A stretch of DNA of 64,000 nucleotides, taken from an uncultured Candidatus Saccharibacteria bacterium (lineage in GTDB: Bacteria; Patescibacteriota; Dojkabacteria; SC72). Location: assembly GCA_964514595.1 (NCBI GenBank), contig CAZEQZ010000001.1, positions 331,847 to 395,846 of the forward strand, given 5' to 3'. How positions within the stretch are numbered: position 1 is the first letter of the stretch; each line of letters begins with the position of its first letter. The notes beneath the pieces are model-generated. The model worked only from the letters and a program-made list of their open reading frames with translations, ran no database searches and was not told the origin of the DNA. Below are positions 1 through 64,000 of the stretch, one piece after another. The position numbers and the translations under genes are program-made.

Positions 1-231
1 CTTTGTTTTTGGAAAATCAGCTTGAGCAGTATATCCTGCTTCTTCTATTAAATTGTTAATCTCATTTATTAGTTTGTTTTCATCTTCAGATGTATCAAAA
101 GATATCGTTTGATCCTTGTAGTTAGCTTTTAAATTTGAAATACTCTTTAGATTTTTTAGTTTCTGCTCTATATAAATGTCACAAGATGGACAGTGCATAC
201 CTTTGACGTACAGTTTTATGTTTTTTTTCAT
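1..231 (-). CDS. Heavy-metal-associated (HMA) domain protein, partial (runs off window); CopZ-like copper chaperone or N-terminal part of a second metal ATPase
   Basis: Minus-strand ATG at 229-231, then MKKNIKLYVKGMHCPSCDIYIEQKLKNLKSISNLKANYKDQ... The GMHCPSC metal-binding motif is typical of HMA ferredoxin-like domains. There is no stop before position 1. It lies 4 nt downstream of copA on the same strand. Confidence 0.6.
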   Translation of the reverse strand, partial: MKKNIKLYVKGMHCPSCDIYIEQKLKNLKSISNLKANYKDQTISFDTSEDENKLINEINNLIEEAGYTAQADFPKTK

Positions 232-235
232 AAAA

Positions 236-2416
236 TTATAGTTTCAAAATTTTAAGCCTTAATGAGTTCAATACAACTGATATACTACTAAGGGACATGG
301 CTATACCTGCAAAGGCAGGATTAAGAAGTATCCCCCAAAGGGGATAGAATACTCCCATAGCAAGTGGAATACTTAAGACATTATATATGAATGCCCAAAA
401 GAGATTCTGTTTTATAGTGCTCATAACCTGTTTTGCTAGTTTTATGCTTGTGGGTACTCTGTCTAGGTTTCCTCCCAGAATTGTCACATCCGAAGATTCA
501 ATTGCAATATCTGTCCCTGTGGCCATGGAAATCCCCACATCAGCCAGAGCTAGAGCTGGAGCATCATTTATTCCATCCCCAACCATAGCTACAGTAGTTT
601 CTTTCTTTAAATTATTTATGACGGAAGCTTTCTCATTGGGTAAAACATTGGAGTAGTACTCTTTTATCTCTAATTTTTCTGCGATATCTTTAACAATAAT
701 ATCTGCATCTCCACTCAATAATACGGTCTGTACGCCAAGCTCATGTATTTTCTGTATGACTTGTTTAGCCTCTTCTCTTAATTCATCCTCTATCTCAATT
801 TTTGCAAGAATATTTTTTGAATCAGCTAAAATAATTACAGAGGATTTTGAATCTAATTGTTCTTTTAGATGGAGTTTGTCTTTAATAAATTGTATGCTTC
901 CAATATAGTATGTTTTATTATCAATCTCTCCCATAACTCCTTTCCCATCTATATTTTTAAAGTCTGATACGGCTTTACTCTTGATATTTAATTCCTTTGC
1001 ACGCTCATTAATGGCAAAGGCTAAAGGATGTTGAGATTTAGATTCCAAAGAGTATGCTATTTGGATCACTTCGTTCTCAGCAAGTTTGGAGTCGATGTTA
1101 GTTACTCTCGGTTTCCCATATGTTAGAGTTCCTGTTTTATCAAATACTATGGTTTCTACCGTACTGAGCTTTTGTAATTTCTCCACATCTTTTATTAAAA
1201 TACCATTCCTAGCACCCTTGCCAACACCAACTATTACAGCCGTTGGAGTAGCTAATCCTAGAGCACAGGGACATGCAATAACTAATGTTGCAACAAAAGA
1301 TGATATGCCATTACCGATATTGCCACTTAAGATCCAAACAAGTAAAGAAAGAGATGCTAATACTAGTACAATTGGAACAAACACTCTTGAAATTTTATCT
1401 ACCAACTTCTCTATGGGTGCCCTACTGTTTTGTGCCTGTTCCACTAGCTTGATGATGTTAGCTAACATAGTATCTTTTCCTATTTTTGTAGCCTTTATTT
1501 TTATATATCCTTGCTTATTTAGTGTACCAGCGAAGACAGAATCTCCTAATTTCTTTAAAACAGGAATGGATTCCCCTGTAAGCATAGATTGATCTATTAG
1601 GGCTTTCCCTTCTACTATCTCTCCATCAATAGGTATTTTAGCTCCTGGTTTGACTACTAAGATATCGGATTTTTGAATCTTATCTATCTCTATCTCTATT
1701 TCTTTTTGATCTTTGTATAAAATAGCTGTTTTAGATTGTAATTCAAAAAGCTCTTTTATTGCACTTCCAGTAGATACTCTGGATTTCTCTTCTAAATACT
1801 TCCCCCATATAACAAATCCTTTTATGATGATAATTGCCTCGAAATATGTCGTATTATCAAGGATATTATCCATACCCAGATATCTAAGAAGCAAGATAAT
1901 GATGCTGTATATATATGCAGCAACGGTACCTAAACCTATTAAAGTATTCATATCGGCACCTTTGCCTGTTATGAAGTTGTGTAGCCCTTTAAAGAATGGT
2001 TTCCCTGCTATTATTAATATAATCGTGGTGACAAAGAAAAGTATCTCGTCTAAATAAGGGAGATGTAGTTCATATTGATCTCCTATTATTTTGACTACGA
2101 ATATATCCCATACCATCATTAAGAAAAGAAAAAATGCGAATGGAAGAATAAAGGTTAGCTTTCGTCTTTCTCCTTTTAAATATTTACTATCATCCTCCTT
2201 ATTCTTAGTGATAATTAGATAACCTAAATCTTTTATTTCCCTTTTGAAATCATCGATGTTTACCTTGTTCTCATCGTATTCCAGTTCGATGGTTTTTGTA
2301 GAGTAGTTCACCTCTACATTTTTTACTCCTTCAAGTGAGGCTATTCTGTCCTTTATGTTTATTGCACAGGTTGTACAGTGCATACCCTCTATTTTTTCTG
2401 TCAATTTTTTCATCAA
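236..2416 (-). CDS. copA: Copper-translocating P-type ATPase (P1B-type)
   Basis: N-terminal HMA motif GMHCTTC; transmembrane CPC motif (IACPCALG); phosphorylation motif DKTGTLT; hinge GDGINDAPAL. Length 726 aa. Confidence 0.9.
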   Translation of the reverse strand: MMKKLTEKIEGMHCTTCAINIKDRIASLEGVKNVEVNYSTKTIELEYDENKVNIDDFKREIKDLGYLIITKNKEDDSKYLKGERRKLTFILPFAFFLFLMMVWDIFVVKIIGDQYELHLPYLDEILFFVTTIILIIAGKPFFKGLHNFITGKGADMNTLIGLGTVAAYIYSIIILLLRYLGMDNILDNTTYFEAIIIIKGFVIWGKYLEEKSRVSTGSAIKELFELQSKTAILYKDQKEIEIEIDKIQKSDILVVKPGAKIPIDGEIVEGKALIDQSMLTGESIPVLKKLGDSVFAGTLNKQGYIKIKATKIGKDTMLANIIKLVEQAQNSRAPIEKLVDKISRVFVPIVLVLASLSLLVWILSGNIGNGISSFVATLVIACPCALGLATPTAVIVGVGKGARNGILIKDVEKLQKLSTVETIVFDKTGTLTYGKPRVTNIDSKLAENEVIQIAYSLESKSQHPLAFAINERAKELNIKSKAVSDFKNIDGKGVMGEIDNKTYYIGSIQFIKDKLHLKEQLDSKSSVIILADSKNILAKIEIEDELREEAKQVIQKIHELGVQTVLLSGDADIIVKDIAEKLEIKEYYSNVLPNEKASVINNLKKETTVAMVGDGINDAPALALADVGISMATGTDIAIESSDVTILGGNLDRVPTSIKLAKQVMSTIKQNLFWAFIYNVLSIPLAMGVFYPLWGILLNPAFAGIAMSLSSISVVLNSLRLKILKL

Positions 2417-2420
2417 GGTA

Positions 2421-2828
2421 TTAAATAAATTTAATAATGAAGGTATACATACCCATACTACATGTCCCTAACATATCTTTATTTGGTGATCCCAACTCAA
2501 AAAGAGTTTTTCCATTATTAGGAAGTTCTTCGTATATATTTAAAGAAGGAATTTGAAATGCTCTTTCACAGCCGTATGAATTAATAGATTCAATTTCTAG
2601 GACAGAAGGAGTGTTAGATTTTGCATATATAATTTTTGGAGAATATCCTCCCATCTTTGATATTACCTTTATTTTTTGAATACCACCTTCCATAACCACA
2701 TTCTCAGAAATTCCAAAAGTCTCTGTTTTAGAATTAGATTTTCTTTTCGCATAAGAGAAAGCAAAAATTACAATAAAAATTGCAAAGAGAATGGATAGGG
2801 TTGTAAATAAAGTTTTTGTATTGCTCAT
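2421..2828 (-). CDS. Small N-terminally membrane-anchored protein, possibly metal-binding (Cys/Met-rich C-terminus GTCSMGMY), apparently co-transcribed with copA
   Basis: 135-aa ORF ending 5 nt before the copA start. N-terminal hydrophobic helix. Met-x-Met and Cys residues near the C-terminus. No confident family assignment. Confidence 0.3.
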   Translation of the reverse strand: MSNTKTLFTTLSILFAIFIVIFAFSYAKRKSNSKTETFGISENVVMEGGIQKIKVISKMGGYSPKIIYAKSNTPSVLEIESINSYGCERAFQIPSLNIYEELPNNGKTLFELGSPNKDMLGTCSMGMYTFIIKFI

Positions 2829-2888
2829 ATACCTAAATATAGGTATATATTACTACTTTAAAACGAAATGTCAATATAGATTGACGAA

Positions 2889-3299
2889 CTATTTGGTCTC
2901 GAATCTAACGATCGCTTCTTCGCTAGCTAAGAATTCTCCCTCTTCATATACCTCCTGTATCACTTGGATGCAGACCATATCTTCAGATGGAAGTGTAATG
3001 GTTGATCTAACAATAACTTGCTCAGGGAAGCTCTCCATAACTATAGCTTCAGTCTTAATCTCATAGCATGGATTAGGAAGTGTACCAGTTATGATATATT
3101 CCCATCTGTTATCTCCCACATATTCATATTCGAAATTAAGATTCTCCCCTATACTGTCATCCAAAATTATTGTGTCTCCAATATCTATCGTATTGTCTTG
3201 CTCATGATTAGTATATAAGTAGTATAATAAACCTCCTGCTAGTATCAATACGACTAAAAGAATTCCTATTCCTAATATATTTTTTCGTCCCATGATCAT
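2889..3299 (-). CDS. Hypothetical membrane-anchored protein
   Basis: 136-aa ORF with an N-terminal TM helix (ILGIGILLVVLILAGGLLYYL) and an acidic extracellular domain. No recognisable motif. Confidence 0.4.
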   Translation of the reverse strand: MIMGRKNILGIGILLVVLILAGGLLYYLYTNHEQDNTIDIGDTIILDDSIGENLNFEYEYVGDNRWEYIITGTLPNPCYEIKTEAIVMESFPEQVIVRSTITLPSEDMVCIQVIQEVYEEGEFLASEEAIVRFETK

Positions 3300-3311
3300 C
3301 GGGTATTTAAA

Positions 3312-3962
3312 TTATTTAGCTACTTTATCTACAGGGACTACAACTATTTCCCCATTGCTTTTTCTATTCTTCACTTTTAGTAGTAGTACAACCCAAACAC
3401 TTGCTAATATCATGACTACCCCTACCCCTCTCATGGCCCAGTCAAAATAGATATCCCCTAGATTAGCTACAAACCCAATTAATGCACTAAACAGCGCTGT
3501 TGAAATACTAATAACGGTTTCATAGAAACCGTATTGAAATCCCTCTTGCCCCTTATCTAAATTTAGTGCAAATAGTTTCCTCCAATTAGGGAGATTAAAT
3601 GATACTCCTAAACCGAAAATAAATTGCAAAACATAGTATTGAAATGCTTGAGAAATTAATGGATAGAAAAGAAACGGTATACCCATTAATACAATTCCAA
3701 GTACAAGAAGTATTATTTCATCTTTGTCGTTTTCTAACTTATCTGTTAAATGTCCTATTGGCATTTGAAATAGTGCTCTTGTTAGAAAGTATATGCCTGT
3801 TCCAATACCTACAAAACTAACCGTATCCTGTCCAAGGCGTGTGGAGAGATATAATCCAGAAAGATTAGCAATTATTATAAAAGGACCCCATACAAATGTG
3901 TCAGAGAGGGTTAGGAGTAGAATAACTTTATTAAAATTCTTTAACATATCTAAACGATACAT
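3312..3962 (-). CDS. Polytopic membrane protein (MFS-like half-transporter?)
   Basis: ORF with about 6 predicted TM segments. I place the start at the internal Met (MYRLDMLKNF) because the longer ORF would overlap the divergent start at 4003. Confidence 0.35.
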   Translation of the reverse strand: MYRLDMLKNFNKVILLLTLSDTFVWGPFIIIANLSGLYLSTRLGQDTVSFVGIGTGIYFLTRALFQMPIGHLTDKLENDKDEIILLVLGIVLMGIPFLFYPLISQAFQYYVLQFIFGLGVSFNLPNWRKLFALNLDKGQEGFQYGFYETVISISTALFSALIGFVANLGDIYFDWAMRGVGVVMILASVWVVLLLKVKNRKSNGEIVVVPVDKVAK

Positions 3963-4002
3963 TGTTGGAATATATATTTCAATATGGTAAATTAAATATA
4001 GT

Positions 4003-5625
4003 ATGAACATCTTTGACTCTAGTTATTTACAAATAGCACTTGGACTTATATCGGCCCTAGTACTATTTCTCTATGCTATTGATAACTTAAGTAAAGAGCT
4101 ACAACAGTTAGCATCTGAAGATTTTAGAAAAGTTATATCCAAAATAGTTAGAAACAAAGTAACAGGAACTGTGGTTGGAGCATTGGCTACTGGAGTTACT
4201 CAATCTAGCTCTGCAGTAACTGTTATAGCTGTGGTATTAGTAAATACCGGAATCATTTCTTTCAGAAATAGTTTAGGAATAATATTTGGTAGTAATATTG
4301 GTACCACTATTACAGCGCAATTAGCTCTTGTTAATTCGGCGGTTGTAGCTTCCATTCTAATAATCTTTGGTTTTGTATTAGGATTACTAGGAAAAAAGTT
4401 TAAGCTTGTAAGTAAGCCAGTATTTTTCTTAGGTTTAATACTTTTTACACTTAACCTACTCTCATCTAGTATAGAACCGTTAAAAAATAACCCAGCTGTA
4501 ATGAATCTGTTTACGCATATGTCTAATCCCTTACTAGCATATGTAGTAAGTGGACTATTTACAATGATAATACATTCTAGTTCTATCACATCGGGTATTG
4601 TAGTTATATTAGCACAGGGAGGAATAATTCCCATAGAAGTAGCCATCCCAATGATATTGGGAGCGAATATAGGATCAAGTATTACCGCATTAGTTGCATC
4701 CTCTAGGTTAAATCTATATGCAAAAAGGGCTGGTTTTGCTAATTTTCTTTTCAATTTACTGGGAACAATTGTAGCAATGATCCTTCTTACTCCATTTGTA
4801 TCTTTTATGCAATTGATATTTGACAATGTAGCTCAACAGGCAGCCTTTGCACATCTGTTTTTTAATCTTTTTAATACAATCCTATTCTTATTAATTCTCA
4901 AATCATTTGAGGAATTAGTTATCAAATTGATCAAGGGTGAGGAAGAGGAGATCCTTTTCAGGACCAAATATATCCAAAGAAATGGGAAGAGGAAACTGCA
5001 AGAGAGGATAGAGGATATTAAAAAGGAGTTAGCATACGCCATTGAGAATACTATTAGGATATATCAGAAGGGCATATCCATATTCTACAATCCAAGTGGT
5101 TTAACAGTAATGGATATTCAAAAATTAGAGACATTAAATGACTATCTAGATGACGAAATAACAGCAAGTATAGTTTCTTTATCTAAATACAAACTTACTG
5201 AAACAGATGCGCAGAAGACAGTTACATTAGTTAAGGTTTCCAATACTATTGAACAGCTAGGAGATTTAGGTACTGATTTTTCCGAGGTATTTTTGCGTAT
5301 GCATGATTTGGGTATACAGAAAAAAGATGTTGATATTGAGAGATTAACAGATATACATAATAGATTAATAGAATTGTTTAAGGATATTGAGGCGGTTATA
5401 CAGAATCCTGTGGAAAAGGAGCTGTTAGATATTAAGACAAAAGAAGAAGAGATATATGCATTGATTAGGAGTGAATTTGATATTCATGTCAATAGATTGC
5501 AGGAAGATGATAAATATAATGGGAATATATTTGTAGATGCAGTATCTATAATAGAGCTTAGTGTGTCTAAGGTAAGGGATATTAGGAAGGTGCTTCTGAA
5601 ATTTGTAAGGGATTTTCCTAACTAA
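4003..5625 (+). CDS. Na+/phosphate symporter family protein (NptA/YjbB-like) with C-terminal PhoU-like domain
   Basis: Two QSSSA-type repeats (VTQSSSAVTVIAV and IHSSSITSGIVVILAQ) typical of Na/Pi cotransporter II-related proteins. Long helical C-terminal domain resembling PhoU. Confidence 0.7.
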   Translation: MNIFDSSYLQIALGLISALVLFLYAIDNLSKELQQLASEDFRKVISKIVRNKVTGTVVGALATGVTQSSSAVTVIAVVLVNTGIISFRNSLGIIFGSNIGTTITAQLALVNSAVVASILIIFGFVLGLLGKKFKLVSKPVFFLGLILFTLNLLSSSIEPLKNNPAVMNLFTHMSNPLLAYVVSGLFTMIIHSSSITSGIVVILAQGGIIPIEVAIPMILGANIGSSITALVASSRLNLYAKRAGFANFLFNLLGTIVAMILLTPFVSFMQLIFDNVAQQAAFAHLFFNLFNTILFLLILKSFEELVIKLIKGEEEEILFRTKYIQRNGKRKLQERIEDIKKELAYAIENTIRIYQKGISIFYNPSGLTVMDIQKLETLNDYLDDEITASIVSLSKYKLTETDAQKTVTLVKVSNTIEQLGDLGTDFSEVFLRMHDLGIQKKDVDIERLTDIHNRLIELFKDIEAVIQNPVEKELLDIKTKEEEIYALIRSEFDIHVNRLQEDDKYNGNIFVDAVSIIELSVSKVRDIRKVLLKFVRDFPN

Positions 5626-6326
5626 AATATATTTCTTAACTCTCTAATATCTGTTATCTCTTTATATTTGTTATTCAACGGATCTTGTTTAAATCTATGC
5701 CAGTTTCCTCTAGGTATATATATTGCATCAATATCTAAATTGAGAGCAGGATTAATATCTGTTCTCATTGAGTTTCCTATCATACATATATTTTCCGCAC
5801 CAAACTTATTCTTTAACTTAGTAAGTGGTTTACATTTATCATAGCTTTCGTAATGTACATAATCAAAATATTTTATTAATTTACTCACAGTTAATTTTCT
5901 TCTTTGAATCTGTTCAAGTCCAAGAGTAACAACATGCATCTCATATCCTTTCTCCTTCAAATCTGTTACAGTTTCTATAACTCCTGGGATTACGAAATAT
6001 GGAGGATCATAATTAGAAAGAATCAAAGATTCTATTAAACTTTTAGTATGCTCCCTAACAGGTAGTCCAATATCCCTTGCAAACCACTCATATGCCTTAA
6101 CCCAAGCGTTTGCTACTCTAAGTGGAGTGTACAGTTTATGTTTCGGCCATGTATCCCATGTACCATTTTCAATCTCTCTTGCTTTTTTAAGAATATCATC
6201 TATCTGTGGGCTTCTAGTTTCCAACGAATTAATAATTGCCTTAATACAATCACAGAAAGTTAATTCAAATTTATAGTTGTCATCTATCAATGTGTCATCT
6301 AGATCAAAACATAGTATTTTTTTCAT
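5622..6326 (-). CDS. HAD-superfamily hydrolase
   Basis: N-terminal DxDxT motif (ILCFDLDDTLIDD). 234 aa. Adjacent to murB on the same strand with a 1-nt gap. Confidence 0.6.
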   Translation of the reverse strand: MKKILCFDLDDTLIDDNYKFELTFCDCIKAIINSLETRSPQIDDILKKAREIENGTWDTWPKHKLYTPLRVANAWVKAYEWFARDIGLPVREHTKSLIESLILSNYDPPYFVIPGVIETVTDLKEKGYEMHVVTLGLEQIQRRKLTVSKLIKYFDYVHYESYDKCKPLTKLKNKFGAENICMIGNSMRTDINPALNLDIDAIYIPRGNWHRFKQDPLNNKYKEITDIRELRNIF

Positions 6327-6327
6327 A

Positions 6328-7410
6328 TTAGTTTGAAATAATATTAACTTCAGGTTCCAATTCTATATCGTATTTATCCTTAACATCTTTTTGCATTGAA
6401 TTAATAAATTCTATAACTTCTTCTCCAACTGCTTTTTTGTTTGTAACTACACAAAGTGCATGTTTCTCAGATACTCCAACATTTCCACACCACTTCCCCT
6501 TCCAACCTAATTCATCCAATAATCTTCCTGCCGGTATTTTAACTAAATCATCATCTTTGAACTGACTTGCATCGCTTAGATCATATCTTAAATCTTCAGA
6601 TGGATAGCATTGAAGGTCAGGGATTTTTTTAAGGAGTTCCTTGTATTTACTATACGTAACTAATGGATTTGTGAAAAAGCTTCCACAAGTACCATACTCA
6701 TCTACGCTAGGAAGTCTCTTTGTCCTTTGTCTAAAAACTGCTTTCATGACATCTTGTATGCTGTATGGCTCTTTTGCAAAGGATTCTAATTCCTCTTTTA
6801 AAGATCCATATCGTCCAGATCTTTCATGATAGCTAAGCTCAAACTCCTTTGTATTCTTTCTAAGTTTAAATGTAGCTGATGTGATTATATATTTATTCCT
6901 CCATTCTTTTTTAAAGATACTACTTCGGTATTTGTAATCACAATCCTTTGGATCGTATTTTTGTAGTTTAAGTGTATCTATCTCTAATGCTTCTATTTCT
7001 TCAAGAGTATCCGTAATGCTTTGTCCATATGCTCCTATATTTTGTGCAACTGCTCCCCCTACTGTTCCAGGTATAAAGACTAAATTTTCAATTCCAGCCC
7101 AATCCTTTTTAACAGCATATCTGACAAGTTTGTCCCAATCTTCTCCTGCAGATACCTTTATGTATATATTTTGATCATCTTCTTTTATTATCTTCTTTCC
7201 TTTAAAATCTATTTTAAGTACTAATCCCTCCCAATCTGTTAACAGAAGTGTATTGCTTCCTCCTCCTAGTATTAATATTTTTTCGTCTTTATATTTCTGT
7301 AATATGGATATACACTGTTTAACACTTTTCACATTAGCAAAGTATTTTGCTTTCACATCAATACAAAAGGTGTTGTATTTTTTAAGAGAGTAGTCCTTCT
7401 TTACATTCAT
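6328..7410 (-). CDS. murB: UDP-N-acetylenolpyruvoylglucosamine reductase
   Basis: FAD-binding PCMH-type domain motifs (ILGGGSNTLL, FIPGTVGGAVAQNIGAYG). MurB-like C-terminal substrate domain. 360 aa. Confidence 0.8.
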   Translation of the reverse strand: MNVKKDYSLKKYNTFCIDVKAKYFANVKSVKQCISILQKYKDEKILILGGGSNTLLLTDWEGLVLKIDFKGKKIIKEDDQNIYIKVSAGEDWDKLVRYAVKKDWAGIENLVFIPGTVGGAVAQNIGAYGQSITDTLEEIEALEIDTLKLQKYDPKDCDYKYRSSIFKKEWRNKYIITSATFKLRKNTKEFELSYHERSGRYGSLKEELESFAKEPYSIQDVMKAVFRQRTKRLPSVDEYGTCGSFFTNPLVTYSKYKELLKKIPDLQCYPSEDLRYDLSDASQFKDDDLVKIPAGRLLDELGWKGKWCGNVGVSEKHALCVVTNKKAVGEEVIEFINSMQKDVKDKYDIELEPEVNIISN

Positions 7411-7517
7411 TTATATATGTTAACAAATTTAGTTAAGTATTACAGCCTATTTACTATGGGGCTGTCGGGGTAGTATAATTTGTTGTTCTATTAAAACTAA
7501 AAAAAGGAGAAGGAAAA

Positions 7518-7760
7518 GTGGATATAATGGTTATGATTTTAGCTATAGTAGCAGGAGTGTTTCTGGCCGGAGGGTTTCTGAAGATAAATTCTTTGGAAAG
7601 AAGATTGCTAGGATGCTTCCACATGTATCTGGGTGGAGCTTTTCTTGCTATGATGGTTCTTCTGGGGCTAAAGGTGTCTATAAAGACAGGATTTTTAATT
7701 CTGTTTATATATCTGATAGTCTTGTCGGTACCATTCTCAAGGATGCTCTCAAAAAAATAA
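7518..7760 (+). CDS. Small hydrophobic membrane protein (GTG start)
   Basis: 80-aa ORF with two TM helices. AGGAG Shine-Dalgarno 8 nt upstream of GTG. Promoter-like TTTACT-18-TATAAT at 7450-7479 upstream. Confidence 0.3.
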   Translation: MDIMVMILAIVAGVFLAGGFLKINSLERRLLGCFHMYLGGAFLAMMVLLGLKVSIKTGFLILFIYLIVLSVPFSRMLSKK

Positions 7761-7812
7761 TAGAACATGGGCGATTTGATCGTTTCAATACACATATCAC
7801 TTCGCCCAAGTT

Positions 7813-8823
7813 CTACCTTAGTAGATCTCCAATAGATTTTCTTCTATTTATCCTATATATTGTCTCTGCAAAATATTTAGCAATAGATACCTCCTTAAAC
7901 CATTTATTCTCCCTTAAAAATTCTTTTGTATGATATGTGGCATTTGTACCTATAACCATATCTAAAATTCCTTGCTTATGAAGATTAGTAAAGCTCTCTA
8001 CCGCATTTCCATTTAGCAATGCTAAGGTACATACAGCTACGATTTTCTTAGCTTCCAACTTATGTGCCTTCTCTATGGTATTAATTAATGTCCCTCCTGT
8101 ATCTATCATGTCATCTATAACGTATATATCTTTTCCTTTAATATCGCCCAATATTTCAATATTTTCGATACAATTTGGTTTACTATAATTTCTCTTTTTG
8201 TATGAGAAAGCTATATCAGTATGAAGATTTTGTGCGTAGTAGTTTGCTCTTTTAGCTCCACCTAAATCAGTTGGCATAATAACTGTTCTTTTAGGATTTT
8301 TGATTAATTTGTTTAAATACGGTTTTAATACATACCCACCTCTTAAATTATCTATCTTAGCTTTTCTAAAGAATCCTTGTATAGCGGTATTATGTAGATC
8401 TATTGTGATTAGATGATCAACTCCCATCTCTCCTTCTAATTCCCATGCTACTCTTGCCGCAGTTATACCATCTCTTCCATCCTGTTTATCTTGCCTAGCA
8501 TATGGGTATGAAGGTATTACAGCTGTAATTCTTTCAGCATCACATCTTCTACATGCATCTATGGTTGTGTATAGGGCTCTTAGATTTTGATCAACTGTCA
8601 TACCCTCTGTATGGTTCTCAACATCCTGTATTATATATACCTCTCTTCCTCTTATACTTTCATCAATAACGGTTTTAATTTCAGTATTAGCAAAGTGTAC
8701 TTGTGATGATTTTATAAGGTGTATGTCTTTTGTAGTTTTTTTGCACAACTCTTTTACTATTTTCTTAGCTAATGGTATTCCTGATTCACAGGTGAGTATG
8801 GATAGTGGTGCTCTGGGTATCAT
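7813..8823 (-). CDS. prs: Ribose-phosphate pyrophosphokinase (PRPP synthetase)
   Basis: PRPP-binding motif DDMIDTGGTL. Conserved PYARQD. Overall PRS-family organisation. 336 aa. Confidence 0.9.
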   Translation of the reverse strand: MIPRAPLSILTCESGIPLAKKIVKELCKKTTKDIHLIKSSQVHFANTEIKTVIDESIRGREVYIIQDVENHTEGMTVDQNLRALYTTIDACRRCDAERITAVIPSYPYARQDKQDGRDGITAARVAWELEGEMGVDHLITIDLHNTAIQGFFRKAKIDNLRGGYVLKPYLNKLIKNPKRTVIMPTDLGGAKRANYYAQNLHTDIAFSYKKRNYSKPNCIENIEILGDIKGKDIYVIDDMIDTGGTLINTIEKAHKLEAKKIVAVCTLALLNGNAVESFTNLHKQGILDMVIGTNATYHTKEFLRENKWFKEVSIAKYFAETIYRINRRKSIGDLLR

Positions 8824-8888
8824 GTTCTTGATAATTGAAAAATAATACCTTTCATATTACCTTATAGTTTTAATTTTGTAAAAAGAAT

Positions 8889-8928
8889 GTCAATGTGAAT
8901 TGACCAGGTGTTTTTAAAAAGGTATAAT
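8889..8928 (+). promoter_or_regulatory. Sigma-70-type promoter (TTGACC-17-TATAAT) overlapped by a perfect inverted repeat GTCAAT-gtga-ATTGAC, an operator-like site
   Basis: -35 at 8900-8905, -10 at 8923-8928, spacing 17 nt. The palindrome at 8889-8904 overlaps the -35. It lies about 115 nt upstream of the first LAETG-protein gene. Confidence 0.4.
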
Positions 8929-9042
8929 TAAATAGGTTATCAAGGACTATGATCTTTCTTGTAGTAGTGGTTGCCGGAAAGAAAGGGAGTCAATGGCAAA
9001 ACCGATTGATAATAATAATTAAATTATTATTATTTAATCGAT

Positions 9043-9615
9043 ATGAAAGAAAAATATTTATTTTTTCTCACTGTTTCATTACTGTTCTTGGGGCTATCCC
9101 TTTTTTCACCTTTAAGGGTGAATGCGCAACCTGCTGACAAGATTAATATTTGTCATGCAACAGCAGCGCATAATAATCCATATATAACAAATAATGTTGA
9201 TAAAAATGCTACTGCAGGCGGACATGATGGTCATACGGGACCTATCTGGTTTGAGGGGATACAGGAAACTTGGGGAGATATTATACCTCCATATGAATTT
9301 GATGGAGGATCATTTTCAGGTTTAAACTGGACTGCTATGGGGGAAGCAATATGGGAGAATGGTTGTAATATTCCAGACCCTGTAGATGAAGAACCGGAGG
9401 AACCGGAAGAGGAGCCAGAAGAACCAATTGAAGAAGAGGAAGATGAAGAAGAGGTAGCGGGAGTAACAGATGATGACGAAGAGGTGCTTGGTACAACCGT
9501 TGTATTAGCAGAAACAGGGGCTTCAGGTAGTATATTAGTATATATTGTACAAACTATATTGATGTTAAGTACATTAGTAAGTGGTACATTGTTTGTAAAG
9601 GAATATACAATCTAG
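9043..9615 (+). CDS. Secreted protein with C-terminal LAETG sorting signal (predicted sortase substrate), paralog A
   Basis: Signal peptide MKEKYLFFLTVSLLFLGLSLFSPLRVNA. Conserved N-terminal module ICHAT...GGHDGH...IPPYEF. Acidic EEPEEPEE linker. C-terminus LAETG, then a hydrophobic helix, then KEYTI. Confidence 0.6.
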   Translation: MKEKYLFFLTVSLLFLGLSLFSPLRVNAQPADKINICHATAAHNNPYITNNVDKNATAGGHDGHTGPIWFEGIQETWGDIIPPYEFDGGSFSGLNWTAMGEAIWENGCNIPDPVDEEPEEPEEEPEEPIEEEEDEEEVAGVTDDDEEVLGTTVVLAETGASGSILVYIVQTILMLSTLVSGTLFVKEYTI

Positions 9616-9647
9616 TAGTAACGGGACTGCTGGATATAGTAACAATT

Positions 9648-9678
9648 GCAGTACTCTTTGGAGTACTGCTTTGTTTAT
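9648..9678 (+). terminator. Rho-independent terminator after LAETG paralog A
   Basis: 9-bp perfect stem GCAGTACTC / GAGTACTGC with a TTTG loop, followed by a T-rich tract. Confidence 0.5.
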
Positions 9679-9698
9679 ACAGTAGTATCTGATAGTAA

Positions 9699-9728
9699 TT
9701 GACTATATTTCCAAAGCAGGAGTATAAT
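9699..9728 (+). promoter_or_regulatory. Sigma-70-type promoter TTGACT-18-TATAAT for LAETG paralog B
   Basis: -35 at 9699-9704, -10 at 9723-9728, about 75 nt upstream of the ATG at 9805. Confidence 0.4.
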
Positions 9729-9804
9729 TGGTAAGTAATCATTAACTAATACTTTAATTTTTAAGTTTGTTAATGAATATATTAAATTTTTACTATTTAA
9801 TAAC

Positions 9805-10779
9805 ATGAAAGGGAAATATATACCTTTTCTGATTTTGCCTTTCTTTCTTTTTCTTTTGTTACTTTCCCCATTTAGTGTAGGTGCAGTGGAGGAAGCTAAT
9901 GGTGAAATAGAAGAAAGCAAGAAGATTCTTTTGTGTCATGCAAAACCGCCAGCAACAGCAAAAAATGGTTTTAACCTTTTAGAGCTACCAGTACAATCCT
10001 TATTTAAGAAAGGTCACGATATACACTATATGGATATAATTCCATATTTTGAGTATACGGTTAAAGAGAAAGTCTTAGCGTATGTTTACAAGGAAAAGAA
10101 AAAGGATGGAGAGTGCCCAAATAATTTTGAGGAATATGGAGACTTATTACTTTGTAGAAGAGAGAAGGAAGTAAAGCAAGAAGTTGAAAAGGAATATCTT
10201 GGAAGTAGATTATGGCAATTAGAGGCAGGTAAAATAGTTTTAGCAAATCGTTGTGAAATTCCTGCTTTATGTGAATATACTATGGACCCTCATGATTACA
10301 CAGAGTGGAGTGAGTGGAATAAACCAAGTGATGTAATCACCGAATGGTTTAGAACCAGGAAAGCTCTGTCATTTGATTTAATACAGAAGCAAATATTTGA
10401 GAAGGAAGAAGTTTGTGAGGAAGATGAAAAATATTTTGCTTGTGATGATACAGATAGTAAAGTCGTAAAGAGTGAATGGAAAGTAGATCCTCTTGATTCT
10501 ACAAAGGAGTATCAGATTACTACCACTTTAGAATTGGACGCTACAGATGAATCAGTAATTTGTAGTTCTGCTGAAGTAAAGGGTGTAAGAGATATTTCTA
10601 CTAAAGTTACCGAAGAGAAGCCGGAAGTGTTGGGTGAACAAACTCAAACTGAGCAGGTAGCTGTAGTATTAGCAGAAACAGGTGCTTCAGACAATATATT
10701 AGTATATATTGTACAAACTGTATTAATGTTAAGTACATTAATAAGTGGTACATTATTTGTAAAAAGATACAGTATCTAA
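9805..10779 (+). CDS. Secreted Cys-rich protein with C-terminal LAETG sorting signal (predicted sortase substrate), paralog B
   Basis: Signal peptide. N-terminal module LCHAK...KGHDIH...IIPYFEY homologous to paralog A. The last roughly 35 aa (VLAETGASDNILVYIVQTVLMLSTLISGTLFVKRYSI) and about 100 bp of DNA are near-identical to the 3' end of paralog A. Confidence 0.6.
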   Translation: MKGKYIPFLILPFFLFLLLLSPFSVGAVEEANGEIEESKKILLCHAKPPATAKNGFNLLELPVQSLFKKGHDIHYMDIIPYFEYTVKEKVLAYVYKEKKKDGECPNNFEEYGDLLLCRREKEVKQEVEKEYLGSRLWQLEAGKIVLANRCEIPALCEYTMDPHDYTEWSEWNKPSDVITEWFRTRKALSFDLIQKQIFEKEEVCEEDEKYFACDDTDSKVVKSEWKVDPLDSTKEYQITTTLELDATDESVICSSAEVKGVRDISTKVTEEKPEVLGEQTQTEQVAVVLAETGASDNILVYIVQTVLMLSTLISGTLFVKRYSI

Positions 10780-10809
10780 TTACAAATATAATATATTAGT
10801 TAGTTATTA

Positions 10810-10844
10810 AGAGCAGTACATGATTTAGGTACTGCTCTTTTGTT
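10810..10844 (+). terminator. Rho-independent terminator after LAETG paralog B
   Basis: 10-bp stem AGAGCAGTAC / GTACTGCTCT followed by TTTTGTT. The stem sequence is related to the paralog A terminator. Confidence 0.5.
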
Positions 10845-10866
10845 ATAAAAAAGATATAATTAGAAG

Positions 10867-11556
10867 ATGGACAAAATAAAATATATGATAATAATGGTTA
10901 TAATCTTTGTTTCTACCCTACTCTTTTCTAGCTTTGTTTTCATACCTACTGTAGCACCATACGAGATTGTTAATGTAGATATATCCCCTATTACATACAA
11001 TGATATGGAGGAAGAAGAAGTAGAGGATATACCTACACTAATGGAGCTATGGGTTATGGAGGAAGGTATGACTAAGATAATGGAGGCAGAGGTATTAAAT
11101 AGGGAATTGCCTCCCAATTGGTTAGATAAGGGGTTGTACTTTAAATATACATACATTGGCCAGTACAACGAATATACTCAGGAAGTATTAGATGATCTGT
11201 TGTTAGATGAGTATAAATGGCAGAAACAGTTAGATGAGCAGGGTAACGTTGTTATGGGAGGTATAGTTCTTTCTAAGGATGGTACATATCAACTTCATAC
11301 ACATAATACGTTTACACAAGGTAATAGATTTTATTTATTGGGAGATTTGTTAGATAGATATCATAATGAGGAAGGTGTAGTCGGAACTAGAATTAGGTTT
11401 GGTGGTGTAATATTGGAAAGTGTTTGGGAAAGAGATATACGTATTCTTGAAGGAGGATCCGTTCCTTATGCAGACCTAATCATATCAACCTGTTTAGAAA
11501 GGTGGGGAGATAGAAGATTGATAAGTGGTTGGAATATAGTATGGGAGAATATATAA
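10867..11556 (+). CDS. Sortase-like transpeptidase (divergent), N-terminally membrane-anchored
   Basis: N-terminal TM helix. Candidate catalytic His in LHTHNTF followed by F..LL..GD (FYLLGDLL), as in sortases. Candidate catalytic Cys in LIISTC (TLxTC-like) about 65 residues after the His, with Arg residues 7-8 positions later. It lies immediately downstream of the two LAETG proteins. TATAAT sits 7 nt before the ATG, consistent with a leaderless transcript. Confidence 0.45.
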   Translation: MDKIKYMIIMVIIFVSTLLFSSFVFIPTVAPYEIVNVDISPITYNDMEEEEVEDIPTLMELWVMEEGMTKIMEAEVLNRELPPNWLDKGLYFKYTYIGQYNEYTQEVLDDLLLDEYKWQKQLDEQGNVVMGGIVLSKDGTYQLHTHNTFTQGNRFYLLGDLLDRYHNEEGVVGTRIRFGGVILESVWERDIRILEGGSVPYADLIISTCLERWGDRRLISGWNIVWENI

Positions 11557-11563
11557 TCCTAAA

Positions 11564-12331
11564 ATGGTTGTAAGTAAGAAAAAAATATCACCTTTTGTAA
11601 AATTCCTTAAGAAAAGAGATATCCAGTATGTAGGGTTTGATATAGACAATACCCTCATACCTACAAATCTATATTATAGTGAGAGAATATCTTCCGTTAT
11701 AAAGCAAATATATAAATATCTTAATATCTCCGACGATTTAGAATCTGTATCCCAGGAATATTCTAATATATTCTTAAATAGATATATTAATAGAGGGAAA
11801 TTACCTATGAATATATCTGATGAGGTTCTGGGGGCACTACAGGAGTACTTGGGATATATGAATAAGGATATAGAGAGTATTGTTAAAGAAAATTTGAGTG
11901 ATTTCTATATGAACTCCACTGATCCATATGATAGTGCATATGAAATCCTTAAAATATTGAAAAAGAATAGTATTGAATTTGTATTATGTTCTCATGCGGA
12001 GGATGATTGGACTAATGTTAAAGTTAATCTGCTCGGGAAAGAGCTGAATATAGATATCCCCTACCTTGCCGTTGGTCTATCAAATATTAAGAATGCTAAT
12101 AGCTGGAAAGAAGCATTTAAGTTAATAGATGGTGATATCTCTAAATCTTTAATAATTGGAGATAGTTTGGATGCAGATATTCTCTCAGGCATAGAGTCAG
12201 GATGCAAGAATGTAATATGGATCGATTTGTATGGGAAAGGATTGTCAGATGATGATGTAATATCAGATGGTGTAAAGTTGATTATTGTGAAAGATCTTTC
12301 TGAAATTGTGGATTTTAATAATATTCTTTAG
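11564..12331 (+). CDS. HAD-superfamily hydrolase
   Basis: Motif I FDIDNTL. Motif IV IIGDSLDADI. 255 aa. Confidence 0.55.
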   Translation: MVVSKKKISPFVKFLKKRDIQYVGFDIDNTLIPTNLYYSERISSVIKQIYKYLNISDDLESVSQEYSNIFLNRYINRGKLPMNISDEVLGALQEYLGYMNKDIESIVKENLSDFYMNSTDPYDSAYEILKILKKNSIEFVLCSHAEDDWTNVKVNLLGKELNIDIPYLAVGLSNIKNANSWKEAFKLIDGDISKSLIIGDSLDADILSGIESGCKNVIWIDLYGKGLSDDDVISDGVKLIIVKDLSEIVDFNNIL

Positions 12332-13866
12332 TAAGAATACACTTCTTTTAAACTAGGGATTAACTTTTTAGCGGCATTTTGCTCTATAAATGAAACTGCT
12401 TGTCCTGAAATTCCGAATAATTTTCCTAATGTTTCTAAGAACAATTTTTCTTGTATAGTATAATCAGCCCTATTCATTACAATATATTTATTCCTAGGGC
12501 CAAGTTCATTAAGTATATTATCAATTTCTTGTTTATTTTCTTTTAATATAATTTCTTCCTCAGGAAGATTTGAATTATCCGTCAATTTATCGATTACCCC
12601 CTCTTCCTCGCCTTCTTCGTCAAATTCAGCTTTATCAAGATTTAAGTATACATAATTAACCGACAAAGCACTTTGTATATAATTTCTATTATTAGCAAAT
12701 TCAATGCCATGCGCATCACAATAATCCATGACTTGATCAAAATTCGGATTTGCAACTCCTTCTCCCTCTAATAGATCTCTTTGCTCCTTGTATAATTTAA
12801 GATCAGGGAAGAGATAGGCGGGGATTTTAATCATATTAAAACTGTTTTTGTTCGAATTCATTAATGTTCCATCTATCCAATGAGTAGCATATGTAGAGAA
12901 GTCATTTTCTGATTCTAATTTGAAATTTCTAATAGCTTTGAAAAGTCCAACGGAAGCACTCTGTAATATATCTTCATAATCTTGATAGTTTAGAGGGGCT
13001 CTAGAGTCATCATGCACGAATTCCAAAAATTTCATTACATAATGTCTCGAACGAGATATAACTAATCTTTGGTTGAATAGTAAAATAATTGATTCTATTC
13101 TTTCTTTGTCTCTGTATAAACTTTCTTTACTATGAAGGGAATAGTTTAATTTTTGATAGCCGAAGAACAGTAATCCAACTTCTTCATCTTCAAGTATTCT
13201 GTGGTTTGGGTTAGCTAATTTATAATATGAAGTTGTTTCAACTAATCTGTTTTCTAATTCTATCTCTAAATCTCTAATTTTTTCTTCCTCTGCTTTGTTA
13301 AGAGGAGGTAGTTTTCTTCCTTCTTTAATCCTAAAAATAATTTCCTCAGAATCTATGTTGTTAAATTCAGGATGAAAATGAAAAACATTTTCTATATCTA
13401 GATTAAATTCTTTATATATCTTATATTGCTCCGAGATTCTTTCAAAGCTTAAGTTGAGTAAATCATCTCTTTTTAATATCTTATTTATCTTTATTCCTTG
13501 GGAGTGTAGATATATCATGGAAGCGATATTCTCACTGTTTAAGTCAGCAATAATTTTTTTGTCTATTGATTCAAAAGCCGTAGGATTAAGAGAGTATCCA
13601 AGATAAGTAAATAGGTCAAATGGTAAATGTTTTATCTCTTCGCTATTTTCTGAGAAAGAGGTTATTAATTTTGCAGCTTCATACTTTTCCTCATCTTCTA
13701 GTGGAGTTGAGGTCTCAAGGTATTGAATTGAGGAGAGAAGAATATCCTGAGCATGTTCAGTTGGACTAGTTCCTTTCTGTAACTCTATTTCATTCTCGTC
13801 CATAACAAATCTAAAAGTATAACAGAATAAATATATGGTTGTCTTTAAAAACAAACACAATCTCAT
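12328..13866 (-). CDS. RNA polymerase sigma-70 family factor (RpoD-like) with about 280-aa N-terminal extension
   Basis: Region 2 motifs (VGLFKAIRNFKLESENDFSTYATHWI, IKIPAYL). Region 4 helix-turn-helix (TIQEKLFLETLGKLFGISGQAVSFIEQNAAKKL). Confidence 0.6.
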   Translation of the reverse strand: MRLCLFLKTTIYLFCYTFRFVMDENEIELQKGTSPTEHAQDILLSSIQYLETSTPLEDEEKYEAAKLITSFSENSEEIKHLPFDLFTYLGYSLNPTAFESIDKKIIADLNSENIASMIYLHSQGIKINKILKRDDLLNLSFERISEQYKIYKEFNLDIENVFHFHPEFNNIDSEEIIFRIKEGRKLPPLNKAEEEKIRDLEIELENRLVETTSYYKLANPNHRILEDEEVGLLFFGYQKLNYSLHSKESLYRDKERIESIILLFNQRLVISRSRHYVMKFLEFVHDDSRAPLNYQDYEDILQSASVGLFKAIRNFKLESENDFSTYATHWIDGTLMNSNKNSFNMIKIPAYLFPDLKLYKEQRDLLEGEGVANPNFDQVMDYCDAHGIEFANNRNYIQSALSVNYVYLNLDKAEFDEEGEEEGVIDKLTDNSNLPEEEIILKENKQEIDNILNELGPRNKYIVMNRADYTIQEKLFLETLGKLFGISGQAVSFIEQNAAKKLIPSLKEVYSY

Positions 13867-13917
13867 AGTATATCAAAAAAGGTTGTATTTGTAACCCTTT
13901 TTTACTAAAATTATCCT

Positions 13918-14307
13918 ATGAGAAAAGAAAAAAGACGCATTACACCATATAAAGATTCTAAACAGGAAGGATTTCCAGTTAAATCAAATAGAAATGTAAG
14001 AAACTATGCTACTATTAATAGGCCTGGAGCCGCTATTCGTCTTCTAGAGAAGAAGGATTGGATACTTTTTGATAGTGAAATTGGTTATATGGATATAACC
14101 TACGGTACACCTGAGTTAGAATTAGAAGGTGAAGGTTTGAAAAGGGTCGTAGAGGAAAAGCTATTTGACTTAACATTAGATAATGATTTTTTAGGGGGTC
14201 TAACTCAGGAGGAGATAGGTGTGGAGTATAGTAATGGAAGAATACCGTGTGAGTTAAATCAGTTTGTAGAAATGATTATTAATTGCCCTATTAAAGAAGA
14301 GGAGTAA
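13918..14307 (+). CDS. Hypothetical protein
   Basis: 129-aa ORF with coding-like composition. TAAAAT sits 6 nt before the ATG. No motif recognised. Confidence 0.35.
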   Translation: MRKEKRRITPYKDSKQEGFPVKSNRNVRNYATINRPGAAIRLLEKKDWILFDSEIGYMDITYGTPELELEGEGLKRVVEEKLFDLTLDNDFLGGLTQEEIGVEYSNGRIPCELNQFVEMIINCPIKEEE

Positions 14308-14311
14308 TTTC

Positions 14312-17300
14312 TTAGGATTTCCTTTTCTTAAGAATTAGTAGGATTCCAACTGTGAGTATTAATCCTGTACCTATGTATATGTATAGAAGATATTCTTTTT
14401 TAATCTTATTCATCTCTATGTTCATTTCTATGGTTGTTTTTTCCACCTCTATCTCCTCACTTTCATATGTTTCGTATCCATCTAGTTCAACCTTTATTTT
14501 ATAAGTACCAGGTTCTACTAAGAATTGGTATTCTCCATGTGTATTGGTATATTGTGGATTATTTGCTATACCATATATATTCCAGTCATCATCTAATTTG
14601 GCATATAGTGTTACTTGTGCATTACTGAGTCTTAACTCATTCTCATCAATTTTTTCGTACACGAAACCGTATGGGTCTACTAATACCTCCAACTTCATTC
14701 TCACGGATGTATTATCATCAAACATTGCTAATATATTCAAATCATATGTCCCTAAAGAGTTGAATATATCCATCTTGGTTTCGTAGAAGTAGGATGTACT
14801 ATCTAGGGCTAGTTTTGTGATTTCTCCATTACTCTCTATGTATACTCCTTTAATAGAAGAGTTGGGGTTCAAGGAGGATATTGTGTTGATTGGGATTCCA
14901 ACATCTAGCGTGTTATTGGCGTATATTGAGAGCTTTGTTTTTTCATTTACAGAAATATTTTTCTCCCCCAAAGTTATTGTTACTTTATCATTATCCTTAA
15001 TTGTTTTTATTGGAGTAGCAGTATCTTTGATTGTATCTAGAACTGCTTTCTTTTCTTCCGATGTTAATTTATTAGATTGCTCTTTAGGGATTTCCATAGG
15101 AGGCTCTTCTGTCACAGGAGGTGGAGTTGGAGATTGTGTAGTTGACGGTGTGGTTGGAGGTTGAACAGTAGAGGCTTTGGTATAACAAGTTGTGCTCTCG
15201 GAGTATGCTGTTTCAATAGCATCTCCGTTGCGAGCTTTAACTCTAAATGTATAGGCAGTAGATGGTGTTAACGATTTCACCGTGTACGAATTGTTAGTAG
15301 TGAATTCTGTAAATGTCCCCCACTGAACTGTATCTGAAAGTACACCTAATGTCTTGTCTAAATATTTATTACTACTAGACTCGTTAATTAATATATTCGT
15401 ATTATCGGGATTAGAATTTTTCTCTACAGAAAGAGTTATAGTAGTAGATGTGGTGGTCAGACAGGATATCGTAGGAGTATTCGCCAGGGTATATCTAGAT
15501 AAGGTAGAAGAACTACTTGTCTCTATACTTTCCGCATTTCTAGCCTTCACAGAATAGCTATACTGTGTGTTTGGAATTAAATTCAAAGAGGAATCTGTAC
15601 TATTTTGAACCCATTCATTGATTCCAGTATTACAATTGGAAGAAGAGCATGAGAAAAGGAGGCCTGATGATACTTGTTCTAGATTATTAACATTAGTCGC
15701 ATACAAAGTTATAGAAGTTGAGGTAAGGGCTGTAGCTGTTAAGTTAGGGATATCACTTAATGTATATTGGGAGATCGTGGAAGAGTATCCACTCTCTATA
15801 CCTTCAGCATTACGTGCTTTGGCCTTGTAAGAATACTGTGTATTTGGTTGCAGAGAAGAGGATGTTGCCGTACTATTTTGTACCCATGTATTTATACCCG
15901 TATTACATCCACTATTTATACAATTAAACAGAATTCCTGATGTGCCTGAGGATAAATTGGTTGCATTTGTAACATTTAATCCAATTGAATTTTTGTTAAC
16001 AGTTCCGAAGGTAAGTACTGGTATGTCAGCAAAGGTGTATTTACTAGTTTCCTCAGAGTAATTACTATCCCCTAGGATATTGTAGGAAGAAATTTTTCTT
16101 CGATATTGGGTGTTAGGTAATAGATTGATTTCTTCAATATAGCTCAAATCAGAAGTTTCTTCTGTTTCTATCAAGGAATTATCATAATTATATAGTTTAA
16201 AACCTAATTCATTATCTGAATTGTCTGTAAAATTCCATCTTATACTTGAAGTTGAGATAGTTTCAGGAGTCTCAATTGTAGGGGCAAGTGGAGCTTGATC
16301 ATATGATAATGAAATATCGTCTAAAACTGGTGTTGCTACGCCTTCGTCATTATCAAATTCTATTTTATAATAGAAGGAATCTGTTTCCCAATCTAGGGAT
16401 GAAAGATCTATAGAGTTGCTATTTCCTTGTACAAGAGTATCAGATCCATCTTCTACCCCTCCTGAGTTATACCACGTTGTTGCATCTGTACTAAATTGTG
16501 CAGTTGCGGAAGTCCCAGAGGGTAAAGAGGATATGGAGTAATCAAATGAAATCATTTTCATATTCTCATCTCCAGGAAGAATGTCTAAAGATTGTATAGA
16601 AGTTTGATTTTGGTATTGAGGAAGTTGAGTGGTATGTGCCAAAGGAGTTGTTGTCCCAGATATCGAGGACACATAATCAATATGAATTCTTCCATCACCA
16701 CCGTTTCCTCCACTGTATGCACCTGTACCTCCAATACCTCCATTTGCAGTTACTTTGTCATTTCCTAAGGTTATACTGTTTGTATATAATTTAACAGAGC
16801 CTCCTGCACCACCACCACCACCACCGCTATACGCTCCTGCATTACTTCCATCTGCTCCATTAGCGTTCACAGAGCCATTTGCTCCAACAACTACATTTTG
16901 TCCATATATGTATACAATTCCTCCACCTGCTCCGCCTGCTCCTGTAGAGGTTGGTGATCCACTTCCTCCAGAACCACCGCCAGCTCCAAGAAAAAGAAGA
17001 GAAAGATCTGCTACTCCATAATTACCACCACCACCACCTCCTCCTGCATACGCTTCTCCCGATACTCCTCCACAATACGCATTTCCTCCAGTACCACTAT
17101 TATCTCCACCATCTCCACCATTTTGATATCCACTTCCTCCTCCTCCTCCTGTTCCATATCCACCACCACCACCACCACCACCTTTGGTTTTCGTTAACAA
17201 ATTGCCCAAAGAAGTTCCACCGCCACCACCCGCACCTCCAACTCCACCAGTACCACCAATACCACAATCAACAGGGCCATTGTCACTGTATACATAGAAG

Positions 17301-18652
17301 ATGAGATCGTGAGTATTGTCCGCTTGCCAATTAGTACCATCATGAGACACCCTGTTTCCCCCATGCGTGGGGCTTGTTGAATCAGCCCCTATCAATACCT
17401 TATTACTAGAATTTCCACCTGTATACTCTAAAACCACAACATAGTTAGTTCCGTTAGTAAGGGTAATTCTCTCATCACCAGAAAAGTTGAAATTTATTAA
17501 CGCAATAGTGGTTGTTAATGTTGATACATCGAAGGCGTCTGATGTGGCAAGCAAAGTGTCCGGAACAGAAGATGTCCCAAAAGTTCCACTATGGGAGTAT
17601 ATCTTTGCATATCCATTTCCCGTTGGAGAACCACTCTTTTTCATATAGAGTTTAAGACTATCGATAGCTCCACCATTACCTGTAAAGGACTGACCCTGTT
17701 TTCCGTTTGCTCCATATATATCAAAATTTGTACTAACATAATTGGTATTAGCGTAATTGTCTACATTTGCAATCTTTAAATACATTCCACCACCACCTCC
17801 ACCACCGGCATATGTCTCGTTCTCTCCATTTTCGTTTCCGTAAGTGAGTTTCCCGGCATTTTGAGCCCTACCTTTTGCATAATCTGCACCTCTTTCTCCA
17901 CTGCTTGTACAAGATAGGGAGCAGGCAGTACCTCCAGGAAAGCCCTTTGTCGCTCCATTTATAGAACCATTAATCGCAACTGTACCTGTGGCTTTAAAAA
18001 AAATGACACCGGCATTAGCAAGTAACGATTTAGTGTCAGAAGTAATAGCAAATCCCTCGTTTACCGTTACATCTGTATATTGAGGAACTCTAATAATGGC
18101 TATATTATTTGAAGAGTAGTATGTGTTTTGTAAGTTGGTTTCGAAAGTCAATGTATCCCCAGTTATATTAGAAATAGTAACTGTCTCATACTGTCCTGTA
18201 TACTGTGCGAAAGAGGATAAACCATCTTGAGTTATTATTAATACCTCATCTCCCACAGCTAATCCGTTTAATGTAGATGTACTTAAACGCATTTGGTTTG
18301 TACCAGCATTTGCGGTATAAGTACTATACTTCTGAAACCGTACAGCATCTCCGTATGCCCTTCCCACACATGACTGTGTGTTGATATTCATATTACTTGA
18401 TACAGTACAGGCTCCATCAGCACCTGTTCCAAAGGTGTATGATCTTGTCGATGCAGAAATTTGACCTCCTGAAAGTATATAGTTTGATGAATTTACAGCG
18501 TCGATATATGTATCATCTATAAAAGCGTCATTAACAGTATATGCATTTACATCTTTATAGTAATTATCTTTTAAAAAAAGAAAAAACAAAGAACAGAGTA
18601 TTGATGCTATCAGTATAATTGTCAAAATTCTACGACCTCTGGTGCGGGGCAT
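14312..18652 (-). CDS. Giant cell-surface protein with N-terminal signal anchor, Gly-rich (poly-G/GGxGG) region, tandem FN3-like repeats, CarboxypepD_reg-like domain and C-terminal TM anchor
   Basis: 1446 aa. N-terminus MPRTRGRRILTIILIASILCSLFFLF. Long GGGGGG/GGxGGxG tracts. At least four FN3-like units ending PNTQYSYKAKARN / PNTQYSYSVKARN / PSTAYTFRVKARN. Motif YGIANNPQYTNTHGEYQFLVEPGTYKIKVELDGYE near the C-terminus. C-terminal TM helix plus a KKRKS tail. Confidence 0.7.
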   Translation of the reverse strand: MPRTRGRRILTIILIASILCSLFFLFLKDNYYKDVNAYTVNDAFIDDTYIDAVNSSNYILSGGQISASTRSYTFGTGADGACTVSSNMNINTQSCVGRAYGDAVRFQKYSTYTANAGTNQMRLSTSTLNGLAVGDEVLIITQDGLSSFAQYTGQYETVTISNITGDTLTFETNLQNTYYSSNNIAIIRVPQYTDVTVNEGFAITSDTKSLLANAGVIFFKATGTVAINGSINGATKGFPGGTACSLSCTSSGERGADYAKGRAQNAGKLTYGNENGENETYAGGGGGGGMYLKIANVDNYANTNYVSTNFDIYGANGKQGQSFTGNGGAIDSLKLYMKKSGSPTGNGYAKIYSHSGTFGTSSVPDTLLATSDAFDVSTLTTTIALINFNFSGDERITLTNGTNYVVVLEYTGGNSSNKVLIGADSTSPTHGGNRVSHDGTNWQADNTHDLIFYVYSDNGPVDCGIGGTGGVGGAGGGGGTSLGNLLTKTKGGGGGGGGYGTGGGGGSGYQNGGDGGDNSGTGGNAYCGGVSGEAYAGGGGGGGNYGVADLSLLFLGAGGGSGGSGSPTSTGAGGAGGGIVYIYGQNVVVGANGSVNANGADGSNAGAYSGGGGGGAGGSVKLYTNSITLGNDKVTANGGIGGTGAYSGGNGGDGRIHIDYVSSISGTTTPLAHTTQLPQYQNQTSIQSLDILPGDENMKMISFDYSISSLPSGTSATAQFSTDATTWYNSGGVEDGSDTLVQGNSNSIDLSSLDWETDSFYYKIEFDNDEGVATPVLDDISLSYDQAPLAPTIETPETISTSSIRWNFTDNSDNELGFKLYNYDNSLIETEETSDLSYIEEINLLPNTQYRRKISSYNILGDSNYSEETSKYTFADIPVLTFGTVNKNSIGLNVTNATNLSSGTSGILFNCINSGCNTGINTWVQNSTATSSSLQPNTQYSYKAKARNAEGIESGYSSTISQYTLSDIPNLTATALTSTSITLYATNVNNLEQVSSGLLFSCSSSNCNTGINEWVQNSTDSSLNLIPNTQYSYSVKARNAESIETSSSSTLSRYTLANTPTISCLTTTSTTITLSVEKNSNPDNTNILINESSSNKYLDKTLGVLSDTVQWGTFTEFTTNNSYTVKSLTPSTAYTFRVKARNGDAIETAYSESTTCYTKASTVQPPTTPSTTQSPTPPPVTEEPPMEIPKEQSNKLTSEEKKAVLDTIKDTATPIKTIKDNDKVTITLGEKNISVNEKTKLSIYANNTLDVGIPINTISSLNPNSSIKGVYIESNGEITKLALDSTSYFYETKMDIFNSLGTYDLNILAMFDDNTSVRMKLEVLVDPYGFVYEKIDENELRLSNAQVTLYAKLDDDWNIYGIANNPQYTNTHGEYQFLVEPGTYKIKVELDGYETYESEEIEVEKTTIEMNIEMNKIKKEYLLYIYIGTGLILTVGILLILKKRKS
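15290..16250 (-). repeat. Intragenic tandem repeats (about 270-285 bp units encoding FN3-like domains) within the giant surface protein gene
   Basis: DNA-level similarity between blocks near 15520-15580 and 15790-15840 (both encode PNTQYSY..KARNAE). Repeated protein units of about 90-95 aa. Confidence 0.5.
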
Positions 18653-18749
18653 AATGAAAATAGTACCACTATTACATTATTATGGCAATAACGTTATTTT
18701 TCTTGTACAAGCATATAGATATTTATGCCTTTTCTTAGTATATTATTCT

Positions 18750-20135
18750 ATGCACTCATTAAAAGATAGAAAAGTTCTGATATTTGGTCTTGGTTTAAAT
18801 GATGGTGGATTGGGTATGGCAGAGTATTTCCTAAAGCATGGCGCATTAGTTACCATAACTGATTTAAGAACAAAAGAACAACTATCTCCAATATTAGGGA
18901 AGTTAGAAAAGTATAAGGAGCAAATAACGCTACACTTAGGAGAGCATAGAGAAGAAGATTTTCTAAATAATGATATTATTGTTAGAAATCCTGCTGTTAA
19001 ACCAAATAGTGAATATCTACAAATAGCCCAAAAAGCGGGGAAACAGATTGAAATGGAGATGAGTCTTTTTCACAGACTCTCACCCTGCCCTATCATAGGA
19101 ATAACTGGGACAAGGGGGAAGTCCACAACAACTTCTTTAATATATGAATTTCTGAAGAAAAAATACGGAGGAAAAATATTTTTGGGAGGAAACATAGGAA
19201 GAAGTGCTATAAGAGAGGTGGATACTCTAACCAAGGATAATATTGCTGTTTTGGAAATATCTAGCTTTCATCTAGATGGTATGGGAGCAAATAAAGTATC
19301 ACCACATATTGCTGTTGTTACAAATATGTACATAGATCATCAAGATTGGCACGGTAGTATGGAAGAGTATATAAATGCAAAGAAGAACATATATAGATAT
19401 CAAGGGAATGATGATTATTTGGTTGTAAATATCGACAATGATATTACGAAAGAATTTGTGAAGGATTGTAAGTCCAATATTATCACCTACTCACTTAAAG
19501 ATACCCCTGCAAACTACTATATGGATGATAATATGCAGATATATTTAAATGGTGTACCTATACTAAAGCTTCAGTCGAAAGATGTAGCTTTAAAAGGAGA
19601 ACATAACATGTATAACATACTTTCTGCCATAGCTACAGCGAAAATATATGACATTAGTAATGAAGATATAGAGGAAGTCTTAAAAGATTTCAAAGGTGTA
19701 CCTGGAAGGCAAGAGCTTGTTAGAGAGCTTAATGGTGTTAAATTCTATAACGATACTACAGCAACCTCTGTAGAGGCTGTTAAAGCTATGTTTGAGAGAT
19801 TTTCAAAAGATTTCAGTGGGAAGATTATTATGATAGCAGGTGGCGTGGATAAAGGACTTGATTATTCATTGCTTGTAGACAATATGAAAGAACATCTAAA
19901 AGGTTTGGTACTTCTTGAAGGTACAGCCTCTGAGAGGATAAATGACTTAATGGGTGATTTTGATAATACGCATAAGTATTTTAATAATATGGAAAGTGCA
20001 GTTAAGAAGGCATATGAGTTAGCAAAAGATGGAGACATGGTAATACTGTGTCCAAGTGCTTCAAGTTTTAATATGTTCTTGAATGAATTTGATAGAGGTG
20101 ATCAGTATGTAAAGTATGTTAATTTGTTAAAATAA
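18750..20135 (+). CDS. murD: UDP-N-acetylmuramoylalanine--D-glutamate ligase
   Basis: N-terminal KVLIFGLGLNDGGLGMA Rossmann-like domain. P-loop GITGTRGKSTTT. LEISSFHLD and DHQDWHG motifs. Start placed at the internal ATG at 18750 (MHSLKDRK) because the longer ORF overlaps the divergent giant gene. Confidence 0.8.
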   Translation: MHSLKDRKVLIFGLGLNDGGLGMAEYFLKHGALVTITDLRTKEQLSPILGKLEKYKEQITLHLGEHREEDFLNNDIIVRNPAVKPNSEYLQIAQKAGKQIEMEMSLFHRLSPCPIIGITGTRGKSTTTSLIYEFLKKKYGGKIFLGGNIGRSAIREVDTLTKDNIAVLEISSFHLDGMGANKVSPHIAVVTNMYIDHQDWHGSMEEYINAKKNIYRYQGNDDYLVVNIDNDITKEFVKDCKSNIITYSLKDTPANYYMDDNMQIYLNGVPILKLQSKDVALKGEHNMYNILSAIATAKIYDISNEDIEEVLKDFKGVPGRQELVRELNGVKFYNDTTATSVEAVKAMFERFSKDFSGKIIMIAGGVDKGLDYSLLVDNMKEHLKGLVLLEGTASERINDLMGDFDNTHKYFNNMESAVKKAYELAKDGDMVILCPSASSFNMFLNEFDRGDQYVKYVNLLK

Positions 20136-20139
20136 TTAT

Positions 20140-21480
20140 ATGATAGATATACAAGGATTGAAGAAGGTTCATTTTATAGGCATCACCTCCGCTTTTTGTA
20201 GCTTCTGTGCTAACTATCTCATAGAGAAAGGGGTTAAAGTCACTGCATCGGAAGTTAATCAACAATCAGAGGATGCAAAAAAATGGATAGAGAGAGGTGT
20301 CTTGTATGAGGGTGGTCATAGTGGAAAATATATAACAGATGATTTGGATTTAGTTGTTCTTCCCACAGGTCCTATTCCAGGTAATCCAGAGTGTGTAGTT
20401 GCAGAAAGAAAGAATATTCCAACTATTCCAGTAGCTAAATTAACGGGAATAATTAGTAAAGAGTTTAAGACAATTGCCATAGCAGGTACACATGGGAAAA
20501 CAACCACATGTGCTTTAACTGTATGGATGTTATATAAGGCGTTAGGCTCTCTCCCAAACTTTGTTATAGGAGATCACATATTAGATATAGATAGATCATG
20601 GAACTACAATCCCGAGAATGAGTATTTTGTAGTAGAGGCATGCGAATACAAGAAACAATTTCTAGATAGAGCCCCTACTCCATATATTTCTGTCATAACA
20701 AATATTGAATTAGATCATACAGACTTCTTTAAATCGCAAGAGCAGTATAATGATGCTTTTGTGGAGTTTGTATCAAATACCACAAAAGCTTTGGTAGTCG
20801 ATACAAAGGGGAATAATATAGAAAATATTTTAAGAAAGATTAAGGAATACAACATAGAGATAGTTGATGTTGCTAATCTAAAGGATGATTGTTCTAATGT
20901 CACAGCGGGTCTCAGAGGTGATTATAACAAACAGAACGTACTAAGGGCATGTGGTGTAGCAGAATACTTAAAGTTAAATGTTGATATAGAGGATTTCCCA
21001 GGAGTAGCTTCAAGATTTGAATTTAAGGGTTCTACCATTAATGGTATGTCAGTATATCTTGACTATGCACACAATCCCACAAAGGTGAAGGCATGCTTGA
21101 GAGCTACGAGAGAGAGCTTCCCAGATAAAAAAATAATATTTGTGTGGCAACCGCATAGTTTTGAAAGGACATACTCTTTCAAAGATCAATTTGCAAAGAG
21201 TCTTGACGATACAGATATTTTATATATCCCCAATATTTTCGCACCCAACCGAGAGGAGAGAAGATATAAAGAATTAATAACTGAGGAAGAATTTGTAGAT
21301 TATCTTAAAGAGAAGAACCCTTCTAAAGAAATACTTTATACAAAGGATTTCGAAAATACCGCATCGCTACTCTTGGATAAAAAGTATAACTCTGATTATA
21401 TCTGTGTATTAGCCAGTGCAGGAGATTTGTATAAAATACTTCCCAGCTTGAAATTAGAAGATAATAAAGATGAAATATAG
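20140..21480 (+). CDS. Mur ligase of MurC/Mpl type (UDP-MurNAc--L-alanine ligase or murein-peptide ligase)
   Basis: N-terminal VHFIGI... domain. P-loop AIAGTHGKTTTC. EACEYKKQFL (EADESD-like) and DYAHNP motifs characteristic of MurC/Mpl. Confidence 0.7.
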   Translation: MIDIQGLKKVHFIGITSAFCSFCANYLIEKGVKVTASEVNQQSEDAKKWIERGVLYEGGHSGKYITDDLDLVVLPTGPIPGNPECVVAERKNIPTIPVAKLTGIISKEFKTIAIAGTHGKTTTCALTVWMLYKALGSLPNFVIGDHILDIDRSWNYNPENEYFVVEACEYKKQFLDRAPTPYISVITNIELDHTDFFKSQEQYNDAFVEFVSNTTKALVVDTKGNNIENILRKIKEYNIEIVDVANLKDDCSNVTAGLRGDYNKQNVLRACGVAEYLKLNVDIEDFPGVASRFEFKGSTINGMSVYLDYAHNPTKVKACLRATRESFPDKKIIFVWQPHSFERTYSFKDQFAKSLDDTDILYIPNIFAPNREERRYKELITEEEFVDYLKEKNPSKEILYTKDFENTASLLLDKKYNSDYICVLASAGDLYKILPSLKLEDNKDEI

Positions 21481-23056
21481 CGAAATAAAAAAAGTAGTAG
21501 TTATTGGTATTGGAGGACGAGGTGCCTACTACATTGTTAAATTCCTTAATCTTCTAGATATAGTTGTAGAAGGATATGATCTAAAGGAATCAGAAAGAAC
21601 AAAGGAAATAGAGAGTTGGGGTGTAAAGATTAATTATAGGAATCCTCAACCAGGTGAGATATTTGATTGTGATTTTTTCATATATACGAATGACTTACTT
21701 AAAGAATTGCAAGAGCAAATAAAGGAGGACAATAGCGATAAGGAGGGTTTGGAATTAGGGAAATTCTACAAACAAATCATCAAAGATTTTGAGTCTGGGA
21801 ATATGAATGAGAGTGAGATAAAGGCTTTTAAAGATTCTAACATTGCTCCACTATTTGATATAGATACTTCAAAAATGAGGTATATAGCTATTACAGGTAC
21901 TGATGGGAAGACAACAACCTGTACTATGATCTACCATATGTTGAAAGATAATGGATTTAAACCTGCATTAATAACAACAGTTGCAGCATATATTGGAGAA
22001 GAAGAGATTGCGACTGGTTTGCATACAACGACTCCATCGTCCCAAGAACTATACGATCTTCTAAAACGAATAGAAACAGAGCAATGCACACATGTGATCA
22101 TAGAAGCCACATCTCATGGCTTAGAACAAGGGAGATTAGCAGGGTTAAAGTTTGATACTGTTGGATATACAAACATCACATCAGAGCATTTAGACTACCA
22201 CGGCAATTGGGATAGCTACTGCAATGCCAAAGCACTTCTAATAAAGGATCATCTTAAGGATGGTGGTTTAGTTGTATTAAATAAGGATGATAAATCCTTC
22301 GAAATACTCTCTAAACTTTCAAATAATGTTCTCACCTACTCTATTCTTCAAGTAGCAGATTTTGAAGGAAAAGATATAGAAGAGTTAAAGAATGGAATAA
22401 ATTTCGAGTTGAGAAATAAGGAAGAAACATTTCCTATAACTTTGCCAATTTTAGGGAAATATAATGTTTCTAATTTTCTTTGTTCTGTAGCAGTCTGCGA
22501 AAAAGAAAATATTACGATTGAGAAAATGAAAGATTCAATCATTTCTTTTAAAACAGTTAAAGGAAGAATGGAGATACTTAAAAAAGAACCGTATACCGTA
22601 ATTGTGGACTATGCTCATACCTCCAATGCTGTAGAGAATGCTCTTAAGTCTGCAAGGTTGATGGTGAAAGATGATGGAAAACTTATTCATGTTTTTGGTT
22701 GTGCAGGTAGAAGAGATTTCTATAAAAGACCTGAGATGGGAAGAATCTCAAATGAATTAAGTGATATTACAATATTAACGGCAGAGGATCCTAGATTAGA
22801 GAATTTAGAAGACATAAATGATCAGATAGAGAAAGGTTGGAGAGAGGGCAAGAATAAGAAAGGAAAGTTGTATAGATTTGACTATATGGATAAGAATGTA
22901 GAGGTTAGAAGAGATGCAATTAAAGAAGGTTTAGAATTAGCCAAGGGGAATGATGTTGTAATAATAACAGGAAAAGCTCATGAAGAATCTCTCTGCTTTG
23001 GGCAGATAGAGTATCCATGGAATGATATTGAGGAGAGTAAAAAACTAATAGCATAA
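21470..23056 (+). CDS. Mur ligase, MurE-like central and C-terminal domains with atypical MurC-like N-terminal domain
   Basis: P-loop ITGTDGKTTTC. GLHTTTP, EATSHGLEQGRL, EHLDYHG, DYAHT and TAEDPR motifs resemble MurE (TTP, SSHGL, DHLDYHG, DYAHTPDAL, DNPR). The N-terminus VVVIGIGGRGAYYIV resembles MurC/D. Its start overlaps the upstream gene by 11 nt. Confidence 0.6.
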   Translation: MKYSEIKKVVVIGIGGRGAYYIVKFLNLLDIVVEGYDLKESERTKEIESWGVKINYRNPQPGEIFDCDFFIYTNDLLKELQEQIKEDNSDKEGLELGKFYKQIIKDFESGNMNESEIKAFKDSNIAPLFDIDTSKMRYIAITGTDGKTTTCTMIYHMLKDNGFKPALITTVAAYIGEEEIATGLHTTTPSSQELYDLLKRIETEQCTHVIIEATSHGLEQGRLAGLKFDTVGYTNITSEHLDYHGNWDSYCNAKALLIKDHLKDGGLVVLNKDDKSFEILSKLSNNVLTYSILQVADFEGKDIEELKNGINFELRNKEETFPITLPILGKYNVSNFLCSVAVCEKENITIEKMKDSIISFKTVKGRMEILKKEPYTVIVDYAHTSNAVENALKSARLMVKDDGKLIHVFGCAGRRDFYKRPEMGRISNELSDITILTAEDPRLENLEDINDQIEKGWREGKNKKGKLYRFDYMDKNVEVRRDAIKEGLELAKGNDVVIITGKAHEESLCFGQIEYPWNDIEESKKLIA

Positions 23057-23230
23057 TTTCCAATATTTTAAGAATGGCTTCTTGTATATGCAGATATCTT
23101 AATTAAGTATTGATATTCAGATGTTAGGAGAATTTTGGGGTGTACTTAAACCGAATTCTAATATTATCACTGTAAATCTAATAAATGTAAAGATGTGTTA
23201 GGATATGATGTATGTAATTTTTAAATTTAT

Positions 23231-24412
23231 ATGTTTATGAGATATACAGGAACAGTAGTAAGAGGTATAAGAACCCCTATAATTAAACAAGGGGACGATT
23301 TAATAGATGTAGTGGTCTCTTCTCTCCTTAGGGTTTCAAAGGGAGAAAAGTTCCAATTTAAGAATAGGGATATTGTTGGTATTACAGAGGCTGTAGTATC
23401 AATATGTCAGAATAATTACGTAACTATTGATGAAGTAGTTAAAGATTTAAGGAAGAAGTTTCCAGTGGATGAGATTGGCATAGTTTTTCCAATACTTAGT
23501 AGAAACAGATTCTCTTTGATTCTTCATGCAATAACTAAAGCATTTAAGAAGGTTCATATACTCTTTAGTTATCCAGCAGATGAGGTAGGAAATCATTTGA
23601 TGAATGTAGATAAAATGGAGAAGCTAGGTGTTAATCCATATTCCCACTCTTTTGGTGAGCAAAAGTATAGAAAACTATTTGGGAAGAAAGTTAAACACGA
23701 ATTTACTGGTATGGACTATGTCGAATACTATAAAAGTATAGGGAATGGGAATGTAGTTGCACATTTTTCTAATGATCCAAAATATATACTCAAATACACG
23801 AAGAATGTGTTAGCATGTGATATACATACTCGGGAAAGAACAAAAAGAATTTTGAAAGTGAATGGAGGCAAATTGGTGTACGGTTTGGATGATATATGTT
23901 CAAGAAAAAGTAGTAAAAGAGGTTATAACAAGGAGTATGGTCTGTTAGGTTCTAATAGAATGGGAGAAGATAGGTTAAAACTTTTCCCGAGAGATGGAGA
24001 TGAATTTGTTAGGAATGTACAGAAGAGATTAAAAAAGGAGACAGGAAGGGATATAGAGGTGTTAATATATGGGGATGGTGCCTTTAAGGATCCTGTCGGA
24101 AAGATTTGGGAATTAGCAGATCCAGTTGTATCTCCAGGCTTCACAGATGGTTTAAAAGGAAGACCTAAAGAGATTAAACTTAAATATGTATCGGAGAATT
24201 GGAATAAAGAGGGGAAGCTGGATGATTATGTAAAGCAGATGATAAAGGAGAAGAATACAGAGAAATATGTCGTAGAGAAGTCATTAGGTACTACACCAAG
24301 ACAACTGACTGATTTACTTGGTAGTCTTTGTGATTTAACTAGTGGTAGTGGAGATAAAGGTACGCCTGTTGTTTTAATACAGGGGTATTTTGATGATTAT
24401 ACTGTAGAATAG
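23231..24412 (+). CDS. CofE-family (F420-0:gamma-glutamyl ligase-like) amide-bond ligase homolog
   Basis: N-terminal IRTPIIKQGDDLIDVV...IVGITEAVVS matches the CofE/FbiB N-terminal pattern. The later block EVLIYGDGAFKDPVGKIWELADPVVSPG matches the CofE C-terminal pattern. Longer (393 aa) than canonical CofE. Confidence 0.45.
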   Translation: MFMRYTGTVVRGIRTPIIKQGDDLIDVVVSSLLRVSKGEKFQFKNRDIVGITEAVVSICQNNYVTIDEVVKDLRKKFPVDEIGIVFPILSRNRFSLILHAITKAFKKVHILFSYPADEVGNHLMNVDKMEKLGVNPYSHSFGEQKYRKLFGKKVKHEFTGMDYVEYYKSIGNGNVVAHFSNDPKYILKYTKNVLACDIHTRERTKRILKVNGGKLVYGLDDICSRKSSKRGYNKEYGLLGSNRMGEDRLKLFPRDGDEFVRNVQKRLKKETGRDIEVLIYGDGAFKDPVGKIWELADPVVSPGFTDGLKGRPKEIKLKYVSENWNKEGKLDDYVKQMIKEKNTEKYVVEKSLGTTPRQLTDLLGSLCDLTSGSGDKGTPVVLIQGYFDDYTVE

Positions 24413-24919
24413 TTATATCTTCCTACTATCATAGGCCCAATGTAATACAGCTTGTCTCTGTTTCTTTCTACAATCCAAATCCAGTGGTATACAGTTTTTC
24501 TGTATCCCAGCTATATGTCTCTTTATAGCCCTCCATCTTTTAATCTGTCTTTCATCCTCTGGTGGTATTCTTCTTCCCATATAATATCTACAATACCATT
24601 GAAACCATCCTCTTGGATCTTCGTGATGTATCCAACCTTTCTGTCTCCAATACGATAGCGGCATACTAGCGTCTACCTTGAAAAAGTTAAGGGATATGTC
24701 TTTCTTTCGTGGAGATAGTTTAGCGTTAGTAAACCAATCCTTAGGGAATTCTTTAATACAATCAGTCATATACTTCCCACCAAATACTCCTAGTTCCAAC
24801 ATCTGTTTAGGAGTAAGTTCTGGTTCAAATTCAGGATCAAAATTTTTGCCAACAAGCTCTATGAGGTAATATACATAATTGCTTTGCATCTTATCATTTA
24901 CAATAACCTTTTTGTTCAT
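24413..24919 (-). CDS. Conserved hypothetical protein (Trp/Arg-rich), translationally coupled to the LD-carboxypeptidase gene
   Basis: Start chosen at the internal ATG that overlaps the upstream stop by 1 nt (TAATG). Distinctive conserved-looking block GWIHHEDPRGWFQWYCRYYMGRR. Family not identified. Confidence 0.4.
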   Translation of the reverse strand: MNKKVIVNDKMQSNYVYYLIELVGKNFDPEFEPELTPKQMLELGVFGGKYMTDCIKEFPKDWFTNAKLSPRKKDISLNFFKVDASMPLSYWRQKGWIHHEDPRGWFQWYCRYYMGRRIPPEDERQIKRWRAIKRHIAGIQKNCIPLDLDCRKKQRQAVLHWAYDSRKI

Positions 24920-25908
24920 TAATGTTTGGTTATTTTTATACTTGCAGAGGAAGCAGTAAGATCGAGGGTACACTCTCCTCCCACAGGAAAGGTTATCTTA
25001 GGATCTGTGTGACCGAAATCAACATTGGCAACCACAGGTATACCTTCTAGCTCTTTTTTATTCTTTATCATTATTTGTAAATCCTCTTTTGACACCTCAC
25101 TATCCCTCTGGAACCTCCCTATTACAATCCCTTTGACACCAGAAAACCCTTTTTGATGTATTATGGAGTGTAGATCTCTATCAAAATTAGTAGCCCTTGA
25201 TTCGGAATCGTCCTCTAGAAACAGTATGGAATCTTTAAGAGAAGGCATATACTCAGTTCCTTGTATTAGGTTGAAAGTACAGAGATTAGCTCCTAAGATA
25301 GTACCTTTAGTCTTTCCTTCATTTATAACCCAGTATCCATCATTTTTAACATTATTTCTTTCATCTTGGTTTATATACCAAGCATCATCATTCCACTCTT
25401 TGCTTGGCAAAAGATCAAACTCATCATCTTCAAAAAGGCACTTCATAAGATATTCAGGTGTATATGGGTCTAATATTTTCTGTCCAAATGTTGAATAATG
25501 CGGACCAGAGTATGTGACTAACCCGGTTTTAGCATATATTGCATTGTTGAGTGCTGTTATATCAGAAAAGCCGCAGAATATTTTGGGGTTATTTTTAATA
25601 ATATCCCAATCTATGTAGTCGAGTATCTGATTACAGTTAAAGCCACCAATTATTGTAAATATTGCTTTAACACTACTATCTAAAAAGGCCTCATGGAGAT
25701 CAGTTACTCTTGATTCTACCGATGAAGAAACAAAATGGTCTCTTTCTTCTACATTTTTACCAAAGGTCACTCTCAGATCTAGTTTATTTTCGAAGTACTC
25801 CTTCGCATATTTCCTACTATCTTCCCCTATCATGCTCATAGAGCGAGATGGGGCGATGACTCTAATGGTGTAACCTTTTTTTAATTTGTTTGGGTATATT
25901 TTATTCAT
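24919..25908 (-). CDS. ldcA: Muropeptide LD-carboxypeptidase (peptidase S66)
   Basis: S66 nucleophile motif FCGFSDITAL. C-terminal catalytic His in DFGHTDP. N-terminus GYTIRVIAPS. 329 aa. Confidence 0.75.
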   Translation of the reverse strand: MNKIYPNKLKKGYTIRVIAPSRSMSMIGEDSRKYAKEYFENKLDLRVTFGKNVEERDHFVSSSVESRVTDLHEAFLDSSVKAIFTIIGGFNCNQILDYIDWDIIKNNPKIFCGFSDITALNNAIYAKTGLVTYSGPHYSTFGQKILDPYTPEYLMKCLFEDDEFDLLPSKEWNDDAWYINQDERNNVKNDGYWVINEGKTKGTILGANLCTFNLIQGTEYMPSLKDSILFLEDDSESRATNFDRDLHSIIHQKGFSGVKGIVIGRFQRDSEVSKEDLQIMIKNKKELEGIPVVANVDFGHTDPKITFPVGGECTLDLTASSASIKITKH

Positions 25909-26028
25909 AGATATAATGTATCACAGAGATATTGGAAGAGCAAGGTTTATTGAAGAAGTATGCCCCATAGTGATATAATCCATGTTGCCGTCAAATTGCT
26001 CATAAAAACATAAAAAAGGGAGATAGAA

Positions 26029-26289
26029 ATGCAATATGCTGATATTATTGTGATAGAGGATCCGACAGGAAAAATTGTCCTTTGGGACATACTAGAATTT
26101 GAATTAAATCCTAAGGAATTCCTGCGAATATCGGAAGAAGTAAGTAAAATCACGCAATGTAATGAAGAAAAGGAGTATATTTTACTTCTTTGTAATCCTC
26201 CTTTCAATGCAAGGGTTACTATTTGCTCTATAAATAAGAGCGAAGTTCTCTTGAAAGATCTATTCGAGAGAATAAAAAAGATGAACTAG
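26029..26289 (+). CDS. Hypothetical small protein
   Basis: 86-aa ORF with an AGGGAG Shine-Dalgarno 6 nt upstream. A weak hairpin plus T-tract follows at about 26305-26335. Confidence 0.3.
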   Translation: MQYADIIVIEDPTGKIVLWDILEFELNPKEFLRISEEVSKITQCNEEKEYILLLCNPPFNARVTICSINKSEVLLKDLFERIKKMN

Positions 26290-26359
26290 ACGGAACAATA
26301 ATCTGCCCAGGGGTGCTTTAGCACATTTTTAATATAAAGTACCCCTTCAGATTTAAGAA

Positions 26360-26557
26360 TTATGAACTCTTCTTTTGAAAAAACTTTATATACAGTATTG
26401 GTAATATACCTACTGTATTAAATATCAATATACATACAAACCACGACAATTGATTATTCCTAGCAGATTTCCATAATGCTATGGATTTCCAGACCCCTTC
26501 CCATATTGATAGCAATAAGATAAAAGGTATATATCTACTAATTATATCTATATCCAT
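26360..26557 (-). CDS. Small membrane protein, PLD-nuclease N-terminal (PLDc_N)-like
   Basis: 65 aa. Two TM helices with conserved Trp pattern (LSIWEGVWKSIALWKS) and GILPILYIKF, resembling PLDc_N small membrane proteins. Confidence 0.4.
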   Translation of the reverse strand: MDIDIISRYIPFILLLSIWEGVWKSIALWKSARNNQLSWFVCILIFNTVGILPILYIKFFQKKSS

Positions 26558-26574
26558 ATTGTTATATTAACAAT

Positions 26575-27099
26575 TTAAATCTTAGGCGGTGTAACACCAT
26601 CTTGATTAGAATATTTACTCTCCTTACCTCCTACTATCTTTTCACTTAGTTTAGCAAACAGATATGTACCAATCTTCTCACCCTTATGTAATACAATATT
26701 ACAATTTCCTAAATTCTTTATTTCTAATACGGAATTTTCATTATTGAAAGGTATTCCATCTAATACTAATGCTGTAATATGTATAGTCATCCCTACTCTA
26801 GCAAATGTAGATCTACCATCTACCATGGTTATAATGTCCTTGTCTGTCCTTACACTCTGAAGTGTAGAGCCTAAAACAAAATCATTAGGTTTTAAAATAT
26901 ATGGACCCTTAGATAGATCATGTTTGTCATATTTTAATTCTTTTGGCTTCTGAGTATCTACTGTTTGATTAGGTTTAGGTATAAGTAATTCAGGACCTAA
27001 ATTCATAGTTATTCCCTTAGTCTCAATATGTAGTTTTCCTTTTACAATAATCTTCCCCTTTTGTATGTATTTGCTAATTGTTTTATTCGAAAGAAACAT
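26575..27099 (-). CDS. dcd: dCTP deaminase / dUTPase-family protein
   Basis: GRSTFARVGMTIH motif (GRSSLARLG-like) followed by a dUTPase-like beta region. N-terminus ISKYIQKGKII typical of Dcd. 174 aa. Confidence 0.6.
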   Translation of the reverse strand: MFLSNKTISKYIQKGKIIVKGKLHIETKGITMNLGPELLIPKPNQTVDTQKPKELKYDKHDLSKGPYILKPNDFVLGSTLQSVRTDKDIITMVDGRSTFARVGMTIHITALVLDGIPFNNENSVLEIKNLGNCNIVLHKGEKIGTYLFAKLSEKIVGGKESKYSNQDGVTPPKI

Positions 27100-27201
27100 G
27101 GCAATATGTATACACTTAATACATATATATTACATCATATTATAACTAATTCATATATTATTAATTAAGTGATATACTAGAAAAATTTTTAACAAGAATA
27201 T

Positions 27202-27744
27202 ATGGATAAGGTAGAAAAAGCTATATACTTTGCAACAAAAGCACACAATGGGCAAAACAGGAAGATGGAAGATGTAGCGATGATATTTCACCCATTTACT
27301 GTAGGAATGATACTCCAAAGAGCTGGATGTAGCGATGATATTGTCATAGCAGGTCTATTACATGATGTCATAGAGGACACACCGTATACTAAGGAGGATA
27401 TTGAAAAGAGATTCGGAAAAAAGATTGCAAATATTGTAGATGGGGTTTCAGAATCAGATAAAAGCTTACCTTGGAAAGTGAGAAAACAAGAAACTATAGA
27501 TCATGTTAAGGGTTCAAGTATGGAGGAAAAGCTTGTAGAGTGTGCAGATAAAATAAATAATCTAGAGTCAATATATATAGATTTGCAAAGAGAGGGAGAA
27601 GAGGTGTGGAATAAGTTTAAGAGAGGGAGGGAGGATCAGGAGTGGTACCATAGGAATGTTTTGGAGAGTATAGTGGCCAATACAGATGAAAAGCACCCAC
27701 TGTTTAAAAGACAAAAGAAATTAATTAAAATGGTATTTGGTTAA
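27202..27744 (+). CDS. HD-domain (p)ppGpp hydrolase-like small alarmone hydrolase (SpoT/Mesh1-type HD domain)
   Basis: Pattern KAIYFATKAHNGQNRK...HPFTVGMILQ...AGLLHDVIEDT matches the RelA/SpoT HD hydrolase domain. 180 aa. No synthetase domain. Confidence 0.55.
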   Translation: MDKVEKAIYFATKAHNGQNRKMEDVAMIFHPFTVGMILQRAGCSDDIVIAGLLHDVIEDTPYTKEDIEKRFGKKIANIVDGVSESDKSLPWKVRKQETIDHVKGSSMEEKLVECADKINNLESIYIDLQREGEEVWNKFKRGREDQEWYHRNVLESIVANTDEKHPLFKRQKKLIKMVFG

Positions 27745-28418
27745 CCTCCCCTATTCTGTACTCTAAATAGTATATTTCTAAGTAGTGTTTTAATGGATAT
27801 CTTTTTAAAGAAAATATATCCTACTAATGAGAATGGTATCATTACACTAAATACCCTTATGGTGGTTATCAATATATTACTACTTCCTTGCATAACATAT
27901 ACCATTACAACAGCCCAAGGTATCATACATATTACCGTCATAATCATATAAGTAGTGAACTTAATATCTGTTAGTCCAAAAGCATATGATGCAAAATCAT
28001 TCATATAGAAGGTTAAAAATCTTAGTAAAAGATATTTCTTTGTGCTAAGTCCTCTAACAATATCCTCTACAGTATTAACTCCTTCTTTCCCTACAAAAAA
28101 CTTAAGTACAGATTTCCCATATCTTTTTGCAATCAGAAAGTTTGTAATGGATGTAACTAACCATACTAATATCATGTATGCAATAGCTCTTTGGCCAAAC
28201 AGTATAAATCCAGCTACGAATAATACAGAGGTACTTAAGGGAGCAAATATTTGTCCTACTATCTGTATAAGTACGTATAGTATTGGAGCGTATATCCCAG
28301 CTTGCAAAACATACTCTACTACCTCTTCCGTGGTATATATGTTAGAGATGTATAAAAGGGAGAGTATAAGGAATATAGATAATATTATAACTAGTAATCT
28401 TTTATATTTTTTTAACAT
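27741..28418 (-). CDS. DedA/TVP38/TMEM64-family membrane protein
   Basis: Polytopic membrane protein with a core (FAPLSTSVLFVAGFILFGQ...ITNFLIAKRYGKSVLKFF) resembling the SNARE-associated/DedA family. Confidence 0.45.
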   Translation of the reverse strand: MLKKYKRLLVIILSIFLILSLLYISNIYTTEEVVEYVLQAGIYAPILYVLIQIVGQIFAPLSTSVLFVAGFILFGQRAIAYMILVWLVTSITNFLIAKRYGKSVLKFFVGKEGVNTVEDIVRGLSTKKYLLLRFLTFYMNDFASYAFGLTDIKFTTYMIMTVICMIPWAVVMVYVMQGSSNILITTIRVFSVMIPFSLVGYIFFKKISIKTLLRNILFRVQNRGG

Positions 28419-28475
28419 TGAAATATTATGTTAATAATGTACAATCTAAATATATAAATTGTTTAATTATATATT

Positions 28476-28859
28476 ATGAGTTATATAGATAATATAGAGG
28501 AACAGACATTGAATAATAGTAATTTTAGAAAGGTTCTATTTACAGGTAAATATATGCAACTAGTAGTTATGTGTCTTAAGGGTGGTGAAGATATAGGAAA
28601 TGAGGTACATAATAATGTGGATCAGTTTTTTAGAGTAGAGGAAGGAGAAGCTAAGTTTGTAATAGATGGAGTTGAGAGTGTTGTTGAAGAGGATATGGTT
28701 GCTATAGTTCCTGCAGGAGCAGAGCATAATGTTATTAATACATCTGAAACTGAGGATTTAAAACTATATACCATATACACTCCTCCTAATCATCCTGAGG
28801 GTACAGTGCATGAAACTCGAAAGGAAGCCATGGAGGCAGAGGAGGAACATCATCACTAA
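28476..28859 (+). CDS. Cupin-domain protein with His-rich C-terminus
   Basis: Cupin motifs G(X)5HxH-like (GNEVHNNVDQFFRVEEGE) and PAGAEHNVIN. C-terminal EEEHHH. 127 aa. Confidence 0.55.
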   Translation: MSYIDNIEEQTLNNSNFRKVLFTGKYMQLVVMCLKGGEDIGNEVHNNVDQFFRVEEGEAKFVIDGVESVVEEDMVAIVPAGAEHNVINTSETEDLKLYTIYTPPNHPEGTVHETRKEAMEAEEEHHH

Positions 28860-28876
28860 GTATAGCTTGGCAGAGA

Positions 28877-30445
28877 ATGGAAGATTTTCAATCAATAGAG
28901 GGTTCAGAAAAAGAAGAGAAATCTATTAGTCGAAGGGAGTTTCTAGGAACAATAGGAAAGGGAGCATTAGCAATGGCATTTATGCCCCATTTGGATATTA
29001 AAAATGAACAAGACTTAGTAGAAAACAATCCGTTTGCTGAGATCTCTCAATCATATGTTGCCAATAATCATGATGATGCTATTAAAGTTGCATGTAATCT
29101 TAGGGGTGTAAGTACGGCTTCTGCCGAAAATATATGTGGTCCTTTAGCGACTGCGATCCTCTTGGGTTACAAATTAAATGAAGATGGTACATTTAGTCAA
29201 ATTTGGAATGAAGATGTAAATAAGGTAAGGATGGAGGGTGATGTATCTCCTAATGATATGTGGTTAGGAAAATTTGATCACGAGTCGAGATTTAGATGGG
29301 CCTTTCCAGAAGAGAAATATGAACGTTATCGTATAAATGCTAGTGTAGGGAAATTAGATTTCAGTGATATCCCGGGTGCAAAAGAATTAGAAGTAGGAGA
29401 TTTTCTATATCTTTACGGTGGTTCTTTTACACACTATATAGCAATATCCAGGAAAGATCCAGATGGAAGGGTATACTGTGTCTCTAACGTTCATGGTGAC
29501 TACAAGGAGCATTTTGAGATAAGGGAGTTAATGCTTTGGGATCCTAAAACAAAGGATGGATTTTTCAGACAATGGGCAAGAGGTGCAGGAGGATTAAAAG
29601 CTACAACAGGGACCAAAGGTTTTTATATTGCAAGAAGAAAGACTCCTGGTGAGATACTTTTGGATGATACTGTCTCTGAAAAGTCACGCAATGTTTTATT
29701 AAATAAAATGCTGGAGAAAAAACAGGGCAATTGGAATGTGTTAATCACAGAGATGGGAGAAGGAAAACTTTTTGAATGGAGAAATGGGGCCCCCTATACA
29801 ACAGATTCGGCTATGAAGCTACCACTATCCATTTTCGCAATGAGAATATTTGAAGATATGCATAAGGAGATGATTAGGGCCAAAGGTTTAAAGGCTGTAC
29901 TAGAGGAAGAGATTTATGATAGAAAGTCATTTAATGAATTAATGGTAAATATGCTACAAAATTCTGATCCGAATGCAATACATAGCATAATAAAATATAT
30001 AAAGGAGAGTAGGAATATAGATGAAATAACATATGAGTTTGGAATGAGAGAGACTAGTTATAAACCTTCAAGAAGGACCTCGCAAAAGGACATGTTTAAG
30101 TGTTGGGATGAGCTTTATTCTGGGAAGTCACTTTCCACTGATTCCCGAAGCTACATTCTGCAAAATATTGCAATTAAACCGGAAGATAATACTTTCTTAT
30201 CTAACGAAATTAAAAAATATATTCCAACTGCCAAGTTATGGGGAGTAAGGGATGAGATAAGGGGACATGCACCTAGTACGCAAGAAAGTTGTATTATAGG
30301 AGTTGATTCCAGATACTATCATATTAGTATTGCAGGAACTTCTTCAGAAGGAAGAATACTAACCAAAGATGATGCTGAACAATTCACAAGGGAAATAATT
30401 AGTAATTTGGGTTCCTATTTGCAACAAAGACAAAGGGAGAAGTAG
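28877..30445 (+). CDS. Secreted protein with Tat-like signal (SRREFLGTIG), N-terminal C39-like papain-fold peptidase domain and C-terminal serine-hydrolase (beta-lactamase-like) region
   Basis: Twin-arginine-like motif SRREFL followed by a hydrophobic stretch. Catalytic-Cys context ENICGPLATAILLGY and His context FTHYIAISRKDPDGRVY fit the peptidase C39-like pattern. The C-terminal half has DSAMK (SxxK) and SDPN (SDN-like) elements. Confidence 0.4.
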   Translation: MEDFQSIEGSEKEEKSISRREFLGTIGKGALAMAFMPHLDIKNEQDLVENNPFAEISQSYVANNHDDAIKVACNLRGVSTASAENICGPLATAILLGYKLNEDGTFSQIWNEDVNKVRMEGDVSPNDMWLGKFDHESRFRWAFPEEKYERYRINASVGKLDFSDIPGAKELEVGDFLYLYGGSFTHYIAISRKDPDGRVYCVSNVHGDYKEHFEIRELMLWDPKTKDGFFRQWARGAGGLKATTGTKGFYIARRKTPGEILLDDTVSEKSRNVLLNKMLEKKQGNWNVLITEMGEGKLFEWRNGAPYTTDSAMKLPLSIFAMRIFEDMHKEMIRAKGLKAVLEEEIYDRKSFNELMVNMLQNSDPNAIHSIIKYIKESRNIDEITYEFGMRETSYKPSRRTSQKDMFKCWDELYSGKSLSTDSRSYILQNIAIKPEDNTFLSNEIKKYIPTAKLWGVRDEIRGHAPSTQESCIIGVDSRYYHISIAGTSSEGRILTKDDAEQFTREIISNLGSYLQQRQREK

Positions 30446-30458
30446 TATCGAGGTATTT

Positions 30459-31577
30459 TTATTTCTTGTATATTCTAGGGACTCTTTCACTGATACTAGT
30501 TAGCATATCCCAAATTGATCTTTCTGAGAGCGAAGATAATTTATAAAGAGAAATATTATCTCCCCACAACTCTACTGTATCGCCTACATATGCTTCTCCA
30601 GTCTTTCCCAGACTTACCATAACTTGATCCATACACACCCTTCCTGCTAGTGGATATATTTTATCATTAACATACACATATCCTTTATTTGACAATGTAG
30701 ATGGATATCCATCTGCATATCCTACGGGTAGGGTAATGATACGGGATCTGTTCTCCGTAGTATATGTTCTATCATATCCAACAGTATATCCTTTCTCTAA
30801 AACCTTAAAATATGATACTTTTGTAAAAAATTTCATAACAGGTTTTAGTAATCTTTGTATCTTAGGATTAAAACTGTATCCATACAGCATAAGGCCAGGT
30901 CTTGCCATATCAAAAAAGGAGTCTTTGTAATTGTTTGATACCGCACCACTATTTGCTAAGTGAATAATTGGAGGAAGTTTATAGTTCTTTTTAATATATT
31001 CCAATACCTTACTAAACCTCTCAGATTGTAAATATGTATATATTTTGTCATTAATAGAATCAGAAAAATGAGAGAATATTCCTACAATATTAATATTCTC
31101 TAAACTGTATGCTTTATCTATGAATTTTTCTTTCCTATCCCACTGTACCCCTATTCTACCCATACCAGTATCAATTTTAAGATGTATATTAGCACATTTT
31201 CCTAATTTCTTAGCCACTTTAGATATGTTCTCTATTTTTTCAATAGAAGATCCTGTCATATCGACATCATATTTAAGATACAATGGAACCTGTGAGTTAG
31301 TAATAGCACCTAATACAAGTATTGGCTTTTTAATACCATTCTCTCTTAAGTATATTGCTTCTTCCAAATATGCCGTGCCTAAGTAGTCTACATTTAATTT
31401 TTCTAATTCTTTGGATATTTCTACTAACCCATGTCCATATGCATTTGCTTTAACTACACCCATTAGTTTTGTATTTTTACCAATAATATTTCTAATCACC
31501 AAGACATTATTTTTAAGGTTATTTAAAGAAATCTCTACATAGGTCGGTCTGTTTTGGAATATAGGACTATTAAACAT
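30459..31577 (-). CDS. alr: Alanine racemase
   Basis: PLP-lysine motif VVKANAYGHG. Two-domain Alr architecture. 372 aa. Immediately downstream of ddl. Confidence 0.85.
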   Translation of the reverse strand: MFNSPIFQNRPTYVEISLNNLKNNVLVIRNIIGKNTKLMGVVKANAYGHGLVEISKELEKLNVDYLGTAYLEEAIYLRENGIKKPILVLGAITNSQVPLYLKYDVDMTGSSIEKIENISKVAKKLGKCANIHLKIDTGMGRIGVQWDRKEKFIDKAYSLENINIVGIFSHFSDSINDKIYTYLQSERFSKVLEYIKKNYKLPPIIHLANSGAVSNNYKDSFFDMARPGLMLYGYSFNPKIQRLLKPVMKFFTKVSYFKVLEKGYTVGYDRTYTTENRSRIITLPVGYADGYPSTLSNKGYVYVNDKIYPLAGRVCMDQVMVSLGKTGEAYVGDTVELWGDNISLYKLSSLSERSIWDMLTSISERVPRIYKK

Positions 31578-31578
31578 A

Positions 31579-32574
31579 CTAAGCGTTTTCTATGAAAAAT
31601 GTAATGAGTTTTGTAAAATTCATCCCAATGGCTTTAGCTTCTTGGGGAATTAACGAGGTAGCAGTCATACCAGGAAGGGTATTTGTTTCTAGAAAATATA
31701 TATCAGATCCTTTTATTAAGAAATCAGACCTACTGTATAGTCTACATCCAAGTAGTTTGTGAATTTCTATTGCTAATTTGGAAACTTGATCCCTTTGTTT
31801 TTTAGGAATACCAACAGCTGGTATTCTTTCAATAGAACCTCCTATATCGTATTTAGATTTATAATCAAAAAAAGTAGCTTTTTGGGGGATTATTTCTATT
31901 GGAGGAAGTGATATAAATGTACCATTTTTCTTTTCTAAACACCCACAACTCACTTCCACATAATCTTCTATAAGTTCCTGTACTAAAATCCCCCCACCAT
32001 TATCTTTATATTTGTCAAAATCCTTAAGAGAGTTTTTAACATCATTATTGTCTTTTAGCGGGTAGGCACACACACTAGAACCATCTCTATTTGGTTTTAC
32101 AAAAAGAGGTAGTTTACTGTTTCTGAGTATACTTTCTAAATCTTTTAATTTAATAAGTTTTGTTTTCACCTCAGGTAGCTTTAAATATTTATTAACCAAA
32201 GTACAAGATCTGTACTTATCCATACATAATCTACTTGAATATGAATCTGATCCTGTAAATTTGACATTGTTTTCTTCTAAGTATGTTTGTATAACACCAT
32301 CCTCACCAAATTGACCATGAGTTGCTAGGAGAACTAAATTATACTGTTTTAACTTTTTAATACCACTATCCAGTGAAATGGGTTTGTTTTTGATACTGTT
32401 AATAGATAGTGGTTCTAGAATCTTTGTAAAAGAAAATCTCTTTTTTTTGTCTACAATACATAGCGATACTAAATATCTTTTGTAATCGATATAGTTAAGT
32501 ATTGATTGAGCTGTGGAAATAGACACTTCATGTTCGCTGGAAGGACCACCACATAATATGAGGACCTTTTTCAT
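31579..32574 (-). CDS. ddl: D-alanine--D-alanine ligase
   Basis: N-terminus KVLILCGGPSSEHEVSISTAQS typical of Ddl. ATP-grasp C-terminal region. 331 aa. Confidence 0.85.
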   Translation of the reverse strand: MKKVLILCGGPSSEHEVSISTAQSILNYIDYKRYLVSLCIVDKKKRFSFTKILEPLSINSIKNKPISLDSGIKKLKQYNLVLLATHGQFGEDGVIQTYLEENNVKFTGSDSYSSRLCMDKYRSCTLVNKYLKLPEVKTKLIKLKDLESILRNSKLPLFVKPNRDGSSVCAYPLKDNNDVKNSLKDFDKYKDNGGGILVQELIEDYVEVSCGCLEKKNGTFISLPPIEIIPQKATFFDYKSKYDIGGSIERIPAVGIPKKQRDQVSKLAIEIHKLLGCRLYSRSDFLIKGSDIYFLETNTLPGMTATSLIPQEAKAIGMNFTKLITFFIENA

Positions 32575-32754
32575 ATATGGATATATTATATATGGAACCT
32601 ATTAATAATCAAGGAATCTCTTATATACTTTCTAATCATTCCATGTTATACTCCATCTTCGTTTAATGTAGATTCACGAAATAAGTACCTTACGGTTTAA
32701 ATTTTATATTCGGTTATCTATAAGAAACTGAAAATAAAATAAATATATACAACC

Positions 32755-33936
32755 GTGAGACATTATCACAGAAATAATGGAGGATATCGCCATAATAGAT
32801 ATAACAACAATACAAGAAGATCTAGGTATAAGCCAAATACAATCTCTGTAGACAAACTAATTGCAAAAGCAGTGGATAGTGAGCCTATGAATATGTTTGT
32901 AGATGATTTTGAGTATTCTCAATTTGAGATAACAAAGGTTTTAAAAAGAAATGCCTATGAAAAGGGATATAGTCACCCCACAAAAATACAGTACAAAGCT
33001 ATACCGGAGATATTAAGTGGAAAAGATATATTAGGAATAGCGACAACTGGTTCAGGAAAGACGGCAGCTTTCTTAATACCAATGATAAATAAAATTGTTA
33101 AGGATAGAAATAGTAGATGCTTGATAGTAGTGCCAACTAGGGAACTAGCTATGCAGATACAGGATGAATTTAGACAACTTTCAAGAAACACCGGTATTAA
33201 TAGTGTTTTAATAATGGGTGGTAATAGTATGAGAACTCAAATTAGTATATTAAGAAGAAATCCTGAGTTCATAATATCTACACCTGGAAGATTAAAAGAT
33301 TTGACAGAAAGAAGAGAAATTAATCTTTCTACTATAAATAACGTAATACTGGATGAAGTAGATAGAATGCTAGATATGGGATTTATAAATGATATTAGAT
33401 TCATAATTGATAGACTGAAAAAGGAAAGGCAATCTCTGTTTTTTTCTGCTACTATGAATAATAAGTCTGAGCAGATAGCGAATACTCTATTAAACAACCC
33501 TGTAAGGATAGAGATAGAGAAGCAGGAACCTGGAAGAAATGTTGATCAAGATGTTGTTAGATTAGATAGAAACGAAAACAAATTTGATGTGTTATTAAAT
33601 CTTCTAAAAAAGGAAGAGCTCAAAAAAGTTCTCATATTTACTGCTACAAAGAGAGGTGCAGATAATCTGTGTAGAAAATTAGGAGAGTCTAGGATATATG
33701 TTGAGTCTTTACACGGAAATAAGAAGCAGAATCAAAGGAGTAGAATAATTGATAAGTTTAAGAAAGGTAGTATTGATGTTTTAATAGCTACGGATGTAGC
33801 ATCTAGAGGATTAGATGTTAATAATATCTCTCATGTGATTAATTATGAAATGCCTCAATCATATGATGATTATATTCATCGTATAGGAAGAACAGGAAGA
33901 GCAGGCAAAAAAGGATTTGCTTTAACCTTCGTTTAA
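32755..33936 (+). CDS. DEAD-box ATP-dependent RNA helicase (DEVD variant) with Arg-rich N-terminus
   Basis: Q motif (YSHPTKIQ), motif I ATTGSGKTAAF, PTRELA, DEVD, SAT and HRIGRTGRAG. GTG start as given; the true start may be the downstream Met at about 32887. Confidence 0.8.
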   Translation: MRHYHRNNGGYRHNRYNNNTRRSRYKPNTISVDKLIAKAVDSEPMNMFVDDFEYSQFEITKVLKRNAYEKGYSHPTKIQYKAIPEILSGKDILGIATTGSGKTAAFLIPMINKIVKDRNSRCLIVVPTRELAMQIQDEFRQLSRNTGINSVLIMGGNSMRTQISILRRNPEFIISTPGRLKDLTERREINLSTINNVILDEVDRMLDMGFINDIRFIIDRLKKERQSLFFSATMNNKSEQIANTLLNNPVRIEIEKQEPGRNVDQDVVRLDRNENKFDVLLNLLKKEELKKVLIFTATKRGADNLCRKLGESRIYVESLHGNKKQNQRSRIIDKFKKGSIDVLIATDVASRGLDVNNISHVINYEMPQSYDDYIHRIGRTGRAGKKGFALTFV

Positions 33937-34400
33937 TCCTTAAGTAAATCTTTATACTCTTTTACAATAATTATCCCATTGTCACTCAGTAGTTGGGCCA
34001 ATATACCCTTTCCTTCTATCAATGTACCACTAAAGGTCCCGTCATATGTTAAGCTATATCCACACGAAGGGCTTTTTTCTGCTAATATAGCATGAGTGAT
34101 ATTAATTGATTTGCAAAATTTCAATATTTCCTGAGCACCCGAGACGAAATTACTGGTAACATCTTTCCCATCTTTTGTTAAAACTCTACCTTTTCCATTC
34201 AGTATGTCCTTTGCTGTATATCCTTTCTCTATTTCTGAAGGCTCTCTGGGTGTTGTGAGGCCTCCTAGTTGCTCTGCACAAAGAGGATAGAAATCAATGT
34301 TATTGATCAAAAGGAATGAAAGAAGATTTTCATCTAATTTACTCTTTCCATCATATCTTGTAGCCATCCCTAGCAAACAAGGGCTAACAAGTATCTTCAT
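33933..34400 (-). CDS. DUF523-family protein (TudS-like putative thiouracil desulfidase)
   Basis: ILVSPCLLG..RYDG, PLCAEQLGGLTTPR and EKSPSCG motifs match DUF523. 155 aa. Adjacent to upp. Confidence 0.55.
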   Translation of the reverse strand: MKILVSPCLLGMATRYDGKSKLDENLLSFLLINNIDFYPLCAEQLGGLTTPREPSEIEKGYTAKDILNGKGRVLTKDGKDVTSNFVSGAQEILKFCKSINITHAILAEKSPSCGYSLTYDGTFSGTLIEGKGILAQLLSDNGIIIVKEYKDLLKD

Positions 34401-34421
34401 AGTATTGCTAATTTAATTATT

Positions 34422-35066
34422 TTACTTTGTACCAAAACACCTGTCTCCACAGTCCCCAGGACCATTTACTATATAGAACTTCTCATTTAGGTCACTAGGT
34501 CCAAATACGGAGTATATATTAATATCAGGATACTCCTTTCCTATATTTTTTATACCCTTTGTAGCAGAATGTAAACAACATATAAGTACCTTTTTAGGTT
34601 TAACCTTTTTATATATCACATCTATGCATGCTAGAAGGGAAGATCCAGAAGCTAATGCAGGATCTGTTATTATCACAACCTTATTATCTAAATCCTCTAT
34701 TCCTCTGTTGTAATCAGTATCTGCTATTATTTTGTCTCCTTCCTGTCTTCTCCAGGCACTAATAAAGGATATACAACTGTTAGGGAAGGCCTCTCCCATT
34801 CCTAGAGCCATTGTAGTACCTGCTCTAAGTACATTGACTATTCCTATCTTGTCTTCATCTGTTATCTCGGATGTGAGTGAACCTAATGGAGTTTTAGTGG
34901 TTTCTTTTTTTGTAGGGAGTATATCTCTGCTAGCTAGGTCTATACCCATGTATAGACCTAATAATCTAGCAGACTCTCTATACTCATGAGGATTAATATC
35001 CTTATCATGAAGTTTCAACCCAATATTTTTTACTACTGGATTGTTAAGTAGAGTAAAGTTTGTCAT
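34422..35066 (-). CDS. upp: Uracil phosphoribosyltransferase
   Basis: PRPP-binding ITDPALASGSS (LDPMLATGGS-like). N-terminus LLNNPVVKNIGLKLHDK like UPRT. Start at the internal ATG overlapping the upstream stop as TAATG. Confidence 0.7.
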   Translation of the reverse strand: MTNFTLLNNPVVKNIGLKLHDKDINPHEYRESARLLGLYMGIDLASRDILPTKKETTKTPLGSLTSEITDEDKIGIVNVLRAGTTMALGMGEAFPNSCISFISAWRRQEGDKIIADTDYNRGIEDLDNKVVIITDPALASGSSLLACIDVIYKKVKPKKVLICCLHSATKGIKNIGKEYPDINIYSVFGPSDLNEKFYIVNGPGDCGDRCFGTK

Positions 35067-36109
35067 TACAATATTGCCTTTTCCCATATAGAAAGGGTAT
35101 ATATTTTTGTAACGTCAATATTTTTAACTTCTTCTATATACTCTGTAGCTATATCTACAGTCTGTTGAAGCTTTTCTAGATTGATGTAGAATAACCCTTC
35201 ACTCTCTCCATCATCTGCTTGATATAATTTTGCTGTTTCTTTAGCCATCCTTATTTGATGATCCTTTGCTGTTACATCATTAGCAGTAAAATCTAGGTTC
35301 ATTAAATCAACCGCTTCTTCTGGATTTGTAATAGCATATTCCCAACCTCTTATACTTGCTCTAAGGAACCTTACTAATAGGTCCTCATTGTTGTTTAGAA
35401 AGTCTCTTTTAACAAACAGAGCATCCTGAAGCATACCTGCACCCTCCTCTTCCATATCAAATACTGTGAAGTCATCTTCACTATATCCTTGTTCGATAGG
35501 TAGCCAATACTCGTTATATATCATCGCAGAGGCAAGATCTATTTCACCATTTAATAACTGATTCATATCAAAGTTCTGGCTTACTAATGTAACATCCCTA
35601 TCCTTATCCAATCCCTGCATCTCTATGAATGCATACGGTTCTAACTCATTTCCACCTGGCCATGTACCGATCTTTTTGCCTTCAATATCCTCAGGGGATT
35701 CGATACCGCTTTCTTTTAATGCCATTAGCCTCATTGCAGATCTTTGTAGTCCTTGACCAATATTAACAAGATCCTCTCCTTGAGATATAGCTGGAAGTAC
35801 ATTACCTGTCCACGCTACAGCGACATCTGCATCCCCTGCAATCAAGACATCTATTGGGTTTATCCCAACTCCTCCAGGAAGTATTTCAATATCTATTCCC
35901 TCTTCCTCATAGTAGCCTAGTTCTCTTGCAACAAGAAAACCCATGAATTGAGCTTGCTCTATCCACTTGAGTTGCAAGGTTACCGTATCCATATCACCCT
36001 TCTCTTCCTTGGGTGAATCCTTTAGGAAAAGGAAGTATACTCCCACTGCAACAAGAATAAGGAGTACAACCCCTATTAGGAGTGAACTAGAAGAATTTTT
36101 TTCTTCCAT
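35066..36109 (-). CDS. ABC transporter substrate-binding protein, NMT1/THI5-like (NitT/TauT family)
   Basis: N-terminal signal anchor. LQLKWIEQAQFMGFLVARELGYYEEEGIDIEI matches the NMT1/SsuA/ThiY-like fold. Confidence 0.6.
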   Translation of the reverse strand: MEEKNSSSSLLIGVVLLILVAVGVYFLFLKDSPKEEKGDMDTVTLQLKWIEQAQFMGFLVARELGYYEEEGIDIEILPGGVGINPIDVLIAGDADVAVAWTGNVLPAISQGEDLVNIGQGLQRSAMRLMALKESGIESPEDIEGKKIGTWPGGNELEPYAFIEMQGLDKDRDVTLVSQNFDMNQLLNGEIDLASAMIYNEYWLPIEQGYSEDDFTVFDMEEEGAGMLQDALFVKRDFLNNNEDLLVRFLRASIRGWEYAITNPEEAVDLMNLDFTANDVTAKDHQIRMAKETAKLYQADDGESEGLFYINLEKLQQTVDIATEYIEEVKNIDVTKIYTLSIWEKAIL

Positions 36110-36146
36110 ATTAAATAATTAAAAATTTAAATATATATGTACCTAT

Positions 36147-36908
36147 CTATACTTTCTGCCAAGGTGTTAACTTTTTTTGCAAAGCCTCTACAGAGAAATA
36201 GAAGATAGTTCCAAATATCGCTATATAGAATATGCTTGCCCATACTAAGGGAAGGTTGTACAGACCTTTCTTAGATAGTATAAATATTCCAATACCCCCA
36301 TAGCCTCCAAAAAATTCTGCTGTTATAGCTGAAAAGATTGCGGTAATTACACTAACCTTTATGCAATTCAATATAGAGGGAAGAGATTTGGGAAGAAGTA
36401 TCTTCTTTAATATATCTTTCTCAGTTGCGGAGTATGTAAGTAATAGGTCGTGATGATCTTCCTCCATATTTCTAAGTTGGGAAAGCACAGTAATGAACAT
36501 AGGGAAAAAGATTATCAAAGATATAATTAATATCTTCTGATCTATATTTGTCCCCATAATACCTCCTAAGATTGCTGAGAGCGCTATTAGGGGTATTGCA
36601 TTGATTAATACAAAGGTGTTTATTAATTTCCCAGAGATTTTCTCTTTCTTGTATATTAATACTGCTACTAGAAATCCAACAACATTCCCAATTATCCATC
36701 CCGGAATAATCTCTTTTGTAGTATATAAAAGTTCCTTTACTATTATGTCGTGTTGATTAAAGGCAACCACAAATATTTCACTGGGCTTTATTAGTACTGC
36801 CCTTGAAACATTTATGATATCTAATACAACTTCCCAAAGGATAAAGAATAAAATAACTGAGATTATTGAAATAATTAATGACTTTTGATTATTAACAACT
36901 TGCTTCAT
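36147..36908 (-). CDS. ABC transporter permease (NitT/TauT family)
   Basis: 6 TM segments. Conserved permease loop region LPKSLPSILNCIKVSVITAIFSAITAEF. 253 aa. Confidence 0.55.
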   Translation of the reverse strand: MKQVVNNQKSLIISIISVILFFILWEVVLDIINVSRAVLIKPSEIFVVAFNQHDIIVKELLYTTKEIIPGWIIGNVVGFLVAVLIYKKEKISGKLINTFVLINAIPLIALSAILGGIMGTNIDQKILIISLIIFFPMFITVLSQLRNMEEDHHDLLLTYSATEKDILKKILLPKSLPSILNCIKVSVITAIFSAITAEFFGGYGGIGIFILSKKGLYNLPLVWASIFYIAIFGTIFYFSVEALQKKLTPWQKV

Positions 36909-37677
36909 TTAGATACCCCCTAACCTCTTTAATATATTTAAAATACTGAGTACTGTTTTCCTCCTTCTCCCTAGGATATGCAAGATCAATATTAACTATC
37001 TTGTGTATAGTGGAAGGTTTCCTAGAAAGTACTATTACTTTTTGAGAAAGGTATACTGCCTCATCAATACTGTGTGTTATGAACAGGATTGTTTTTTTCG
37101 TTTTTCTCCATATCTTAATAATCTCATTATTCATTTTCCTTCTATTAATTTCATCTAAGGCTCCGAATGGTTCATCCATCAAAAGAAGCTCAGGATCATA
37201 GGCCAGTGCTCTTCCGATAGATACCTTCTGTTGCATGCCTCCTGAGAGTTCACTAGGTCGATACTCGGCATATTCGTTGAGTTCCAAGAGATTAAGTAAT
37301 CTGTTTACTTTTTCTTTTTGCCTCTCTTTTGAATACTGCATTATTTCTAATGGAAGGGTGATATTGTTGCGAACATTTCTCCACTCAAGGAGTGTTGCTC
37401 TTTGCAGTATAAGGCCAAGTTCTCTGTTTTTAGATGCTGTTTCTGGTTTCTTCCCCAATATTCGAATACTGCCCTCTATTTTGCATGAATCTTTTGTTGG
37501 GAGACCGCTGAGTAATCTAAACAGGGTTGATTTTCCACATCCTGAAGGTCCTATTATGCAGTTGAATGTTCCTTTGGATATGCTTAGATTTATATTACTT
37601 AAAACATTCAAATCTTTCCCATCTCCTTGAAAATTAGCCGTCAAATTTTTAACTAATATTGCTTTAGTATTGTCCAT
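36892..37677 (-). CDS. ABC transporter ATP-binding protein
   Basis: Walker A GPSGCGKST. Signature LSGGMQQK. Walker B LLLMDEPFGALD. 261 aa. Confidence 0.8.
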   Translation of the reverse strand: MDNTKAILVKNLTANFQGDGKDLNVLSNINLSISKGTFNCIIGPSGCGKSTLFRLLSGLPTKDSCKIEGSIRILGKKPETASKNRELGLILQRATLLEWRNVRNNITLPLEIMQYSKERQKEKVNRLLNLLELNEYAEYRPSELSGGMQQKVSIGRALAYDPELLLMDEPFGALDEINRRKMNNEIIKIWRKTKKTILFITHSIDEAVYLSQKVIVLSRKPSTIHKIVNIDLAYPREKEENSTQYFKYIKEVRGYLNEASC

Positions 37678-38530
37678 ATTTGTATTTGGTAGATATATAT
37701 TTTTCTAAGTAGGAGATTAGTTTAAAGAAGAGTAATGATATTAAGGATATCAGTATCACACTAACCCATACCCTTGGTATTAATTGGTTGTTAAAAGAAT
37801 TGTATATGTCTTTCCCGATACCATTTCTTACAGAGAGTGGTAACTCTGTAATTATGGTTGCAACTATACTCGAAGTGGCAACTATCTTCATTACAGAAAG
37901 TAATGGTGGGATTAAGGATGGGAGTGTGAGGTATCTAAATAACAGTAATTTCTTTTGAGTGTATGTATGGAGTAATAGAATATAGTTTTCAGGTATATTT
38001 ATTATTGAATTCTTTATTATTATTGCTATTGGAAATATTGTAAACATCACAATTAAAACTATCTTTGTAGTTTGTCCATATCCTAATATCGCTGCCATAA
38101 TAGGTGCTAAGGCAGGTACAGGTACTACCTGAGTCAAAAATAGGAATGGGAAGAGGATAGAGTCTAATATCTTGCTTCTAGATAGTAATATCCCAATAAT
38201 ACTTCCAATAATAAGTGAGAGAGTAAATCCAATTAAAGCATCTTTGAAGCTGTATAGTGATTTAATTAAAACTGTTTTATATGCTGTAGATTTAGGAATA
38301 AAGAATTCCTTCTGTATAAAATCAAGAAGATCTGTTGGACGAGGAATAATTCTTTTTGGGATGTTAAACTTGATTGTTATAAATTCCCATATTAGTAAAA
38401 GAATTGCCAGAAAGATTATGATTTTAACAATTTCTATAATCTTTTCCCTTTTTATGCAAAAAAAAAGACCAAATAGGTCTTTTACTCTGGTCTTAATATT
38501 CTTTAGTTTTGTTTTTCTTAGAGTAGTCAC
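37664..38530 (-). CDS. ABC transporter permease (second membrane subunit); N-terminal about 30 aa uncertain
   Basis: Polytopic. Permease loop LPSLIPPLLSVMKIVATSSIVATIITEL. GTG start at 38530. A strong hairpin plus T9 lies within codons 17-25, so the true start could be downstream or the N-terminus may overlap a leader or attenuator. Confidence 0.5.
   Translation of the reverse strand: MTTLRKTKLKNIKTRVKDLFGLFFCIKREKIIEIVKIIIFLAILLLIWEFITIKFNIPKRIIPRPTDLLDFIQKEFFIPKSTAYKTVLIKSLYSFKDALIGFTLSLIIGSIIGILLSRSKILDSILFPFLFLTQVVPVPALAPIMAAILGYGQTTKIVLIVMFTIFPIAIIIKNSIINIPENYILLLHTYTQKKLLLFRYLTLPSLIPPLLSVMKIVATSSIVATIITELPLSVRNGIGKDIYNSFNNQLIPRVWVSVILISLISLLFFKLISYLEKYISTKYKYGQY
38457..38484 (-). terminator. 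Terminator-like hairpin (AAAAGACC-TATTT-GGTCTTTT followed by T9) inside the 5' end of the operon: possible attenuator
   Basis: 8-bp stem and a 9-T tract on the minus strand. It is preceded by two mutually exclusive hairpins at 38515-38536 (TCTTAGAGT/ACTCTAAGA). Confidence 0.3.
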
Positions 38531-38541
38531 TCTAAGAGTAC

Positions 38542-38570
38542 AATATACTATATGAAATTTTTTGTGTCAA
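38542..38570 (-). promoter_or_regulatory. Sigma-70-type promoter TTGACA-17-TATATT for the ABC-upp-DUF523 operon
   Basis: Minus-strand -35 TTGACA (38565-38570) and -10 TATATT (38542-38547), spacing 17. Confidence 0.35.
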
Positions 38571-38599
38571 ATATGTTTCGAAAATATTTGAAAAAGATC

Positions 38600-39022
38600 C
38601 TATTTTAGGACCTTATACCCACTCATCTTCCCACTTAAGTATCCATGCAGGGTGCTTCCTGTTAAGAGGACAGTTGGTAGTTGTACAAATAAAAGATTGA
38701 ATAGTAATAAGTCGAAGGGAAAGAGTATCCATATAACTATTGTAGAAAAACTTAAAGTGTAAAGAGACGTATATATTAATTGGTTCCTAACAGGATATTT
38801 CTTCTTCCAATATATACCTAACAGTATCATGCCTAGGGATCTATTTTCCGTTAGAAATATGAAAGAAAGATTGTATAGAAAAAATATTAATACAAGAACT
38901 ACTTTGTATGTAGTTGTAAATCCATAGGACAGATAAAAGGGTATTGATAAAGATACAACAAATATACTGTTTATTATTGATACAGAGAGTTTTTGTAATG
39001 CATTGGTATTTCTTATCTGCAA
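38600..39022 (-). CDS. RDD-family-like membrane protein
   Basis: 140 aa with 3-4 TM segments. RSLGMILLGIYWKKK resembles the RDD domain. A weak terminator follows. Confidence 0.35.
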   Translation of the reverse strand: MQIRNTNALQKLSVSIINSIFVVSLSIPFYLSYGFTTTYKVVLVLIFFLYNLSFIFLTENRSLGMILLGIYWKKKYPVRNQLIYTSLYTLSFSTIVIWILFPFDLLLFNLLFVQLPTVLLTGSTLHGYLSGKMSGYKVLK

Positions 39023-39039
39023 TTAAGTTCTAATAAAAT

Positions 39040-40131
39040 TTATCTGTTATTAAATTGAATACTCTCGATTATGGCATTGTTACTATTGTAGGCAGTGATA
39101 GATGCGTAGGTTGAATATATCCTAGCTACAATATATCCAATTGATGGTTGTCCACTTAATGTAAAGTAGTTAATTCCATTACTTGTAGAATGACTGTATG
39201 AATGTACATGTCCTGCTACAACGAAATCAACACCATAGTTGATTAAATGTGAAGATATTGTACTTGCAAATGTAGGATGATGATACATAACTCCTGTTAT
39301 TCTACTTTGTGAATTACTGCTCTGTAGATCACTAATTAACCAGTTTAGTTGCGCAGAACTTCCTCTTGCAAATGCACTATCTAGTACAATTAAATGAAGA
39401 TTCCCATAATTGACGGAGTACCATCTCTCATTGTTAGGAAATACAAAATTATCTAAGAATAGTTGAGATGGAGTACTTGAATCACCCACTTGCCTATCAT
39501 TATTTCCCAAAGCTGCATAGAAGATTCTTGTAGATCTCAACGTAGCTGTTACTGAATTGAACCTATCTAAACTTGCTTGAGTACCATCTTCCATTACATC
39601 TCCTGCATGAAATACAGGATTAGCACCAGAAGATAATATGTAGTTCACTACTTTCTGATGATTTAAATCTTCTTGATCAGTATCTGATTGTGTATCCGCA
39701 TAGAATGCAACAACTGCACTAGGAGATTCTGGAGGTGATGGTATAGGCTCTGGGTCTGGTATAGGTTCATCTGGAGGAATTTGTTCCTCCTGTTGTATGT
39801 TAGAAGTATCAACATCCTTCGATTCTTCAATGCTTGATGGAGTATTAGCTCTTTTAGAGGAGTTGTTAGGAGTGTTAATTGTATCTTCTTCTTCGTTCTC
39901 CTTAATTTCTGCATCAGGAGCTGGTTTAGTTTCTTTCCCATTATCATCCTTATTTATTTCTACAAGGGTTTCGTTTGAACTATTCTCTGTTGTTTTGATG
40001 TAATTTGAGAATACAAAAGTTCCCAATATACTTAATGAGAGAATAAGGGCGAGAAAAAGTTTAAAGAGATATTTGTTGTTTATAAGGTTCTTTAGATTGT
40101 TTTTTAATCTTTCCGAATATTTGAGCTCCAT
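39040..40131 (-). CDS. Secreted calcineurin-like metallophosphoesterase with Pro/Glu-rich linker
   Basis: Start at MELKYSERLK. TM anchor. Motifs VVAFYADTQSD, GDVME(D), YAALGNNDRQ and GHVHSYSHS correspond to metallophosphatase signatures. Confidence 0.6.
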   Translation of the reverse strand: MELKYSERLKNNLKNLINNKYLFKLFLALILSLSILGTFVFSNYIKTTENSSNETLVEINKDDNGKETKPAPDAEIKENEEEDTINTPNNSSKRANTPSSIEESKDVDTSNIQQEEQIPPDEPIPDPEPIPSPPESPSAVVAFYADTQSDTDQEDLNHQKVVNYILSSGANPVFHAGDVMEDGTQASLDRFNSVTATLRSTRIFYAALGNNDRQVGDSSTPSQLFLDNFVFPNNERWYSVNYGNLHLIVLDSAFARGSSAQLNWLISDLQSSNSQSRITGVMYHHPTFASTISSHLINYGVDFVVAGHVHSYSHSTSNGINYFTLSGQPSIGYIVARIYSTYASITAYNSNNAIIESIQFNNR

Positions 40132-40292
40132 TTCTAGATTCAGTATATATATGAATATGTATAGGGTCAATTATGGGGGTATTGTTAGAATATATTGAAA
40201 GTGTTTTATCCTGAAAAAAGCACCCAGAGGATACAAATAAACACTATGGGGTGCAAGTGGGTGTTGGGGGAAATTTAGTAAAAATAGATTCT

Positions 40293-40706
40293 TTATTTAG
40301 TTAATTCTGTACATTTGAATGTATTAACTTTTCTGCCATTTGAAATACCTTGATCAGAGAATGAACAACCTGTACCACAGGAATAGTCCCAGTTTCCTTC
40401 CTTTAAATCTTTCTTGTCTGCTTCCTTTTTTGCCCATTCACGACATTCTTCTAGTGTTTTAAACTGTCCATCATCAATAATAGAATGAGAACCAGAATAC
40501 CACATAGAGCCGTACCAAGGATATTTTAAATCATGTTCCTCATCTTTCTCCATAGCAAGGTTAATCAAAAATCCTACGAAAATAATACCTACGACATATT
40601 TTAATAGGGTTAAACAACCTGTAGCAACCTTCTTTTTAGTGGAGATTTCTTCTTTAGGTTCATCTACAAAGTATGTATGATTATTCATACTTATTAATAA
40701 TAACAC
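40293..40706 (-). CDS. Hypothetical membrane-anchored Cys-containing protein
   Basis: 137 aa. TM helix GCLTLLKYVVGIIFVGFLINLAM. C-terminal domain with 6 Cys. Confidence 0.35.
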   Translation of the reverse strand: MLLLISMNNHTYFVDEPKEEISTKKKVATGCLTLLKYVVGIIFVGFLINLAMEKDEEHDLKYPWYGSMWYSGSHSIIDDGQFKTLEECREWAKKEADKKDLKEGNWDYSCGTGCSFSDQGISNGRKVNTFKCTELTK

Positions 40707-40840
40707 AGAAGAATATATACTTTAATAGTAGTGTAAAATCTAGGGGTTAATGGTAGATAAAGTTTAGAAACTTAATACAAAATACTAATCTTATATTACA
40801 CTAGGTAAATAACTTTTTATCAATTTGTTATAATCACCAT

Positions 40841-41611
40841 ATGGAACAACAAGAAATACCATTTTCATCAGGAGAATCTAATAGAAATGTTGTAAAAGTA
40901 GGAGATACTGTAAGAAAAGAACCAGCTGAAAATTGTGAATTTGTTAGAAAGGTAATGACTGAATTAACAAATAACAATTTTAATTATTCTCCTAAGTACT
41001 TAGGTGTAGATGACAAAGGTAGGGAGATAATGACATATGTAGAAGGAGAACAAATGAATCACACTGAAATATCATTAGATTTAATGAAACAAACATTTGG
41101 TGCCTTAAGACAGTTTCATGATATTTTCTCAAAGTCTGAACTGAAAGGAGCTGAAGAGACTTTAATACATACGGATTTTGCACCGTGGAATTTAATTGTA
41201 AAAGATAATAAGTTAGTTGGGGTACTTGATTTTGATGATGTTAAACCTGGAAGAAGAATCTCTGATGTAGCATATGTATGTTGGACCTTTTTAGATATTG
41301 GTTCTACTGATTCAAATTTCACAGAGGAAGAGGTATATAGATATCTTCAAGATCTTATAAAGGCATATGGGTATATAGATACTTCTGATTTTGTAGATGT
41401 ATTACTTTTGGAACAAAATAGAATTTTAAAATATCGAGAAGGAAGAGTTGAGGAAGTTGAAGAAGGGGATGAGAAGGAATATAGAAAAGTATTATGTGAA
41501 GAGATTAGAAAGGAGATAGAATGGGTTAAAAGAAATAGAGAGAACATAGATAGAGCTTTGGGAGGTAATAATGGGGTGGATGATACAAGATCTCTGGAAA
41601 TTTCTTCTTAA
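40841..41611 (+). CDS. Aminoglycoside/choline-kinase-like phosphotransferase (APH family)
   Basis: Catalytic loop IHTDFAPWNLIV and DFDDVKPGRRISDVAY match the APH/CHK Brenner and DFG-like motifs. An extended -10 TGTTATAAT lies 6 nt before the ATG, suggesting a leaderless transcript. Confidence 0.6.
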   Translation: MEQQEIPFSSGESNRNVVKVGDTVRKEPAENCEFVRKVMTELTNNNFNYSPKYLGVDDKGREIMTYVEGEQMNHTEISLDLMKQTFGALRQFHDIFSKSELKGAEETLIHTDFAPWNLIVKDNKLVGVLDFDDVKPGRRISDVAYVCWTFLDIGSTDSNFTEEEVYRYLQDLIKAYGYIDTSDFVDVLLLEQNRILKYREGRVEEVEEGDEKEYRKVLCEEIRKEIEWVKRNRENIDRALGGNNGVDDTRSLEISS

Positions 41612-41762
41612 AAATTGATTAAAAGGAACAAGAATTGCCGATAGGGGTTATATATAAAAATGCAGAAAGTTCTGCTTATAACCCCTATCTGCCAAATATT
41701 AAATTTGGACTTTTCCTATTTCAGAGATTCATTTTTAATTGAAATACCAGGAAGGAAGTCAC

Positions 41763-42857
41763 CTAGGGAACAGAAATTAGGAAATTTCCTAAATCACTTG
41801 TATACAAGGGTAATTTCCCGTCCCAGTTACTCCATTTTATGTAATCAATGAGACTTCCACTTATGGAGTTAGCAAGTATTTTATTTGCTTCGGCTTGAGC
41901 TTCTGCTTCAACTAAAATTGAAGCTGCCTTGGCTTCTGCTTGCTTAATAGCAACTTGCTTTTGACCTTCGGCAGTAGCAACTGATTGTTTTGCTTCTGCT
42001 TCTTTGACTGCAATTTCCTGTTCTGCCACTTTTGCGTTTTCCTGGGCTACAAGAGCATTGTTAAGACTTATTTCGAGGTCACCATTTATTCCAAGCTGAG
42101 GTTTTCTGAATCCGAACATAATTAACTCAAGCCCGCCCTGTCGCATGATTATTTCTAGTTCCTCTGTTACAGAACTGTCAACATTGTCTACTTCCAAATA
42201 GAGCTTCTTTGCATCAAATTCTTGAGCTTTTTGGCGTGTTATAACCCTAGCTGGGAATTTAACAGATTGGGATATTGCATTTGCAAGTGTTCCATATCTT
42301 TCATAAACAGTTAAAGCTTGTTCAGGAACAAGTCTTCCTTGAATTGTATATGTTAAACTCGCTTGTGCACCATTCTGTGTAATCAGTGTCGTTGGGAAAT
42401 CGCGATAATCTTCGTTTCCGCTTGATGGATTGAGCATTGTCGCGTAAGTCCAGTCCCGAGTGCTAAAAAGTACTATTCTGTCAACATACGGAATTACGGT
42501 ATTTAGTCCTGGATTCCTTACTTCGATTGCTTTACCCATGCGAACCAAGACACCAACTTCTCCCTGATCAATAGATATAAAGCTTCCAATCATAAGTGAC
42601 ATTACGCTACAAACAATGATTGTCAAATATATGAGCAATTTTTTGTTTTTAATTTCTAATCCACTTATTGCCCATATTGCGATACCAATAACTACTAAAA
42701 ACCCTAGCGCAACAAATGGGCTAGATCCAGCAGTTTTGGTATTAAGTGTGGATTCAATATAATCTTGTTGAGCTGCTTGAGATACAATTTCTGCAGCAGG
42801 AGCACAACTAACAAGTAGTGCAAGTAAAACAATAATCCAAAATCTTTTTGTTTTCAT
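41763..42857 (-). CDS. SPFH/band-7 (HflK/C-prohibitin-like) membrane protein
   Basis: N-terminal signal or lipobox-like LLVSC. TM helix. Band-7 core (QGEVGVLVRMGKAIEVRNPGLN). C-terminal Ala/Glu/Gln-rich coiled coil. GAGGAG Shine-Dalgarno. Confidence 0.65.
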   Translation of the reverse strand: MKTKRFWIIVLLALLVSCAPAAEIVSQAAQQDYIESTLNTKTAGSSPFVALGFLVVIGIAIWAISGLEIKNKKLLIYLTIIVCSVMSLMIGSFISIDQGEVGVLVRMGKAIEVRNPGLNTVIPYVDRIVLFSTRDWTYATMLNPSSGNEDYRDFPTTLITQNGAQASLTYTIQGRLVPEQALTVYERYGTLANAISQSVKFPARVITRQKAQEFDAKKLYLEVDNVDSSVTEELEIIMRQGGLELIMFGFRKPQLGINGDLEISLNNALVAQENAKVAEQEIAVKEAEAKQSVATAEGQKQVAIKQAEAKAASILVEAEAQAEANKILANSISGSLIDYIKWSNWDGKLPLYTSDLGNFLISVP

Positions 42858-42965
42858 TTTTTCTCCTCATTTATTATTTTGAAGTCCGAAATAGGATTTT
42901 TAAAGATCATCAGAGAAATAATATATATTTCATTGATGTGCTAATTATACAAAAAAACAAGCGAG

Positions 42966-42995
42966 ATTACTATGGGATGTGGGGTCGATGGTGGG
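42966..42995 (+). repeat. Imperfect direct-repeat copy (25/30 identical) of the tRNA-His 3' end plus 12 nt downstream: candidate att-site scar
   Basis: Minus-strand CCCACCATCGACCCCACATCCCATAGTAAT here versus CCCATCATCCACCCCATACCCCATAGTATT at 43543-43572 (tRNA 3' end). Confidence 0.5.
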
Positions 42996-43151
42996 TAGAG
43001 TTTAGGAACAGTTTTTATGGAATAAATGGTGTTAATAATACTATGAAATTAATCATATAAAAAAGAAAATAACTAGGATAATGATTTTTGATGGTTCACC
43101 ATCCTAGTTATAATGTAAAAGAGCCTTAATTCATTGAATTCGAATAACTAT

Positions 43152-43457
43152 TTAATCACTAAATACGTCTTCGAGTTCCTCGAATAATTGATGTAAGCCT
43201 GGTCCAGGACATTCGTCCTTAAGTGAACAGTTCTCACAATCTGGCTCTTCTTCGGGTTGCAGCATATCCCAAAGTTGGTTGAGGGCCAATGGGAGTTCTT
43301 CTGCATCTACAGCGGCGCGAAAGGTATTTTCGCCCTGGTCATTCTCACCAATTATTGCAAAAGTTTTTGGTCTTTTGGGAATTCTGTGAGTAACAACCTT
43401 TCGAGCTAGTTCCACGCCTTCACCTTGAAAAACTTGATTTCCAATCTTGATTTTCAT
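43152..43457 (-). CDS. Hypothetical acidic protein (higher GC), lying between the tRNA-His repeat copies
   Basis: 101 aa. Own extended -10 promoter (TGATATAAT) and AAAGGAG Shine-Dalgarno. GC about 45% versus about 33% for the window. No family recognised. Confidence 0.4.
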   Translation of the reverse strand: MKIKIGNQVFQGEGVELARKVVTHRIPKRPKTFAIIGENDQGENTFRAAVDAEELPLALNQLWDMLQPEEEPDCENCSLKDECPGPGLHQLFEELEDVFSD

Positions 43458-43554
43458 CTTTTCTCCTTTAAAGAACGATTTGGATTATGGACAGAAGTCC
43501 ACTGTATAAAGCAATTATATCAAATATAATAAAGAGGGACAATACTATGGGGTA

Positions 43555-43632
43555 TGGGGTGGATGATGGGCTTTGAACCCACAACCCTCGGTTCCACAAA
43601 CCGATGCTCTAACCAATTGAGCTACATCCACC
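43555..43632 (-). tRNA. tRNA-His (anticodon GUG) with genome-encoded G(-1) and encoded 3' CCA
   Basis: Manual fold: acceptor stem GUGGAUG/CAUCCAC, D-stem GCUC/GAGC, anticodon stem UCGGU/ACCGA, anticodon loop UUGUGGA (anticodon GUG), T-stem GUGGG/CCCAU. An extra 5' G pairs with the discriminator C. Confidence 0.85.
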
Positions 43633-43661
43633 ATAAATAACAAGGTAATTATACTACATAA

Positions 43662-43946
43662 CTACTCTACTTTAGTAGGAAAGAACTCTCCTTCTTTCTT
43701 CTCAGCCCTATCTCCCTCATTCCATTGATCGTAATATTTGCTATCTGCTGTAGTAAATCTCTTCTTCTTTCCCTCTTCTGTCTTAAATACTATTGTATAA
43801 CTAGGAGAATTCTCATAATCCCCTGGAGAATACCTCTTCTTTATGACTTCTCCCTTCCATACTTCCTTCCTCTTTTTAGCTACCCACCATACCATTATTC
43901 CAACTATTACAACAACAAGAATAATACTATATACATACTCTGGCAT
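43662..43946 (-). CDS. Small membrane-anchored protein
   Basis: Start at MPEYVYSIIL. One TM helix then a Lys/Glu-rich domain. 94 aa. Confidence 0.4.
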   Translation of the reverse strand: MPEYVYSIILVVVIVGIMVWWVAKKRKEVWKGEVIKKRYSPGDYENSPSYTIVFKTEEGKKKRFTTADSKYYDQWNEGDRAEKKEGEFFPTKVE

Positions 43947-43957
43947 ATATTTATATA

Positions 43958-44536
43958 TTAATAATTTAATATTGCACACTCACATCCTTTATTATTATAT
44001 TCCATAATCTCTAGTATCTCCTCTACCATACTCTTCCCAAAGGCATTTAAAAAGTTATATGGACACTCATACAGCTTACTTCTACTATTATTAATTCTTA
44101 AATTAAAATACATACCGCTTACTCTTCCTAGCGCATCTCCTTTTGTGACATATTCTCCTAAAAATACCGAATAGTTGGAAATAGGATAATGTTCTATATA
44201 TACATTAGGCTCTATCTCTATTGATATCACATTATCATCCACACTATTAACTATACCCGTAGCAGAAGAATAGACTGTTGTGTCTTCCCCTACCTCAAAT
44301 GTTAATGCCGTATTATCGTCTTTACAGAAAGGTATTATACCTTCCCCTGTGTATCTAAGGTTTCTTTTTTGTAGGGGAAATTCAAGAAATACATCACTTT
44401 TACCCAACGTACTCTTATTGTTATTAGGTGCTATTACAAATGCATATATTATGGTGGCAAAAAATCCAACACCCATGAGAAGGAAGAGTACTATAGATCT
44501 ACCTCTGTTTTCATCCATAGGTATATTGTAGAACAA
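43958..44536 (-). CDS. Membrane-anchored protein with degenerate M23/LytM-like beta-barrel region
   Basis: TM helix. The SSATGIVNSV...VYIEHYPISNYSVFLGEYVTKGDALGRVSG pattern resembles M23 peptidase and lipoyl-like barrels, but the HxxxD/HxH zinc ligands are not evident. Confidence 0.3.
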   Translation of the reverse strand: MFYNIPMDENRGRSIVLFLLMGVGFFATIIYAFVIAPNNNKSTLGKSDVFLEFPLQKRNLRYTGEGIIPFCKDDNTALTFEVGEDTTVYSSATGIVNSVDDNVISIEIEPNVYIEHYPISNYSVFLGEYVTKGDALGRVSGMYFNLRINNSRSKLYECPYNFLNAFGKSMVEEILEIMEYNNKGCECAILNY

Positions 44537-44543
44537 ATTTCAA

Positions 44544-46331
44544 CTATTTTACAGTAACAGATTTTGCTAGATTCCTAGGTTTATCTATACTATTACCTAA
44601 TTCTAAAGAAAGAAAATATGATATTAATTGAAAAGGTATTACGTTAGATATACTACTCAATGTATTTATTTGAGGTGTAGGTATGAAATCATCAAATATG
44701 TCTAATTTAGAGTATTCAGAGCTCCCTATGCCGATTGTATGAGCTCCCCTGGCCTTTACCTGCTCCATAGCACTAATTATATCCTTATTATCATCTGTAT
44801 GTTCATTAGAAGGTACTATACCTATTACAGGAGTACCCTTCTCTATCAATGCTATAACTCCATGCTTAAGTTCCCCTGCAGAAAAGCCCTCTACATGCTT
44901 ATACGATATTTCCTTAATCTTAAGTGCACCCTCAAGCGCTATAAAGGAGTTTTCTCCTTTTCCTAGAATAAAGAAGTGTTCATATTTTTTAATGTTCTTG
45001 CATATCTGTTGTATATATTTAAATGTAGAGGGCTTAAATATATCTTTAAGAGAGTTAGAAAGCTCCTTTAATTTTCTCTGTGCAGTTCTGTGCTTTCCTA
45101 TGAGTGACATAGCTACTAAATATCCCCATGCAGTTTGAGATGTGAAGACTTTGGTGGAAGCTACACATATTTCAGGTCCTGCGTTGGTGTAGTATTCATA
45201 ATCTGACATTCTAGATATTGTAGTACCGTACATATTAACAATACTCGCTATCTTGCACCCTCTTTTCTTAAATACTTCCAAAGGCTCAATAGTATCTGCT
45301 GTCTCTCCACTTTGTGAAATTGCTAATATTAGATCTTTAGTAGAGAGAATTGGTAGGTAGCTTCTAAATTCGTAACTTTTTATCTCCTGTGCATCTATTC
45401 CTGCAATTGTTCTTAAAAAGTATGCTATCTGTCCTGCAGCATACCCAGCTGTACCTGCACCTAATATATATACCTTCCTAGATTTTTTAATAGCATCTAA
45501 TATTGGTTGGAGCTCCTTAAGAGTATACTGTGTAGCAAATAGAATTGTTTTCTGTTGCTCTACAATCTCTTTTAACATATAGTGGGCATATTTACCCTTA
45601 GATATATCCTCATACTGATACTTTAGTTCCTTTATTTGAGGTGATACTTTCTTGCCTGTTTTAATATTCGTGATATTAAATTTCTTCCCCTCAATCTCCA
45701 CCATTTCATAATCATCAAGTACGACGATCTTTTTAGTATACGGGGAGAAGGAAAGTGAATCAGATGCCAGATATGTTCCATCTTTTCCTATTCCCACAAC
45801 CAAGGGAGAGCCATTTTTAATTGCATATATTTTCCCTGATTGAGAATCTATTAATGCAACTGTATTTCTTCCTTCTAAGGTTTTGAATACATTTATAAAT
45901 GATTGTTTAAGGGTATTTCCTTTCTTAATCTCTCTTTCTATTAATTTAACAATAACTTCAGTATCTGTTTGAGATTTAAATACATATTTCTCCCTCTTTA
46001 ATTCTTTTTTAAGTTGATCAAAATTCTCCACGATACCATTCTGTACCAAAGTGAAGTCCTTGGATGTGGAGATATGGGGATGGGCGTTTGTTTTTGTAAC
46101 GCCACCGTGTGTAGCCCATCTGGTATGTCCTATTCCAATATTACTCTTAGGAAGCTTTGTTAAATTGGTATCCTTTTTAACAAGCCCTATGTTTTTGTAT
46201 TGATATATCTTCTTTCCATTCAATACTGCAACTCCCCAAGAATCATATCCTCTGTATTCCAATCTCTTGAGTCCTTCAAATACTAAATTGTTTGCAACAT
46301 TAGATCCAGTGTAGCCAAAAATACCGCACAT
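44544..46331 (-). CDS. glmS: Glutamine--fructose-6-phosphate aminotransferase (GlcN6P synthase)
   Basis: N-terminal MCGIFGY (Ntn Cys). Glutaminase domain. Two SIS domains. 595 aa. Confidence 0.9.
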   Translation of the reverse strand: MCGIFGYTGSNVANNLVFEGLKRLEYRGYDSWGVAVLNGKKIYQYKNIGLVKKDTNLTKLPKSNIGIGHTRWATHGGVTKTNAHPHISTSKDFTLVQNGIVENFDQLKKELKREKYVFKSQTDTEVIVKLIEREIKKGNTLKQSFINVFKTLEGRNTVALIDSQSGKIYAIKNGSPLVVGIGKDGTYLASDSLSFSPYTKKIVVLDDYEMVEIEGKKFNITNIKTGKKVSPQIKELKYQYEDISKGKYAHYMLKEIVEQQKTILFATQYTLKELQPILDAIKKSRKVYILGAGTAGYAAGQIAYFLRTIAGIDAQEIKSYEFRSYLPILSTKDLILAISQSGETADTIEPLEVFKKRGCKIASIVNMYGTTISRMSDYEYYTNAGPEICVASTKVFTSQTAWGYLVAMSLIGKHRTAQRKLKELSNSLKDIFKPSTFKYIQQICKNIKKYEHFFILGKGENSFIALEGALKIKEISYKHVEGFSAGELKHGVIALIEKGTPVIGIVPSNEHTDDNKDIISAMEQVKARGAHTIGIGSSEYSKLDIFDDFIPTPQINTLSSISNVIPFQLISYFLSLELGNSIDKPRNLAKSVTVK

Positions 46332-46349
46332 AGTAGTAGTTGTTAATTT

Positions 46350-46490
46350 TATATTCTTAGGGATTGGTGGTTAGAGTTTGTTTATTTGTAACTAACCTTT
46401 AGGCTAACAATATAGCCTAGGAGTGCCCGCTGATGGCTCGATAGCTCCTGCCTCGTAACAATATCCTTGGTATTGCCCAGCCGCTTCTAT
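46350..46490 (-). ncRNA. Candidate glmS ribozyme in the glmS 5' leader
   Basis: Minus-strand leader GUUACGAGGCAGGAGCUAUCGAGCCAUCAGCGGGCACUCCU matches the conserved glmS ribozyme core (GUUGACGAGGAUGGAGGUUAUCGA...CGGCGG...CCUCC in Bacillus). A P1-like hairpin CAAUA/UAUUG lies upstream, the P3-like hairpin UAGGCUA/UAGCCUA and then UAAAGG follow, and there is a terminal hairpin GGUUAG/CUAACC. The region is locally GC-rich in an AT-rich genome. Confidence 0.5.
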
Positions 46491-46554
46491 GTTAAATAAC
46501 CCTTCGTATATATTACAGGATAGATTTTTGAGGTCAAGTGATATATATTAGAAT

Positions 46555-47235
46555 ATGTTTGGTTTAAATATCTTTAAGAGTAGCTCATCTTCCTTCTATG
46601 ACTTCTATAAAAGGATGGTGAAATGGAGGGAGAGTAATGTATATCCATTTTCATATAATCTTCCTTCTACTATTTCTTTTCCCGATTATTTTTGGAAAGA
46701 CGTAATTGGTGTATATAAGGATACTTTAAAGGATGGTCTTGAAAGAGCAGTATCTGTATTTTGGGTAGATGGAGAATTAGTAGTGACATCTATTGTTAAG
46801 GGTGATGAAAAATCTGTTAAATCGAATCACAATTTGAATGTTAAATACTCACCCCATCCAACTAGAAGAGGATATTTAAGAAAAGAGGTATATTTAAATG
46901 AGAAGCTATTAAAAAGGAAGGATGTATATCATAAAAATGTTCCTAAGAAAGTTGTTGTAGAATATCTTTTTAATATGCATACGCATCCTAAAAATAGTAA
47001 TACAGAAACAGTATCCTACTCTTTCTTTTCAAAACAGGATGTGTCATCTTTACTCTCGTCTGGAGCCATTATTTCCGGATTAGTAACAGACAGATTATGG
47101 CTTTTAGTTAGAACTAGCGAATCACCTAGTTCACCAGTATTAGAGGACGAACAAATATCGGTTGAAACGTTAAAAGATCAGATGAAATTTACCATATACG
47201 AGGCTGAGTTTAATAATAAGGCAATCAGAAAATGA
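46555..47235 (+). CDS. Hypothetical protein
   Basis: 226-aa ORF with a leaderless-type promoter (TATATT 5 nt before the ATG). It contains HTHP...S..D, which only loosely resembles a JAMM motif. Confidence 0.35.
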   Translation: MFGLNIFKSSSSSFYDFYKRMVKWRESNVYPFSYNLPSTISFPDYFWKDVIGVYKDTLKDGLERAVSVFWVDGELVVTSIVKGDEKSVKSNHNLNVKYSPHPTRRGYLRKEVYLNEKLLKRKDVYHKNVPKKVVVEYLFNMHTHPKNSNTETVSYSFFSKQDVSSLLSSGAIISGLVTDRLWLLVRTSESPSSPVLEDEQISVETLKDQMKFTIYEAEFNNKAIRK

Positions 47236-47936
47236 TTAGGGAAGATATATTAGCGGACTTCAAAAAAGTTTCATCAAAAGAGAAAGCTCAGATACTTCAA
47301 CGTTTCTTTAAAACAGGTAAAGGAGAGTATGGAGAGGGAGATATATTTATAGGGGTAGTTGTTCCTGAGATTAGAAAATTGTGCAAAAAATATTACAAAG
47401 AGCTATCATTCAACAACTTGGACTATTTTATGCATAGCAAGATACATGAACATAGACTATTTGCGATACTATGTCTGACATATAAATACGAAAAGGCTGA
47501 TGAGTATGAACAGAGGAGAATTTTTGACTACTATCTTAAGAATACAAAATATATTAACAATTGGGATCTGGTAGATCTATCAGCACCTAAGATTGTGGGG
47601 AGATATTTAAAGGATAAGGATAGAGATATTCTATATAAATTAGTAAAAAGTAATAGTTTATGGGAGCAAAGAGTAGCTGTATTGGCAACAGCTTCATTCA
47701 TATACGATCATGACTTTAAAGACATTTTAAGATTCTCTGAAATGCTAATTAATCATAAGCATGATTTAATACATAAGGCTGTAGGATGGATGTTAAGAGA
47801 GGTTGGGAAGAAAGATCTTAATGTATTAAGAAAATTTCTCAACAAATATGCTACTAAAATGCCCAGAACAATGCTGAGATACTCTATAGAGAAGTTTGAT
47901 AAGGAAGAAAGGCTCATGTATTTGAAGAAATCCTAA
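47232..47936 (+). CDS. DNA alkylation repair enzyme, AlkD/AlkC-like HEAT-repeat glycosylase family
   Basis: Pattern NNWDLVDLSAPKIVG...LWEQRVAVLA...HKAVGWMLREVGKKD matches the DNA_alkylation family. Overlaps the upstream gene by 4 nt. Confidence 0.55.
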   Translation: MIREDILADFKKVSSKEKAQILQRFFKTGKGEYGEGDIFIGVVVPEIRKLCKKYYKELSFNNLDYFMHSKIHEHRLFAILCLTYKYEKADEYEQRRIFDYYLKNTKYINNWDLVDLSAPKIVGRYLKDKDRDILYKLVKSNSLWEQRVAVLATASFIYDHDFKDILRFSEMLINHKHDLIHKAVGWMLREVGKKDLNVLRKFLNKYATKMPRTMLRYSIEKFDKEERLMYLKKS

Positions 47937-48451
47937 ACTGTTTTGATTTTCACTAATTGATTTGCAATCAAACCACCAGTTAATACAGTAACTAATTGAA
48001 TTATTCCCATAGAGCTTAGAAATATACTTGGTAATTCTATTAATCTATTTAGAATTAAAGTCATTGTGAAAAGAAAGATAGCCTTTATGGCAGATGCAAG
48101 AATTACACTTATATAATCCTTCTTAATGTGTTTATATATTAAAACATAAAGGATGTTTGCGATACCAATAACTGGAATTAAATATAGGAGAAAATGAGTA
48201 GTAGTGCCAAACAGTAGACCGTATGTATAGGAGGCTATGGAAGGAAAGAATAGTGCAGGAGCTATTTGTTTAAAACTGAATTGGGTTATACCTAAAATCA
48301 AAAGAAAATTAATTAAAGAACCAAGTAGTAGTTGTGGACCTGGGAGGATGAGAGGAGTTATGAAAAGAAGAATGTAGAAGAGTGAAAGGTGTAAATATTT
48401 GTTGAGTAATATGAGATCCAATTTTTGATATATTCTGTATATATATTGCAT
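47933..48451 (-). CDS. Polytopic membrane protein (possible ECF-transporter S-component/BioY-like)
   Basis: 172 aa with about 5-6 TM segments. TPLILPGPQLLLGSLINFLLILG weakly resembles the BioY-type S component. Confidence 0.3.
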   Translation of the reverse strand: MQYIYRIYQKLDLILLNKYLHLSLFYILLFITPLILPGPQLLLGSLINFLLILGITQFSFKQIAPALFFPSIASYTYGLLFGTTTHFLLYLIPVIGIANILYVLIYKHIKKDYISVILASAIKAIFLFTMTLILNRLIELPSIFLSSMGIIQLVTVLTGGLIANQLVKIKTV

Positions 48452-48537
48452 ACTAAATATTACAAATATTATTTAATTAAAACAAGTTAATGAGTTATAG
48501 GTCTGTTAAACTTCTTTATTAAAATGTATATTAAATT

Positions 48538-49389
48538 ATGGAATTTGATAGAAGTAAGAAATATATCTGTTTGCTTGCACCCTCCTTTGTTTCCGAGTTC
48601 GATTATCCAGATATAGTATATCGACTAAGAGCCCTAGGATTTGACAAGGTTGTAGAGTTAACATTTGGAGCTAAGATGACCAACCTAACCTACTATACTG
48701 TATTAAAGGATAGTATAGACAAGGGGGAAAAGAAGACATGGATAGCATCGCCCTGCCCTACGCTTGTTAACTTCATAAAGGTTAAGTATCCCCATCTGGT
48801 TGAAAATTTGGTTCCTGTACACTCTCCTATGGGAAGTATGAGTTTGATTTGCAAAAAGTTTTATCCTTCTCATACCCAAGTATTTATCGGACCCTGCGTT
48901 ACAAAAAAACTGGAGGCCCAAGAAACAGGAAGTGTCGAGCACGTCCTCACATTTAAAGAGTTGGAGGAGGCATTAAAAGAAAAAAATATACCGGAAAGAA
49001 TAGACGATCCAAAATATTGTGAAAGTTTTGATAAATTCTACAACGATTACACGAAGGTATATCCAATATCTGGAGGCCTATCTAACACCTTAAATTATAA
49101 ACATATCCTTAATGATCATGATATTTTGGTGAAAGAGGGTTTAAATGATTTGGTAAAAATATTTGATAAATTTAAAGATGGAAGATACAAGCATTATAAA
49201 TTCTTAGATATTCTTAATTGCAAGGGGGGATGTATCAATGGGCCTGGAATGATAGGAAATAGGTCTATCAAAGAGAGGACAAAGAGGGTATTGAAATACC
49301 GTGAGTTTGCTTGGAAGTACGAGAAGGATTTAGGTAAAGCTGGTAGTTTAGTTGATGCAAAGGGTGTTGATTTTAAGAGAAAATTCTAA
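48538..49389 (+). CDS. [FeFe]-hydrogenase H-domain-like protein (minimal, with altered L1 motif)
   Basis: APSFVSEF, LRALGFDKVVELTFGAK, L1-like IASPCPTLV (versus TSCCP), SPMGS, L2-like FIGPCVTKKLEAQE (versus MPCxxKxxE) and L3-like LDILNCKGGCINGPG (versus ExMACxxGCxxGGGQP). All four cluster-ligating Cys positions are retained, but the first Cys of TSCCP is Pro. 283 aa. No N-terminal ferredoxin-like domains. Confidence 0.5.
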   Translation: MEFDRSKKYICLLAPSFVSEFDYPDIVYRLRALGFDKVVELTFGAKMTNLTYYTVLKDSIDKGEKKTWIASPCPTLVNFIKVKYPHLVENLVPVHSPMGSMSLICKKFYPSHTQVFIGPCVTKKLEAQETGSVEHVLTFKELEEALKEKNIPERIDDPKYCESFDKFYNDYTKVYPISGGLSNTLNYKHILNDHDILVKEGLNDLVKIFDKFKDGRYKHYKFLDILNCKGGCINGPGMIGNRSIKERTKRVLKYREFAWKYEKDLGKAGSLVDAKGVDFKRKF

Positions 49390-49449
49390 TTTCCTTGACA
49401 AGTGTGTTCTATTTGGATAGATTATCAAATAACCTCTAATTACACGTAC

Positions 49450-51120
49450 ATGTCAAAATACATATTTATCTCGGGAGGCGTAATTTCCGGAATAGGAAAA
49501 GGTGTATCAGCAGCCTCTATAGGTTTCATCTTAAAGTCATACGGTAAGAAAATTACCATGATCAAAGCCGATCCGTATATTAATATTGATGCAGGAACTA
49601 TGAATCCTTTAGAGCATGGAGAGACTTTTGTACTAGAAGATGGGTTTGAAACTGATATGGATATTGGAACGTATGAAAGGTTCACCAATCAATCTTTCTC
49701 TAGGCCTAACTCTATGACGCTTGGTGCTGCTTTGGACAGAGTTATAAAGAAGGAAAGATCATTAGAATATAATGGGAAGTGGGTTAGTCTAGATCATCAT
49801 GTTCCAGAAGCTATAGTGGAGTGGCTAGAGGAGGTAACTAAAAAAGAGAAATCGGATATAACAATAGTAGAAATTGGTGGTACTGTAGGAGAAGTAGGAA
49901 ACAGCTTAATGCTATCGGCAAATAAAGCCCTAAAACTTAGAAATCCCAATGATGTTATACATATTCATGTGACATATCTTCCAGTTCCTCCTCGGTTAGG
50001 TGAAATGAAAACTAAGCCTGCACAGCTTTCAATTCAGCAATTAAATAGGCATGCTATACATCCGGATTTTATAATTGCAAGATCGGAGGTGGGACTAGAT
50101 AAGGAAAGGATTGAGAAAATTAGTAAATACTGTTTTGTACCACCCAATCATGTTATATCAGCTCCAGATGTTGACTGTATATATGATATCCCACTTAATT
50201 TCGAAAGTGCTGACATTGGAAAGGAGATTTTAAAATCATTAAATTTAAGAGCCAAGACTACTCCGCTTTATTCTAAATGGAGAAAGAAAGTTTCTAAAAT
50301 CAAAAATCCCAAAAAGAATCTGGATATCGCCATAGTGGGGAAATATTATAAGAGTGGTGATTTTGATCTTAAGGACTCATATGTTTCTGTTTTGGAAGCA
50401 ATTAATCATGCTTGTTGGGAATTTTCTATTAAACCTAATATTCACTGGATAGTAGCGGATGGATTAGAAAAAGATAAAAAAAGATTAGCAGAATTATCTA
50501 AGATGGATGGTATTATTGTTCCTCAAGGTTGGGGATGTAGAGGATGTGAAGGCAAAATACGAGCAGTGCAGTTAGCTAGAGAAAAGAAAATTCCATATTT
50601 CGGACTATGTTACGGCATGCAGATGGCCACAATAGAATATGCAAGGAATGTATTAGGTATCAAAGATGCTAATTCAGAAGAGGTTGATCCTAAATGTAAG
50701 GACAAAGTAATACATTTAATGGAAGAGCAACAGGAACTAATTAAAAAGAAGGAGTATGGAGGTACTATAAGATTGGGTGCTTGGCCATGCAAGATAGATG
50801 AAAAATCTCTTATATATGAAATGTATGATAAATATGGTAATGGTCTTTACAGGCCGCTTCCAGTAGTTCAGGAAAGACATAGACATAGATATGAATTTAA
50901 TAATGAATATAGAGAGATATTTGAAAAGTCTGATTTCAAATTAGTGGGTAAAAGTCCTGATGATATGTTAATTGAAGCCATAGAACTATCCAAAACTGTG
51001 CATCCATTCTTTATAGGCACGCAGTATCATCCAGAACTTAAAAGTAGATTCTTAGAACCACATCCATTATTTATGGGGTTTGTAAATGCTAGTTTAAAAA
51101 GAAAGGCCTTTATTTCTTAA
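49450..51120 (+). CDS. pyrG: CTP synthase
   Basis: N-terminus MSKYIFISGGVISGIGKG. Synthetase domain. C-terminal class I glutamine amidotransferase with GLCYGMQ. Start placed at the internal Met. Promoter TTGACA-17-TAGATT at 49391-49419. Confidence 0.9.
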   Translation: MSKYIFISGGVISGIGKGVSAASIGFILKSYGKKITMIKADPYINIDAGTMNPLEHGETFVLEDGFETDMDIGTYERFTNQSFSRPNSMTLGAALDRVIKKERSLEYNGKWVSLDHHVPEAIVEWLEEVTKKEKSDITIVEIGGTVGEVGNSLMLSANKALKLRNPNDVIHIHVTYLPVPPRLGEMKTKPAQLSIQQLNRHAIHPDFIIARSEVGLDKERIEKISKYCFVPPNHVISAPDVDCIYDIPLNFESADIGKEILKSLNLRAKTTPLYSKWRKKVSKIKNPKKNLDIAIVGKYYKSGDFDLKDSYVSVLEAINHACWEFSIKPNIHWIVADGLEKDKKRLAELSKMDGIIVPQGWGCRGCEGKIRAVQLAREKKIPYFGLCYGMQMATIEYARNVLGIKDANSEEVDPKCKDKVIHLMEEQQELIKKKEYGGTIRLGAWPCKIDEKSLIYEMYDKYGNGLYRPLPVVQERHRHRYEFNNEYREIFEKSDFKLVGKSPDDMLIEAIELSKTVHPFFIGTQYHPELKSRFLEPHPLFMGFVNASLKRKAFIS

Positions 51121-53218
51121 CATATAGTTTTGTATCCACAACCACGGCCCTGTTCTCTGTTATCATAACAGGGTTAATATCCATTGTTATTATTTCGGGA
51201 TAGGAAACAAGTAATTTCTGTATACTCATTATCAGTTCAATAAGTTTCTCCCTTGCCAGCTTAGGTTTTCCTCTATACCCATCAATTATCATAGATGCTT
51301 TTGTCTTAGAAAGTATAGCGTCTATCTTTTCTAAACGTTCGGGTACTAGAATATGTCTAATATCCTTATAAACCTCTGTATATATTCCTCCTTGTCCAAT
51401 TGCTATTAAATGACCAAATCCAAGTCCACTTTTTTCATAAATATCAGATCCTCCCTCTCTGTTAGCACCAATAAAGAACTCTAATTTACCATCTATCATT
51501 TCTTGTATCAAAATATTGGGAGCTACATTGCCCGTTGTTTTAGTTATACTTTCTTTCAACTCAACAAACTTCTCTTCAAATTCTGTTATTGTTCTTATAT
51601 CCAAGAACAAACCCTTGAAATCAGTTTTATGTGCTAAATCTCTAGATTCTGCCTTAATTGCTACGGGGAATATTGTCGATGCAAAATCAATACCCTGTTC
51701 TAAACTACTAGCAACCATCTGTTGTGGCATATCTATACCAAATTCACTCAACAATTTTATTGAAAGTTTATCAGGAAGTATTTCAATTTTATCTCTAAAA
51801 ACATACTCCGATACCTCTTCTCTACTTTTCACCTTTTTTTGATATTCATCACTGTCTACAATCTTTGTTAATTCTTTGTTTTCTTCAAATTCTGCTAATT
51901 TGGAAATTAAATGCAGTGCTTCTTGGAGGTCATTAAACCATGGACAATTATTTTCTTCTAAAATGCGTATTCCTGATTTAATATCTTTCCCTCCTAGAAA
52001 ACAGGAATAAATTGGTTTAGAAGCCTTTTGAGATATATTAGCTATAGCTTGCGCCGTTCCTTCTATTTCTGTAATTAATTGGGGAGTTAGAATAACTAAT
52101 ATTACATCAATAGACACATCGTCTAGAAGTGTTTGTATGGCGAGCTCATATCTGTCACTCTTAGCATCTCCTAGTATATCAACAGGATTTGAGATGCTTG
52201 ATTCTGGAGGAAGATTCTTTAATAGTTTCTGTTCTGTTTTTTCGCCTATTTGTGCAAGTTTTAGACTTTCTTTCTCTATATGATCTACAGCAATTATTCC
52301 AGGTCCGCCTGCATTAGATACTATTCCAATATTTTTCCCTTTAGGTAGTTTATTTATATCTATTAACTGCATTAGTTTGAATAACTCTTCTGAATTTTCA
52401 GTGAAGATCATATTCCCCTTTTTCACTGCCGCAATAGTTGTATCAAAAGAAGATGCCAAGGATCCTGTATGAGAAGAGATCGCTTCTTTTGCTTTCTCTG
52501 AGATGCCCGGGGCTATTATTAATATTGGTTTTTTAGCTTTCTGACATAGTGTTACGAATTCTTTTCCATCTGAGAATTCTTCCAGATAGAGTGCTATTGC
52601 AGATATGGTATTGTCATTAACATATAGCTCCATTAACTCATTTTCATTTATATCAGCCTTATTTCCTATGGAAACGACCTGGGAGAATCCCAATTTCTTA
52701 TCAGATGCCATATCCAATATAGCAGTACAGAAGGCCCCTGATTGAGAAATAAAAGCGATTTTTCCATCTCCAGGATTTTCTCTCGCGAAAGACAGGTTTA
52801 TCTTAGCCTTATTATTTATGAATCCCAGACAATTAGGTCCTAGCAATCTTATATTCGCACTCTTAAGTTTGTTTGTTATTCTCTCTTCCAATTCCCTACC
52901 CTGTTCCCCTACCTCTTTAAATCCTGCAGAGATAACTACAACACTTTTAACCTGTTTTGTAACACATTGATCTATAATGTCCTCTACAAATTGATACGGT
53001 ATGGCAATACATACTGTCTCCACGTTTTCCTCTATCTTCAAAATATCTGGGTACGCTTTTCTTCCCTGTAGTTCTTCATATTTGGGATTTACTGGGTAAA
53101 TTTTCCCATTATATCCACCCTCTATTAAGTTCCTTAACAAGACAGACCCTATCTTATCAGGATCTTGAGAAGCGCCTACTATAGCTATTGATTTTGGAGA
53201 AAGAATTGATGCTTCCAT
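51110..53218 (-). CDS. Acetyl-CoA synthetase (ADP-forming), fused alpha-beta subunits (NDP-forming acyl-CoA synthetase)
   Basis: N-terminal CoA-binding domain (IAIVGASQDPDKIGSVLLRNL). Succinyl-CoA-synthetase-like ligase domain. C-terminal ATP-grasp. 702 aa. Confidence 0.7.
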   Translation of the reverse strand: MEASILSPKSIAIVGASQDPDKIGSVLLRNLIEGGYNGKIYPVNPKYEELQGRKAYPDILKIEENVETVCIAIPYQFVEDIIDQCVTKQVKSVVVISAGFKEVGEQGRELEERITNKLKSANIRLLGPNCLGFINNKAKINLSFARENPGDGKIAFISQSGAFCTAILDMASDKKLGFSQVVSIGNKADINENELMELYVNDNTISAIALYLEEFSDGKEFVTLCQKAKKPILIIAPGISEKAKEAISSHTGSLASSFDTTIAAVKKGNMIFTENSEELFKLMQLIDINKLPKGKNIGIVSNAGGPGIIAVDHIEKESLKLAQIGEKTEQKLLKNLPPESSISNPVDILGDAKSDRYELAIQTLLDDVSIDVILVILTPQLITEIEGTAQAIANISQKASKPIYSCFLGGKDIKSGIRILEENNCPWFNDLQEALHLISKLAEFEENKELTKIVDSDEYQKKVKSREEVSEYVFRDKIEILPDKLSIKLLSEFGIDMPQQMVASSLEQGIDFASTIFPVAIKAESRDLAHKTDFKGLFLDIRTITEFEEKFVELKESITKTTGNVAPNILIQEMIDGKLEFFIGANREGGSDIYEKSGLGFGHLIAIGQGGIYTEVYKDIRHILVPERLEKIDAILSKTKASMIIDGYRGKPKLAREKLIELIMSIQKLLVSYPEIITMDINPVMITENRAVVVDTKLYVKK

Positions 53219-53219
53219 A

Positions 53220-54086
53220 TTATTTTATATGTTCTAATAGTTTTTTAATATCATACTGTTTTACCTCGTCTACCAACTCTGTTAAGGAATCTTTCCTACT
53301 ATCAAGGGATTCATAGAAGGTCTTCATGTCATTATCCTTAAACAAAATTCCTGTGTATACAGGTGTCTGATCTTTCACTAAATCTAATGCACTGTCTAAA
53401 GATTGGTTATTATAGCTCTCTACGGTTTCAATCTTTTTTATATTTTGAGCAGCCCACTGAGGAGTAAAGTCTTTGTTGTATGTGGGACATAATTGCATTA
53501 TTTCTATAACAGAACATCCTTTGTGATTAACGGCTTCTTTTATTATTTCAGTCAATTGTAGTGGATCGCCGGAATATGCTTTTGCAAAAAATGCAGGTTG
53601 GAGAGAAAGTATAAATTGAGTTATATTAATATCCCTTTCTGGCCTTCCTGAAGGCAATCCATACATTGGTTTTTCCCTCTTGGTTGCAAGGGTAGCTTGT
53701 CCTGTTGTGAGTGCAAAATTCTCGTTGTTATGTATTAGTATGGTAATGTCGTAATTGGACCTGATGGCGTGTATTAGGTGATCTATTCCTTCGTGGAAAC
53801 ATCCTCCATCACCAATATCAGCTAGTACTGTAAATTTTCTGTTTGCTAGATGTGCTCCCACAGCGAGAGGTATGGATCTACCGTGTAAGCCTTTGAATCC
53901 ATACAGATTTATTCTATCTACGCCATTTCCATTACAACCTATATCAAATGCCATAAAAACCTCTGAAGGGGAAATGTTAAGTTCAGAGAGGGCTTTCTTG
54001 AGGGCAACTTGAACAGCAAAATTGCCGCATCCTGGACACCAAGTGGGTATATTAATTGAATTGTACTGTTCTATTGGTATACTCAT
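53220..54086 (-). CDS. 2-oxoacid:ferredoxin oxidoreductase, beta (TPP-binding) subunit
   Basis: CPGCGNFAV Cys cluster. GDGG TPP motif (ADIGDGGCFHEG). 288 aa. Confidence 0.7.
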   Translation of the reverse strand: MSIPIEQYNSINIPTWCPGCGNFAVQVALKKALSELNISPSEVFMAFDIGCNGNGVDRINLYGFKGLHGRSIPLAVGAHLANRKFTVLADIGDGGCFHEGIDHLIHAIRSNYDITILIHNNENFALTTGQATLATKREKPMYGLPSGRPERDINITQFILSLQPAFFAKAYSGDPLQLTEIIKEAVNHKGCSVIEIMQLCPTYNKDFTPQWAAQNIKKIETVESYNNQSLDSALDLVKDQTPVYTGILFKDNDMKTFYESLDSRKDSLTELVDEVKQYDIKKLLEHIK

Positions 54087-55789
54087 TGGCTATTTAAAAA
54101 ATCTAATATATCTTCCAAAAAGAATGGTCTTCCATCATATTTAAGTACTTTTTCTTTAAATAGAAAGCCTGTTTCTTGGGAGAGTAGTTTACCCAATTGT
54201 CCCGTTTGATTATTTTCTGCCAATATTAATCGCTTTCCTTGTTTTATAAGATCAGATAGTAGTGCAGTTTTCAATGGATATATGTATTCGTAGTGAAGGT
54301 ATGTTATATCATCTCTTGTACTAATTAGATCTGTCATAACATTTTTTACACTTCCCCATCCCACAAATACTATTTCACTATTTTTACTCCCGTAGAGGGT
54401 GGGTTCAGGGATTTCATTCATCAAAGTTTCCTGTTTCCTTGCTCTTTTATCTGCCATTTGTATGACTTCTTGGGAATCATCTGTGCTTGTACCATCTTCA
54501 GTATGCTCATCACTATTTGAGATATATGGCTTCTTATCTTTAGATGGAATCCATCTAGGAGAAATACCGGAATCTGTAATTTCGTATCTTAAGTCTCCCG
54601 TACTCAGTCCTCTTTCTATTGGTATGTTCTTGGGGAGGGAAGGAAGTGAGAATATAGATTCGGAAATTTGTTTTTCTGTTAAAAGAATAACTGGAAGTTG
54701 ATATTGTTCAGCTATGTTAAATGCCTTCTGTATTAATGTGTATGAGGAGTTTGCATCACTTGCTGATAGTACACATCTGGGAAATTCCCCGTGAGATGGA
54801 GTGACTGCAAGTTGTAGATCGCTGGCTCCAGTCCATGTGGGAACCCCTGTACCAGATCCTGCTCTTTGAGATAGGACTACTACTAATGGGGTCTCCGTCA
54901 TGCCTGCACAGGATATGGTTTCAGTCATTAAATCGAAACCTCCTCCTGATGTGGCAACTAAAGCTCGTGTTCCCATGTGCATGCTTCCCATGGCCATATG
55001 TATCGCAGTAATTTCATTCTCTGCTTGCTTTACTAAAATTCCCGTGTCATTTGCAGTATTGCCAAGGAATTTAAATATGGATGTGGCTGGTGTCATTGGA
55101 TATCCATAGTATGCTCTCACTCCACAAGATATTGCTCCCAAAGATAGGGCATCATTTCCAGAGATATTGATAGATCTTTGCTTAAGAAGTTCTAATTTAG
55201 GAATATTTATTCTTTCACTCAATTCCGGTCTATATGATGGAGATGTGTGGCCTGCTAGTATGACTTTCTTTTCTGCCTCTAAATCTATATTCTTTGATTT
55301 GAAATGTTCTAATATAATTTCTATTAATATCTCTACATCTAGATTTAATATTCTCCATAGGAAACCTAATATAGCAGCGTTGGACATTATTTCAGTTCCA
55401 CCAGCCTTTATTGCAAGTTCAACTGAATCTAAATATATAACAGATATGTTGTTACGCTTGATATGCTCTTCTTGTTCTTGAGAAAAATTTAAATCCTTAG
55501 ATCCATGGATTAAAATACCGTTTTGGGATACTGTATTAAGATAGTGTATTATAGATTCTGTGGAAGAGGTTAGAAGGATATTGCAATTCCTAGACGAGGA
55601 GTTGATAAGTTTGTTAGAAAAATCTATCTGATAGCTTGCCACTCCACCTTTTATTAACGATGGATACTCTCTATAGGAGAATGTTTTATAGCCGTGTTGA
55701 TTTAATGCCTTGGACAGTAGCTTGCCTACAGTATTTATTCCTTGACCAGATTCTCCTGCAAATTTTACGGACAGTCGTGTAAGGGACAT
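54083..55789 (-). CDS. 2-oxoacid:ferredoxin oxidoreductase, alpha subunit with fused N-terminal gamma domain
   Basis: N-terminal gamma-like domain (FAGESGQGINTVGKLL). Alpha-subunit motif YGYPMTPATS. 568 aa. No delta/ferredoxin subunit is adjacent, so this is a two-subunit OFOR/Kor type. Confidence 0.7.
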   Translation of the reverse strand: MSLTRLSVKFAGESGQGINTVGKLLSKALNQHGYKTFSYREYPSLIKGGVASYQIDFSNKLINSSSRNCNILLTSSTESIIHYLNTVSQNGILIHGSKDLNFSQEQEEHIKRNNISVIYLDSVELAIKAGGTEIMSNAAILGFLWRILNLDVEILIEIILEHFKSKNIDLEAEKKVILAGHTSPSYRPELSERINIPKLELLKQRSINISGNDALSLGAISCGVRAYYGYPMTPATSIFKFLGNTANDTGILVKQAENEITAIHMAMGSMHMGTRALVATSGGGFDLMTETISCAGMTETPLVVVLSQRAGSGTGVPTWTGASDLQLAVTPSHGEFPRCVLSASDANSSYTLIQKAFNIAEQYQLPVILLTEKQISESIFSLPSLPKNIPIERGLSTGDLRYEITDSGISPRWIPSKDKKPYISNSDEHTEDGTSTDDSQEVIQMADKRARKQETLMNEIPEPTLYGSKNSEIVFVGWGSVKNVMTDLISTRDDITYLHYEYIYPLKTALLSDLIKQGKRLILAENNQTGQLGKLLSQETGFLFKEKVLKYDGRPFFLEDILDFLNSQ

Positions 55790-55829
55790 ATGATATTAAT
55801 ATACTTTATGTAAATGGATATGTAAACAA

Positions 55830-56840
55830 TTAGATGGAGCCCTCTCCGTTAAATACGGCATAGTCAAAGAGAACATTGTGCCACTTTGCCTCTGGAATTA
55901 GAACTTCTTTCCCTCTATATATACCATAACAGTTTGCGGAAACTCGAAGATTTATCATTCTAAGATTTTGCAAGCAGTTAAGTTCCAAGGGTACTGAGGC
56001 ATACTTAATACCGATTGTTCCTCCTACAGCTTTGATTCTAATTTCATCAAGGGAGTAAATCTCTCCATCTATTACTTTCTGTTCTTTCAAGTTAATTGGC
56101 ACAGAAAAATTTCTATTTTCTATAAAATACGGCTCCCAATCATTATCTAAGAAATTAATATCTTGAGAGTTACATCTTCCAGAGGAATCTGCGAAACAGT
56201 AATTTGTAATATCCTCATATTCATATTTTTTATATTCTTGAGGCTCCTCAAGGCCTGGGATATACTTGGCATATGATTTAAACAGTACAAAACCTGCCTG
56301 TGTACTCCCTCTTACGTCAAATCCTAGTAATACTTGACACAGCACATCTATCTCAAGTCCCTTTATGGGTAAACTCCAGACTTGACCTGGTCTGATTTCA
56401 AAATATGTATTTTCATCTGCCTCCCTGATAGTTAATTCGTATTCATTCAAACCTTCTTGAACAGGACAAATAGAAAGGTTTCGTATACTGTCTAACATTC
56501 CTAATCTGGAAAGTAGTGTTGATATCTCTTGAGTTGTGTTGTTTTCTTTCAACGGTGGTACTGTGCCCTCTATATAATCGAATTCTTCTTTACTCTCCTC
56601 TGTTCTTATTTTATTTATCATAGCCATAACCTCCTTGATAGGATATAGAGTTAGTTTATCTATTATTAAATCTGATATCTCCAAAGCCTCAGCAGAAGCT
56701 CTTTCTTCTAGCGTGAGTGTTTTGTCTTTTTGGGATCTAAAAAATACGGACATAGCTATTATTGAGGATACAACCATAACTACCATGGCTATTGCTAATG
56801 CTTGAGATTCATATGTTTTCTTTATTTTCATATAGACCAT
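55830..56840 (-). CDS. Hypothetical membrane-anchored extracellular protein (last gene of the secreted-protein operon)
   Basis: 336 aa with an N-terminal TM helix (ALAIAMVVMVVSSIIAMSVFF). Its start overlaps the upstream stop by 1 nt. Confidence 0.4.
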   Translation of the reverse strand: MVYMKIKKTYESQALAIAMVVMVVSSIIAMSVFFRSQKDKTLTLEERASAEALEISDLIIDKLTLYPIKEVMAMINKIRTEESKEEFDYIEGTVPPLKENNTTQEISTLLSRLGMLDSIRNLSICPVQEGLNEYELTIREADENTYFEIRPGQVWSLPIKGLEIDVLCQVLLGFDVRGSTQAGFVLFKSYAKYIPGLEEPQEYKKYEYEDITNYCFADSSGRCNSQDINFLDNDWEPYFIENRNFSVPINLKEQKVIDGEIYSLDEIRIKAVGGTIGIKYASVPLELNCLQNLRMINLRVSANCYGIYRGKEVLIPEAKWHNVLFDYAVFNGEGSI

Positions 56841-59632
56841 TAAAATACTTTAAATCCTACCTCTTGTTTGTACATAGGAGCTTCGCTTCCAAAAAAAGTT
56901 TCCGAAATTCTTGCGTACTTTATATCCCAAGAAACAACCAAAGTGGGATGAGAATAATTATACAATCTAAGATTTCGTTTTATAAAAATAGCAGAATCTA
57001 ACTGAGAGCTATTCCCTAAAGAAACTAAACCTCCTTTTATCTCCAAACCATCTCGAACAGCATCATTTTCGTCTGCCACCTCTATCAGTATTTGATTTTC
57101 TGCTATCATAAAACCTTCTATATAATCGTATCCGACCAAATCCCCAAAGCTTTGCCTCCCACCTTCCTTAATAAAAATGTTTTCCTTTGCAACAAATATA
57201 CATCCAACTGTCTTGTCCGCAGTGGATTCAATTATATTTGGATGTAAAATTATGTCCTTCTCAGACATTATTAAGGTATCTCTATCGCAAACAAACCCCT
57301 GTTCTACCTCAATCTGGTCTGTAGCATAGAAGAGGCAGTATCTATTTTCTCCACAGTATGTCGAAGAGGAGGAACTTAAAAGCACCTCAAAAGATTCATT
57401 TATATACATATCTCGTTCAAGTTGTTGGACATTTAATTTTCTTTTTAAATATTCGAACCAGTAGTTCTTCTTGTCATTTGAATCATATATATTTATTGCC
57501 CTGACTGCTCTACTTACTTCTGGGTGTATCAAATTAGTGATAAAATCTCCCCTAGAAGACACTAACTCTGTCCCAGTGTCTAATTCCTCTTTTAATATAT
57601 TTTTAAACACTCCTTCTAATTGTCCAACGTTAGACACATCCTTGGAGCTTGCTCCTAATCTGCCTTTTGAATATACTACTCCGCCTTTAGTCGCTATCCA
57701 AGGTCTTAAGTCTACATTGTGTGCTCTAGTAGCATCATTACAGCCCTGATCGTAGGCTGTAGCATAGATGCTAATTATCCCTCCTTCGTTGTCCCCTATG
57801 TTTATTCTGTTTTCTCCTATACTTACATATGTGGAAAGTCCTATGTTATTAAACCTCCAGCTGTTAGGATCTACGATATGACCAATTTCTTTTGAATCAG
57901 GGATTCCTTCCTCTAATACTATTTCGTTGTTTCTTCCTTCTAGAGATATAGATTTGTTTAATAAGAAATCTCCATCTCTGTATGCGTTTATAACAACATC
58001 CGTTACCAAAGATTCGGTTCCATTTATATTCCAATTAAGAAATAGTTCTCTTGGTCCTTGCGGATCTTGGCTTAAATCTATAATATTTGGAACTGAGAGA
58101 TCAATTCCCCAATCAAAATATTTCTTCATATGACTTTGATCTACTCGGCCATCCTCCAGGATCATATGTGTATCTAAAACTACACTTTTGAAATTGTATA
58201 AACCCCCTATATTGGATGAAAAATTGGCGACAAATTCTAAGTCAAATTCGAAGGATATCGTGTCTATAAGTTCCTCTATTTTAGTATATGTGATTCTTGC
58301 TATTGGATCATTTCTGTAATTTTTCAAAACATCATCTGTTATTAAACCCCACGTATTCCCATCTTCATTAATACCATATATCTCTGGTTCGTTATTCCAG
58401 GAATTATTTCTTTGAAGAATCATGATTCCTATCTCATCTACGCTTGTAGCTGTATATGTACTTGTTATCTTAGGAAGAGTTGGAGTATCATTGGATTTAC
58501 TAAACCACACGATTACTCCCTTAATCTCATTAACAGAATTTTTATCGGCTCCCATAACCCTTACCTTTAATGGGTTGTTAACTTCCAAACCGGTATAATC
58601 CTCTGTGTAGCATCCTTTAAATGAAGTTGAATCTTCTCCTCCTAGATTAGGTAAAAATTTTTTCTTCAAACACTCCTGGTCGTCTCCACATACTGTTTCA
58701 TCATCAATAATAGAAGGGTCGGAATTCTCGGGGTCTATTATATCCGGGTTGTTATTTACTCTGTAGTATGTTTCAAGTACAGGAGAATACAATTTATTAT
58801 CATCACATCTATTAACTGTGTAGTATAGTCCTCCGATCTTCCCTTCGGAACCTTGTTTTAATGTCTCCAAAATACTTTGTTCTGAAGGAGAAAAATTTTG
58901 AATATTGTCCGTTGATTCACTACAAAAATCTTCCTGATATGGATCTATACAGCTATTCCATTGAATCCATTCATCATTCACTCCATAATTGTTTGCCCTG
59001 AATATATACCCTAATTCTCTAGATGAATCCGGTTTAGTTCTAGAAGGGAGGAAAAGTTTTACATTATTTTCTATAGAGGGGTATTTAACTATTGTTGGGG
59101 AGTTTGAATTTATAGAGAGAGTGTATGACTCTTCGTCTATTATCATATTTAGAGATTCTGGGATAGATTGTGCTACATTATCCTCTATTTTGTAGCATGT
59201 ACTACGTGAGGTACAAGTATTTCCACAATCATTTTTGTATGTACAGCTAATTGGTTGAGTATCGCTACTACACAAATTATTAGGGTTAGTGGTTGAATAT
59301 CCATCGGGGCAAGAAGGAAATGTGCACGAGCCATTACAGGAGTTATCACATGGGCAACCAGTGAACACACATTCCAATTTTGCACATTTATAACTAGGAT
59401 AAACAAGCCTAGATCCACAACATGAATCTCCGCATGGATTATAACAATGAGTCCAAGGGCTAGCGCATTGATGTCCAGTCCCACCCCAGACGTAGCATGT
59501 TGTTTGTGTACATTTTAAAGAGTAACAACTCGGGCATTGTGCGTACACCTTTTGTACGTAGAAGAAAGTCAACAATACACTAAGAAGAAGAATCATTTTT
59601 ATAGATTTTATTTCTTTCCTTCTATTTCTCAT
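56840..59632 (-). CDS. Large secreted protein with N-terminal Cys-rich module (about 30 Cys in 150 aa)
   Basis: 930 aa. Signal peptide MILLLSVLLTFFYVQKVYA. Segment QCPSCYSLKCTQTTCYVWGGTGHQCASPWTHCYNPCGDSCCGS... The rest is Asn/Ser/Asp-rich. No known domain recognised. Confidence 0.55.
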   Translation of the reverse strand: MRNRRKEIKSIKMILLLSVLLTFFYVQKVYAQCPSCYSLKCTQTTCYVWGGTGHQCASPWTHCYNPCGDSCCGSRLVYPSYKCAKLECVFTGCPCDNSCNGSCTFPSCPDGYSTTNPNNLCSSDTQPISCTYKNDCGNTCTSRSTCYKIEDNVAQSIPESLNMIIDEESYTLSINSNSPTIVKYPSIENNVKLFLPSRTKPDSSRELGYIFRANNYGVNDEWIQWNSCIDPYQEDFCSESTDNIQNFSPSEQSILETLKQGSEGKIGGLYYTVNRCDDNKLYSPVLETYYRVNNNPDIIDPENSDPSIIDDETVCGDDQECLKKKFLPNLGGEDSTSFKGCYTEDYTGLEVNNPLKVRVMGADKNSVNEIKGVIVWFSKSNDTPTLPKITSTYTATSVDEIGIMILQRNNSWNNEPEIYGINEDGNTWGLITDDVLKNYRNDPIARITYTKIEELIDTISFEFDLEFVANFSSNIGGLYNFKSVVLDTHMILEDGRVDQSHMKKYFDWGIDLSVPNIIDLSQDPQGPRELFLNWNINGTESLVTDVVINAYRDGDFLLNKSISLEGRNNEIVLEEGIPDSKEIGHIVDPNSWRFNNIGLSTYVSIGENRINIGDNEGGIISIYATAYDQGCNDATRAHNVDLRPWIATKGGVVYSKGRLGASSKDVSNVGQLEGVFKNILKEELDTGTELVSSRGDFITNLIHPEVSRAVRAINIYDSNDKKNYWFEYLKRKLNVQQLERDMYINESFEVLLSSSSSTYCGENRYCLFYATDQIEVEQGFVCDRDTLIMSEKDIILHPNIIESTADKTVGCIFVAKENIFIKEGGRQSFGDLVGYDYIEGFMIAENQILIEVADENDAVRDGLEIKGGLVSLGNSSQLDSAIFIKRNLRLYNYSHPTLVVSWDIKYARISETFFGSEAPMYKQEVGFKVF

Positions 59633-61196
59633 CTGTCAGGTAAGGTTCATACTCTATAATAGTTTTTAAAAAATAAGCATTATCCTTAATATTATATTTG
59701 TCATCGTACCACAAACCTTTTTTATTTTCAGAACTATAAAAATTTTGATAGTAGGCTCTTAGCAGAAGAGATCTGACTATAGTAGTATTTTCGTTACTCA
59801 AACAAAAATACCAATTATTAAGATTATTTTCGGTTAATCTTAATATGTTTTCATCTATTCTGCTTTCAGAGAAGATGGTTTTATATGCTGATATTTGATC
59901 CATGTACTCATTACCCAGTATCTTTTTTTCTTCATTTTGGACCAATCTGAGGAAAGAATCTATCTGACATACATCTTTTAAAGCAAAATTGTCTTTTTCC
60001 ACCATGGTACTAGTAATCGCAATCAACTGTTTTTCAAACTCCATGTCTATTAGAGAACCTCCTGCAAGTTTTGTAGAATAATAAGAATCCAATAAAGAGG
60101 ATGACAAATTTGAGAATGAAAGGAAATCATATTCGAAAAATTGATACTCACCAGACGTAAACCTACTGGGTGTCAAAGATTGTAAGTAGCTTAACACATA
60201 ATTATCACCATTTAAACCGTTTGCTTTTCCTTCGAAAAGTTCTGTAGTACCATATTTTAGTTCTTCTGAAGAACAGTATTGTGCTTGTAAATACTCATCT
60301 TTATACTCCAAGTTCTCAGATATATCATAAATCATTACACAACTTAAACTATTATTAAAGTGATAAATATTCTCATTTAAAACCATAGTGAGCCCTTCGC
60401 TGATTTCAGCAACTTGACAAATGTCTGGATCCAAACATTCTGTTTGTGTGTTTTCATTATCTTTTCCATAATTAATTACATCTTCATCCTGCAATATACT
60501 TAAAAGATTCTCCTTATTAATTTCGTTTGCGGAGTTTTCCTTTACTAAGAATGACAGAGCCCACGGCGCATATAGTTGTTTATTATCTCTTCCGTTAGAA
60601 AAATAAATACTTTCTCCATCATTAAAAACTTCGGTTATAGACACTTTAGGAGATTTTTGAAACAATAAATCTTCTGATTTAGAATTCTCTATAGGGGTAG
60701 ACAAAATAGCTTCAGCAATACTATTTTTTATAAGCTCGATATCATCCTGGGAAAAATAGAGAGTGTCTATCCCTATTTTTATCTTGTTATTATCAGAGAA
60801 AAACTTGGTTAAATCAGAAATATCCTTAACAGAGGTCAATTCTAATGTTATAGCTTCATAATTTTTAAGATTTTTTATCTTATCTTTGTCAAGATGGTTG
60901 TAGGGGATCTCCAAATTCGGCAGATAAATGTTGCTTTGATCTTTGTAGTCCCATAAATTAATACCCAAAGAAACTGAATCACTAGTGTCATCTTTTATCG
61001 AATAAATCAAACCCCTCATGAGATATTTTTTCTCATAGCAGCTTTTTGAAATTATTTTGTCTTCTAAAAAAGAGTATTTTAGAGGTATTTGAATACATGA
61101 ATAAAACTTGACAGCAAAAAATGACAGAAGCAAAATTGGGAAAACAAGAAGAAACACAAATGCTTTTTTTATGAAGGTTTTTCTTTCTATGGGCAT
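59622..61196 (-). CDS. Hypothetical N-terminally anchored extracellular protein
   Basis: Start at MPIERKTF, chosen because the promoter-like TGTAATATAAT lies 4 nt upstream. TM helix FVFLLVFPILLLSFFAV. About 525 aa. Overlaps the next gene by 11 nt. Confidence 0.45.
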   Translation of the reverse strand: MPIERKTFIKKAFVFLLVFPILLLSFFAVKFYSCIQIPLKYSFLEDKIISKSCYEKKYLMRGLIYSIKDDTSDSVSLGINLWDYKDQSNIYLPNLEIPYNHLDKDKIKNLKNYEAITLELTSVKDISDLTKFFSDNNKIKIGIDTLYFSQDDIELIKNSIAEAILSTPIENSKSEDLLFQKSPKVSITEVFNDGESIYFSNGRDNKQLYAPWALSFLVKENSANEINKENLLSILQDEDVINYGKDNENTQTECLDPDICQVAEISEGLTMVLNENIYHFNNSLSCVMIYDISENLEYKDEYLQAQYCSSEELKYGTTELFEGKANGLNGDNYVLSYLQSLTPSRFTSGEYQFFEYDFLSFSNLSSSLLDSYYSTKLAGGSLIDMEFEKQLIAITSTMVEKDNFALKDVCQIDSFLRLVQNEEKKILGNEYMDQISAYKTIFSESRIDENILRLTENNLNNWYFCLSNENTTIVRSLLLRAYYQNFYSSENKKGLWYDDKYNIKDNAYFLKTIIEYEPYLTDEK

Positions 61197-61408
61197 GTTT
61201 ATTATATTACATTTGTTTCTAACCAAAAACAACAACCCCATAGTATTTGCCCCCTTGTTATTATTATGATATAATTTTCTATATTTGATCACTGCTCTTT
61301 CACAAATTACAAGGTTTGATTTCGCGTTTCCATCTATTTTCTGTGTGGAGTACAAAGTATATTTTTGTATTTTTTGTTCTCTACACAGGGATTAAGAAAG
61401 GATATGTC

Positions 61409-61855
61409 ATGAAAAAGATAATTGTTTTACTTTTCTTGAGCTTAATTTTAAGCTCATCCTCTTCCCCTGTAGAAGGAGAAGAAAAATGGTTTCTAAACGA
61501 AACAAACGTCACGTTTGTGGAAACCGAGGCTGGTTGTGAGTTAACTAGCCCTGGATGGAAAGGACGATGGGATTCAGAAGCCCAAAAATGGATCTGGATC
61601 TCTGGTGGCTGGAGAACCACTGCAATTTGTCCGTCAGGACAATGTGGTTGCTCTAATCCACTAATAATTGATCCACTCACTCCTAAATGCGGAGACTCTC
61701 AACTTTTCTTTGGAGAATTCCGTGAATATCTTCATGCTGGAGAAACCAGAGTGGACCAATATATATGGGTCGGCATTTATAATTGCCAGACCAATTCCTG
61801 GATGGAAACATCTGGAGATTGGGTTCCCAAAAGGATCGGAAAAATCACCCTGTGA
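61409..61855 (+). CDS. Small secreted Cys- and Trp-rich protein
   Basis: Signal peptide MKKIIVLLFLSLILSSSSS. 8 Cys. Shine-Dalgarno AAAGGA. 148 aa. Confidence 0.45.
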   Translation: MKKIIVLLFLSLILSSSSSPVEGEEKWFLNETNVTFVETEAGCELTSPGWKGRWDSEAQKWIWISGGWRTTAICPSGQCGCSNPLIIDPLTPKCGDSQLFFGEFREYLHAGETRVDQYIWVGIYNCQTNSWMETSGDWVPKRIGKITL

Positions 61856-61938
61856 AAGAGAAAAGACCCAGCCTTGAGATTGTTCTTGCCTGTGTATCTT
61901 TATGATACTTGGTATATCTCTCGGTTGGGTTCTTTTTT

Positions 61939-62673
61939 TTACCCAAACAAAGTACCATTCCCCCTACTAAGTACCCTATCTATATTCCATTGTAAATCAT
62001 CCTTATCTGTTAAATTACCCTTTAACCATTCTAAATACTCCCTATCCTCCTTAGCTACCTCCTCCAACGATTTTCCTGCATATTTACCAAAATTAATACT
62101 TCTAATATACGCTGGTTCCTTTGTTATTTGTATCATATTTTCTATGCTTAATTTGCTATTTTCTTGGATATACTTAAACAGATCTCTAACAAAATATACA
62201 TCACTTAGTGCATCATGTGCCGTATTATGATCCACATCTTCATTCTTGTATAACCCTAGATAGTATCTAAGATACTGAAGTGAGTAACTCTCCAAATCCA
62301 TACCGTTTTCCTCAAACATATTTCTTGCTAATTTAAACGTACATATTTTATTAGGTATCTCTATACCCTTTCTCTTTAAAACCTCAGCATCAAACTCCAC
62401 ATTATGTGCGACCCATATATACTCTTTAAGAAGCGCATCTAAATATTCATTTAGAGGTTTCTCTTCATAAATACTTTCTTCGTACGTATCATAGTTTTCT
62501 AAGAACTCGGGGGTTAGGTGATGTACAGCCATAGCAGAAAAACTAATCTTCTGCATAGGTTTAAAGTACATATTAAATACCTCCTTTGTATCATCGATTA
62601 TTGCTAATTGAATAATATCCTTGCTTTGTATATCAGTTGTTTCTGTATCAAAATACAGTAGTTTCTTCTCCAT
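61939..62673 (-). CDS. DEDDh 3'-5' exonuclease (DnaQ/ExoX-like) with C-terminal DUF3820-like domain
   Basis: Exo I YFDTETT, Exo II WVAHNVEFD and Exo III HTAHDALSD motifs. C-terminus FGKYAGKSLEEV...REYLEWL matches DUF3820. Start at the internal MEKKLLYFD. Confidence 0.65.
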   Translation of the reverse strand: MEKKLLYFDTETTDIQSKDIIQLAIIDDTKEVFNMYFKPMQKISFSAMAVHHLTPEFLENYDTYEESIYEEKPLNEYLDALLKEYIWVAHNVEFDAEVLKRKGIEIPNKICTFKLARNMFEENGMDLESYSLQYLRYYLGLYKNEDVDHNTAHDALSDVYFVRDLFKYIQENSKLSIENMIQITKEPAYIRSINFGKYAGKSLEEVAKEDREYLEWLKGNLTDKDDLQWNIDRVLSRGNGTLFG

Positions 62674-62691
62674 TAGATTCCAGTATATCAT

Positions 62692-62721
62692 TAATTTAGA
62701 AAAAGGTTGAAAGGTAGTATA
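62692..62721 (+). promoter_or_regulatory. Promoter TTTAGA-17-TATAAT (GGTAGTATAAT) placed 7 nt before the map ATG (leaderless)
   Basis: -10 at 62716-62721. ATG at 62729. The same GGTAGTATAAT element is seen at 7469-7479. Confidence 0.4.
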
Positions 62722-62728
62722 ATCTAGA

Positions 62729-63496
62729 ATGATTATTACAAAACCTAAAGATGAAAGAGTTTTAAGAGAGGCATGTAGTATCTCTGTCGATATACTTAAA
62801 CAATTGGGGGAAGAAATACAGATTGGGAAAACACCGTTAGACATAGATAGTAAGGCGGGATATTTGTGTAAATTATACAATGTAAAGCCTGCGTTTAAGA
62901 AGGTTAAGGGATATAACTTTAATACGTGCATCTCGGTTAACGATGTAGCTGTACATGGTGTACCAAAGGATATACCTTTAAAGGAAGGTGACTTAGTATC
63001 TATAGATTTTGGTATATACCATAAAGGTATATATACAGATCACTGCTGGACATGGAGTATTGGAGAACCAAACGAGAAGAATTTGAAATTATTAACAGCA
63101 GGAAGAAAAGCTGTTGAGAATGCAGTTTCTAAGGCTACCGTAGGGAATACAACTGGAGATTTGGGATATGAAATGATAACAGAGGCACACAATAGTGGCT
63201 TTGAGACTCTCAAGATGTTTGTTGGTCACGGTATAGGTAAAACATTGCATGATGAGCCAGAGATACTAGCATACGGGAAGAAAGGCTCTGGGACAAGGTT
63301 GGTTGATGGAATGGTGCTGTGTATAGAGTGTCAGGTTGCAGATGATGTGGGGCATGATATTAATATAGATCAAGACGGATGGTCAGCAAAAACCTTAAAT
63401 GGAGGTAATAGTGTAATGTTTGAATATATGGTTATAGTGAGGAAAGATAACCCCGTTATATTAACTGATACTCTTAACTGGGATACTGTTGTTTAG
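62729..63496 (+). CDS. map: Methionine aminopeptidase type I
   Basis: Pita-bread fold metal ligands ([38 protein letters not shown]). 255 aa. Confidence 0.85.
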
Positions 63497-63516
63497 TTTA
63501 TGATAGAATAATTCCT

Positions 63517-64000
63517 ATGGAAGATATATATGATACAGCAATAATTGGAAGTGGTCCTGCAGGGCTTAGTGCAAGCATATATGCTAGCAGATATAGATTA
63601 AAGAATGTTGTATTTGGGAAAATTATGGGAGGCACTATTGCAGATGCACATAAGCTATGTAACTATCCTGGACTTCCTGGTTTAACAGGGTTCGAAGTTG
63701 GGAAAAAGATGTATGACCATGCGAAAGAGGAAGGTGGGGAATTAGTTGCTGAGAGTGTGGTTGATATAAAGAAAGAAAATAATATTTTTAAAATAATAAC
63801 TGATTCTCAAAAAGAGTATTTCTCTAAATCTATTATTATTGCTACCGGTACTAAAAGAAACAAGCTACATATACCAAATGAGGATGAATTCTTAGGCAAG
63901 GGTGTATCATACTGCGCTACATGTGATGCCATGTTTTATAAAGATAAAACGGTTGTAGTTGTAGGGGGTAGTAATGCCGCTACGATGGCAGCAACTATGT
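63517..64000 (+). CDS. trxB: Thioredoxin-disulfide reductase, N-terminal part (runs off window)
   Basis: FAD motif [12 protein letters not shown]. Redox-active CATCD. No stop before the window end. Confidence 0.8.

Follow-up and report, generated by a model that had tools for sequence, protein, structure and literature searches.

A probable surface-display cassette of Dojkabacteria with a class II c-di-GMP riboswitch, LAETG-tailed proteins and a sortase-fold protein

Introduction

SrtB and IsdC of S. aureus form a dedicated sortase-substrate pair, with an NPQTN sorting motif and iron/Fur regulation. The locus described here, from an ultra-small Candidatus Dojkabacteria bacterium (CPR, Patescibacteria) with a tiny genome, resembles that pair in that a specialised sortase-like protein is encoded beside its one or few putative substrates and the motif is non-canonical, but the motif is LAxTG rather than NPQTN, a riboswitch takes the place of iron/Fur control, and the enzyme belongs to another sequence family. 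Also among the closest known systems are the class E sortases of Actinobacteria with their LAxTG substrates (S. coelicolor SrtE1, PDB ID: 5cuw; NF041527, 'SCO1860 family LAETG-anchored protein').

Two further systems connect surface proteins with c-di-GMP. According to PMC11477304, which cites Peltier et al. 2015, the C. difficile sortase substrates CD2831 and CD3246 are controlled by c-di-GMP-II riboswitches. The Dojkabacteria locus is similar in that the 5' leader of its first gene, for a putatively sortase-anchored protein, holds a c-di-GMP riboswitch of class II, and an ON switch is expected. It differs in its host, a CPR bacterium, in having unrelated cargo domains, and in that the cassette includes its own, highly divergent sortase-like gene; no PPEP-1-like release protease was seen near the Dojkabacteria cassette. 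In B. thuringiensis the Bc2 c-di-GMP riboswitch controls the collagen adhesion protein Cap (PMC4933901), an adhesin; here too a c-di-GMP riboswitch occupies the 5' UTR of a surface protein gene, but the cargo differs, and Cap has no adjacent dedicated sortase. Among CPR genomes, more than half were found by a protein-family study to contain a sortase family (PMC6744442), and a pilus described in a preprint (doi 10.64898/2026.03.03.709456) was set aside as an unrelated donor-strand system distinct from the Dojkabacteria cassette. A literature search found no paper combining c-di-GMP, riboswitch and Patescibacteria.

Results

Organization of the locus

The features of the locus are collected in Table 1. 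The three open reading frames, two signal peptides, two C-terminal tails, DNA duplication and two terminator hairpins that an earlier note had described from the letters are all present in the window (the whole 64-kb stretch of DNA that was analysed). A further ORF of 62 aa at 8949-9137 was rejected as spurious; it overlaps the riboswitch and the start of gene A. Nothing ties the HAD-family hydrolase gene that follows gene C to the sortase/substrate system. Elsewhere in the window Pfam scans show peptidoglycan genes, namely those for three Mur ligases, MurB, an LD-carboxypeptidase, Alr and Ddl.

Table 1. Positions of the features of the locus, numbered from the first nucleotide of the window.
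Feature	Position	Strand	Description
Palindrome GTCAATgtgaATTGAC	8889-8904	.	Perfect, GTCAAT-N4-ATTGAC; overlaps -35 box of gene A
Promoter-like site, gene A	8900-8928	+	TTGACC, 17-nt spacer, TATAAT; 11/12 matches
c-di-GMP-II riboswitch aptamer (RF01786)	8933-9016	+	P1, P2, P3 and pseudoknot
Expression-platform hairpin	9003-9040	+	Predicted; -11.5 kcal/mol, z -4.2
Gene A	9043-9615	+	190 aa; ORF reading
Gene A, N-terminal parts	nt 9127-9387 (module)	+	Signal peptide, residues 1-28; Cys/His module, residues ~29-115
Gene A, C-terminal parts	nt 9505-9519 (LAETG)	+	Acidic Glu/Pro linker, LAETG, membrane segment, KEYTI tail
Intrinsic terminator, gene A	9648-9669	+	-18 kcal/mol, z -6.2
Promoter-like site, gene B	9699-9728	+	TTGACT, 18-nt spacer, TATAAT; 11/12 matches
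Gene B	9805-10779	+	324 aa; signal peptide, divergent Cys/His module with insertion
Gene B, C-terminal parts	nt 10669-10683 (LAETG)	+	Second Cys/Trp-rich domain (TEWSEW inside), LAETG, membrane segment, KRYSI tail
Terminator-like hairpin after gene B	10809-10839	+	-15.8 kcal/mol, z -4.4
Gene C	10867-11556	+	229 aa; N-terminally membrane-anchored sortase-fold protein
Candidate catalytic residues, gene C	nt 11296-11304; 11491-11493; 11512-11517	+	His144/His146; Cys209; Arg216/Arg217
HAD-family hydrolase gene	11564-12331	+	8 nt past gene C; conserved neighbour in closer clade

Each paralog had been assigned a promoter of its own, and the two sites listed are the best in the region, although the total number of promoter-like matches does not exceed that in shuffled sequence. 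The CTGATAGTAATTGACTAT box of the gene B promoter is kept at the substrate genes of other Dojkabacteria, and no riboswitch follows this promoter. The proposal of related terminators behind the two substrate genes is borne out by the fact that both hairpins fold and have GCAGTAC/GTACTGC arms in common; that of gene B has an 11-bp stem and a 9-nt loop and is followed by UUUUGUU.

c-di-GMP-II riboswitch ahead of gene A

The aptamer, which the earlier note does not mention, begins ~5 nt past the -10 box of gene A and matches RF01786 over the full length of the model at 40.9 bits (E 1e-7, in a search of 341 nt), with the P1/P2/P3 plus pseudoknot architecture and the conserved core nucleotides of that family, from which the Dojkabacteria copies differ in being AU-rich and in having one extra pair in the pseudoknot. 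The window copy falls below the Rfam gathering score of 53.5 bits, so that automatic annotation at this threshold does not report it. Riboswitches at the same position in orthologous loci score 64.4 bits (L016) and 53.8 bits (L022), both at or above the gathering score, and 49.5 bits (L003). In the alignment 92.3% of cells are paired, compared with 30-51% when partners are slid; compensatory changes occur in 10 riboswitch pairs, uphold P1, P2, P3 and the pseudoknot, and yield a covariation score that none of 500 shuffles reached. Pairing in the pseudoknot is 100%, with one U-A to C-G swap. Each locus has exactly one copy, always ahead of the first substrate gene.

Towards the start codon lies the predicted expression-platform hairpin. 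It takes the 3' strand of P1 as its 5' arm, and its 3' arm stops 2 nt short of the AUG. An equivalent hairpin is found in L003, and the alignment contains a G-C to A-U swap between clades in this element. No Shine-Dalgarno sequence is evident before gene A, so that the element covered by the hairpin is assumed. From the folding, the hairpin is predicted to mask the translation start region when ligand is absent, and its location beside the AUG suggests an ON switch, a direction that we infer from this geometry. Given a riboswitch ahead of gene A, surface display is probably switched by c-di-GMP here.

It is unlikely that the leader is a c-di-GMP-II-type fold for some other ligand, or a decaying copy, with gene A outside c-di-GMP control. 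Such a reading would fit the sub-threshold score of the window copy, the overlapping matches of lower score that the ortholog scans gave to further families of its Rfam clan, and the degenerate copy of L001, which has no pseudoknot partner. It would also fit the outcome of the searches for c-di-GMP proteins, as motif search and Pfam scans found no GGDEF, EAL or PilZ genes in the window or related loci, and regular expressions found no GGDEF or HD-GYP motifs in ~300 kb of Dojkabacteria DNA. However, the L016 and L022 orthologs pass the gathering score, the window copy keeps every helix, the pseudoknot and the GGAG..A-UGG..AACCG core, and the platform hairpin is retained.

Sorting tails of A and B

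The products of genes A and B begin with signal peptides (ending ...RVNA before Q in A and ...SVGA before V in B) and end with VVLAETGAS, ~22 hydrophobic residues and K(E/R)Y(T/S)I, a VVLAETG-type tail that no other ORF of the window has. The duplication at the ends of the two genes, earlier put at roughly 100 bp, measures 116 nt (9499-9614 versus 10663-10778) with 87% identity, and the tails compared as protein are 67% identical (E 9e-19). Both proteins have the anatomy of an LPXTG-type sorting signal, that is, signal peptide, pentapeptide, hydrophobic segment and positive tail, with a pentapeptide, LAETG, that has Ala at position 2. Neither matches Pfam Gram_pos_anchor or TIGR01167 at E up to 1; the sole curated anchor model to match is NF041527 (SCO1860_LAETG), weakly and to the tail, at 16.8 bits against a cutoff of 200. 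In the tail alignment of homologs, V-V-L-A-x-T-G-A ahead of the membrane segment is invariant or almost so, and the membrane segment itself is unusually well conserved. Judged by sequence, the view that A and B are built like sortase substrates is supported.

Gene C encodes a sortase-fold protein

The 10867-11556 product had been called sortase-like from a His...LLGD...ISTC...R pattern. The pattern is present, and among 34 homologs no change is found at H144, H146, C209 or R217, and conservation at R216 is 90% or more. Of the two checks proposed with that assignment, a search against sortase-family HMMs gave no match, whereas structure prediction gave a sortase fold. The predicted model (pLDDT 82, pTM 0.74) is an eight-stranded sortase beta-barrel, and the fold was called by two structure-comparison methods; with Foldseek all of the top 50 matches are sortases (best E 2.8e-4), and the SrtB structures 1ng5 and 4lfd are among the matches. 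In the model the His residues close strand 140-145, Cys closes strand 204-209 and the Arg residues open strand 216-224, which are the beta4, beta7 and beta8 positions of sortases. Alignment by hhalign to a set of 11 annotated sortases places H146 at SrtA His120, C209 at Cys184 and R216-x-x-I-x-G at the sortase R-x-x-V-x-G, with a probability of only 5%. A transmembrane helix spans residues 3-29 of the model, and all homologs have a hydrophobic N-terminus, so that the protein combines a membrane anchor with a predicted extracellular catalytic domain, at about residues 55-229.

By sequence the family stands apart. Searches of gene C against Pfam and NCBIfam gave no sortase match at E up to 1, and searches of PDB sequences found no sortase, whether the query was the sequence alone (phmmer) or a profile of the 34 homologs. 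When 1.84 billion representative proteins were searched with a profile, nothing linked the family to canonical sortases; three full-length clusters were returned, along with fragments and, in long proteins, a few matches in several stretches. An HMM built from the 11 annotated sortases seemed to enrich C orthologs among weak matches, a result that was discarded because only the N-terminal membrane anchor aligned.

Co-occurrence of enzyme and tail

The gene C family is confined to Dojkabacteria. At 19 of 22 sortase-gene loci a tail-bearing gene lies directly upstream on the same strand, the exceptions being L004, with a 90-aa remnant, and L010 and L017, at contig ends. Conversely, every tail-bearing gene that was found independently is followed by a sortase-like gene, and a metagenome scan with the tail peptide gave three confirmed loci with a sortase-like gene where length sufficed, a number too small to gauge how often tails occur apart from it. 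Enzymes at least 55% identical to C accompany x-TG-A tails (9 loci) and those ~45% identical accompany x-TA-(A)G tails (10 loci); the tail motif thus follows the enzyme clade, LAxTG(A) in one and LAxTA(A)G in the other, and the beta6-beta7 loop of the gene C family has a clade-specific indel.

These observations bear on a reading in which the tails are plain uncleaved membrane anchors and C, despite its sortase fold, acts in some other way, such as a releasing protease or a non-catalytic partner. The missing sortase HMM match would agree with it, as would the strong conservation of the tail membrane segment, which is expected for intramembrane protein-protein contact. The near-invariant motif before that segment, its shift along with the enzyme clade, the invariant Cys, His and Arg of C and the strict gene adjacency all argue in the opposite direction, and we consider this reading quite unlikely. 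Sorting by C is preferred, with the caution that its catalysis, the cleavage site and the acceptor are inferred.

The Cys/His head module and the palindrome

The N-terminal modules of A and B align weakly in pairwise comparison (27% identity, E 0.013), and family alignments show an invariant Cys, His, His, His, Cys common to both. The earlier description of the module as outside any recognised family holds, as no match was found in Pfam, NCBIfam or PDB; the family comprises 1,219 proteins, with a confidently predicted fold that has no solved structural relative. In A a disulfide is predicted between Cys37 and Cys108, and metal binding by the module, as the earlier note suggested, is speculation. 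The earlier note had also made its reading depend on whether homologs of the module lack sorting signals, and most of them end in an LAxTG tail, an LPxTG tail or some other anchor made of a membrane segment plus basic residues.

The perfect palindrome reported at the first promoter is present, and a second perfect GTCAAT-N4-ATTGAC copy lies at 2870-2885. About 42 bp separate this copy from the downstream ATG of a gene for a cupredoxin-like protein, and a gene for an HMA-domain P-type ATPase comes next. Two occurrences in 64 kb compare with a chance expectation of 0.28, and two matches were reached in 2 of 100 shuffles. This pairing, together with the invariant Cys, three His and Cys of the module, could point to a copper regulon, in which the palindrome would be bound by a repressor common to gene A and the cupredoxin/CopA operon, and the module would hold copper on the cell surface. 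Orthologous promoters of other Dojkabacteria do not have the palindrome, though, and the -35 consensus TTGAC is part of each copy, which makes such palindromes likelier at promoters by chance; moreover, three long contigs show no copper genes near module homologs, and no candidate regulator was identified. A copper regulon is therefore very doubtful. The palindrome is species-specific, and its absence from orthologs rules it out as a conserved operator; the conserved regulatory element is the c-di-GMP-II riboswitch of the 5' leader.

The suggestion of a pilus-like system found no backing. It is highly improbable that C is a pilus-assembling (class C-like) sortase that joins A and B in a heteromeric fibre rather than attaching them to the wall. 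Class C systems usually have several pilins per locus, with Ig-like domains and a pilin-motif Lys, whereas most orthologous loci have a single tail-bearing gene beside the sortase gene, and no pilin-like features were seen in A and B (no pilin-type family in Pfam scans, no pilin motif on reading of the sequences).

Discussion

The locus is probably a cassette, conserved among Dojkabacteria, through which display of a surface protein is regulated. In the sequence of events that we propose, transcription from the 8900-8928 promoter would give a leader that folds into the c-di-GMP-II riboswitch. In the absence of ligand the 9003-9040 hairpin would pair the 3' strand of P1 with AUG-proximal bases and block translation of gene A, and binding of c-di-GMP would stabilise P1 and the pseudoknot, free the start region and turn A on. 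The Sec pathway would export A as well as its paralog B, which would be expressed from its own promoter with no riboswitch. The C-terminal segments would then hold both proteins in the membrane while C, using Cys209, His144/146 and Arg216/217, would cut LAETG between Thr and Gly, leaving A to end at Thr158 and B at Thr292, and pass A and B to a peptidoglycan precursor. An acidic stalk would then present the Cys/His head (in B together with its extra domain) on the outside of the cell, where the head may well serve in binding or attachment. A bolder account, which we put forward tentatively and with more doubt than confidence, is that C represents an unrecognised class of Dojkabacteria sortase, co-evolved with a single surface protein of swappable cargo, and that c-di-GMP-II control of the whole cassette is older than the separation of its two clades.

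Surveys of CPR sortases depend on recognisable sequence families. Since the gene C family is unseen by Pfam and NCBIfam models, surveys that use these models would miss it and could mis-score Dojkabacteria. The adjacency of one enzyme and one substrate, in LAxTG and LAxTA(A)G variants, provides a natural system for the study of sortase specificity, and the Cys/His module, as an uncharacterised domain family of considerable size, is a reasonable target for structural work. For a lineage whose attachment biology is largely obscure, the cassette ties surface display to a second messenger in a concrete way that can be tested.

Organization of the locus

Genes A and B encode adjacent secreted proteins, and gene C, which follows them, the sortase-like enzyme; the G+C content of the window is 34%, and homologs with organism names place its source in Candidatus Dojkabacteria, within the CPR/Patescibacteria. 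As the earlier note had described, A and B each carry a signal peptide and a C-terminal sorting signal. The latter consists of VVLAETGAS followed by hydrophobic residues and then a basic tail, a combination found in no other ORF of the 64-kb window. Over their final 116 nt the two genes share 87% identity, strong hairpins with common GCAGTAC/GTACTGC arms lie 3' of both, and of all promoter-like sites in the region the two best lie upstream of A and of B.

Coordinates of features in the window and, where a locus (L) is named, in related loci from other genomes
Feature	Position	Strand	Remarks
HMA-domain P-type ATPase gene	236-2416	-	next after cupredoxin-like gene
Cupredoxin-like gene	2421-2828	-	
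Second palindrome	2870-2885		in 60-bp gap, ~42 bp 5' of cupredoxin-like ATG
Peptidoglycan genes	6328-7410, 18642-23056, 24919-25908, 30459-32574		
Palindrome at gene A promoter	8889-8904		
c-di-GMP-II aptamer (RF01786)	8933-9016		full-length Rfam match, 40.9 bits, E 1e-7 (341-nt search)
62-aa ORF	8949-9137		
Start-site hairpin	9003-9040		-11.5 kcal/mol, z -4.2
Gene A	9043-9615	+	190 aa ORF
Promoter box	9690-9728; L003, L009, L013, L027, L041		upstream of substrate genes
Gene B	9805-10779	+	324 aa ORF
Second domain of B	10270-10560		residues ~155-250
Gene C	10867-11556	+	229 aa ORF
HAD-family hydrolase gene	11564-12331; L003 6696-7448; L027 4904-5671; L041 6641-7456		
Predicted surface protein	14312-18652	-	1,446 aa
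Putative GlmS gene	44544-46331		595-aa ORF
glmS ribozyme (RF00234)	46359-46496	-	50.8 bits, above gathering score
Divergent leader	L001/L002 4608-4678		

A predicted c-di-GMP-II riboswitch precedes gene A

Comparison of the regions upstream of substrate genes revealed a conserved leader of ~110 nt, which in the window matches the c-di-GMP-II aptamer; this predicted riboswitch before gene A is the regulator that the earlier note missed. The window aptamer scores below the gathering score of 53.5, and a standard whole-window scan is therefore silent on it; orthologous leaders score 64.4 (L016), 53.8 (L022) and 49.5 (L003) bits against the same model. When helices P1, P2 and P3 and the pseudoknot were examined in nine distinct sequences, 92.3% of cells were paired (versus 30-51% with slid partners), compensatory changes occurred in ten pairs, and the covariation score was reached in 0 of 500 shuffles. 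The pseudoknot is 100% paired, GGUUGCC/GGCAA..CC being replaced by GGUCGCC/GGCGA..CC. A covariance model built from the nine leaders detects a single copy in each locus, in every case ahead of the first substrate gene; the rest of the 290 kb, including the region in front of gene B, has none.

The 62-aa ORF, which an ORF caller could report, shares sequence with the riboswitch and with the beginning of gene A, and is almost certainly not a gene. In the most divergent locus (L001/L002), where the substrate tail is also unusual (VVHAPTAGED), the leader retains P1 and the 3' riboswitch core without the pseudoknot-forming P3 loop, and may represent an aptamer in decay or one put to another use.

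The aptamer begins ~5 nt past the -10 box, a spacing that supports the predicted promoter of gene A. The start-site hairpin stops 2 nt short of the AUG; L003 has an equivalent design, and L019 and L021 carry a G-C pair in place of an A-U pair. Because the 5' arm of this hairpin is the 3' strand of P1, ligand-stabilized P1 should free the start region, from which we infer that the riboswitch would act as an ON switch.

Gene B and four loci (L041, L013, L008, L007) have a different leader that lacks the riboswitch and lies behind a conserved CTGATAGTAATTGACTAT promoter box. A promoter box of the form CTGATAGTA(A/T)TTGACTAT ... TATAAT is kept across species, in some cases with the riboswitch leader and in others with a short one that contains TCTTTAATTTTTAAG. 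The kind of leader does not go with the kind of cargo (the part flanked by signal peptide and tail), suggesting that the cassette has a mosaic history.

The palindrome at the gene A promoter

The palindrome reported at the gene A promoter is present, and a second perfect GTCAAT-N4-ATTGAC lies upstream of the cupredoxin-like and HMA-domain P-type ATPase genes; a further HMA-like ORF extends off the left window end. The pair is suggestive of a metal-responsive operator shared by gene A and the cupredoxin-like gene. However, the palindrome is missing from orthologous promoters, so that its proposed role as a conserved operator of gene A does not hold; moreover, the -35 consensus is part of each copy, and homologs of the Cys/His module elsewhere, on three long contigs, have no copper neighbours.

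Gene C has a predicted sortase fold outside the described families

No sortase match was obtained for C in Pfam, NCBIfam or PDB sequence searches, the last also with a 34-sequence profile. A word-indexed search returned 70 homologs, every one at least 40% identical and lacking any Pfam domain, with the named ones from Dojkabacteria. When 1.84 billion representative proteins were searched exhaustively with a profile, only three full-length clusters and fragments turned up; the family is thus narrow and isolated in sequence space. Weak matches of an HMM of canonical sortases to C orthologs run through the N-terminal membrane anchor only and were discounted. By these searches C falls outside every sequence-defined sortase family.

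Within the C family H144, H146, C209 and R217 are invariant and R216 is conserved at 90% or more. Sortases carry His after beta4, Cys at the end of beta7 and Arg in beta8 (H120, C184 and R197 in S. aureus SrtA). In the structure model of C the His residues lie at a strand end, Cys209 is the last residue of strand 204-209 and Arg216/217 open strand 216-224, so that in the model the candidate residues occupy the sortase beta4, beta7 and beta8 positions. Alignment by hhalign with ten annotated plasmid sortases and S. aureus SrtA (the latter sequence, as used, 72.7% identical to an S. epidermidis protein annotated as a class A sortase) gave a low probability of 5% (pairwise E 0.0074); in that low-probability register H146 falls on His120 and C209 on Cys184, and R216-R-L-I-S-G lines up with R-x-x-V-x-G of sortases. 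The sortase-like assignment therefore stands as to the modelled fold and the conserved His, Cys and Arg at expected positions, but is matched by no sortase family HMM; C is predicted to combine a sortase fold with candidate catalytic residues like those of sortases.

Enzyme and substrate tail are paired across Dojkabacteria

A scan of species-representative genomes gave 21 C-type loci, all consistent with Dojkabacteria MAGs, some of them under generic labels. A related tail-ending gene lies immediately upstream on the same strand in 19 of the 22 sortase-gene loci analysed, with a signal peptide wherever the N-terminus falls inside the contig; the remaining three have a 90-aa remnant (L004) or no upstream sequence (L010, L017). 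In the reverse search, from tail-bearing proteins, a sortase-like gene came next in every case with downstream sequence. Enzymes at least 55% identical to C are paired with V-V-L-A-(E/D/K)-T-G-A tails (9 loci) and those ~45% identical with V-V-L-A-(S/A/K)-T-A-(A)-G tails (10 loci), with zero exceptions. The clades also differ by an indel in the beta6-beta7 loop, which in known sortases controls motif choice. Cargo varies from locus to locus: the window, L005, L008, L013 and L041 have the Cys/His module, and further loci carry other Cys-rich domains. The picture that emerges is of an enzyme probably dedicated to a single substrate slot, a slot that has been duplicated in the window genome.

Because the window encodes MurB, three consecutive Mur ligases, alanine racemase, D-Ala-D-Ala ligase and LD-carboxypeptidase, peptidoglycan is a plausible acceptor for C, and the organism very likely builds a wall. 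In the closer clade a HAD-family hydrolase gene begins ~8-16 nt after the sortase-like gene; in L001 it is on the other strand, away from the sortase-like gene.

The Cys/His module family

A profile of the N-terminal module common to A and B matched 1,219 proteins at E up to 1e-3, the few named ones from Chloroflexota and other uncultured bacteria. No Pfam domain covers the module among the matches listed or in scans of eight members, in agreement with the view that it belongs to no described family. Cys9, His10, His33, His36, Pro54, Gly65 and Cys80 (module numbering) are invariant, and NPY and WGDIIP nearly so; B has a divergent version of the module, with an insertion.

A typical member has ~200 aa, with a signal peptide, the module, a Pro/Thr-rich or acidic linker and a C-terminal anchor. 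Most homologs have a C-terminal anchor of one kind or another: of the 112 top matches, 66 have a hydrophobic C-terminal segment and basic tail, and 41 of the 112 have a hydrophobic segment and fit a loose LPxTG-like pattern. About twenty of the latter carry a clear LAxTG or LPxTG, whereas in many of the rest the matching residues (LALAG, LAMAG) are within the membrane segment.

One subgroup (P0084, P0089, P0090, P0126, P0138, P0150, P0155, P0161, P0164, P0165, P0215) ends exactly at ...V-T-V-x-P-(R/S/T)-(F/L/T)-T-G, a conserved C-terminus for which we know of no explanation; another large subgroup ends in GWR..LLALAG..LLLTPA.AVVRKDD. The second domain of B has a TEWSEW / SEWKVDP pattern and conserved Cys, common to other Dojkabacteria cargo proteins and seen also in P0072 and P0073; these features are reminiscent of thrombospondin-type WSxW repeats. 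Module protein P0142 has a recorded PF19028 domain, which we take to be the spondin-type TSP1 repeat.

Other features of the window

The glmS ribozyme lies just 5' of an ORF that, from its N-terminus (MCGIFGY...), looks like GlmS. The predicted surface protein contains long Gly-rich stretches and fibronectin type III and CarboxypepD_reg-like domains, and ends in a plain membrane segment and KKRKS tail with no LAxTG motif.

Discussion

In C. difficile the sortase substrates CD2831 and CD3246 are under c-di-GMP-II riboswitches (PMC11477304), and in B. thuringiensis a collagen adhesin is under a c-di-GMP riboswitch (PMC4933901). Our literature search found no paper tying such riboswitches to Patescibacteria. 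Diguanylate cyclase genes are reported from MAGs of ultra-small prokaryotes, Patescibacteria and DPANN (PMC9938205); a GGDEF/HD-GYP motif search of ~300 kb of Dojkabacteria DNA found none.

The core of the earlier interpretation is upheld. The best description of the locus is a surface-display cassette under the control of a c-di-GMP-II riboswitch, whose lineage-specific enzyme, in the structure model, is recognisable as a sortase by fold only. Read from sequence and models, it would work similarly to known sortase systems and to the c-di-GMP-regulated adhesins of Firmicutes; what is new here is the enzyme family, the motif variant of one clade, the host lineage and the cargo domain.

Follow-up and report, generated by a model that had tools for sequence, protein, structure and literature searches.

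The locus described here lies in a 64 kb stretch of Dojkabacteria DNA, referred to below as the window. All six open reading frames (ORFs) given for it in a preliminary description were found at their positions. Four are on the forward strand, namely murD (18750-20135, 461 aa; UDP-MurNAc-L-Ala:D-Glu ligase), murC (20140-21480, 446 aa; a divergent UDP-MurNAc:L-Ala ligase by prediction), a third, murE-type ligase gene (21470-23056), and the gene of a CofE-fold ligase-like protein (23237-24412, 391 aa). For the last, an alternative start exists at 23231, and the second ATG, at 23237, is the one used by homologues and public gene calls. The reverse strand carries a conserved, Trp/Arg-rich protein of 168 aa (24413-24919; the listed ORF extends to 24973, but the true start is the ATG at 24919) and an S66 LD-carboxypeptidase-family protein (24919-25908, 329 aa). 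Elsewhere in the window, as had been said, are MurB (6328-7410), Alr (30459-31577), Ddl (31579-32574) and a GlmS-type protein (44544-46331).

Most ORFs of at least 110 aa in the window were compared with Pfam, several of these being without any Pfam match, and the rest were read through Pfam-labelled gene calls from the same genome or from syntenic relatives. Within this scope the window contains three Mur-ligase-family ORFs and no more, and none of its ORFs matched murF, mraY, murG or ftsW. The MurD, MurC and MurE-core ORFs are contiguous on one strand, as the proposed clustering implied, and the murE start overlaps the murC end by 11 nt. The order murD-murC-murE-CofE-like is repeated in a second Dojkabacteria lineage (L002/L003), with proteins 64-72% identical, and the clustering is therefore real and not a product of chance.

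The three Mur ligases

The first ligase, previously called MurD, is firmly so. It scores 383 bits against TIGR01087 (cut-off 212) in an end-to-end alignment, carries the domains MurD-like_N, Mur_ligase_M and Mur_ligase_C, and is likewise annotated as MurD in public records. The second had been described as MurC/Mpl-type, and only the MurC part of that label stands. Residues 9-435 align in one stretch to positions 1-446 of the MurC model TIGR01082, and all three Mur domains are present; however, the score of 263 bits is under the cut-off of 335, and the glycine-rich N-terminal loop, GIGGAG in PDB MurC chains, is replaced by GITSAFCS in both lineages. Mpl was considered and rejected, as the Mpl model TIGR01081 gives 112 bits where 389 are required. 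Judged by its sequence, the second ligase is a divergent MurC, not Mpl.

The third ligase is composed of two parts of different affinity within one uninterrupted ORF. The central (ATP) and C-terminal (amino-acid) domains, about aa 126-528 (21845-23056), are of MurE type and align fully with MurE (TIGR01085; PDB 7d27, 4bub, 1e8c). The TIGR01085 match reaches 353 bits (cut-off 257) and begins at aa 118, and the PDB MurE chains 7d27, 4bub and 4c12 match at E ~1e-51, all of them starting at aa 121-134. The P-loop, GTDGKTT, is shared with MurE, and EDPR occupies the column of DNPR in a PDB MurE, a difference that keeps the Arg. The N-terminal domain, about aa 1-125 (21470-21844), aligns with no MurE N-domain. 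Instead, a profile of it (three sequences, A5) matched seven distinct PDB MurC N-termini, in register, at E 4e-5 to 1.6e-3, and no MurE or MurF chain was among its PDB matches. In NCBIfam, murC matches positions 3-72 of the window's domain (E 5e-5) and 3-98 of its L002 counterpart (E 8e-6), and neither of the two is matched by murE or murF. The earlier reading of a MurE-like ligase with a foreign, MurC-like front is thus upheld, and the alignments show a natural hybrid of a MurC-type N-terminal domain with a MurE ATP- and amino-acid-binding core. The type of N-domain is a feature that parts MurC/D from MurE/F in the literature (PMC10117817). Between the window lineage and L002/L003, the N-domain is 55% and the core 66% identical. 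A search with the N-domain gave one fragment, and the hybrid is known here from two lineages.

The CofE-like protein and its genomic neighbours

The CofE-like product, publicly annotated as 'hypothetical protein', had been assigned to the CofE family, and profile and structure checks bear this out. It scores 176 bits against Pfam PF01996 (cut-off 25), the match covering 374 residues for a model of 218 positions. With its AlphaFold model (pLDDT 78), the best PDB matches in Foldseek are the CofE structures 2phn, 2g9i and 7uld (E 7e-6 to 1.5e-4), at TM 0.44-0.50 normalised to CofE length and 12-13% identity. A direct sequence search against the PDB CofE chains gave no match, and the family profile reached them at E about 0.5, in three weakly matching blocks whose order is identical along both proteins. 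Compared with CofE and the N-domain of FbiB, whose Pfam gathering score it passes, the protein is long, at 391 aa against about 250 aa for CofE. Roughly 115 of the extra residues separate aligned block 1 from block 2, and about 34 further ones come after the GDG motif, a region that contacts the F420 head-group in CofE (PMC10861534). These data show a divergent subfamily of the CofE fold, about 390 aa long and enlarged by about 145 residues.

That the protein is a true F420-0:L-glutamate ligase is extremely improbable, even though PF01996 and the best PDB folds agree with it and several sources give homologues that name. With the CofE equivalog models the protein reaches no more than 42-46 bits, where the cut-offs are 181-274, and the matches are confined to its last ~50 residues. 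In the weak alignment, residues 109 and 208 of CofE, the metal ligands Asp109 and Glu208, are matched by Leu and Ser. The extra residues also speak against it, as do the hosts, CPR bacteria and fermentative Firmicutes. Additionally, when 134 immediate neighbours of CofE-like genes were compared, no F420 biosynthesis family was among the commonest, in line with the remark that the host has no obvious F420 metabolism; the top families, with six each, were 5-formyl-THF cyclo-ligase and LysR regulators.

The best named matches of the CofE-like protein are mostly Dojkabacteria proteins, and genes identical to those of the locus occur on contigs as long as 760 kb. In two Dojkabacteria lineages the CofE-like gene comes after murE in the same orientation, as the ligase-proximal position first described would have it, with a gap of 174-180 bp in the window and 17 bp in L002. 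The backbone common to lineages reads MurB, HAD, [murD-murC-murE], CofE-like, DCD, Cupin. In the Dojkabacteria lineages with the closest CofE-like proteins, the arrangement is different: in L140 (79% identical) the ligase triplet is gone from that slot, and in L142 (84% identical) murE is not upstream. Nor is murE upstream in the Dojkabacteria-like L004, L005, L094, L096 and L141 (at least five arrangements), and the triplet is also missing upstream in L006, L007, L008, L093, L095, L111 and L133. Outside CPR the family occupies at least 595 genome loci, the best 80 of which are mostly from Clostridia, Tissierellia, Oscillospiraceae and Lachnospiraceae at 52-58% identity; no Mur ligase adjoins the gene in about 70 Firmicutes loci in that identity range. 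One CofE-like locus is labelled Acholeplasmatales (L030). The subfamily is thus established as widespread among Firmicutes and certain CPR bacteria, and no gene partner is conserved. A cell-wall role is weakened but still conceivable, as the gene recurs near cell-wall genes: in Dojkabacteria its vicinity includes Alr, as well as glutamate racemase and a GH3 hydrolase; in two Firmicutes (L013, L042) a true Alr lies within four genes of it; and Tissierellia-type loci have FtsX and a PcsB-like M23 peptidase close by.

By family, the protein would be a nucleotide-dependent amide-bond ligase acting on something other than peptidoglycan. The leading guess, a tentative one drawn by analogy, is that it may gamma-glutamylate a salvaged folate-type cofactor in the way of chlamydial FolC2. 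FolC2/CT611, a member of COG1478 (CofE family) and thus of the same superfamily, is a proven folylglutamate synthase, and is a precedent, from a reduced genome, for a CofE-type enzyme whose substrate is a cofactor other than F420 (PMC4161248). Besides this one precedent, the guess is based on one related group of loci, six of Tissierellia type, in which 5-formyl-THF cyclo-ligase lies directly upstream of the CofE-like gene on the same strand. However, the protein scores only 16 bits against the folate-type model TIGR04132 (cut-off 350), and the family's genes do not form part of a folate gene cluster.

The S66-family gene and the 168-aa gene

The S66 protein, previously read as LdcA, belongs to the S66 LD-carboxypeptidase family (Peptidase_S66 121 bits, Peptidase_S66C 100 bits), but the narrower name is not borne out, the LdcA equivalog NF008424 giving 113 bits where its cut-off is 378. 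Like LdcA it has both S66 domains and the GFSD motif, and no signal peptide is evident on direct reading of the sequence; unlike LdcA, it is without an Mpl partner, and its gene is lineage-specific at this locus. The overlap of the gene with its neighbour through TAATG is seen directly, the ATG of the 168-aa gene lying on the S66 stop codon (...AAACATTAATGAAC...). The 168-aa and CofE-like genes are convergent, with zero intergenic bases.

The 168-aa protein gave no match in Pfam, NCBIfam or PHROG, and a fold search with its poor structure model (pLDDT 59) gave none. It has at least 8000 homologues; the best 120 of these are 73-90% identical and bear names from several phyla, the best named matches being mostly Dojkabacteria proteins. 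Rhizobial megaplasmids also carry homologues, at about 65% identity, as do jumbo phages, at 30-45%, and in neither setting does the gene stand beside an S66 gene. Only the lineage of the window itself (L086-L088) shows the pair with S66. In L002/L003, the CofE-like gene is followed immediately by DCD and the S66 gene is absent from the locus, and in L089, L138, L139 and L090 the 168-aa gene adjoins no S66 gene. The pairing is lineage-specific, and the overlap is probably a product of genome compaction.

Interpretation of the region

With a probability of roughly 70%, the region is a housekeeping murD-murC-murE operon of small-genome Dojkabacteria (CPR), packed against syntenic genes that are not its partners, with a non-peptidoglycan substrate for the CofE-like enzyme. 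The integrated recycling or remodelling module suggested earlier is not borne out: the CofE-like gene has lost its place beside the mur genes in L140 and L142 and lacks it in about 70 Firmicutes loci, and the S66/168-aa pair is confined to one lineage. Neither association being conserved, the genes are therefore read as compact-genome neighbours and not as one module. Against this reading counts the score of MurC under its curated cut-off.

Two alternatives give the neighbours a part in the pathway. The CofE-like enzyme could act in stem-peptide synthesis or modification together with the hybrid MurE, for example by adding or capping a residue on a UDP-MurNAc-peptide, and the cluster would then be a truly non-canonical peptidoglycan ligase cluster. 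The position after murE in two lineages, just 17 bp away in L002, is consistent with this, as are the neighbouring Alr, glutamate racemase and GH3 hydrolase genes of other lineages, the true Alr of two Firmicutes and the analogous acyl-phosphate chemistry of CofE and MurD (PMC10861534). We nevertheless regard it as very unlikely, given that the adjacency is lost in L140, L142 and most other Dojkabacteria loci and absent in the Firmicutes loci, that 174-180 bp separate the two genes in the window, and that the family lacks a conserved cell-wall partner. Very unlikely, too, is a recycling or salvage module, in which the S66 protein would trim an imported or host-derived tetrapeptide to a tripeptide and the MurC-type ligase, acting like Mpl, would re-attach it to UDP-MurNAc. 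The lack of an evident signal peptide in the S66 protein, the position of the MurC-type gene about 3.4 kb away, the sub-threshold score and atypical N-terminal loop of MurC, and a GH3 hydrolase nearby in related genomes would fit such a module. Set against these are the Mpl score of 112 (cut-off 389) beside 263 bits end-to-end for MurC, the failed LdcA cut-off, the L002/L003 locus, which keeps the ligases with the S66 gene missing, and a window that holds no further Mur-family ORF to serve as the biosynthetic MurC.

In the housekeeping operon, going by family membership, MurC, MurD and MurE would each spend ATP on activating the terminal carboxylate of their UDP-MurNAc intermediate, and UDP-MurNAc-tripeptide would be built by the successive addition of L-Ala, D-Glu and a diamino acid. 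The nearby MurB, Alr, Ddl and GlmS would supply other steps, and murF, mraY and murG would presumably be found elsewhere in the genome. The region most likely holds two real oddities, the widespread CofE-like enzyme and the MurE with a MurC-type front domain; the latter would still work as MurE, probably holding the UDP moiety in the MurC/D manner.

Gene content of the ligase locus

The region is best read as a set of ordinary precursor-synthesis genes flanked by unrelated neighbours. All six open reading frames reported in the preliminary description were found at the positions it gave. On the forward strand lie murD (18750-20135), a murC-type ligase gene (20140-21480), a murE-type ligase gene (21470-23056) and a CofE-like gene (23231-24412, with homologues and public gene calls starting at 23237), and on the reverse strand a 168-aa ORF (24413-24919) and a gene of the S66 LD-carboxypeptidase family (24919-25908). 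The end of the 168-aa ORF directly abuts the CofE-like stop codon, and the S66 stop codon overlaps the ATG of the 168-aa ORF (CATTAATGAAC, read directly from the sequence). Publicly, the genes are annotated as MurD, MurC, MurE, "hypothetical protein" and LdcA. Promoter and terminator scans returned counts at or below shuffle expectation, and Rfam gave zero matches within 17000-28000. The best named matches of the CofE-like and 168-aa proteins come mostly from Candidatus Dojkabacteria (WS6, CPR), and proteins identical to those of the window occur on contigs as long as 760 kb.

The three ligase genes are the only Mur-family ORFs in the 64-kb window. MurB, Alr, Ddl and GlmS are all present elsewhere in it, as had been stated. 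A Pfam scan of window ORFs detected no murF, mraY, murG or ftsW, the other ORFs being judged via gene calls with Pfam labels, either from the same genome or from relatives with shared synteny, and a 10-kb extension at the left end (L092) also lacks murF, mraY and murG. The genes had been read either as a module for recycling or remodelling of the peptide stem or as a route to a modified stem peptide; the underlying observations are confirmed, including a hybrid MurE and a protein with a predicted CofE fold, while the integrated reading is supported only in part. Taken whole, the cluster gives no sign of new cell-wall chemistry, and two of its parts, the hybrid MurE and the CofE-like protein, are noteworthy.

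The first ligase passes the MurD equivalog cut-off (TIGR01087, 383 vs 212 bits), and MurD-like_N, Mur_ligase_M and Mur_ligase_C are all detected in its Pfam architecture. The second, with three Mur domains, falls below the MurC equivalog cut-off (TIGR01082, 263 vs 335 bits); MurC is by far its top-scoring family, with an alignment running end to end. It had been called MurC/Mpl-type, and the Mpl side of this label fails, as the Mpl model (TIGR01081) gives 112 bits against a cut-off of 389, and 45-47 bits on the first and third ligases. The N-terminal loop of this MurC reads GITSAFCS in the window (20140-20250, forward strand) and GITSSFSS in L002 (7049-7160), a locus of a second Dojkabacteria lineage with the same ligase order, where the MurC chains aligned from the PDB have a glycine-rich GIGGxG. 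The contrast is kept in both lineages, with a MurC devoid of GIGGxG next to a hybrid MurE bearing a canonical GIGGRG.

The N-terminal domain of the MurE-type ligase

The third ligase had been described as combining MurE-like catalytic motifs with a MurC-like N-terminal domain, and profile matches to PDB and NCBIfam bear this out. It passes the MurE subfamily cut-off (TIGR01085, 353 vs 257 bits) with a match that begins at residue 118, and MurE chains in the PDB align only from residues 121-134 (E ~1e-51). By both PDB alignments and profiles, the MurE/F-type N-terminal domain is absent. The first 137 residues give a weak Pfam Mur_ligase match (profile positions 3-49), and direct BLASTP of the N-domain against the MurC and MurD of the window was not significant, so that profiles were needed. 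A homologue search with the N-domain returned a single 76-aa fragment, and a profile was built from the N-domains of the window and L002 together with one fragment. This profile aligns in register with seven distinct MurC chains of the PDB (E 4e-5 to 1.6e-3), and neither MurE nor MurF chains are among its PDB matches. In NCBIfam, the MurC model is matched at its start by the N-domains of both the window (E 5e-5) and L002 (E 8e-6), with zero matches to murE or murF.

The gene is a single uninterrupted ORF, and between the window and the second lineage the N-domain is 55% identical and the core 66%. At the position of the DNPR motif, the mark of meso-DAP-adding MurE enzymes, both lineages carry EDPR, aligned to DNPR of PDB 7d27. 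Since the type of N-domain is the feature that divides MurC/D from MurE/F in the literature (PMC10117817), this is a real architectural variant, a MurE in its core that carries a MurC-like domain at its N-terminus. Such a hybrid is a natural test of how these enzymes place substrates that differ in length.

The CofE-like protein and its gene neighbourhoods

The assignment of the fourth gene product (391 aa from 23237) to the CofE family survives at the level of Pfam (F420_ligase, PF01996, 176 bits vs 25) and of fold, and fails at the CofE equivalog models TIGR01916 and NF009809 (42 and 46 bits vs 181 and 274), which match residues 338-386 only. Zero direct sequence matches to CofE chains were found in the PDB; a family profile reaches them at E ~0.5 only, through three weak blocks that keep the same order in both proteins. 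An AlphaFold model (pLDDT 78) has as its top Foldseek matches in the PDB the CofE structures 2phn, 2g9i and 7uld (E 7e-6 to 1.5e-4, probability 1.0), with a TM-score of 0.44-0.50 by CofE length and ~0.3 by query length at 12-13% identity. On these matches the predicted CofE fold holds. Compared with CofE, the protein carries ~145 extra residues, and one extra stretch follows the GDG motif, where the corresponding region of CofE touches the F420 head-group (PMC10861534). The most conserved segment, AFKDPVGKIWELADP, sits in this post-GDG stretch and is itself modelled with low confidence. The metal-binding residues of A. fulgidus CofE are Asp109, Asp150/Thr151 and Glu208; in a profile alignment too weak to be decisive, Leu239 and Ser373 fall in the columns of residues 109 and 208, with Asp282 and Asp375 a residue or two away.

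The CofE-like family is large and strongly conserved, and it is seen in host organisms in which no F420 context was noted. At 50% identity it falls into about 1,446 clusters, of which many are full-length (370-410 aa), and it occupies at least 595 genome loci. Among the best 80 of these loci, a few CPR members come first, followed mostly by Clostridia, Tissierellia, Oscillospiraceae, Lachnospiraceae, Peptoniphilus and Paenibacillus, and the non-CPR loci show 52-58% identity to the window protein. Cultured carriers include Peptoniphilus lacrimalis, Clostridium faecium, Paenibacillus azoreducens and Tissierella simiarum, and a MAG labelled Acholeplasmatales also has the family. The apparent fusion partners are a mixed set that includes a reverse transcriptase, a transporter, a histidine-kinase ATPase domain and an AlaRS fragment; these fusions look like artefacts of assembly or gene calling and are uninformative.

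In Dojkabacteria, a backbone of MurB, HAD, CofE-like, DCD and Cupin genes recurs, with a slot between HAD and the CofE-like gene that murD-murC-murE fills in the window's own lineage (L086-L088) and in the second lineage (L002/L003). The triplet is absent from this slot in L140, where the CofE-like protein is 79% identical and its gene follows HAD directly, in L142 (84% identical), and likewise in at least five other Dojkabacteria-type arrangements. The adjacency of murE and the CofE-like gene, separated by 174-180 bp in the window, is therefore a movable piece of synteny and not a conserved operon. In another Dojkabacteria lineage (L004/L005, 11880-15488; L141, 11896-17210), genes for a GH3 hydrolase (NagZ-like) and a glutamate racemase are found close to the CofE-like gene, and a PMT-type glycosyltransferase is immediately upstream.

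Outside the CPR, no Mur ligase stands beside the CofE-like gene in any of ~70 loci. Among 134 immediate neighbours the commonest Pfam families, with six members each, are 5-formyl-THF cyclo-ligase and LysR regulators. The cyclo-ligase lies directly upstream on the same strand in six Tissierellia-type loci, namely L009 (9352-9936, forward strand, 64 bp from the CofE-like gene) and five similar loci within the mainly Firmicutes set L009-L085. In loci of the L009 type, genes for an FtsE-like ABC ATPase, for FtsX and for an M23 (PcsB-like) peptidase adjoin as a divergent cluster. Conserved neighbours in Firmicutes were found only as small clade-specific sets.

What the protein does can be weighed from these contexts. 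A true F420 CofE is rejected on the equivalog scores, the extra residues and the gene context, with no F420 biosynthesis genes among the scanned window ORFs nor among the commonest Pfam families of the 134 neighbours. Databases label family members F420 ligase or hypothetical protein, and the widespread family is probably mis-annotated. Our best single guess, to which we give a probability of roughly one in four, is that the family may perform folate-type gamma-glutamylation, by analogy with FolC2 (CT611; PMC4161248), an enzyme examined by complementation of E. coli folC mutants; the FolC2-type model TIGR04132 stays below cut-off on the window protein (16 vs 350 bits), and the one contextual hint is the cyclo-ligase upstream in six loci. 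In L142, whose CofE-like protein is the closest to that of the window, a 283-aa RimK/ATP-grasp-type ligase (8173-9024, reverse strand) converges on the CofE-like gene; neither the window nor the other loci retrieved have a homologue of it. Because CofE is paired with an ATP-grasp glutamate ligase in methanogens, this single case might point to glutamylation chemistry.

A residual association with cell-wall genes is also seen, through Alr, glutamate racemase and GH3 hydrolase near the gene in some Dojkabacteria, a true Alr at most four genes away in two Firmicutes, and FtsX with a PcsB-like peptidase in the Tissierellia-type loci. We rate a role in peptidoglycan as very unlikely. Also very unlikely is that the family, at 52-58% identity between Dojkabacteria and Firmicutes, would be a new nucleotide-dependent amide ligase acting on cell-wall precursors, for example by adding a stem-peptide residue, and working in Dojkabacteria beside a MurE that breaks the N-domain rule. 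Returning to the family as a whole, its substrate, once found, would set right a label used across many database entries and might uncover a step of cofactor salvage in reduced genomes.

The reverse-strand pair and other genes of the window

The S66 protein has both S66 Pfam domains (121 and 100 bits) and misses the LdcA equivalog cut-off (NF008424, 113 vs 378 bits); an Mpl partner for it is absent from the window. In L002/L003 the CofE-like gene is followed directly by DCD, so that position lacks the S66 gene, the 168-aa gene and an 86-aa ORF. Elsewhere, on a further contig of Dojkabacteria, on one of Beckwithbacteria, on a Rhizobium plasmid and in a 2.9-Mb genome, the 168-aa gene has no S66 gene beside it. 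A functional coupling of the two is rejected, the pair occurring only in the window lineage. As the 168-aa gene is unpaired with S66 elsewhere, the TAATG overlap reflects genome compaction.

The Trp/Arg-rich 168-aa protein belongs to a large, highly conserved family whose best 120 matches are 73-90% identical and carry the labels Dojkabacteria, Beckwithbacteria and Omnitrophica. Carriers (loci L089, L090, L091, L138 and L139) include CPR bacteria, an Omnitrophica-labelled MAG and the 2.9-Mb genome. The family extends to Rhizobium and Sinorhizobium megaplasmids (~65% identity) and to jumbo phages of Vibrio, Yersinia, Cobetia and Flavobacterium (30-45% identity), and the genes around it on one rhizobial plasmid and in one jumbo phage gave no clue. 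Zero sequence matches were returned from Pfam, NCBIfam, PHROG and PDB; the structure model is poor (pLDDT 59) and its fold search was empty. On L138, a 547-kb Dojkabacteria contig, a heliorhodopsin gene (1-679, forward strand) lies near the 168-aa gene of that genome.

Between the HAD gene and murD, the window encodes a 1446-aa protein (14312-18652, reverse strand) with long glycine-rich stretches, a C-terminal hydrophobic segment, a faint fn3 and a weak CarboxypepD_reg match. L002 and L140 lack the gene at this point, which suggests a surface-protein insertion particular to the lineage. MurB (6328-7410, reverse strand) has 360 aa in the window and L140 and 295 aa in L002, and its MurB_C match of 141 residues for a 99-position model suggests an insertion of ~40 residues or more. 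A 522-aa protein with a Beta-lactamase2-type domain (28877-30445, forward strand) adjoins Alr and Ddl and is conserved in the same-genome contigs L086 and L087. Three consecutive large ORFs (336, 930 and 577 aa; 55830-61355, reverse strand) have zero Pfam matches. At 48538-55789, a protein with an Fe-only hydrogenase large-subunit domain, an ADP-forming acetyl-CoA synthetase-type protein (CoA-binding and ATP-grasp_5) and pyruvate:ferredoxin oxidoreductase subunits suggest a fermentative energy metabolism.

Follow-up and report, generated by a model that had tools for sequence, protein, structure and literature searches.

Why does the 3' end of a histidine tRNA gene recur, imperfectly, a few hundred base pairs downstream of that gene, with an orphan gene between the two copies? 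The question arises in a stretch of 64,000 nt from Candidatus Dojkabacteria (the window, within which all coordinates below lie unless a locus is named), where the following features are found:

43555..43631, minus strand: tRNA-His (GTG), with G-1 at 43632 and an encoded CCA (ARAGORN; Rfam tRNA 67 bits)
43541..43570, minus strand: repeat copy 1, CCCATCATCCACCCCATACCCCATAGTATT, the last 16 nt of the tRNA (43555-43570) and 14 nt of trailer (43541-43554)
42966..42995, minus strand: repeat copy 2, CCCACCATCGACCCCACATCCCATAGTAAT, 16 nt resembling the tRNA 3' end (42980-42995), then CA, then the promoter motif TCCCATAGTAAT (42966-42977)
43152..43457, minus strand: gene of a 101-aa acidic orphan protein (pI 4.5), the sole ORF between the repeat copies
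41763..42857, minus strand: gene of an SPFH/Band 7 membrane protein (Pfam PF01145), the next gene past the presumed scar

The two copies share their orientation, lie 575 bp apart from start to start, and are identical at 25 of 30 positions, while a 30-mer match with five or fewer mismatches did not arise in any of 300 first-order Markov simulations of the window. The imperfect repeat of about 30 bp that had been noted from the sequence alone is thus real, and it does include the tRNA 3' end, but its trailer comprises 14 nt rather than the 12 nt claimed, next to 16 nt of tRNA. In copy 1 the trailer holds a 7-nt tandem, CCCCATA-CCCCATA; inverted repeats were not found at either copy in the window. 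Of several possible explanations we favour an att-type scar, where the two copies mark either end of a module of 575 bp that has one gene, lacks a recombinase and is lodged at a tRNA-His integration hotspot, and we assign to this reading a probability of about 0.55. Taken by itself, the feature would be a fairly ordinary remnant of a genomic island.

The 30-nt repeat is a composite, with a tRNA-like part in its first 16 nt and a promoter motif of the lineage in its last 12 nt. The latter (CCCCATAGTATT in one copy, TCCCATAGTAAT in the other) is a promoter motif of Candidatus Dojkabacteria, which stands exactly 24 or 19 nt before a (TG)TATAAT box in at least 15 distinct instances and precedes many unrelated genes (window positions 61236, 7461 and 25963; loci L021, L023 and L024). 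Orthologues of the SPFH gene in L021 and L024, with no tRNA nearby, carry CCC(G/T)ATAGTATT, 24 nt and TATAAT. Both genes that follow a repeat copy in the window have promoters of this class:

43514..43552, minus strand: promoter of the 101-aa gene, with motif CCCCATAGTA (43552-43543), -35 box TTGTCC (43542-43537), a 17-nt spacer and a TG-extended -10 box TATAAT (43519-43514)
42944..42976, minus strand: promoter of the SPFH gene, with CCCATAGT (42976-42969), 19 nt and a TG-extended -10 box TATAAT (42949-42944)

The architecture of the first, which bears out the claim that the 101-aa gene has a promoter of its own (TTGTCC, 17 nt, TG-extended TATAAT), is kept in all related loci examined. The motif accounts only for the last 12 nt, not for the whole repeat. 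The first 16 nt of copy 2 match the tRNA 3' end in register at 14 positions and end in the core ACCCCA, an agreement with a chance probability of roughly 1e-5 or less. When the window was scanned for this tRNA-like 16-mer with up to three mismatches, three matches other than the tRNA were obtained, one being copy 2 and one of the remaining two (41572) lying near the tRNA; none was located at an unlinked promoter.

These data bear on a reading without any recombination at copy 2, where both copies represent one regulatory motif (a C-rich upstream element, CCCATAGTA and a -10 box) and the tRNA merely abuts a promoter. The dispersal of the motif, its fixed spacing to the -10 box and its frequent position after C-rich DNA (window 40251, 7461 and 61236; L016 and L024) are in its favour, as is the failure of a search with the intact right end of the element, described below, to recover copy 2. 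However, the other promoters of this class are devoid of the CCCAnCATCnACCCCA part, ACCCCA is clustered only downstream of the tRNA (on the tRNA strand, 6 of 13 copies fall within 40252-43560), and the in-register tRNA match and the exact position of copy 2 at what are intact arm-plus-core junctions in a four-species alignment would have to be coincidental. We therefore consider it quite unlikely. Dispersal of the motif had been named from the outset as a possible objection to an att site; it explains the last 12 nt of the repeat, but not the tRNA-like 16-mer.

A comparison with related loci shows that tRNA-His is a genuine and recurrent landing site of mobile elements in Candidatus Dojkabacteria. 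Loci L007 and L008 are 98-99% identical, with 6.56 kb inserted after the tRNA in L007 and the 7-nt sequence CACCCCA present at both junctions; this is the sole occupied site seen whole. A second pair, L011 (occupied) and L014 (empty), is 99.7% identical and has the junction at CCACCCCA in common. When the window is compared with its closest relative, L029, homology ends at the tRNA 3' end. The target can be described as follows:

tRNA-His 3' end, ending in CCACCCCA: attachment core (attB/attL side); in relatives, insertions begin exactly 3' of CACCCCA

Among the loci, eight different sequences are found downstream of CCACCCC(A):

the module directly, the module behind a 9-nt spacer, or the L007 element
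L035/L036: an island with both a large serine recombinase (LSR) and a tyrosine integrase (Phage_integrase protein)
L029: an S-subunit gene of a type I restriction-modification system
L034: an ADP-ribosylglycohydrolase gene
L005: a gene for a 133-aa protein, and PIG-L
L032: a truncated DUF2238 ORF

The L007 element encodes a 499-aa LSR with Resolvase, Recombinase and Zn_ribbon_recom domains, whose best NCBIfam matches (XisF, CcrC and CcrB) all score below the curated cut-offs, along with a restriction-modification system and a Phage_CRI-like replication protein; the LSR is its only recombinase. An LSR with Resolvase, Recombinase and zinc-ribbon domains is present in L007 and L036 and absent from the window. 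The enzyme responsible at tRNA-His thus appears to be an LSR, but LSRs may not be the only enzymes to act there, because the L035/L036 island also has a tyrosine integrase. At its right end the L007 element imitates the tRNA end, and its putative sites are:

L007, putative attP: ACTAACG-CACCCCA-TTCTTTAG; putative attB: the tRNA-His 3' end

Judging from L007, the tRNA likeness is built into the element's own arm and is not a decayed copy of the host tRNA. L007, L011, L020 and L025 have almost the same right arm, AGTTCATAATTATGTCYACTAACCG followed by ACCCCA, whereas that of L026 has diverged further (about 26/31); the arm does not follow the tRNA sequence of each host.

We envisage a process where a recombinase would cross over within the last bases of the tRNA, the core CACCCCA comprising part of the acceptor stem, the discriminator and CCA. 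The core alone would be duplicated, so leaving the tRNA intact. The right arm of the element would be an imperfect imitation of the tRNA 3' end, and for this reason every insertion would create a junction of a tRNA-end-like arm and ACCCCA (attR). In the window, copy 1 would be the tRNA itself (attL side) and copy 2 would begin with a fossil attR of 16-18 nt that has partly decayed, while the last 12 nt of both copies would be the motif of the 101-aa and SPFH gene promoters, not duplicated DNA. With its promoter, 5'-UTR palindrome, 101-aa ORF, terminator and right end, the module would form a complete unit of expression that is kept by selection, and newer elements in relatives would land between it and the tRNA.

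The sequence-only reading had proposed an att scar at tRNA-His of the classical type, as left by a tyrosine integrase, with the whole 30 bp a duplicated att segment and copy 2 a displaced, decaying fragment of the tRNA. The scar itself gains support from the occupied and empty pairs (L007/L008, L011/L014) and from the location of copy 2 at the position of an element right end. The whole-repeat version does not fit as well and we regard it as very unlikely, as unlinked genes and SPFH orthologues without a tRNA also carry the last 12 nt, the L007/L008 insertion has duplicated just 7 nt with a serine-type enzyme as the only recombinase, the tRNA-like arm is borne by the element and does not match each host's tRNA, and within 10 kb of the tRNA the annotation contains no gene for a tyrosine integrase. 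Some observations do point towards it: the tRNA-like part of copy 2 is closer to the host tRNA (14/16) than to the canonical element arm (10/16), an exact 14-nt fragment of the host tRNA occurs further downstream (41571-41584), the L035/L036 island at tRNA-His encodes a Phage_integrase protein, and scars of this type are what islands in tRNA genes generally leave (Islander, PMC4383910).

The evidence for a module under our preferred reading, the att-type scar, comes from relatives. Three other species (L011, L025 and L026) retain the whole length of the 575-bp unit that stretches from the tRNA to the distal ACCCCA. When these are aligned with the window, within a comparison that covered no more than about 240 kb of sequence from Dojkabacteria, all four are collinear between CCCCATAGT and GACCCCA and diverge completely beyond. 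To the right of the module each of the four species has something different: the SPFH gene, a gene for a 107-aa membrane protein, AbiEii, or another sequence. The second gene of L011 had been considered as a paralogue of the module gene; this was rejected, as it is the unrelated 107-aa membrane protein. In the three other species the right end of the module is intact; its counterpart in the window is:

42980..43068, minus strand: decayed right-end module, the positional homologue of the relatives' element right end, with a 43-nt deletion

It terminates in TGTTCCTAAACTCTACCCACCATCG followed by ACCCCA (43010-42980), so that the module in the window is bounded by CCACCCCA (tRNA) on one side and CGACCCCA (42980-42987) on the other. 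Outside the core, the right arm agrees with the consensus of the relatives at 12 of 25 positions (p about 0.03); among 19 ACCCCA sites it scores highest, but significance is lost with any correction. When the window was searched with an nhmmer model built on the intact right ends of L011 and L020, nothing was found at copy 2. Since the arm similarity is weak and the nhmmer search negative, the identification of copy 2 as a right end rests on alignment position and register; on these grounds copy 2 appears to descend from an intact element right end, and the module seems to have arrived by integration. The 101-aa gene occurs without the distal junction in L008/L007/L017/L020, in L005/L015, in L018 and in L019. 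The same segment without a repeat, an outcome that would speak against an att scar, is found in L008, L005 and L018/L019; in L011, L025 and L026 the distal junction is intact. Newer elements in relatives insert between the tRNA and the 101-aa gene.

The conservation of the module also invites a different explanation, that of a living, non-autonomous mini-element of 0.6 kb, comparable to the ccr-less pseudo-SCC cassettes and moved in trans by the serine recombinases of larger elements. Its ends would be ACCCCA joined to TA-CCCCATAGT on the left and the arm joined to ACCCCA on the right, and it would have entered tRNA-His independently in several species; a circularised form would carry arm-ACCCCA-TACCCCATAGT or arm-ACCCCA-TACCCCATAGTATTG, and the excised site would read tRNA-CCACCCCA-CATCCCATAGTAAT. 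Such an element would account for the sharp boundaries at both ACCCCA cores, for the right flank that differs in each of the four species, for a right arm that hardly differs from the arm of an LSR element integrated recently, and for a copy of the right-end module in L020 (446-529), which has no gene and lies upstream of the gene's promoter. It would also account for the left junction CCACCCCA-TA-CCCCATAGT, which is identical in three species and hard to explain by independent decay. Nevertheless, we think that a mobile state is unlikely and that the module is probably immobile at present. Neither a circular form of the module nor an empty site was found, the gene is absent from the viral and plasmid collections searched, and the dS of the module cassette (0.4-0.7) fits old vertical descent. 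Furthermore, the right arm in the window is decayed, with its 43-nt deletion, and a recombinase is absent from the window; serine integrases, moreover, normally do not recombine attL with attR unless a directionality factor is present (PMC3783163). In a pattern scan of viral contigs for the right arm, two chance matches in coding regions were obtained, neither of them followed by ACCCCA.

That the module carries one orphan gene for an acidic 101-aa protein was correctly recognised, but its GC content had been overstated: against a claimed value of about 45% for the segment, the ORF has 42.8%, placing it in the top 2.3% of windows of the same length, and the segment between the repeats 35.8%, compared with 34.0% for the window, with 25% of windows at least as high. 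The excess in the ORF resides at codon position 1 (GC1 0.63, reflecting acidic, Gly and Ala residues; GC3 is 0.33). Foreign base composition was rejected as evidence of insertion, as the excess is confined to this codon position. Two further features belong to the expression unit:

43488..43501, minus strand: palindrome TGGAC-N4-GTCCA in the 5' UTR, a possible operator or RNA hairpin
43069..43111, minus strand: intrinsic terminator hairpin of the 101-aa gene, a 14-16-bp stem followed by a T-run, conserved in relatives

Across 9 loci the stems of the palindrome are nearly invariant and its 4-nt spacer is variable. The DNA 3' of the terminator includes CCCACCATCGACCCCA.

With a dN/dS of 0.26-0.33, the 101-aa gene is under purifying selection. 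The protein family is tiny and restricted to the lineage: one search gave 8 clusters, and an exhaustive profile search of 1.84 billion representatives recovered only 7 members. The protein has no match in Pfam, PHROGs or NCBIfam. An AF2 model (pLDDT 71) predicts a beta-beta-alpha-beta-beta-alpha fold with a C-terminal helix, for which Foldseek returned no match in the PDB with E < 0.9. A view of the gene as recent cargo is at odds with its conservation beside tRNA-His in several species, and the proposed context of a mobile element was not encountered, as no copy of the gene was found in IMG/VR, GenBank phages or PLSDB plasmids.

No integrase had been recognised in the window, and both approaches taken here agree with this. 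No recombinase family of Pfam, that of tyrosine integrases included, is annotated on the genes within 10 kb of the tRNA, and a tblastn search of the whole window with all proteins of the L007 element (including the LSR) and of the L011 island gave no recombinase remnant but just two spurious matches, both from antisense ORFs that overlap conserved promoter DNA. Because an LSR is absent, the window can contain only a remnant or a non-autonomous unit. An empty site for the module would have tRNA-His joined directly to CAT-CCCATAGTAAT-SPFH. This arrangement, which the sequence-only reading had suggested looking for, was not found among the loci examined: via SPFH orthologues (the best being 50% identical), there were short contigs without a tRNA nearby, and the tRNA-His loci reached via the DUF7489 neighbour were all occupied by other DNA or too short. 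Likewise, the loci with DNA other than the module after the tRNA (L029, L032, L034 and L035) are otherwise occupied or too short to judge.

The locus resembles several known systems, the closest being islands in tRNA genes (Islander, PMC4383910; the tycheposons of Prochlorococcus, bioRxiv 10.1101/2020.12.28.424599). In common are an intact tRNA at one end and an imperfect repeat of a tRNA 3' end at the other, the repeated use of one tRNA with newer arrivals displacing older DNA, and remnants without a recombinase amid scattered partial tRNA-like sequences in a streamlined genome; tycheposon islands likewise harbour incomplete tRNAs and degenerate remnants, with LSRs on 27 of 937 elements (bioRxiv 10.1101/2020.12.28.424599). 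The locus differs in that the resolved relative L007 has an LSR and a core of only 7 nt, the tRNA likeness is on the element arm rather than on a displaced host fragment, the unit has one gene in 0.6 kb, and 12 of the 30 nt of the repeat are a promoter motif.

In staphylococci, SCC and ccr-less pseudo-SCC cassettes and composite islands reside at the 3' end of rlmH (orfX) and are moved by the LSRs CcrAB and CcrC (bioRxiv 10.1101/336396; PMC7029136). They share with the present case insertion into the very 3' terminus of a conserved gene, which is not inactivated, short direct repeats that bound the units, and units without a recombinase beside the target, several in series; in addition, the L007 serine recombinase is distantly Ccr-like (CcrB and CcrC, below cut-off). 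However, the target here is a tRNA and not a protein-coding gene, the host belongs to a candidate phylum and the module is 10 to 100 times smaller, its mobilisation being hypothetical.

The attachment sites of phage serine integrases, attP and attB, have quasi-symmetric half-sites around a central dinucleotide (PMC3783163); they likewise have a short common core and an element arm (P) that resembles the host arm (B). In L007 both arms contain GGTTCA...GTCC...CACCCCA, the P arm being longer by about 6 nt, which is reminiscent of the 5 bp by which the distal motif is displaced in attP relative to attB (PMC3783163). The right half-sites depart from the 5-bp rule, though, and the window, whose sites are known from sequence alone, has neither attP nor integrase. 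Integron cassettes are also single-gene units separated by short imperfect repeats beside a fixed site, but here an integron integrase and an attC-type palindrome are missing, and each unit has its own promoter and terminator. Integron, MITE and IS readings were all rejected, as terminal inverted repeats and attC-like palindromes are absent.

A more far-reaching idea, which we find improbable, is that of a cassette array driven by serine recombinases at tRNA-His of Dojkabacteria, in which very small units would be inserted, shuffled and deleted at ACCCCA cores and the promoter motif would double as a recombinase half-site. Each unit would have its own promoter and some would lack a recombinase, the 101-aa module being the smallest and most conserved. 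If this were true, the promoter class would double as landing pads. Hints in this direction are the L020 junction of CACCCCA with TAGTATTG, a deletion in L032 with its end at the tRNA core, the way in which both the motif and ACCCCA cluster downstream of the tRNA, and a second copy of the core (CCCCA) within the CCCCATAGTA promoter motif. That motif also resembles TTTAGTATC, to which the ZD of serine integrases binds (PMC3783163). The corresponding resemblance of CCCATAGT was rejected: since the 5-bp spacing rule for attP and attB does not fit the L007/L008 sites, we treat the likeness to the ZD motif (of a Listeria integrase) as a coincidence.

Mobile DNA is poorly charted in bacteria of the candidate phyla radiation, which have tiny genomes. 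The present comparison pins down a hotspot, the last 7 nt of tRNA-His, along with a family of enzymes as its probable users and a one-gene module that is conserved at this position in several species. As a marker, this site may help to set the limits of variable DNA in assemblies of Dojkabacteria, and the L007 recombinase with its 7-nt-core sites is a candidate site/recombinase pair for organisms that lack genetic tools. It also calls for caution, as an apparent att repeat may in part be a shared promoter element.

Two further sequences downstream of tRNA-His may be additional scars:

41571..41584, minus strand: possible further scar, ATCATCCACCCCAT, identical to the tRNA-His 3' end over 14 nt
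40241..40275, minus strand: possible older scar, CCCCCAACACCCACTTGCACCCCATAGTGTT, between the stop codon of a 137-aa gene and its terminator

The first, for which the expected count of an exact 14-nt match is far below 1, sits within the last 13 codons of an APH kinase ORF on the opposite strand. The second has no -10 box at the usual distance and resembles a sequence in L016 (1580-1616).

The 30-bp duplication beside tRNA-His is real. The window (34% GC), which judged by its relatives belongs to a genome of Candidatus Dojkabacteria, in the candidate phyla radiation, has a single tRNA, a tRNA-His(GTG) with both G-1 and CCA encoded (43555-43631, minus strand; ARAGORN, Rfam). Copy 1 of the repeat, CCCATCATCCACCCCATACCCCATAGTATT (43541-43570), comprises 16 nt of tRNA and 14 nt of trailer, the latter originally given as 12 nt. 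Copy 2, CCCACCATCGACCCCACATCCCATAGTAAT (42966-42995), matches it at 25 of 30 positions; the two copies point the same way and lie 575 bp apart. None of 300 Markov simulations contained a 30-mer matching as closely. The tRNA-derived portion is identical at 14 of 16 positions.

The repeat is composite, a tRNA-like part being joined to a predicted promoter motif that occupies one third of its length. The window contains 7 copies of CCCATAGT vs about 1.3 expected (an estimate from base composition), and a related 10-mer pattern has 9 matches vs 3.8 expected. In Dojkabacteria DNA totalling about 177 kb, the distance from CCCnATAGT to a downstream, usually TG-extended TATAAT is exactly 24 or 19 nt, which defines two spacing classes that differ by 5 nt, and the motif always faces a gene downstream. 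In the 24-nt class, a TTGnnn -35 element follows immediately 3' of the motif; its members include the promoter of the gene for a 101-aa protein between the repeats, in every relative, and those of SPFH orthologues at two related loci (L021, L024) that have no nearby tRNA. Copy 2 contributes TCCCATAGTAAT, the 19-nt-class promoter of the SPFH gene that follows it (-10 at 42944-42949). The 3' 12 nt of the two copies are thus alike because both are promoters of one class; a dispersed promoter motif, which the sequence-only reading had named as the alternative to an att site, accounts for these 12 nt and not for the remainder.

Occurrences of CCCnATAGTA upstream of unrelated genes
61236-61275, plus strand, window
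7452-7461, minus strand, window
25963-25979, plus strand, window
40243-40251, minus strand, window
8710 and 9944, related locus L011
12446, related locus L007
412/423, related locus L021
1358, related locus L024

Across about 40 nt, the copy at 61236 hardly differs from the promoter of the 101-aa gene, and instances are concentrated downstream of tRNA-His. CCCnATAGTA may be an element specific to this lineage, acting as a promoter or as a regulator-binding site. In three species (window 43541-43561; L014; L026) the tRNA CCA end and the promoter motif are bridged by a 7-nt tandem duplication, CCCCATA-CCCCATA; L008 has a 9-nt spacer, CCAACAATA, in its place.

Related loci were located via the genomic positions of homologues of the 101-aa protein, or else via the upstream neighbour DUF7489, and they establish tRNA-His as an integration hotspot with a 7-nt core. 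L007 and L008 are 98-99% identical; in L008 the promoter of the 101-aa homologue comes right after tRNA-His, whereas L007 carries a 6.56-kb insertion that begins exactly where the tRNA ends, with CACCCCA at each junction. This insert codes for a 499-aa protein combining Resolvase, Recombinase and Zn-ribbon domains, whose top NCBIfam matches (XisF, CcrC, CcrB) all fall under the cut-offs, together with a C5 methylase, an NgoPII-type endonuclease, a Phage_CRI-like replication protein and SpoVG; no second recombinase was found among its genes. In L011 (99.7% identical to L014) the same junction is taken up by an island encoding a reverse transcriptase, GmrSD and Eco57I. At the loci reached via DUF7489, CCACCCC(A) is abutted by an island with a serine and a tyrosine recombinase in L035/L036, by a type I R-M specificity gene in L029, by an ADP-ribosylglycohydrolase gene in L034 and by a truncated ORF in L032. 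Homology between the window and L029, its closest relative, stops at the last tRNA base. In L032 (tRNA 1567-1642) and L033 (1497-1572), tRNA-His ends in CCACCCC followed by T, so that the gene does not encode the final A of CCA. The tRNA gene is fused directly to the C-terminal part of a truncated DUF2238-like ORF, and the 101-aa module is missing. This arrangement suggests a deletion, one end of which fell inside the att core.

The right arm of these elements, AGTTCATAATTATGTCYACTAACCG followed by ACCCCA, imperfectly imitates the 3' half of a tRNA-His (GGTTCA...GTCC...CACCCCA). L007, L011, L020 and L025 have nearly the same arm and L026 a more divergent one (about 26/31), although the acceptor and T arms of the tRNAs differ between these hosts. 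Such insertions therefore carry an imperfect repeat of the tRNA 3' end from the outset, which need not have arisen by decay. L020 (417-529) has a copy-2-like CCCCACCCATCGACCCATAGTATTC followed by an 85-nt gene-less right-end module that ends in CTAACCGACCCCA, about 200 nt upstream of the promoter of the 101-aa homologue. At that promoter CACCCCA runs directly into TAGTATTG, fusing crossover core and promoter motif, which hints that the CCCCA within the motif may sometimes be used as the crossover core. The left arm of the L007 element, TTCTTTAGTTTTG (3333-3350), and the promoter motif CATAGTATTG both resemble 5'-TTTAGTATC, the motif recognised by the zinc-ribbon domain of the Listeria A118-type serine integrase (PMC3783163); the likeness is probably coincidental, as the spacing here breaks the attP/attB 5-bp rule.

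Between the two copies in the window lies one complete expression unit.

Features of the expression unit
Promoter of the 101-aa gene: TTGTCC, 17 nt, TG-extended TATAAT
43488-43501, minus strand, conserved palindrome TGGAC-N4-GTCCA in the 5' UTR
43152-43457, minus strand, 101-aa acidic ORF (pI 4.5)
43069-43111, long terminator hairpin

The acidic protein with its own promoter was thus correctly recognised, while the GC content of about 45% given for the segment was overstated: the ORF has 42.8% and the inter-repeat segment an unremarkable 35.8%. The excess in the ORF is confined to codon position 1, that is, to amino-acid composition, and a compositional signal of foreign origin is absent. The protein family is tiny (8 clusters, 58-100% identity; 7 matches in an exhaustive profile search). 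It has no family matches in Pfam, PHROGs or NCBIfam, no structural neighbour in Foldseek for an AF2 model (pLDDT 71), and searches of phage, plasmid and IMG/VR collections found no homologue that would place it in mobile-element contexts elsewhere. Its dN/dS values of 0.26-0.33 (dS 0.4-0.7) indicate purifying selection. The palindrome and the first 11 codons (43425-43457, minus strand) are near-invariant in nucleotide sequence across the same species whose remaining codons have a dS of 0.4-0.7, suggesting that an operator or RNA element overlaps the start of the gene. Newer elements sit between tRNA-His and the module in L005, L007 and L011, and the gene is a conserved resident rather than recent cargo.

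Aligned between the promoter motif and the distal ACCCCA, four species (window, L011, L025, L026) are collinear through promoter, 5' UTR, ORF, terminator and right end. Homology ends at GACCCCA, beyond which lie, respectively, SPFH, a 107-aa membrane protein, AbiEii (on the other strand) and another sequence. This collinearity, sharp boundary and divergence of flanks identify the module as a bounded unit with att-like ends. The distal junction is missing from the module in L008, L005 and L018/L019. The window's own right end carries a 43-nt deletion, and its arm is degenerate (12/25 vs the consensus outside the core; p about 0.03), although it scores best among the window's 19 ACCCCA sites; a search with an nhmmer model of the intact right end missed copy 2. 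From its alignment position and register, its exact core and the 14/16 tRNA-end match, we infer that copy 2 is a fossil junction.

The module would have entered by integration, as opposed to being ancestral DNA, and would now be fixed at tRNA-His. The att-type scar proposed by the sequence-only reading is partly right: the integration site stands, and duplication of the whole repeat does not. The enzyme was probably a serine recombinase rather than the tyrosine integrase originally proposed, as the only insertion seen whole, that in L007, carries a serine recombinase alone, although a tyrosine integrase is present in one tRNA-His island (L035/L036). As had been noted for integrases, no recombinase or fragment of one was seen in the window (Pfam within 10 kb; tblastn with L007-element and L011-island proteins), so the unit, with no recombinase inside it, can be filed only as a remnant or as non-autonomous. 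It may be the residue of a once larger element, or else a mini-element that is moved in trans. Mobilisation in trans fits a left junction identical in three species and right flanks that differ between species, whereas the old divergence of the module, its decayed right arm in the window, and the failure to find a circular form or, among the relatives' loci, an empty site speak for a remnant.

Further candidate scars lie downstream of tRNA-His. A 14-nt stretch identical to the tRNA 3' end, ATCATCCACCCCAT (41571-41584, tRNA strand), falls within the last 13 codons of an APH-family kinase ORF on the opposite strand (40841-41611, plus), and may be an older att scar now supplying the kinase C-terminus. 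A more degenerate copy, CCCCCAACACCCACTTGCACCCCATAGTG (40241-40275), contains a promoter motif without a -10 at the usual distance and resembles CTCCCAACACTCATCCTGTGCCCCATAGTA (L016, 1580-1616), upstream of the module at that locus, which is flanked by its own repeat, TCATCC(T/C)GTGCCCCATAGT, at 1609 and 2245. Of the 13 ACCCCA copies that the window has on the tRNA strand, 6 lie within 3.3 kb downstream of tRNA-His. Taken together, these features suggest that about 40.2 to 43.55 kb is a small composite islet of several old units.

Genomic islands integrated in tRNA genes are the subject of Islander (PMC4383910), and tRNA-gene islets share with this feature the regenerated target and tRNA-like repeat; the degenerate remnants and partial tRNAs described for Prochlorococcus islands (bioRxiv 10.1101/2020.12.28.424599) are similar to the decayed unit and partial tRNA-like repeat seen here. 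SCC and pseudo-SCC cassettes at rlmH are a closer match in enzyme and architecture: a serine recombinase is involved, they insert at the very 3' end of a conserved gene, their direct repeats are short, and both units without a recombinase and composite islands occur. An integron cassette and a MITE were ruled out, there being neither a palindromic attC-type site nor terminal inverted repeats.

Two further differences between L007 and L008, an extra 443-aa gene in L007 (12430-13875; left edge adjoining a CCCATAGTA motif) and an extra 704-aa DUF5980 gene in L008 (6427-8665), have no clean repeats at their junctions. The highest-GC stretch of the window (16700-17300, up to 51%) was rejected as a foreign segment, being a glycine-rich repeat within a 1446-aa surface-protein ORF (14312-18652, minus strand). 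A glmS ribozyme (46359-46496, minus strand; Rfam 50.8 bits) lies upstream of glmS (44544-46331).

Follow-up and report, generated by a model that had tools for sequence, protein, structure and literature searches.

The question raised by this locus is whether the structured leader of a glmS gene in a CPR genome is a working member of the glmS ribozyme class, a class common in Gram-positive/Terrabacteria groups, or whether it only resembles one. The gene and its leader lie on the minus strand of the window, by which is meant the whole stretch of 64,000 nucleotides that was analysed. A first-pass annotation had seen parallels to the ribozyme core in the leader and had pointed to the Rfam covariance model RF00234 (glmS ribozyme) as the means to check them. 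That model matches positions 46496–46359 of the minus strand with 50.8 bits, the gathering score being 37, and an E-value of 7.9e-9, and it does so over model positions 1–167, in other words as the complete, untruncated model. When the whole window is scanned with Rfam 15 at gathering thresholds two matches are returned, this one and a tRNA. The 3' end of the RF00234 match stands 28 nt from the start of glmS on the same strand, and the downstream reading frame, already taken for glmS in the annotation, is GlmS by both of the protein families that match it (Table 1).

Given the RF00234 score and the presence of GlmS downstream, the original observation of a glmS ribozyme core was real, far above chance, and placed right to within a few bases. 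The motifs quoted for it all occur on the minus strand (ACGAGGCAGGAGCUAUCGAG at 46456–46437, CAGCGGGCACUCCU at 46432–46419 and TGTAATAT at 46517–46510), and the interval of 46345–46492 given for the element was roughly correct, if slightly off from that of the family match. The leader had also been described as locally GC-rich, and rightly so since G+C is 0.44 in the matched stretch and about 0.33 in the window. Its length had been put at about 200 nt; counted from 46503/46502, the probable start, as far as the ATG (46331) it comes instead to about 172 nt, with the RNA element including its leader running from around 46503.

Chance resemblance, that is a false-positive Rfam match arising in an AT-rich intergenic region, might be entertained because the nested MFE of the leader is no better than that of shuffles (z = −0.78, not significant) and because 50.8 bits falls in the lower range of the family. 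The MFE z-score is however uninformative for a pseudoknotted RNA, and the E-value obtained with a full-length model, the right position and strand before glmS, and conservation with covariation in 16 independent relatives together make a chance match vanishingly improbable. Judged on its sequence, the glmS leader is a genuine member of the known GlcN6P-sensing, self-cleaving glmS ribozyme class in a trimmed-down form. The class itself is a well-known one, and an ordinary Rfam scan is enough to pick up this instance of it; what is less ordinary is the CPR/Dojkabacteria host and the compact architecture of the RNA.

Table 1. Features of the glmS locus in the order of the transcript. Positions are those of the window; within the RNA, G1 is 46484 and nucleotide n lies at 46485 − n.
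Feature	Positions	Strand	Remarks
−35-like hexamer TTGACC	46532..46537	minus	16-nt spacer to TAATAT; cTTGACC conserved at this spacing in most loci (n = 17)
−10 region TGTAATAT, hexamer TAATAT at 46515–46510	46510..46517	minus	(cc)TGTAAYAT conserved in most relatives
AGGG, probable mRNA 5' end and candidate 'P0' 5' strand	46500..46503	minus	GGG in 16/17; pairs with CCCU in the nested MFE
Predicted scissile bond A(−1) 46485 / G1 46484	46484..46485	minus	aligned to AaA↓GCGCC of RF00234; A(−1), G1, C2, G3 invariant (n = 17)
P2.2 5' strand (C2 G3 [G4 bulge] C5 U6 G7)	46478..46483	minus	pairs 2–57, 3–56, 5–55, 6–54, 7–53; 95.3% paired
P1 hairpin, nt 8–28	46457..46477	minus	7 pairs, 4 compensatory; 95.5% paired
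ACGAGG core, A29–G34	46451..46456	minus	invariant 17/17; C30 G31 A32 = P2.1 5' strand; roles from PMC7125110
P2 5' strand, A36–G40	46445..46449	minus	5 pairs (36–40 with 62–66), 4 compensatory; 100% paired
P2.1 3' strand, U44 C45 G46	46439..46441	minus	UCG invariant
P2.2 3' strand, C53 A54 G55 C56 G57	46428..46432	minus	inside invariant UCAGCGG
P2 3' strand, C62–U66	46419..46423	minus	pairing in the 17-sequence alignment
P3 hairpin, nt 67–84 (67–72 with 79–84)	46401..46418	minus	6 pairs, 3 compensatory
P3.1 5' strand, A74 U75 U76 G77, in the P3 loop	46408..46411	minus	pairs with 119–122
P4 hairpin, 6 bp (88–93 with 111–116), 17-nt loop UUACAAAUAAACAAACU	46369..46397	minus	5/6 compensatory; 97% paired
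P3.1 pseudoknot 3' strand, C119 A120 A121 U122	46363..46366	minus	4 pairs, 3 compensatory; 94% paired
CCCU, candidate closing-helix 3' strand, abutting P3.1	46359..46362	minus	CCC in 17/17; MFE pairing
glmS coding sequence	44544..46331	minus	595 aa, begins MCGIFGY; TIGR01135 591 bits, NF001484 621 bits

Among species-representative genomes the nearest relatives of this GlmS are found in MAGs labelled Candidatus Dojkabacteria (WS6), at 66–78% identity and with a few labelled Saccharibacteria, and on GlmS similarity the organism is assigned to Candidatus Dojkabacteria (WS6, CPR/Patescibacteria). A protein 100% identical to GlmS also turned up on public contigs from JGI, NCBI, ENA and Logan, the longest reaching 760 kb. 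For the comparisons below the window locus was joined to 16 other Dojkabacteria/WS6 glmS loci, the GlmS proteins of which are 57–86% identical, to give a set of 17 sequences. RF00234 scores above gathering (45–64 bits) directly upstream of glmS in every one of these 16 loci, and with the window locus included the ribozyme stands upstream of glmS on the coding strand in 17/17. A tRNA-His (GTG) lies downstream of glmS at 43555–43631 (minus strand), and three of the relatives (L001, L003 and L004) have a near-identical tRNA match about as far beyond glmS.

Further afield, a more distant CPR MAG labelled Saccharibacteria (L006) has an RF00234 match of 72.8 bits, and Rfam scans of the glmS loci of a Peregrinibacteria MAG (L008) and of two non-CPR MAGs gave no RF00234 match. 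A metagenome scan by GlmS alignment picked out universal GlmS motifs and returned only relatives of 36–43% identity, and one of the 20 distant glmS loci so obtained and scanned with Rfam (L015) carries RF00234, at 52.6 bits. The L015 match (1171–1403, plus strand; GlmS 43% identical) is 233 nt long, about 100 nt of which are inserted within the core region, and its P4.1 is closed by ACAA and not by a GNRA loop. Among the papers searched none links the glmS ribozyme to CPR bacteria, be it under the name Patescibacteria, Saccharibacteria or Dojkabacteria.

The case for a maintained fold is made by the alignment. The full pseudoknotted structure was written on the 17 sequences as 37 pairs, with those of P2.1 and P2.2 and the base triples defined by the numbering in PMC7125110, PMC11602151 and PMC10810187. 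Over the whole alignment standard pairs form in 96.6% of pair cells, compared with 22–49% when the partners are slid, and changes on both sides are seen in 19 of the 37 pairs where shuffles give 8.9 ± 1.6, a count of 19 being reached by none of 500 shuffles. Compensatory pairs are spread over P1, P2, P3 and P4, each of these helices being 95–100% paired (Table 1), and P3.1 covaries visibly, for example as CUG/CAG in L099, ACAC/GUGU in L104, AUUAC/GUAAU in L102 and AUGUAU/AUACAU in L103. The core behaves differently in that A(−1), G1, C2, G3, ACGAGG, UCG and UCAGCGG are invariant in 17/17, and because their pairs do not vary P2.1 and most of P2.2 provide pairing potential and no covariation. 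The P2.1 pairs C30–G46, G31–C45 and A32–U44 are formed in all 17 sequences and never change, G31 aligning with the active-site guanine (roles per PMC7125110), and the core has an additional A47–U52 pair. A mismatch in the uCGA/UCGg hairpin reported by cmscan was considered as counter-evidence and set aside: the Rfam consensus carries this hairpin as its pre-crystal 'P2a', and since the hairpin lies outside the structure-derived pairing its mismatch is no evidence against the fold.

Much of this anatomy had been anticipated. The CAAUA/UAUUG hairpin is P1 (46475–46471 with 46463–46459), UAGGCUA/UAGCCUA is P3 with its outermost U (46419) belonging to P2, UAAAGG is J3/4 and the beginning of P4, and GGUUAG/CUAACC is P4 (46397–46392 with 46374–46369), and so P1, P3 and P4 had been assigned as they are here. 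What the first-pass annotation missed was the loss of P4.1, the P3.1 pseudoknot and a host that is CPR as opposed to Firmicute. It had also treated an inability of P2.1 and P2.2 to form as grounds for giving up the ribozyme, and both can form, with 100% of P2.1 cells and 95.3% of P2.2 cells paired (n = 17).

Overall the Dojkabacteria RNAs are a compact lineage subtype without P4.1, with the P2.2 bulge shifted, with the G before ACGAGG replaced and with a possible helix between the 5' end and the 3' tail, and about 125 nt separate the cleavage site from the end of P3.1. P4.1 and its tetraloop are absent in 17/17, around 17–18 model positions being deleted in every Dojkabacteria match and the P4 loop measuring about 16–17 nt. 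Without P4.1 there is no tetraloop docking on P1 and so the receptor contact is impossible in Dojkabacteria; consistent with the missing contact, the P1 receptor pair C10–G26 has become U–A in 5/17 and thus seems free to covary. The P4 loop keeps the A-rich motifs (A)CAAA and ACAAA, aligned to uauAAAa and gACAaAG of the RF00234 model, and in Bacillus it is the P4 internal-loop adenines that pack on the core, against P2.1 (PMC11602151). Substitutions in the L4 tetraloop and the P1 receptor are not tolerated in B. subtilis (PMC11602151). The P4.1/peripheral domain is accessory in that ligand-induced cleavage is obtained without it (PMC1635283), and since the domain is dispensable for ligand-induced activity the trimmed periphery is compatible with function.

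The second departure concerns the register of P2.2. The canonical register, which bulges nt 6, was tried and rejected, as only 64.7% of its cells are paired and the 5–54 pair is formed in 0/17. In the register with the shifted bulge the pairs are C2–G57, G3–C56, C5–G55, U6–A54 and G7–C53. The 5' strand reads GCG(G/A/U)(C/A)UG across the lineage, and the invariant 3' strand UCAGCGG has A54 for the consensus G (G53 in the core numbering of PMC7125110). Where the bulge sits depends on the type, at nt 4 in the GC and AC types and at nt 5 in the UA type with a U4·G wobble, and for GC and AC the shift is reproduced by duplex folding. In an earlier collection the nt-6 bulge was at least 97% conserved, and in the T. 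tengcongensis core single changes at the 5–53 pair cost around 1000-fold (PMC7125110). Double-mutant rescue showed bulge-shifted P2.2 arrangements to keep activity in vitro (Andreasson et al. 2020, PMC7125110). The third departure is that the position before ACGAGG is U in 14/17 and A in 3/17, in a segment 1 nt shorter than the consensus, and the consensus G found there forms a base triple with G7–C52 in core numbering (PMC7125110).

Such losses could be read as those of a decayed or repurposed relic, in which the fold has been kept and efficient cleavage lost, the RNA now serving as a structured leader, with a part in the stability or folding of the mRNA for instance, or as a non-cleaving ligand sensor. 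P4.1, the tetraloop–receptor contact and the G before ACGAGG have gone, the P2.2 register is non-canonical, and the corresponding positions are mutation-sensitive in the B. subtilis and T. tengcongensis ribozymes. A relic would be expected to drift, however, and what is seen over 17 lineages is strong purifying selection, with compensatory upkeep of the helices and a catalytic core that is invariant including A(−1)/G1. Taken with the dispensability of the peripheral domain and the in vitro activity of P2.2 variants with a shifted bulge, this makes an inactive relic unlikely. Since several nucleotides near the active site depart from the consensus in the Dojkabacteria core, an altered cofactor dependence might also be proposed, with cleavage either responding to another amine-containing metabolite or being cofactor-independent and metal-dependent. 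The strict association with glmS, upstream of it at every locus, is the expected logic of a GlcN6P feedback and renders this very unlikely. That the glmS 5' leader in this Candidatus Dojkabacteria (CPR/Patescibacteria) genome acts as a functional glmS ribozyme-riboswitch is, on the evidence described, highly probable.

Where the RNA begins bears on its architecture. A scan for promoter hexamers by itself performs at chance level, with 3 sites found and 2.1 expected, and the promoter call rests on conservation in relatives and not on that scan. For TGTAATAT the window has 17 occurrences where 7.8 ± 2.9 are expected. The motif had been read at first pass as an extended −10: the element is indeed there with its TG kept in relatives, but the TG directly adjoins TAATAT and so this is no textbook extended −10. 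A 512-aa sigma-70 family protein is encoded at 12328–13866 (minus strand) and matches RpoD weakly (72.8 bits against a cut-off of 354) and in its C-terminal part only; a divergent primary sigma factor could be related to the unusual TGTAATAT-type −10.

Transcription would start some 7–8 nt past the conserved TTGACC-N16-TGTAATAT, at or beside AGGG (46503–46500), and it is this distance from the −10 box that makes AGGG the probable mRNA 5' end. The GGG so placed may pair with the CCC that follows P3.1. In six sequences with 1–2 spacer nt between P3.1 and CCC, 8/8 spacer nt are complementary to the nucleotides after GGG, for which a permutation with shuffled leaders gives 5e-5, a value uncorrected for phylogeny. 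A GGG/CCC closing helix as a lineage-specific addition is reasonable but unproven. A further and more tentative reading, possible though we lean away from it, is that the Dojkabacteria RNAs form an undescribed minimal natural subclass in which the P4.1/tetraloop–receptor clamp has been replaced by a GGG/CCC helix stacking on P3.1 and the P2.2 bulge has migrated. Were this so, the triphosphorylated 5' end would belong to the fold and cleavage would also release the GGG/CCC clamp, the migration of the P2.2 bulge would mirror in nature the 'bulge-shift' rescues made in the laboratory, and the known range of the class would be extended in a way that would fit a placement of CPR near the Gram-positive/Terrabacteria groups.

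No terminator or expression-platform hairpin was found in the glmS leader, which fits control by cleavage and not by termination. Between the RF00234 match and the gene (46332–46358, minus strand), and in the same region of L001–L005, L011 and L095–L104, there is an AAAAUUA-like motif about 20 nt before the glmS ATG and then a tract of C, A and U without G (CUACUACUAUG, ACACUAUUAUG and the like). Motif and tract may serve to signal translation initiation in an organism that does without SD sequences. A Shine-Dalgarno-like motif precedes 5 of 50 ORFs in the window, and many ORFs have TAATAT/TATAAT-like boxes 6–30 nt before the ATG (for instance at 48451–48464, 27099–27134 and 2828–2850). The scarcity of SD motifs and the −10-like boxes so near to the ATG suggest leaderless or very short-leader mRNAs.

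For the glmS leader as a functional ribozyme-riboswitch we infer, by homology and from the conserved elements above, a course of events from the start site through ligand binding and cleavage to decay. The transcript would fold into a double-pseudoknotted core (P1, P2, P2.1 and P2.2) with a reduced periphery consisting of P3, P3.1 and a P4 hairpin without P4.1. As GlcN6P accumulates it would bind as a cofactor in the P2.1/P2.2 pocket, a role assigned by homology, and self-cleavage would take place between A46485 and G46484. Cleavage would free about 19 nt of leader and leave the glmS mRNA with a 5'-OH end, and the 5'-OH product would then be degraded, most probably by RNase J, so that GlmS synthesis is lowered. 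The predicted outcome is a negative feedback acting at the first step of the route to UDP-GlcNAc and peptidoglycan. In B. subtilis the 5'-OH product is degraded by RNase J1, according to the passage of PMC5473149 that cites Collins et al. 2007, and rnj is reported to be retained in at least 90% of CPR genomes (PMC12641178). Among the scanned ORFs of the 64-kb window RNase J is absent.

Elsewhere in the window, at 18642–23056 (plus strand) and 30459–32574 (minus strand), are genes for MurD, a second Mur ligase, MurE, alanine racemase and D-Ala-D-Ala ligase, which indicate that the cell makes peptidoglycan and so needs GlcN6P. Its energy metabolism is represented by an [FeFe]-hydrogenase-like protein of 283 aa (48538–49389, plus strand), an ADP-forming acetate-CoA ligase (acetyl-CoA synthetase; 51110–53218, minus strand) and the alpha subunit of a 2-oxoacid:acceptor (ferredoxin) oxidoreductase (53220–55789, minus strand). 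The host is thus a fermentative, peptidoglycan-making CPR bacterium. Fibronectin type III and CarboxypepD_reg-like domains are found in the product of a 1446-aa ORF (14312–18652, minus strand), probably a large surface protein, and this ORF sits in a G+C-richer stretch (0.41 at 16–18 kb against about 0.33).

If the RNA works as predicted, a streamlined, uncultivated CPR lineage would control the synthesis of its cell-wall precursors by metabolite-triggered RNA self-cleavage. The loss of P4.1 together with the shifted P2.2 bulge offers a compact, evolution-tested scaffold on which to ask which peripheral contacts matter, and the Dojkabacteria ribozymes are a natural test of rearrangements inferred from high-throughput mutagenesis. 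There is a practical gain too in better annotation of Dojkabacteria genomes and in a candidate promoter and start-site motif for a largely SD-less organism.

Set beside known systems, the Dojkabacteria RNAs share with the RF00234 ribozymes of Bacillus subtilis, B. cereus, B. anthracis and Thermoanaerobacter tengcongensis their place in the glmS 5' UTR and the A↓GCG cleavage context. With characterised members of the family they also have in common the ACGAGG, UCG and GCGG core strands, the double pseudoknot of P1, P2, P2.1 and P2.2, a P3 with the P3.1 pseudoknot, a P4 with A-rich motifs, and the negative-feedback logic to be expected of them. In contrast to those ribozymes they do without P4.1, the L4 tetraloop and the tetraloop–P1 receptor contact. 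They bulge nt 4 or 5 in place of nt 6, U6 being paired in all of them with the A found at the consensus-G position, and have U or A for the G before ACGAGG in a segment shortened by 1 nt. Their P1 is short (3–8 bp), the leader before the cleavage site is about 19 nt long, a candidate GGG/CCC helix lies beside P3.1, and the CPR host has almost no Shine-Dalgarno motifs.

The nearest parallel to the P2.2 arrangement is found in the bulge-shifted laboratory variants of T. tengcongensis (PMC7125110), where rescue of activity came with nt 6 pairing to nt 53 in core numbering and nt 4 or 5 being bulged. Those variants are however engineered double mutants of reduced activity, whereas the Dojkabacteria arrangement is fixed across the lineage and known from sequence. 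Of the two more distant natural relatives, both in the same family, L006 also does without the G before ACGAGG, having a U, and L015 also has an A at the consensus G of UCGGCGG. In contrast to the Dojkabacteria RNAs both keep P4.1, and in both the P2.2 register can be the canonical one, with a G5·U wobble in L006 and a U5–A pair in L015, the register of the latter being formally ambiguous as U5 and U6 are adjacent. The consistency of L006 and L015 with the canonical register supports the P2.2 pairing scheme drawn here for Dojkabacteria.
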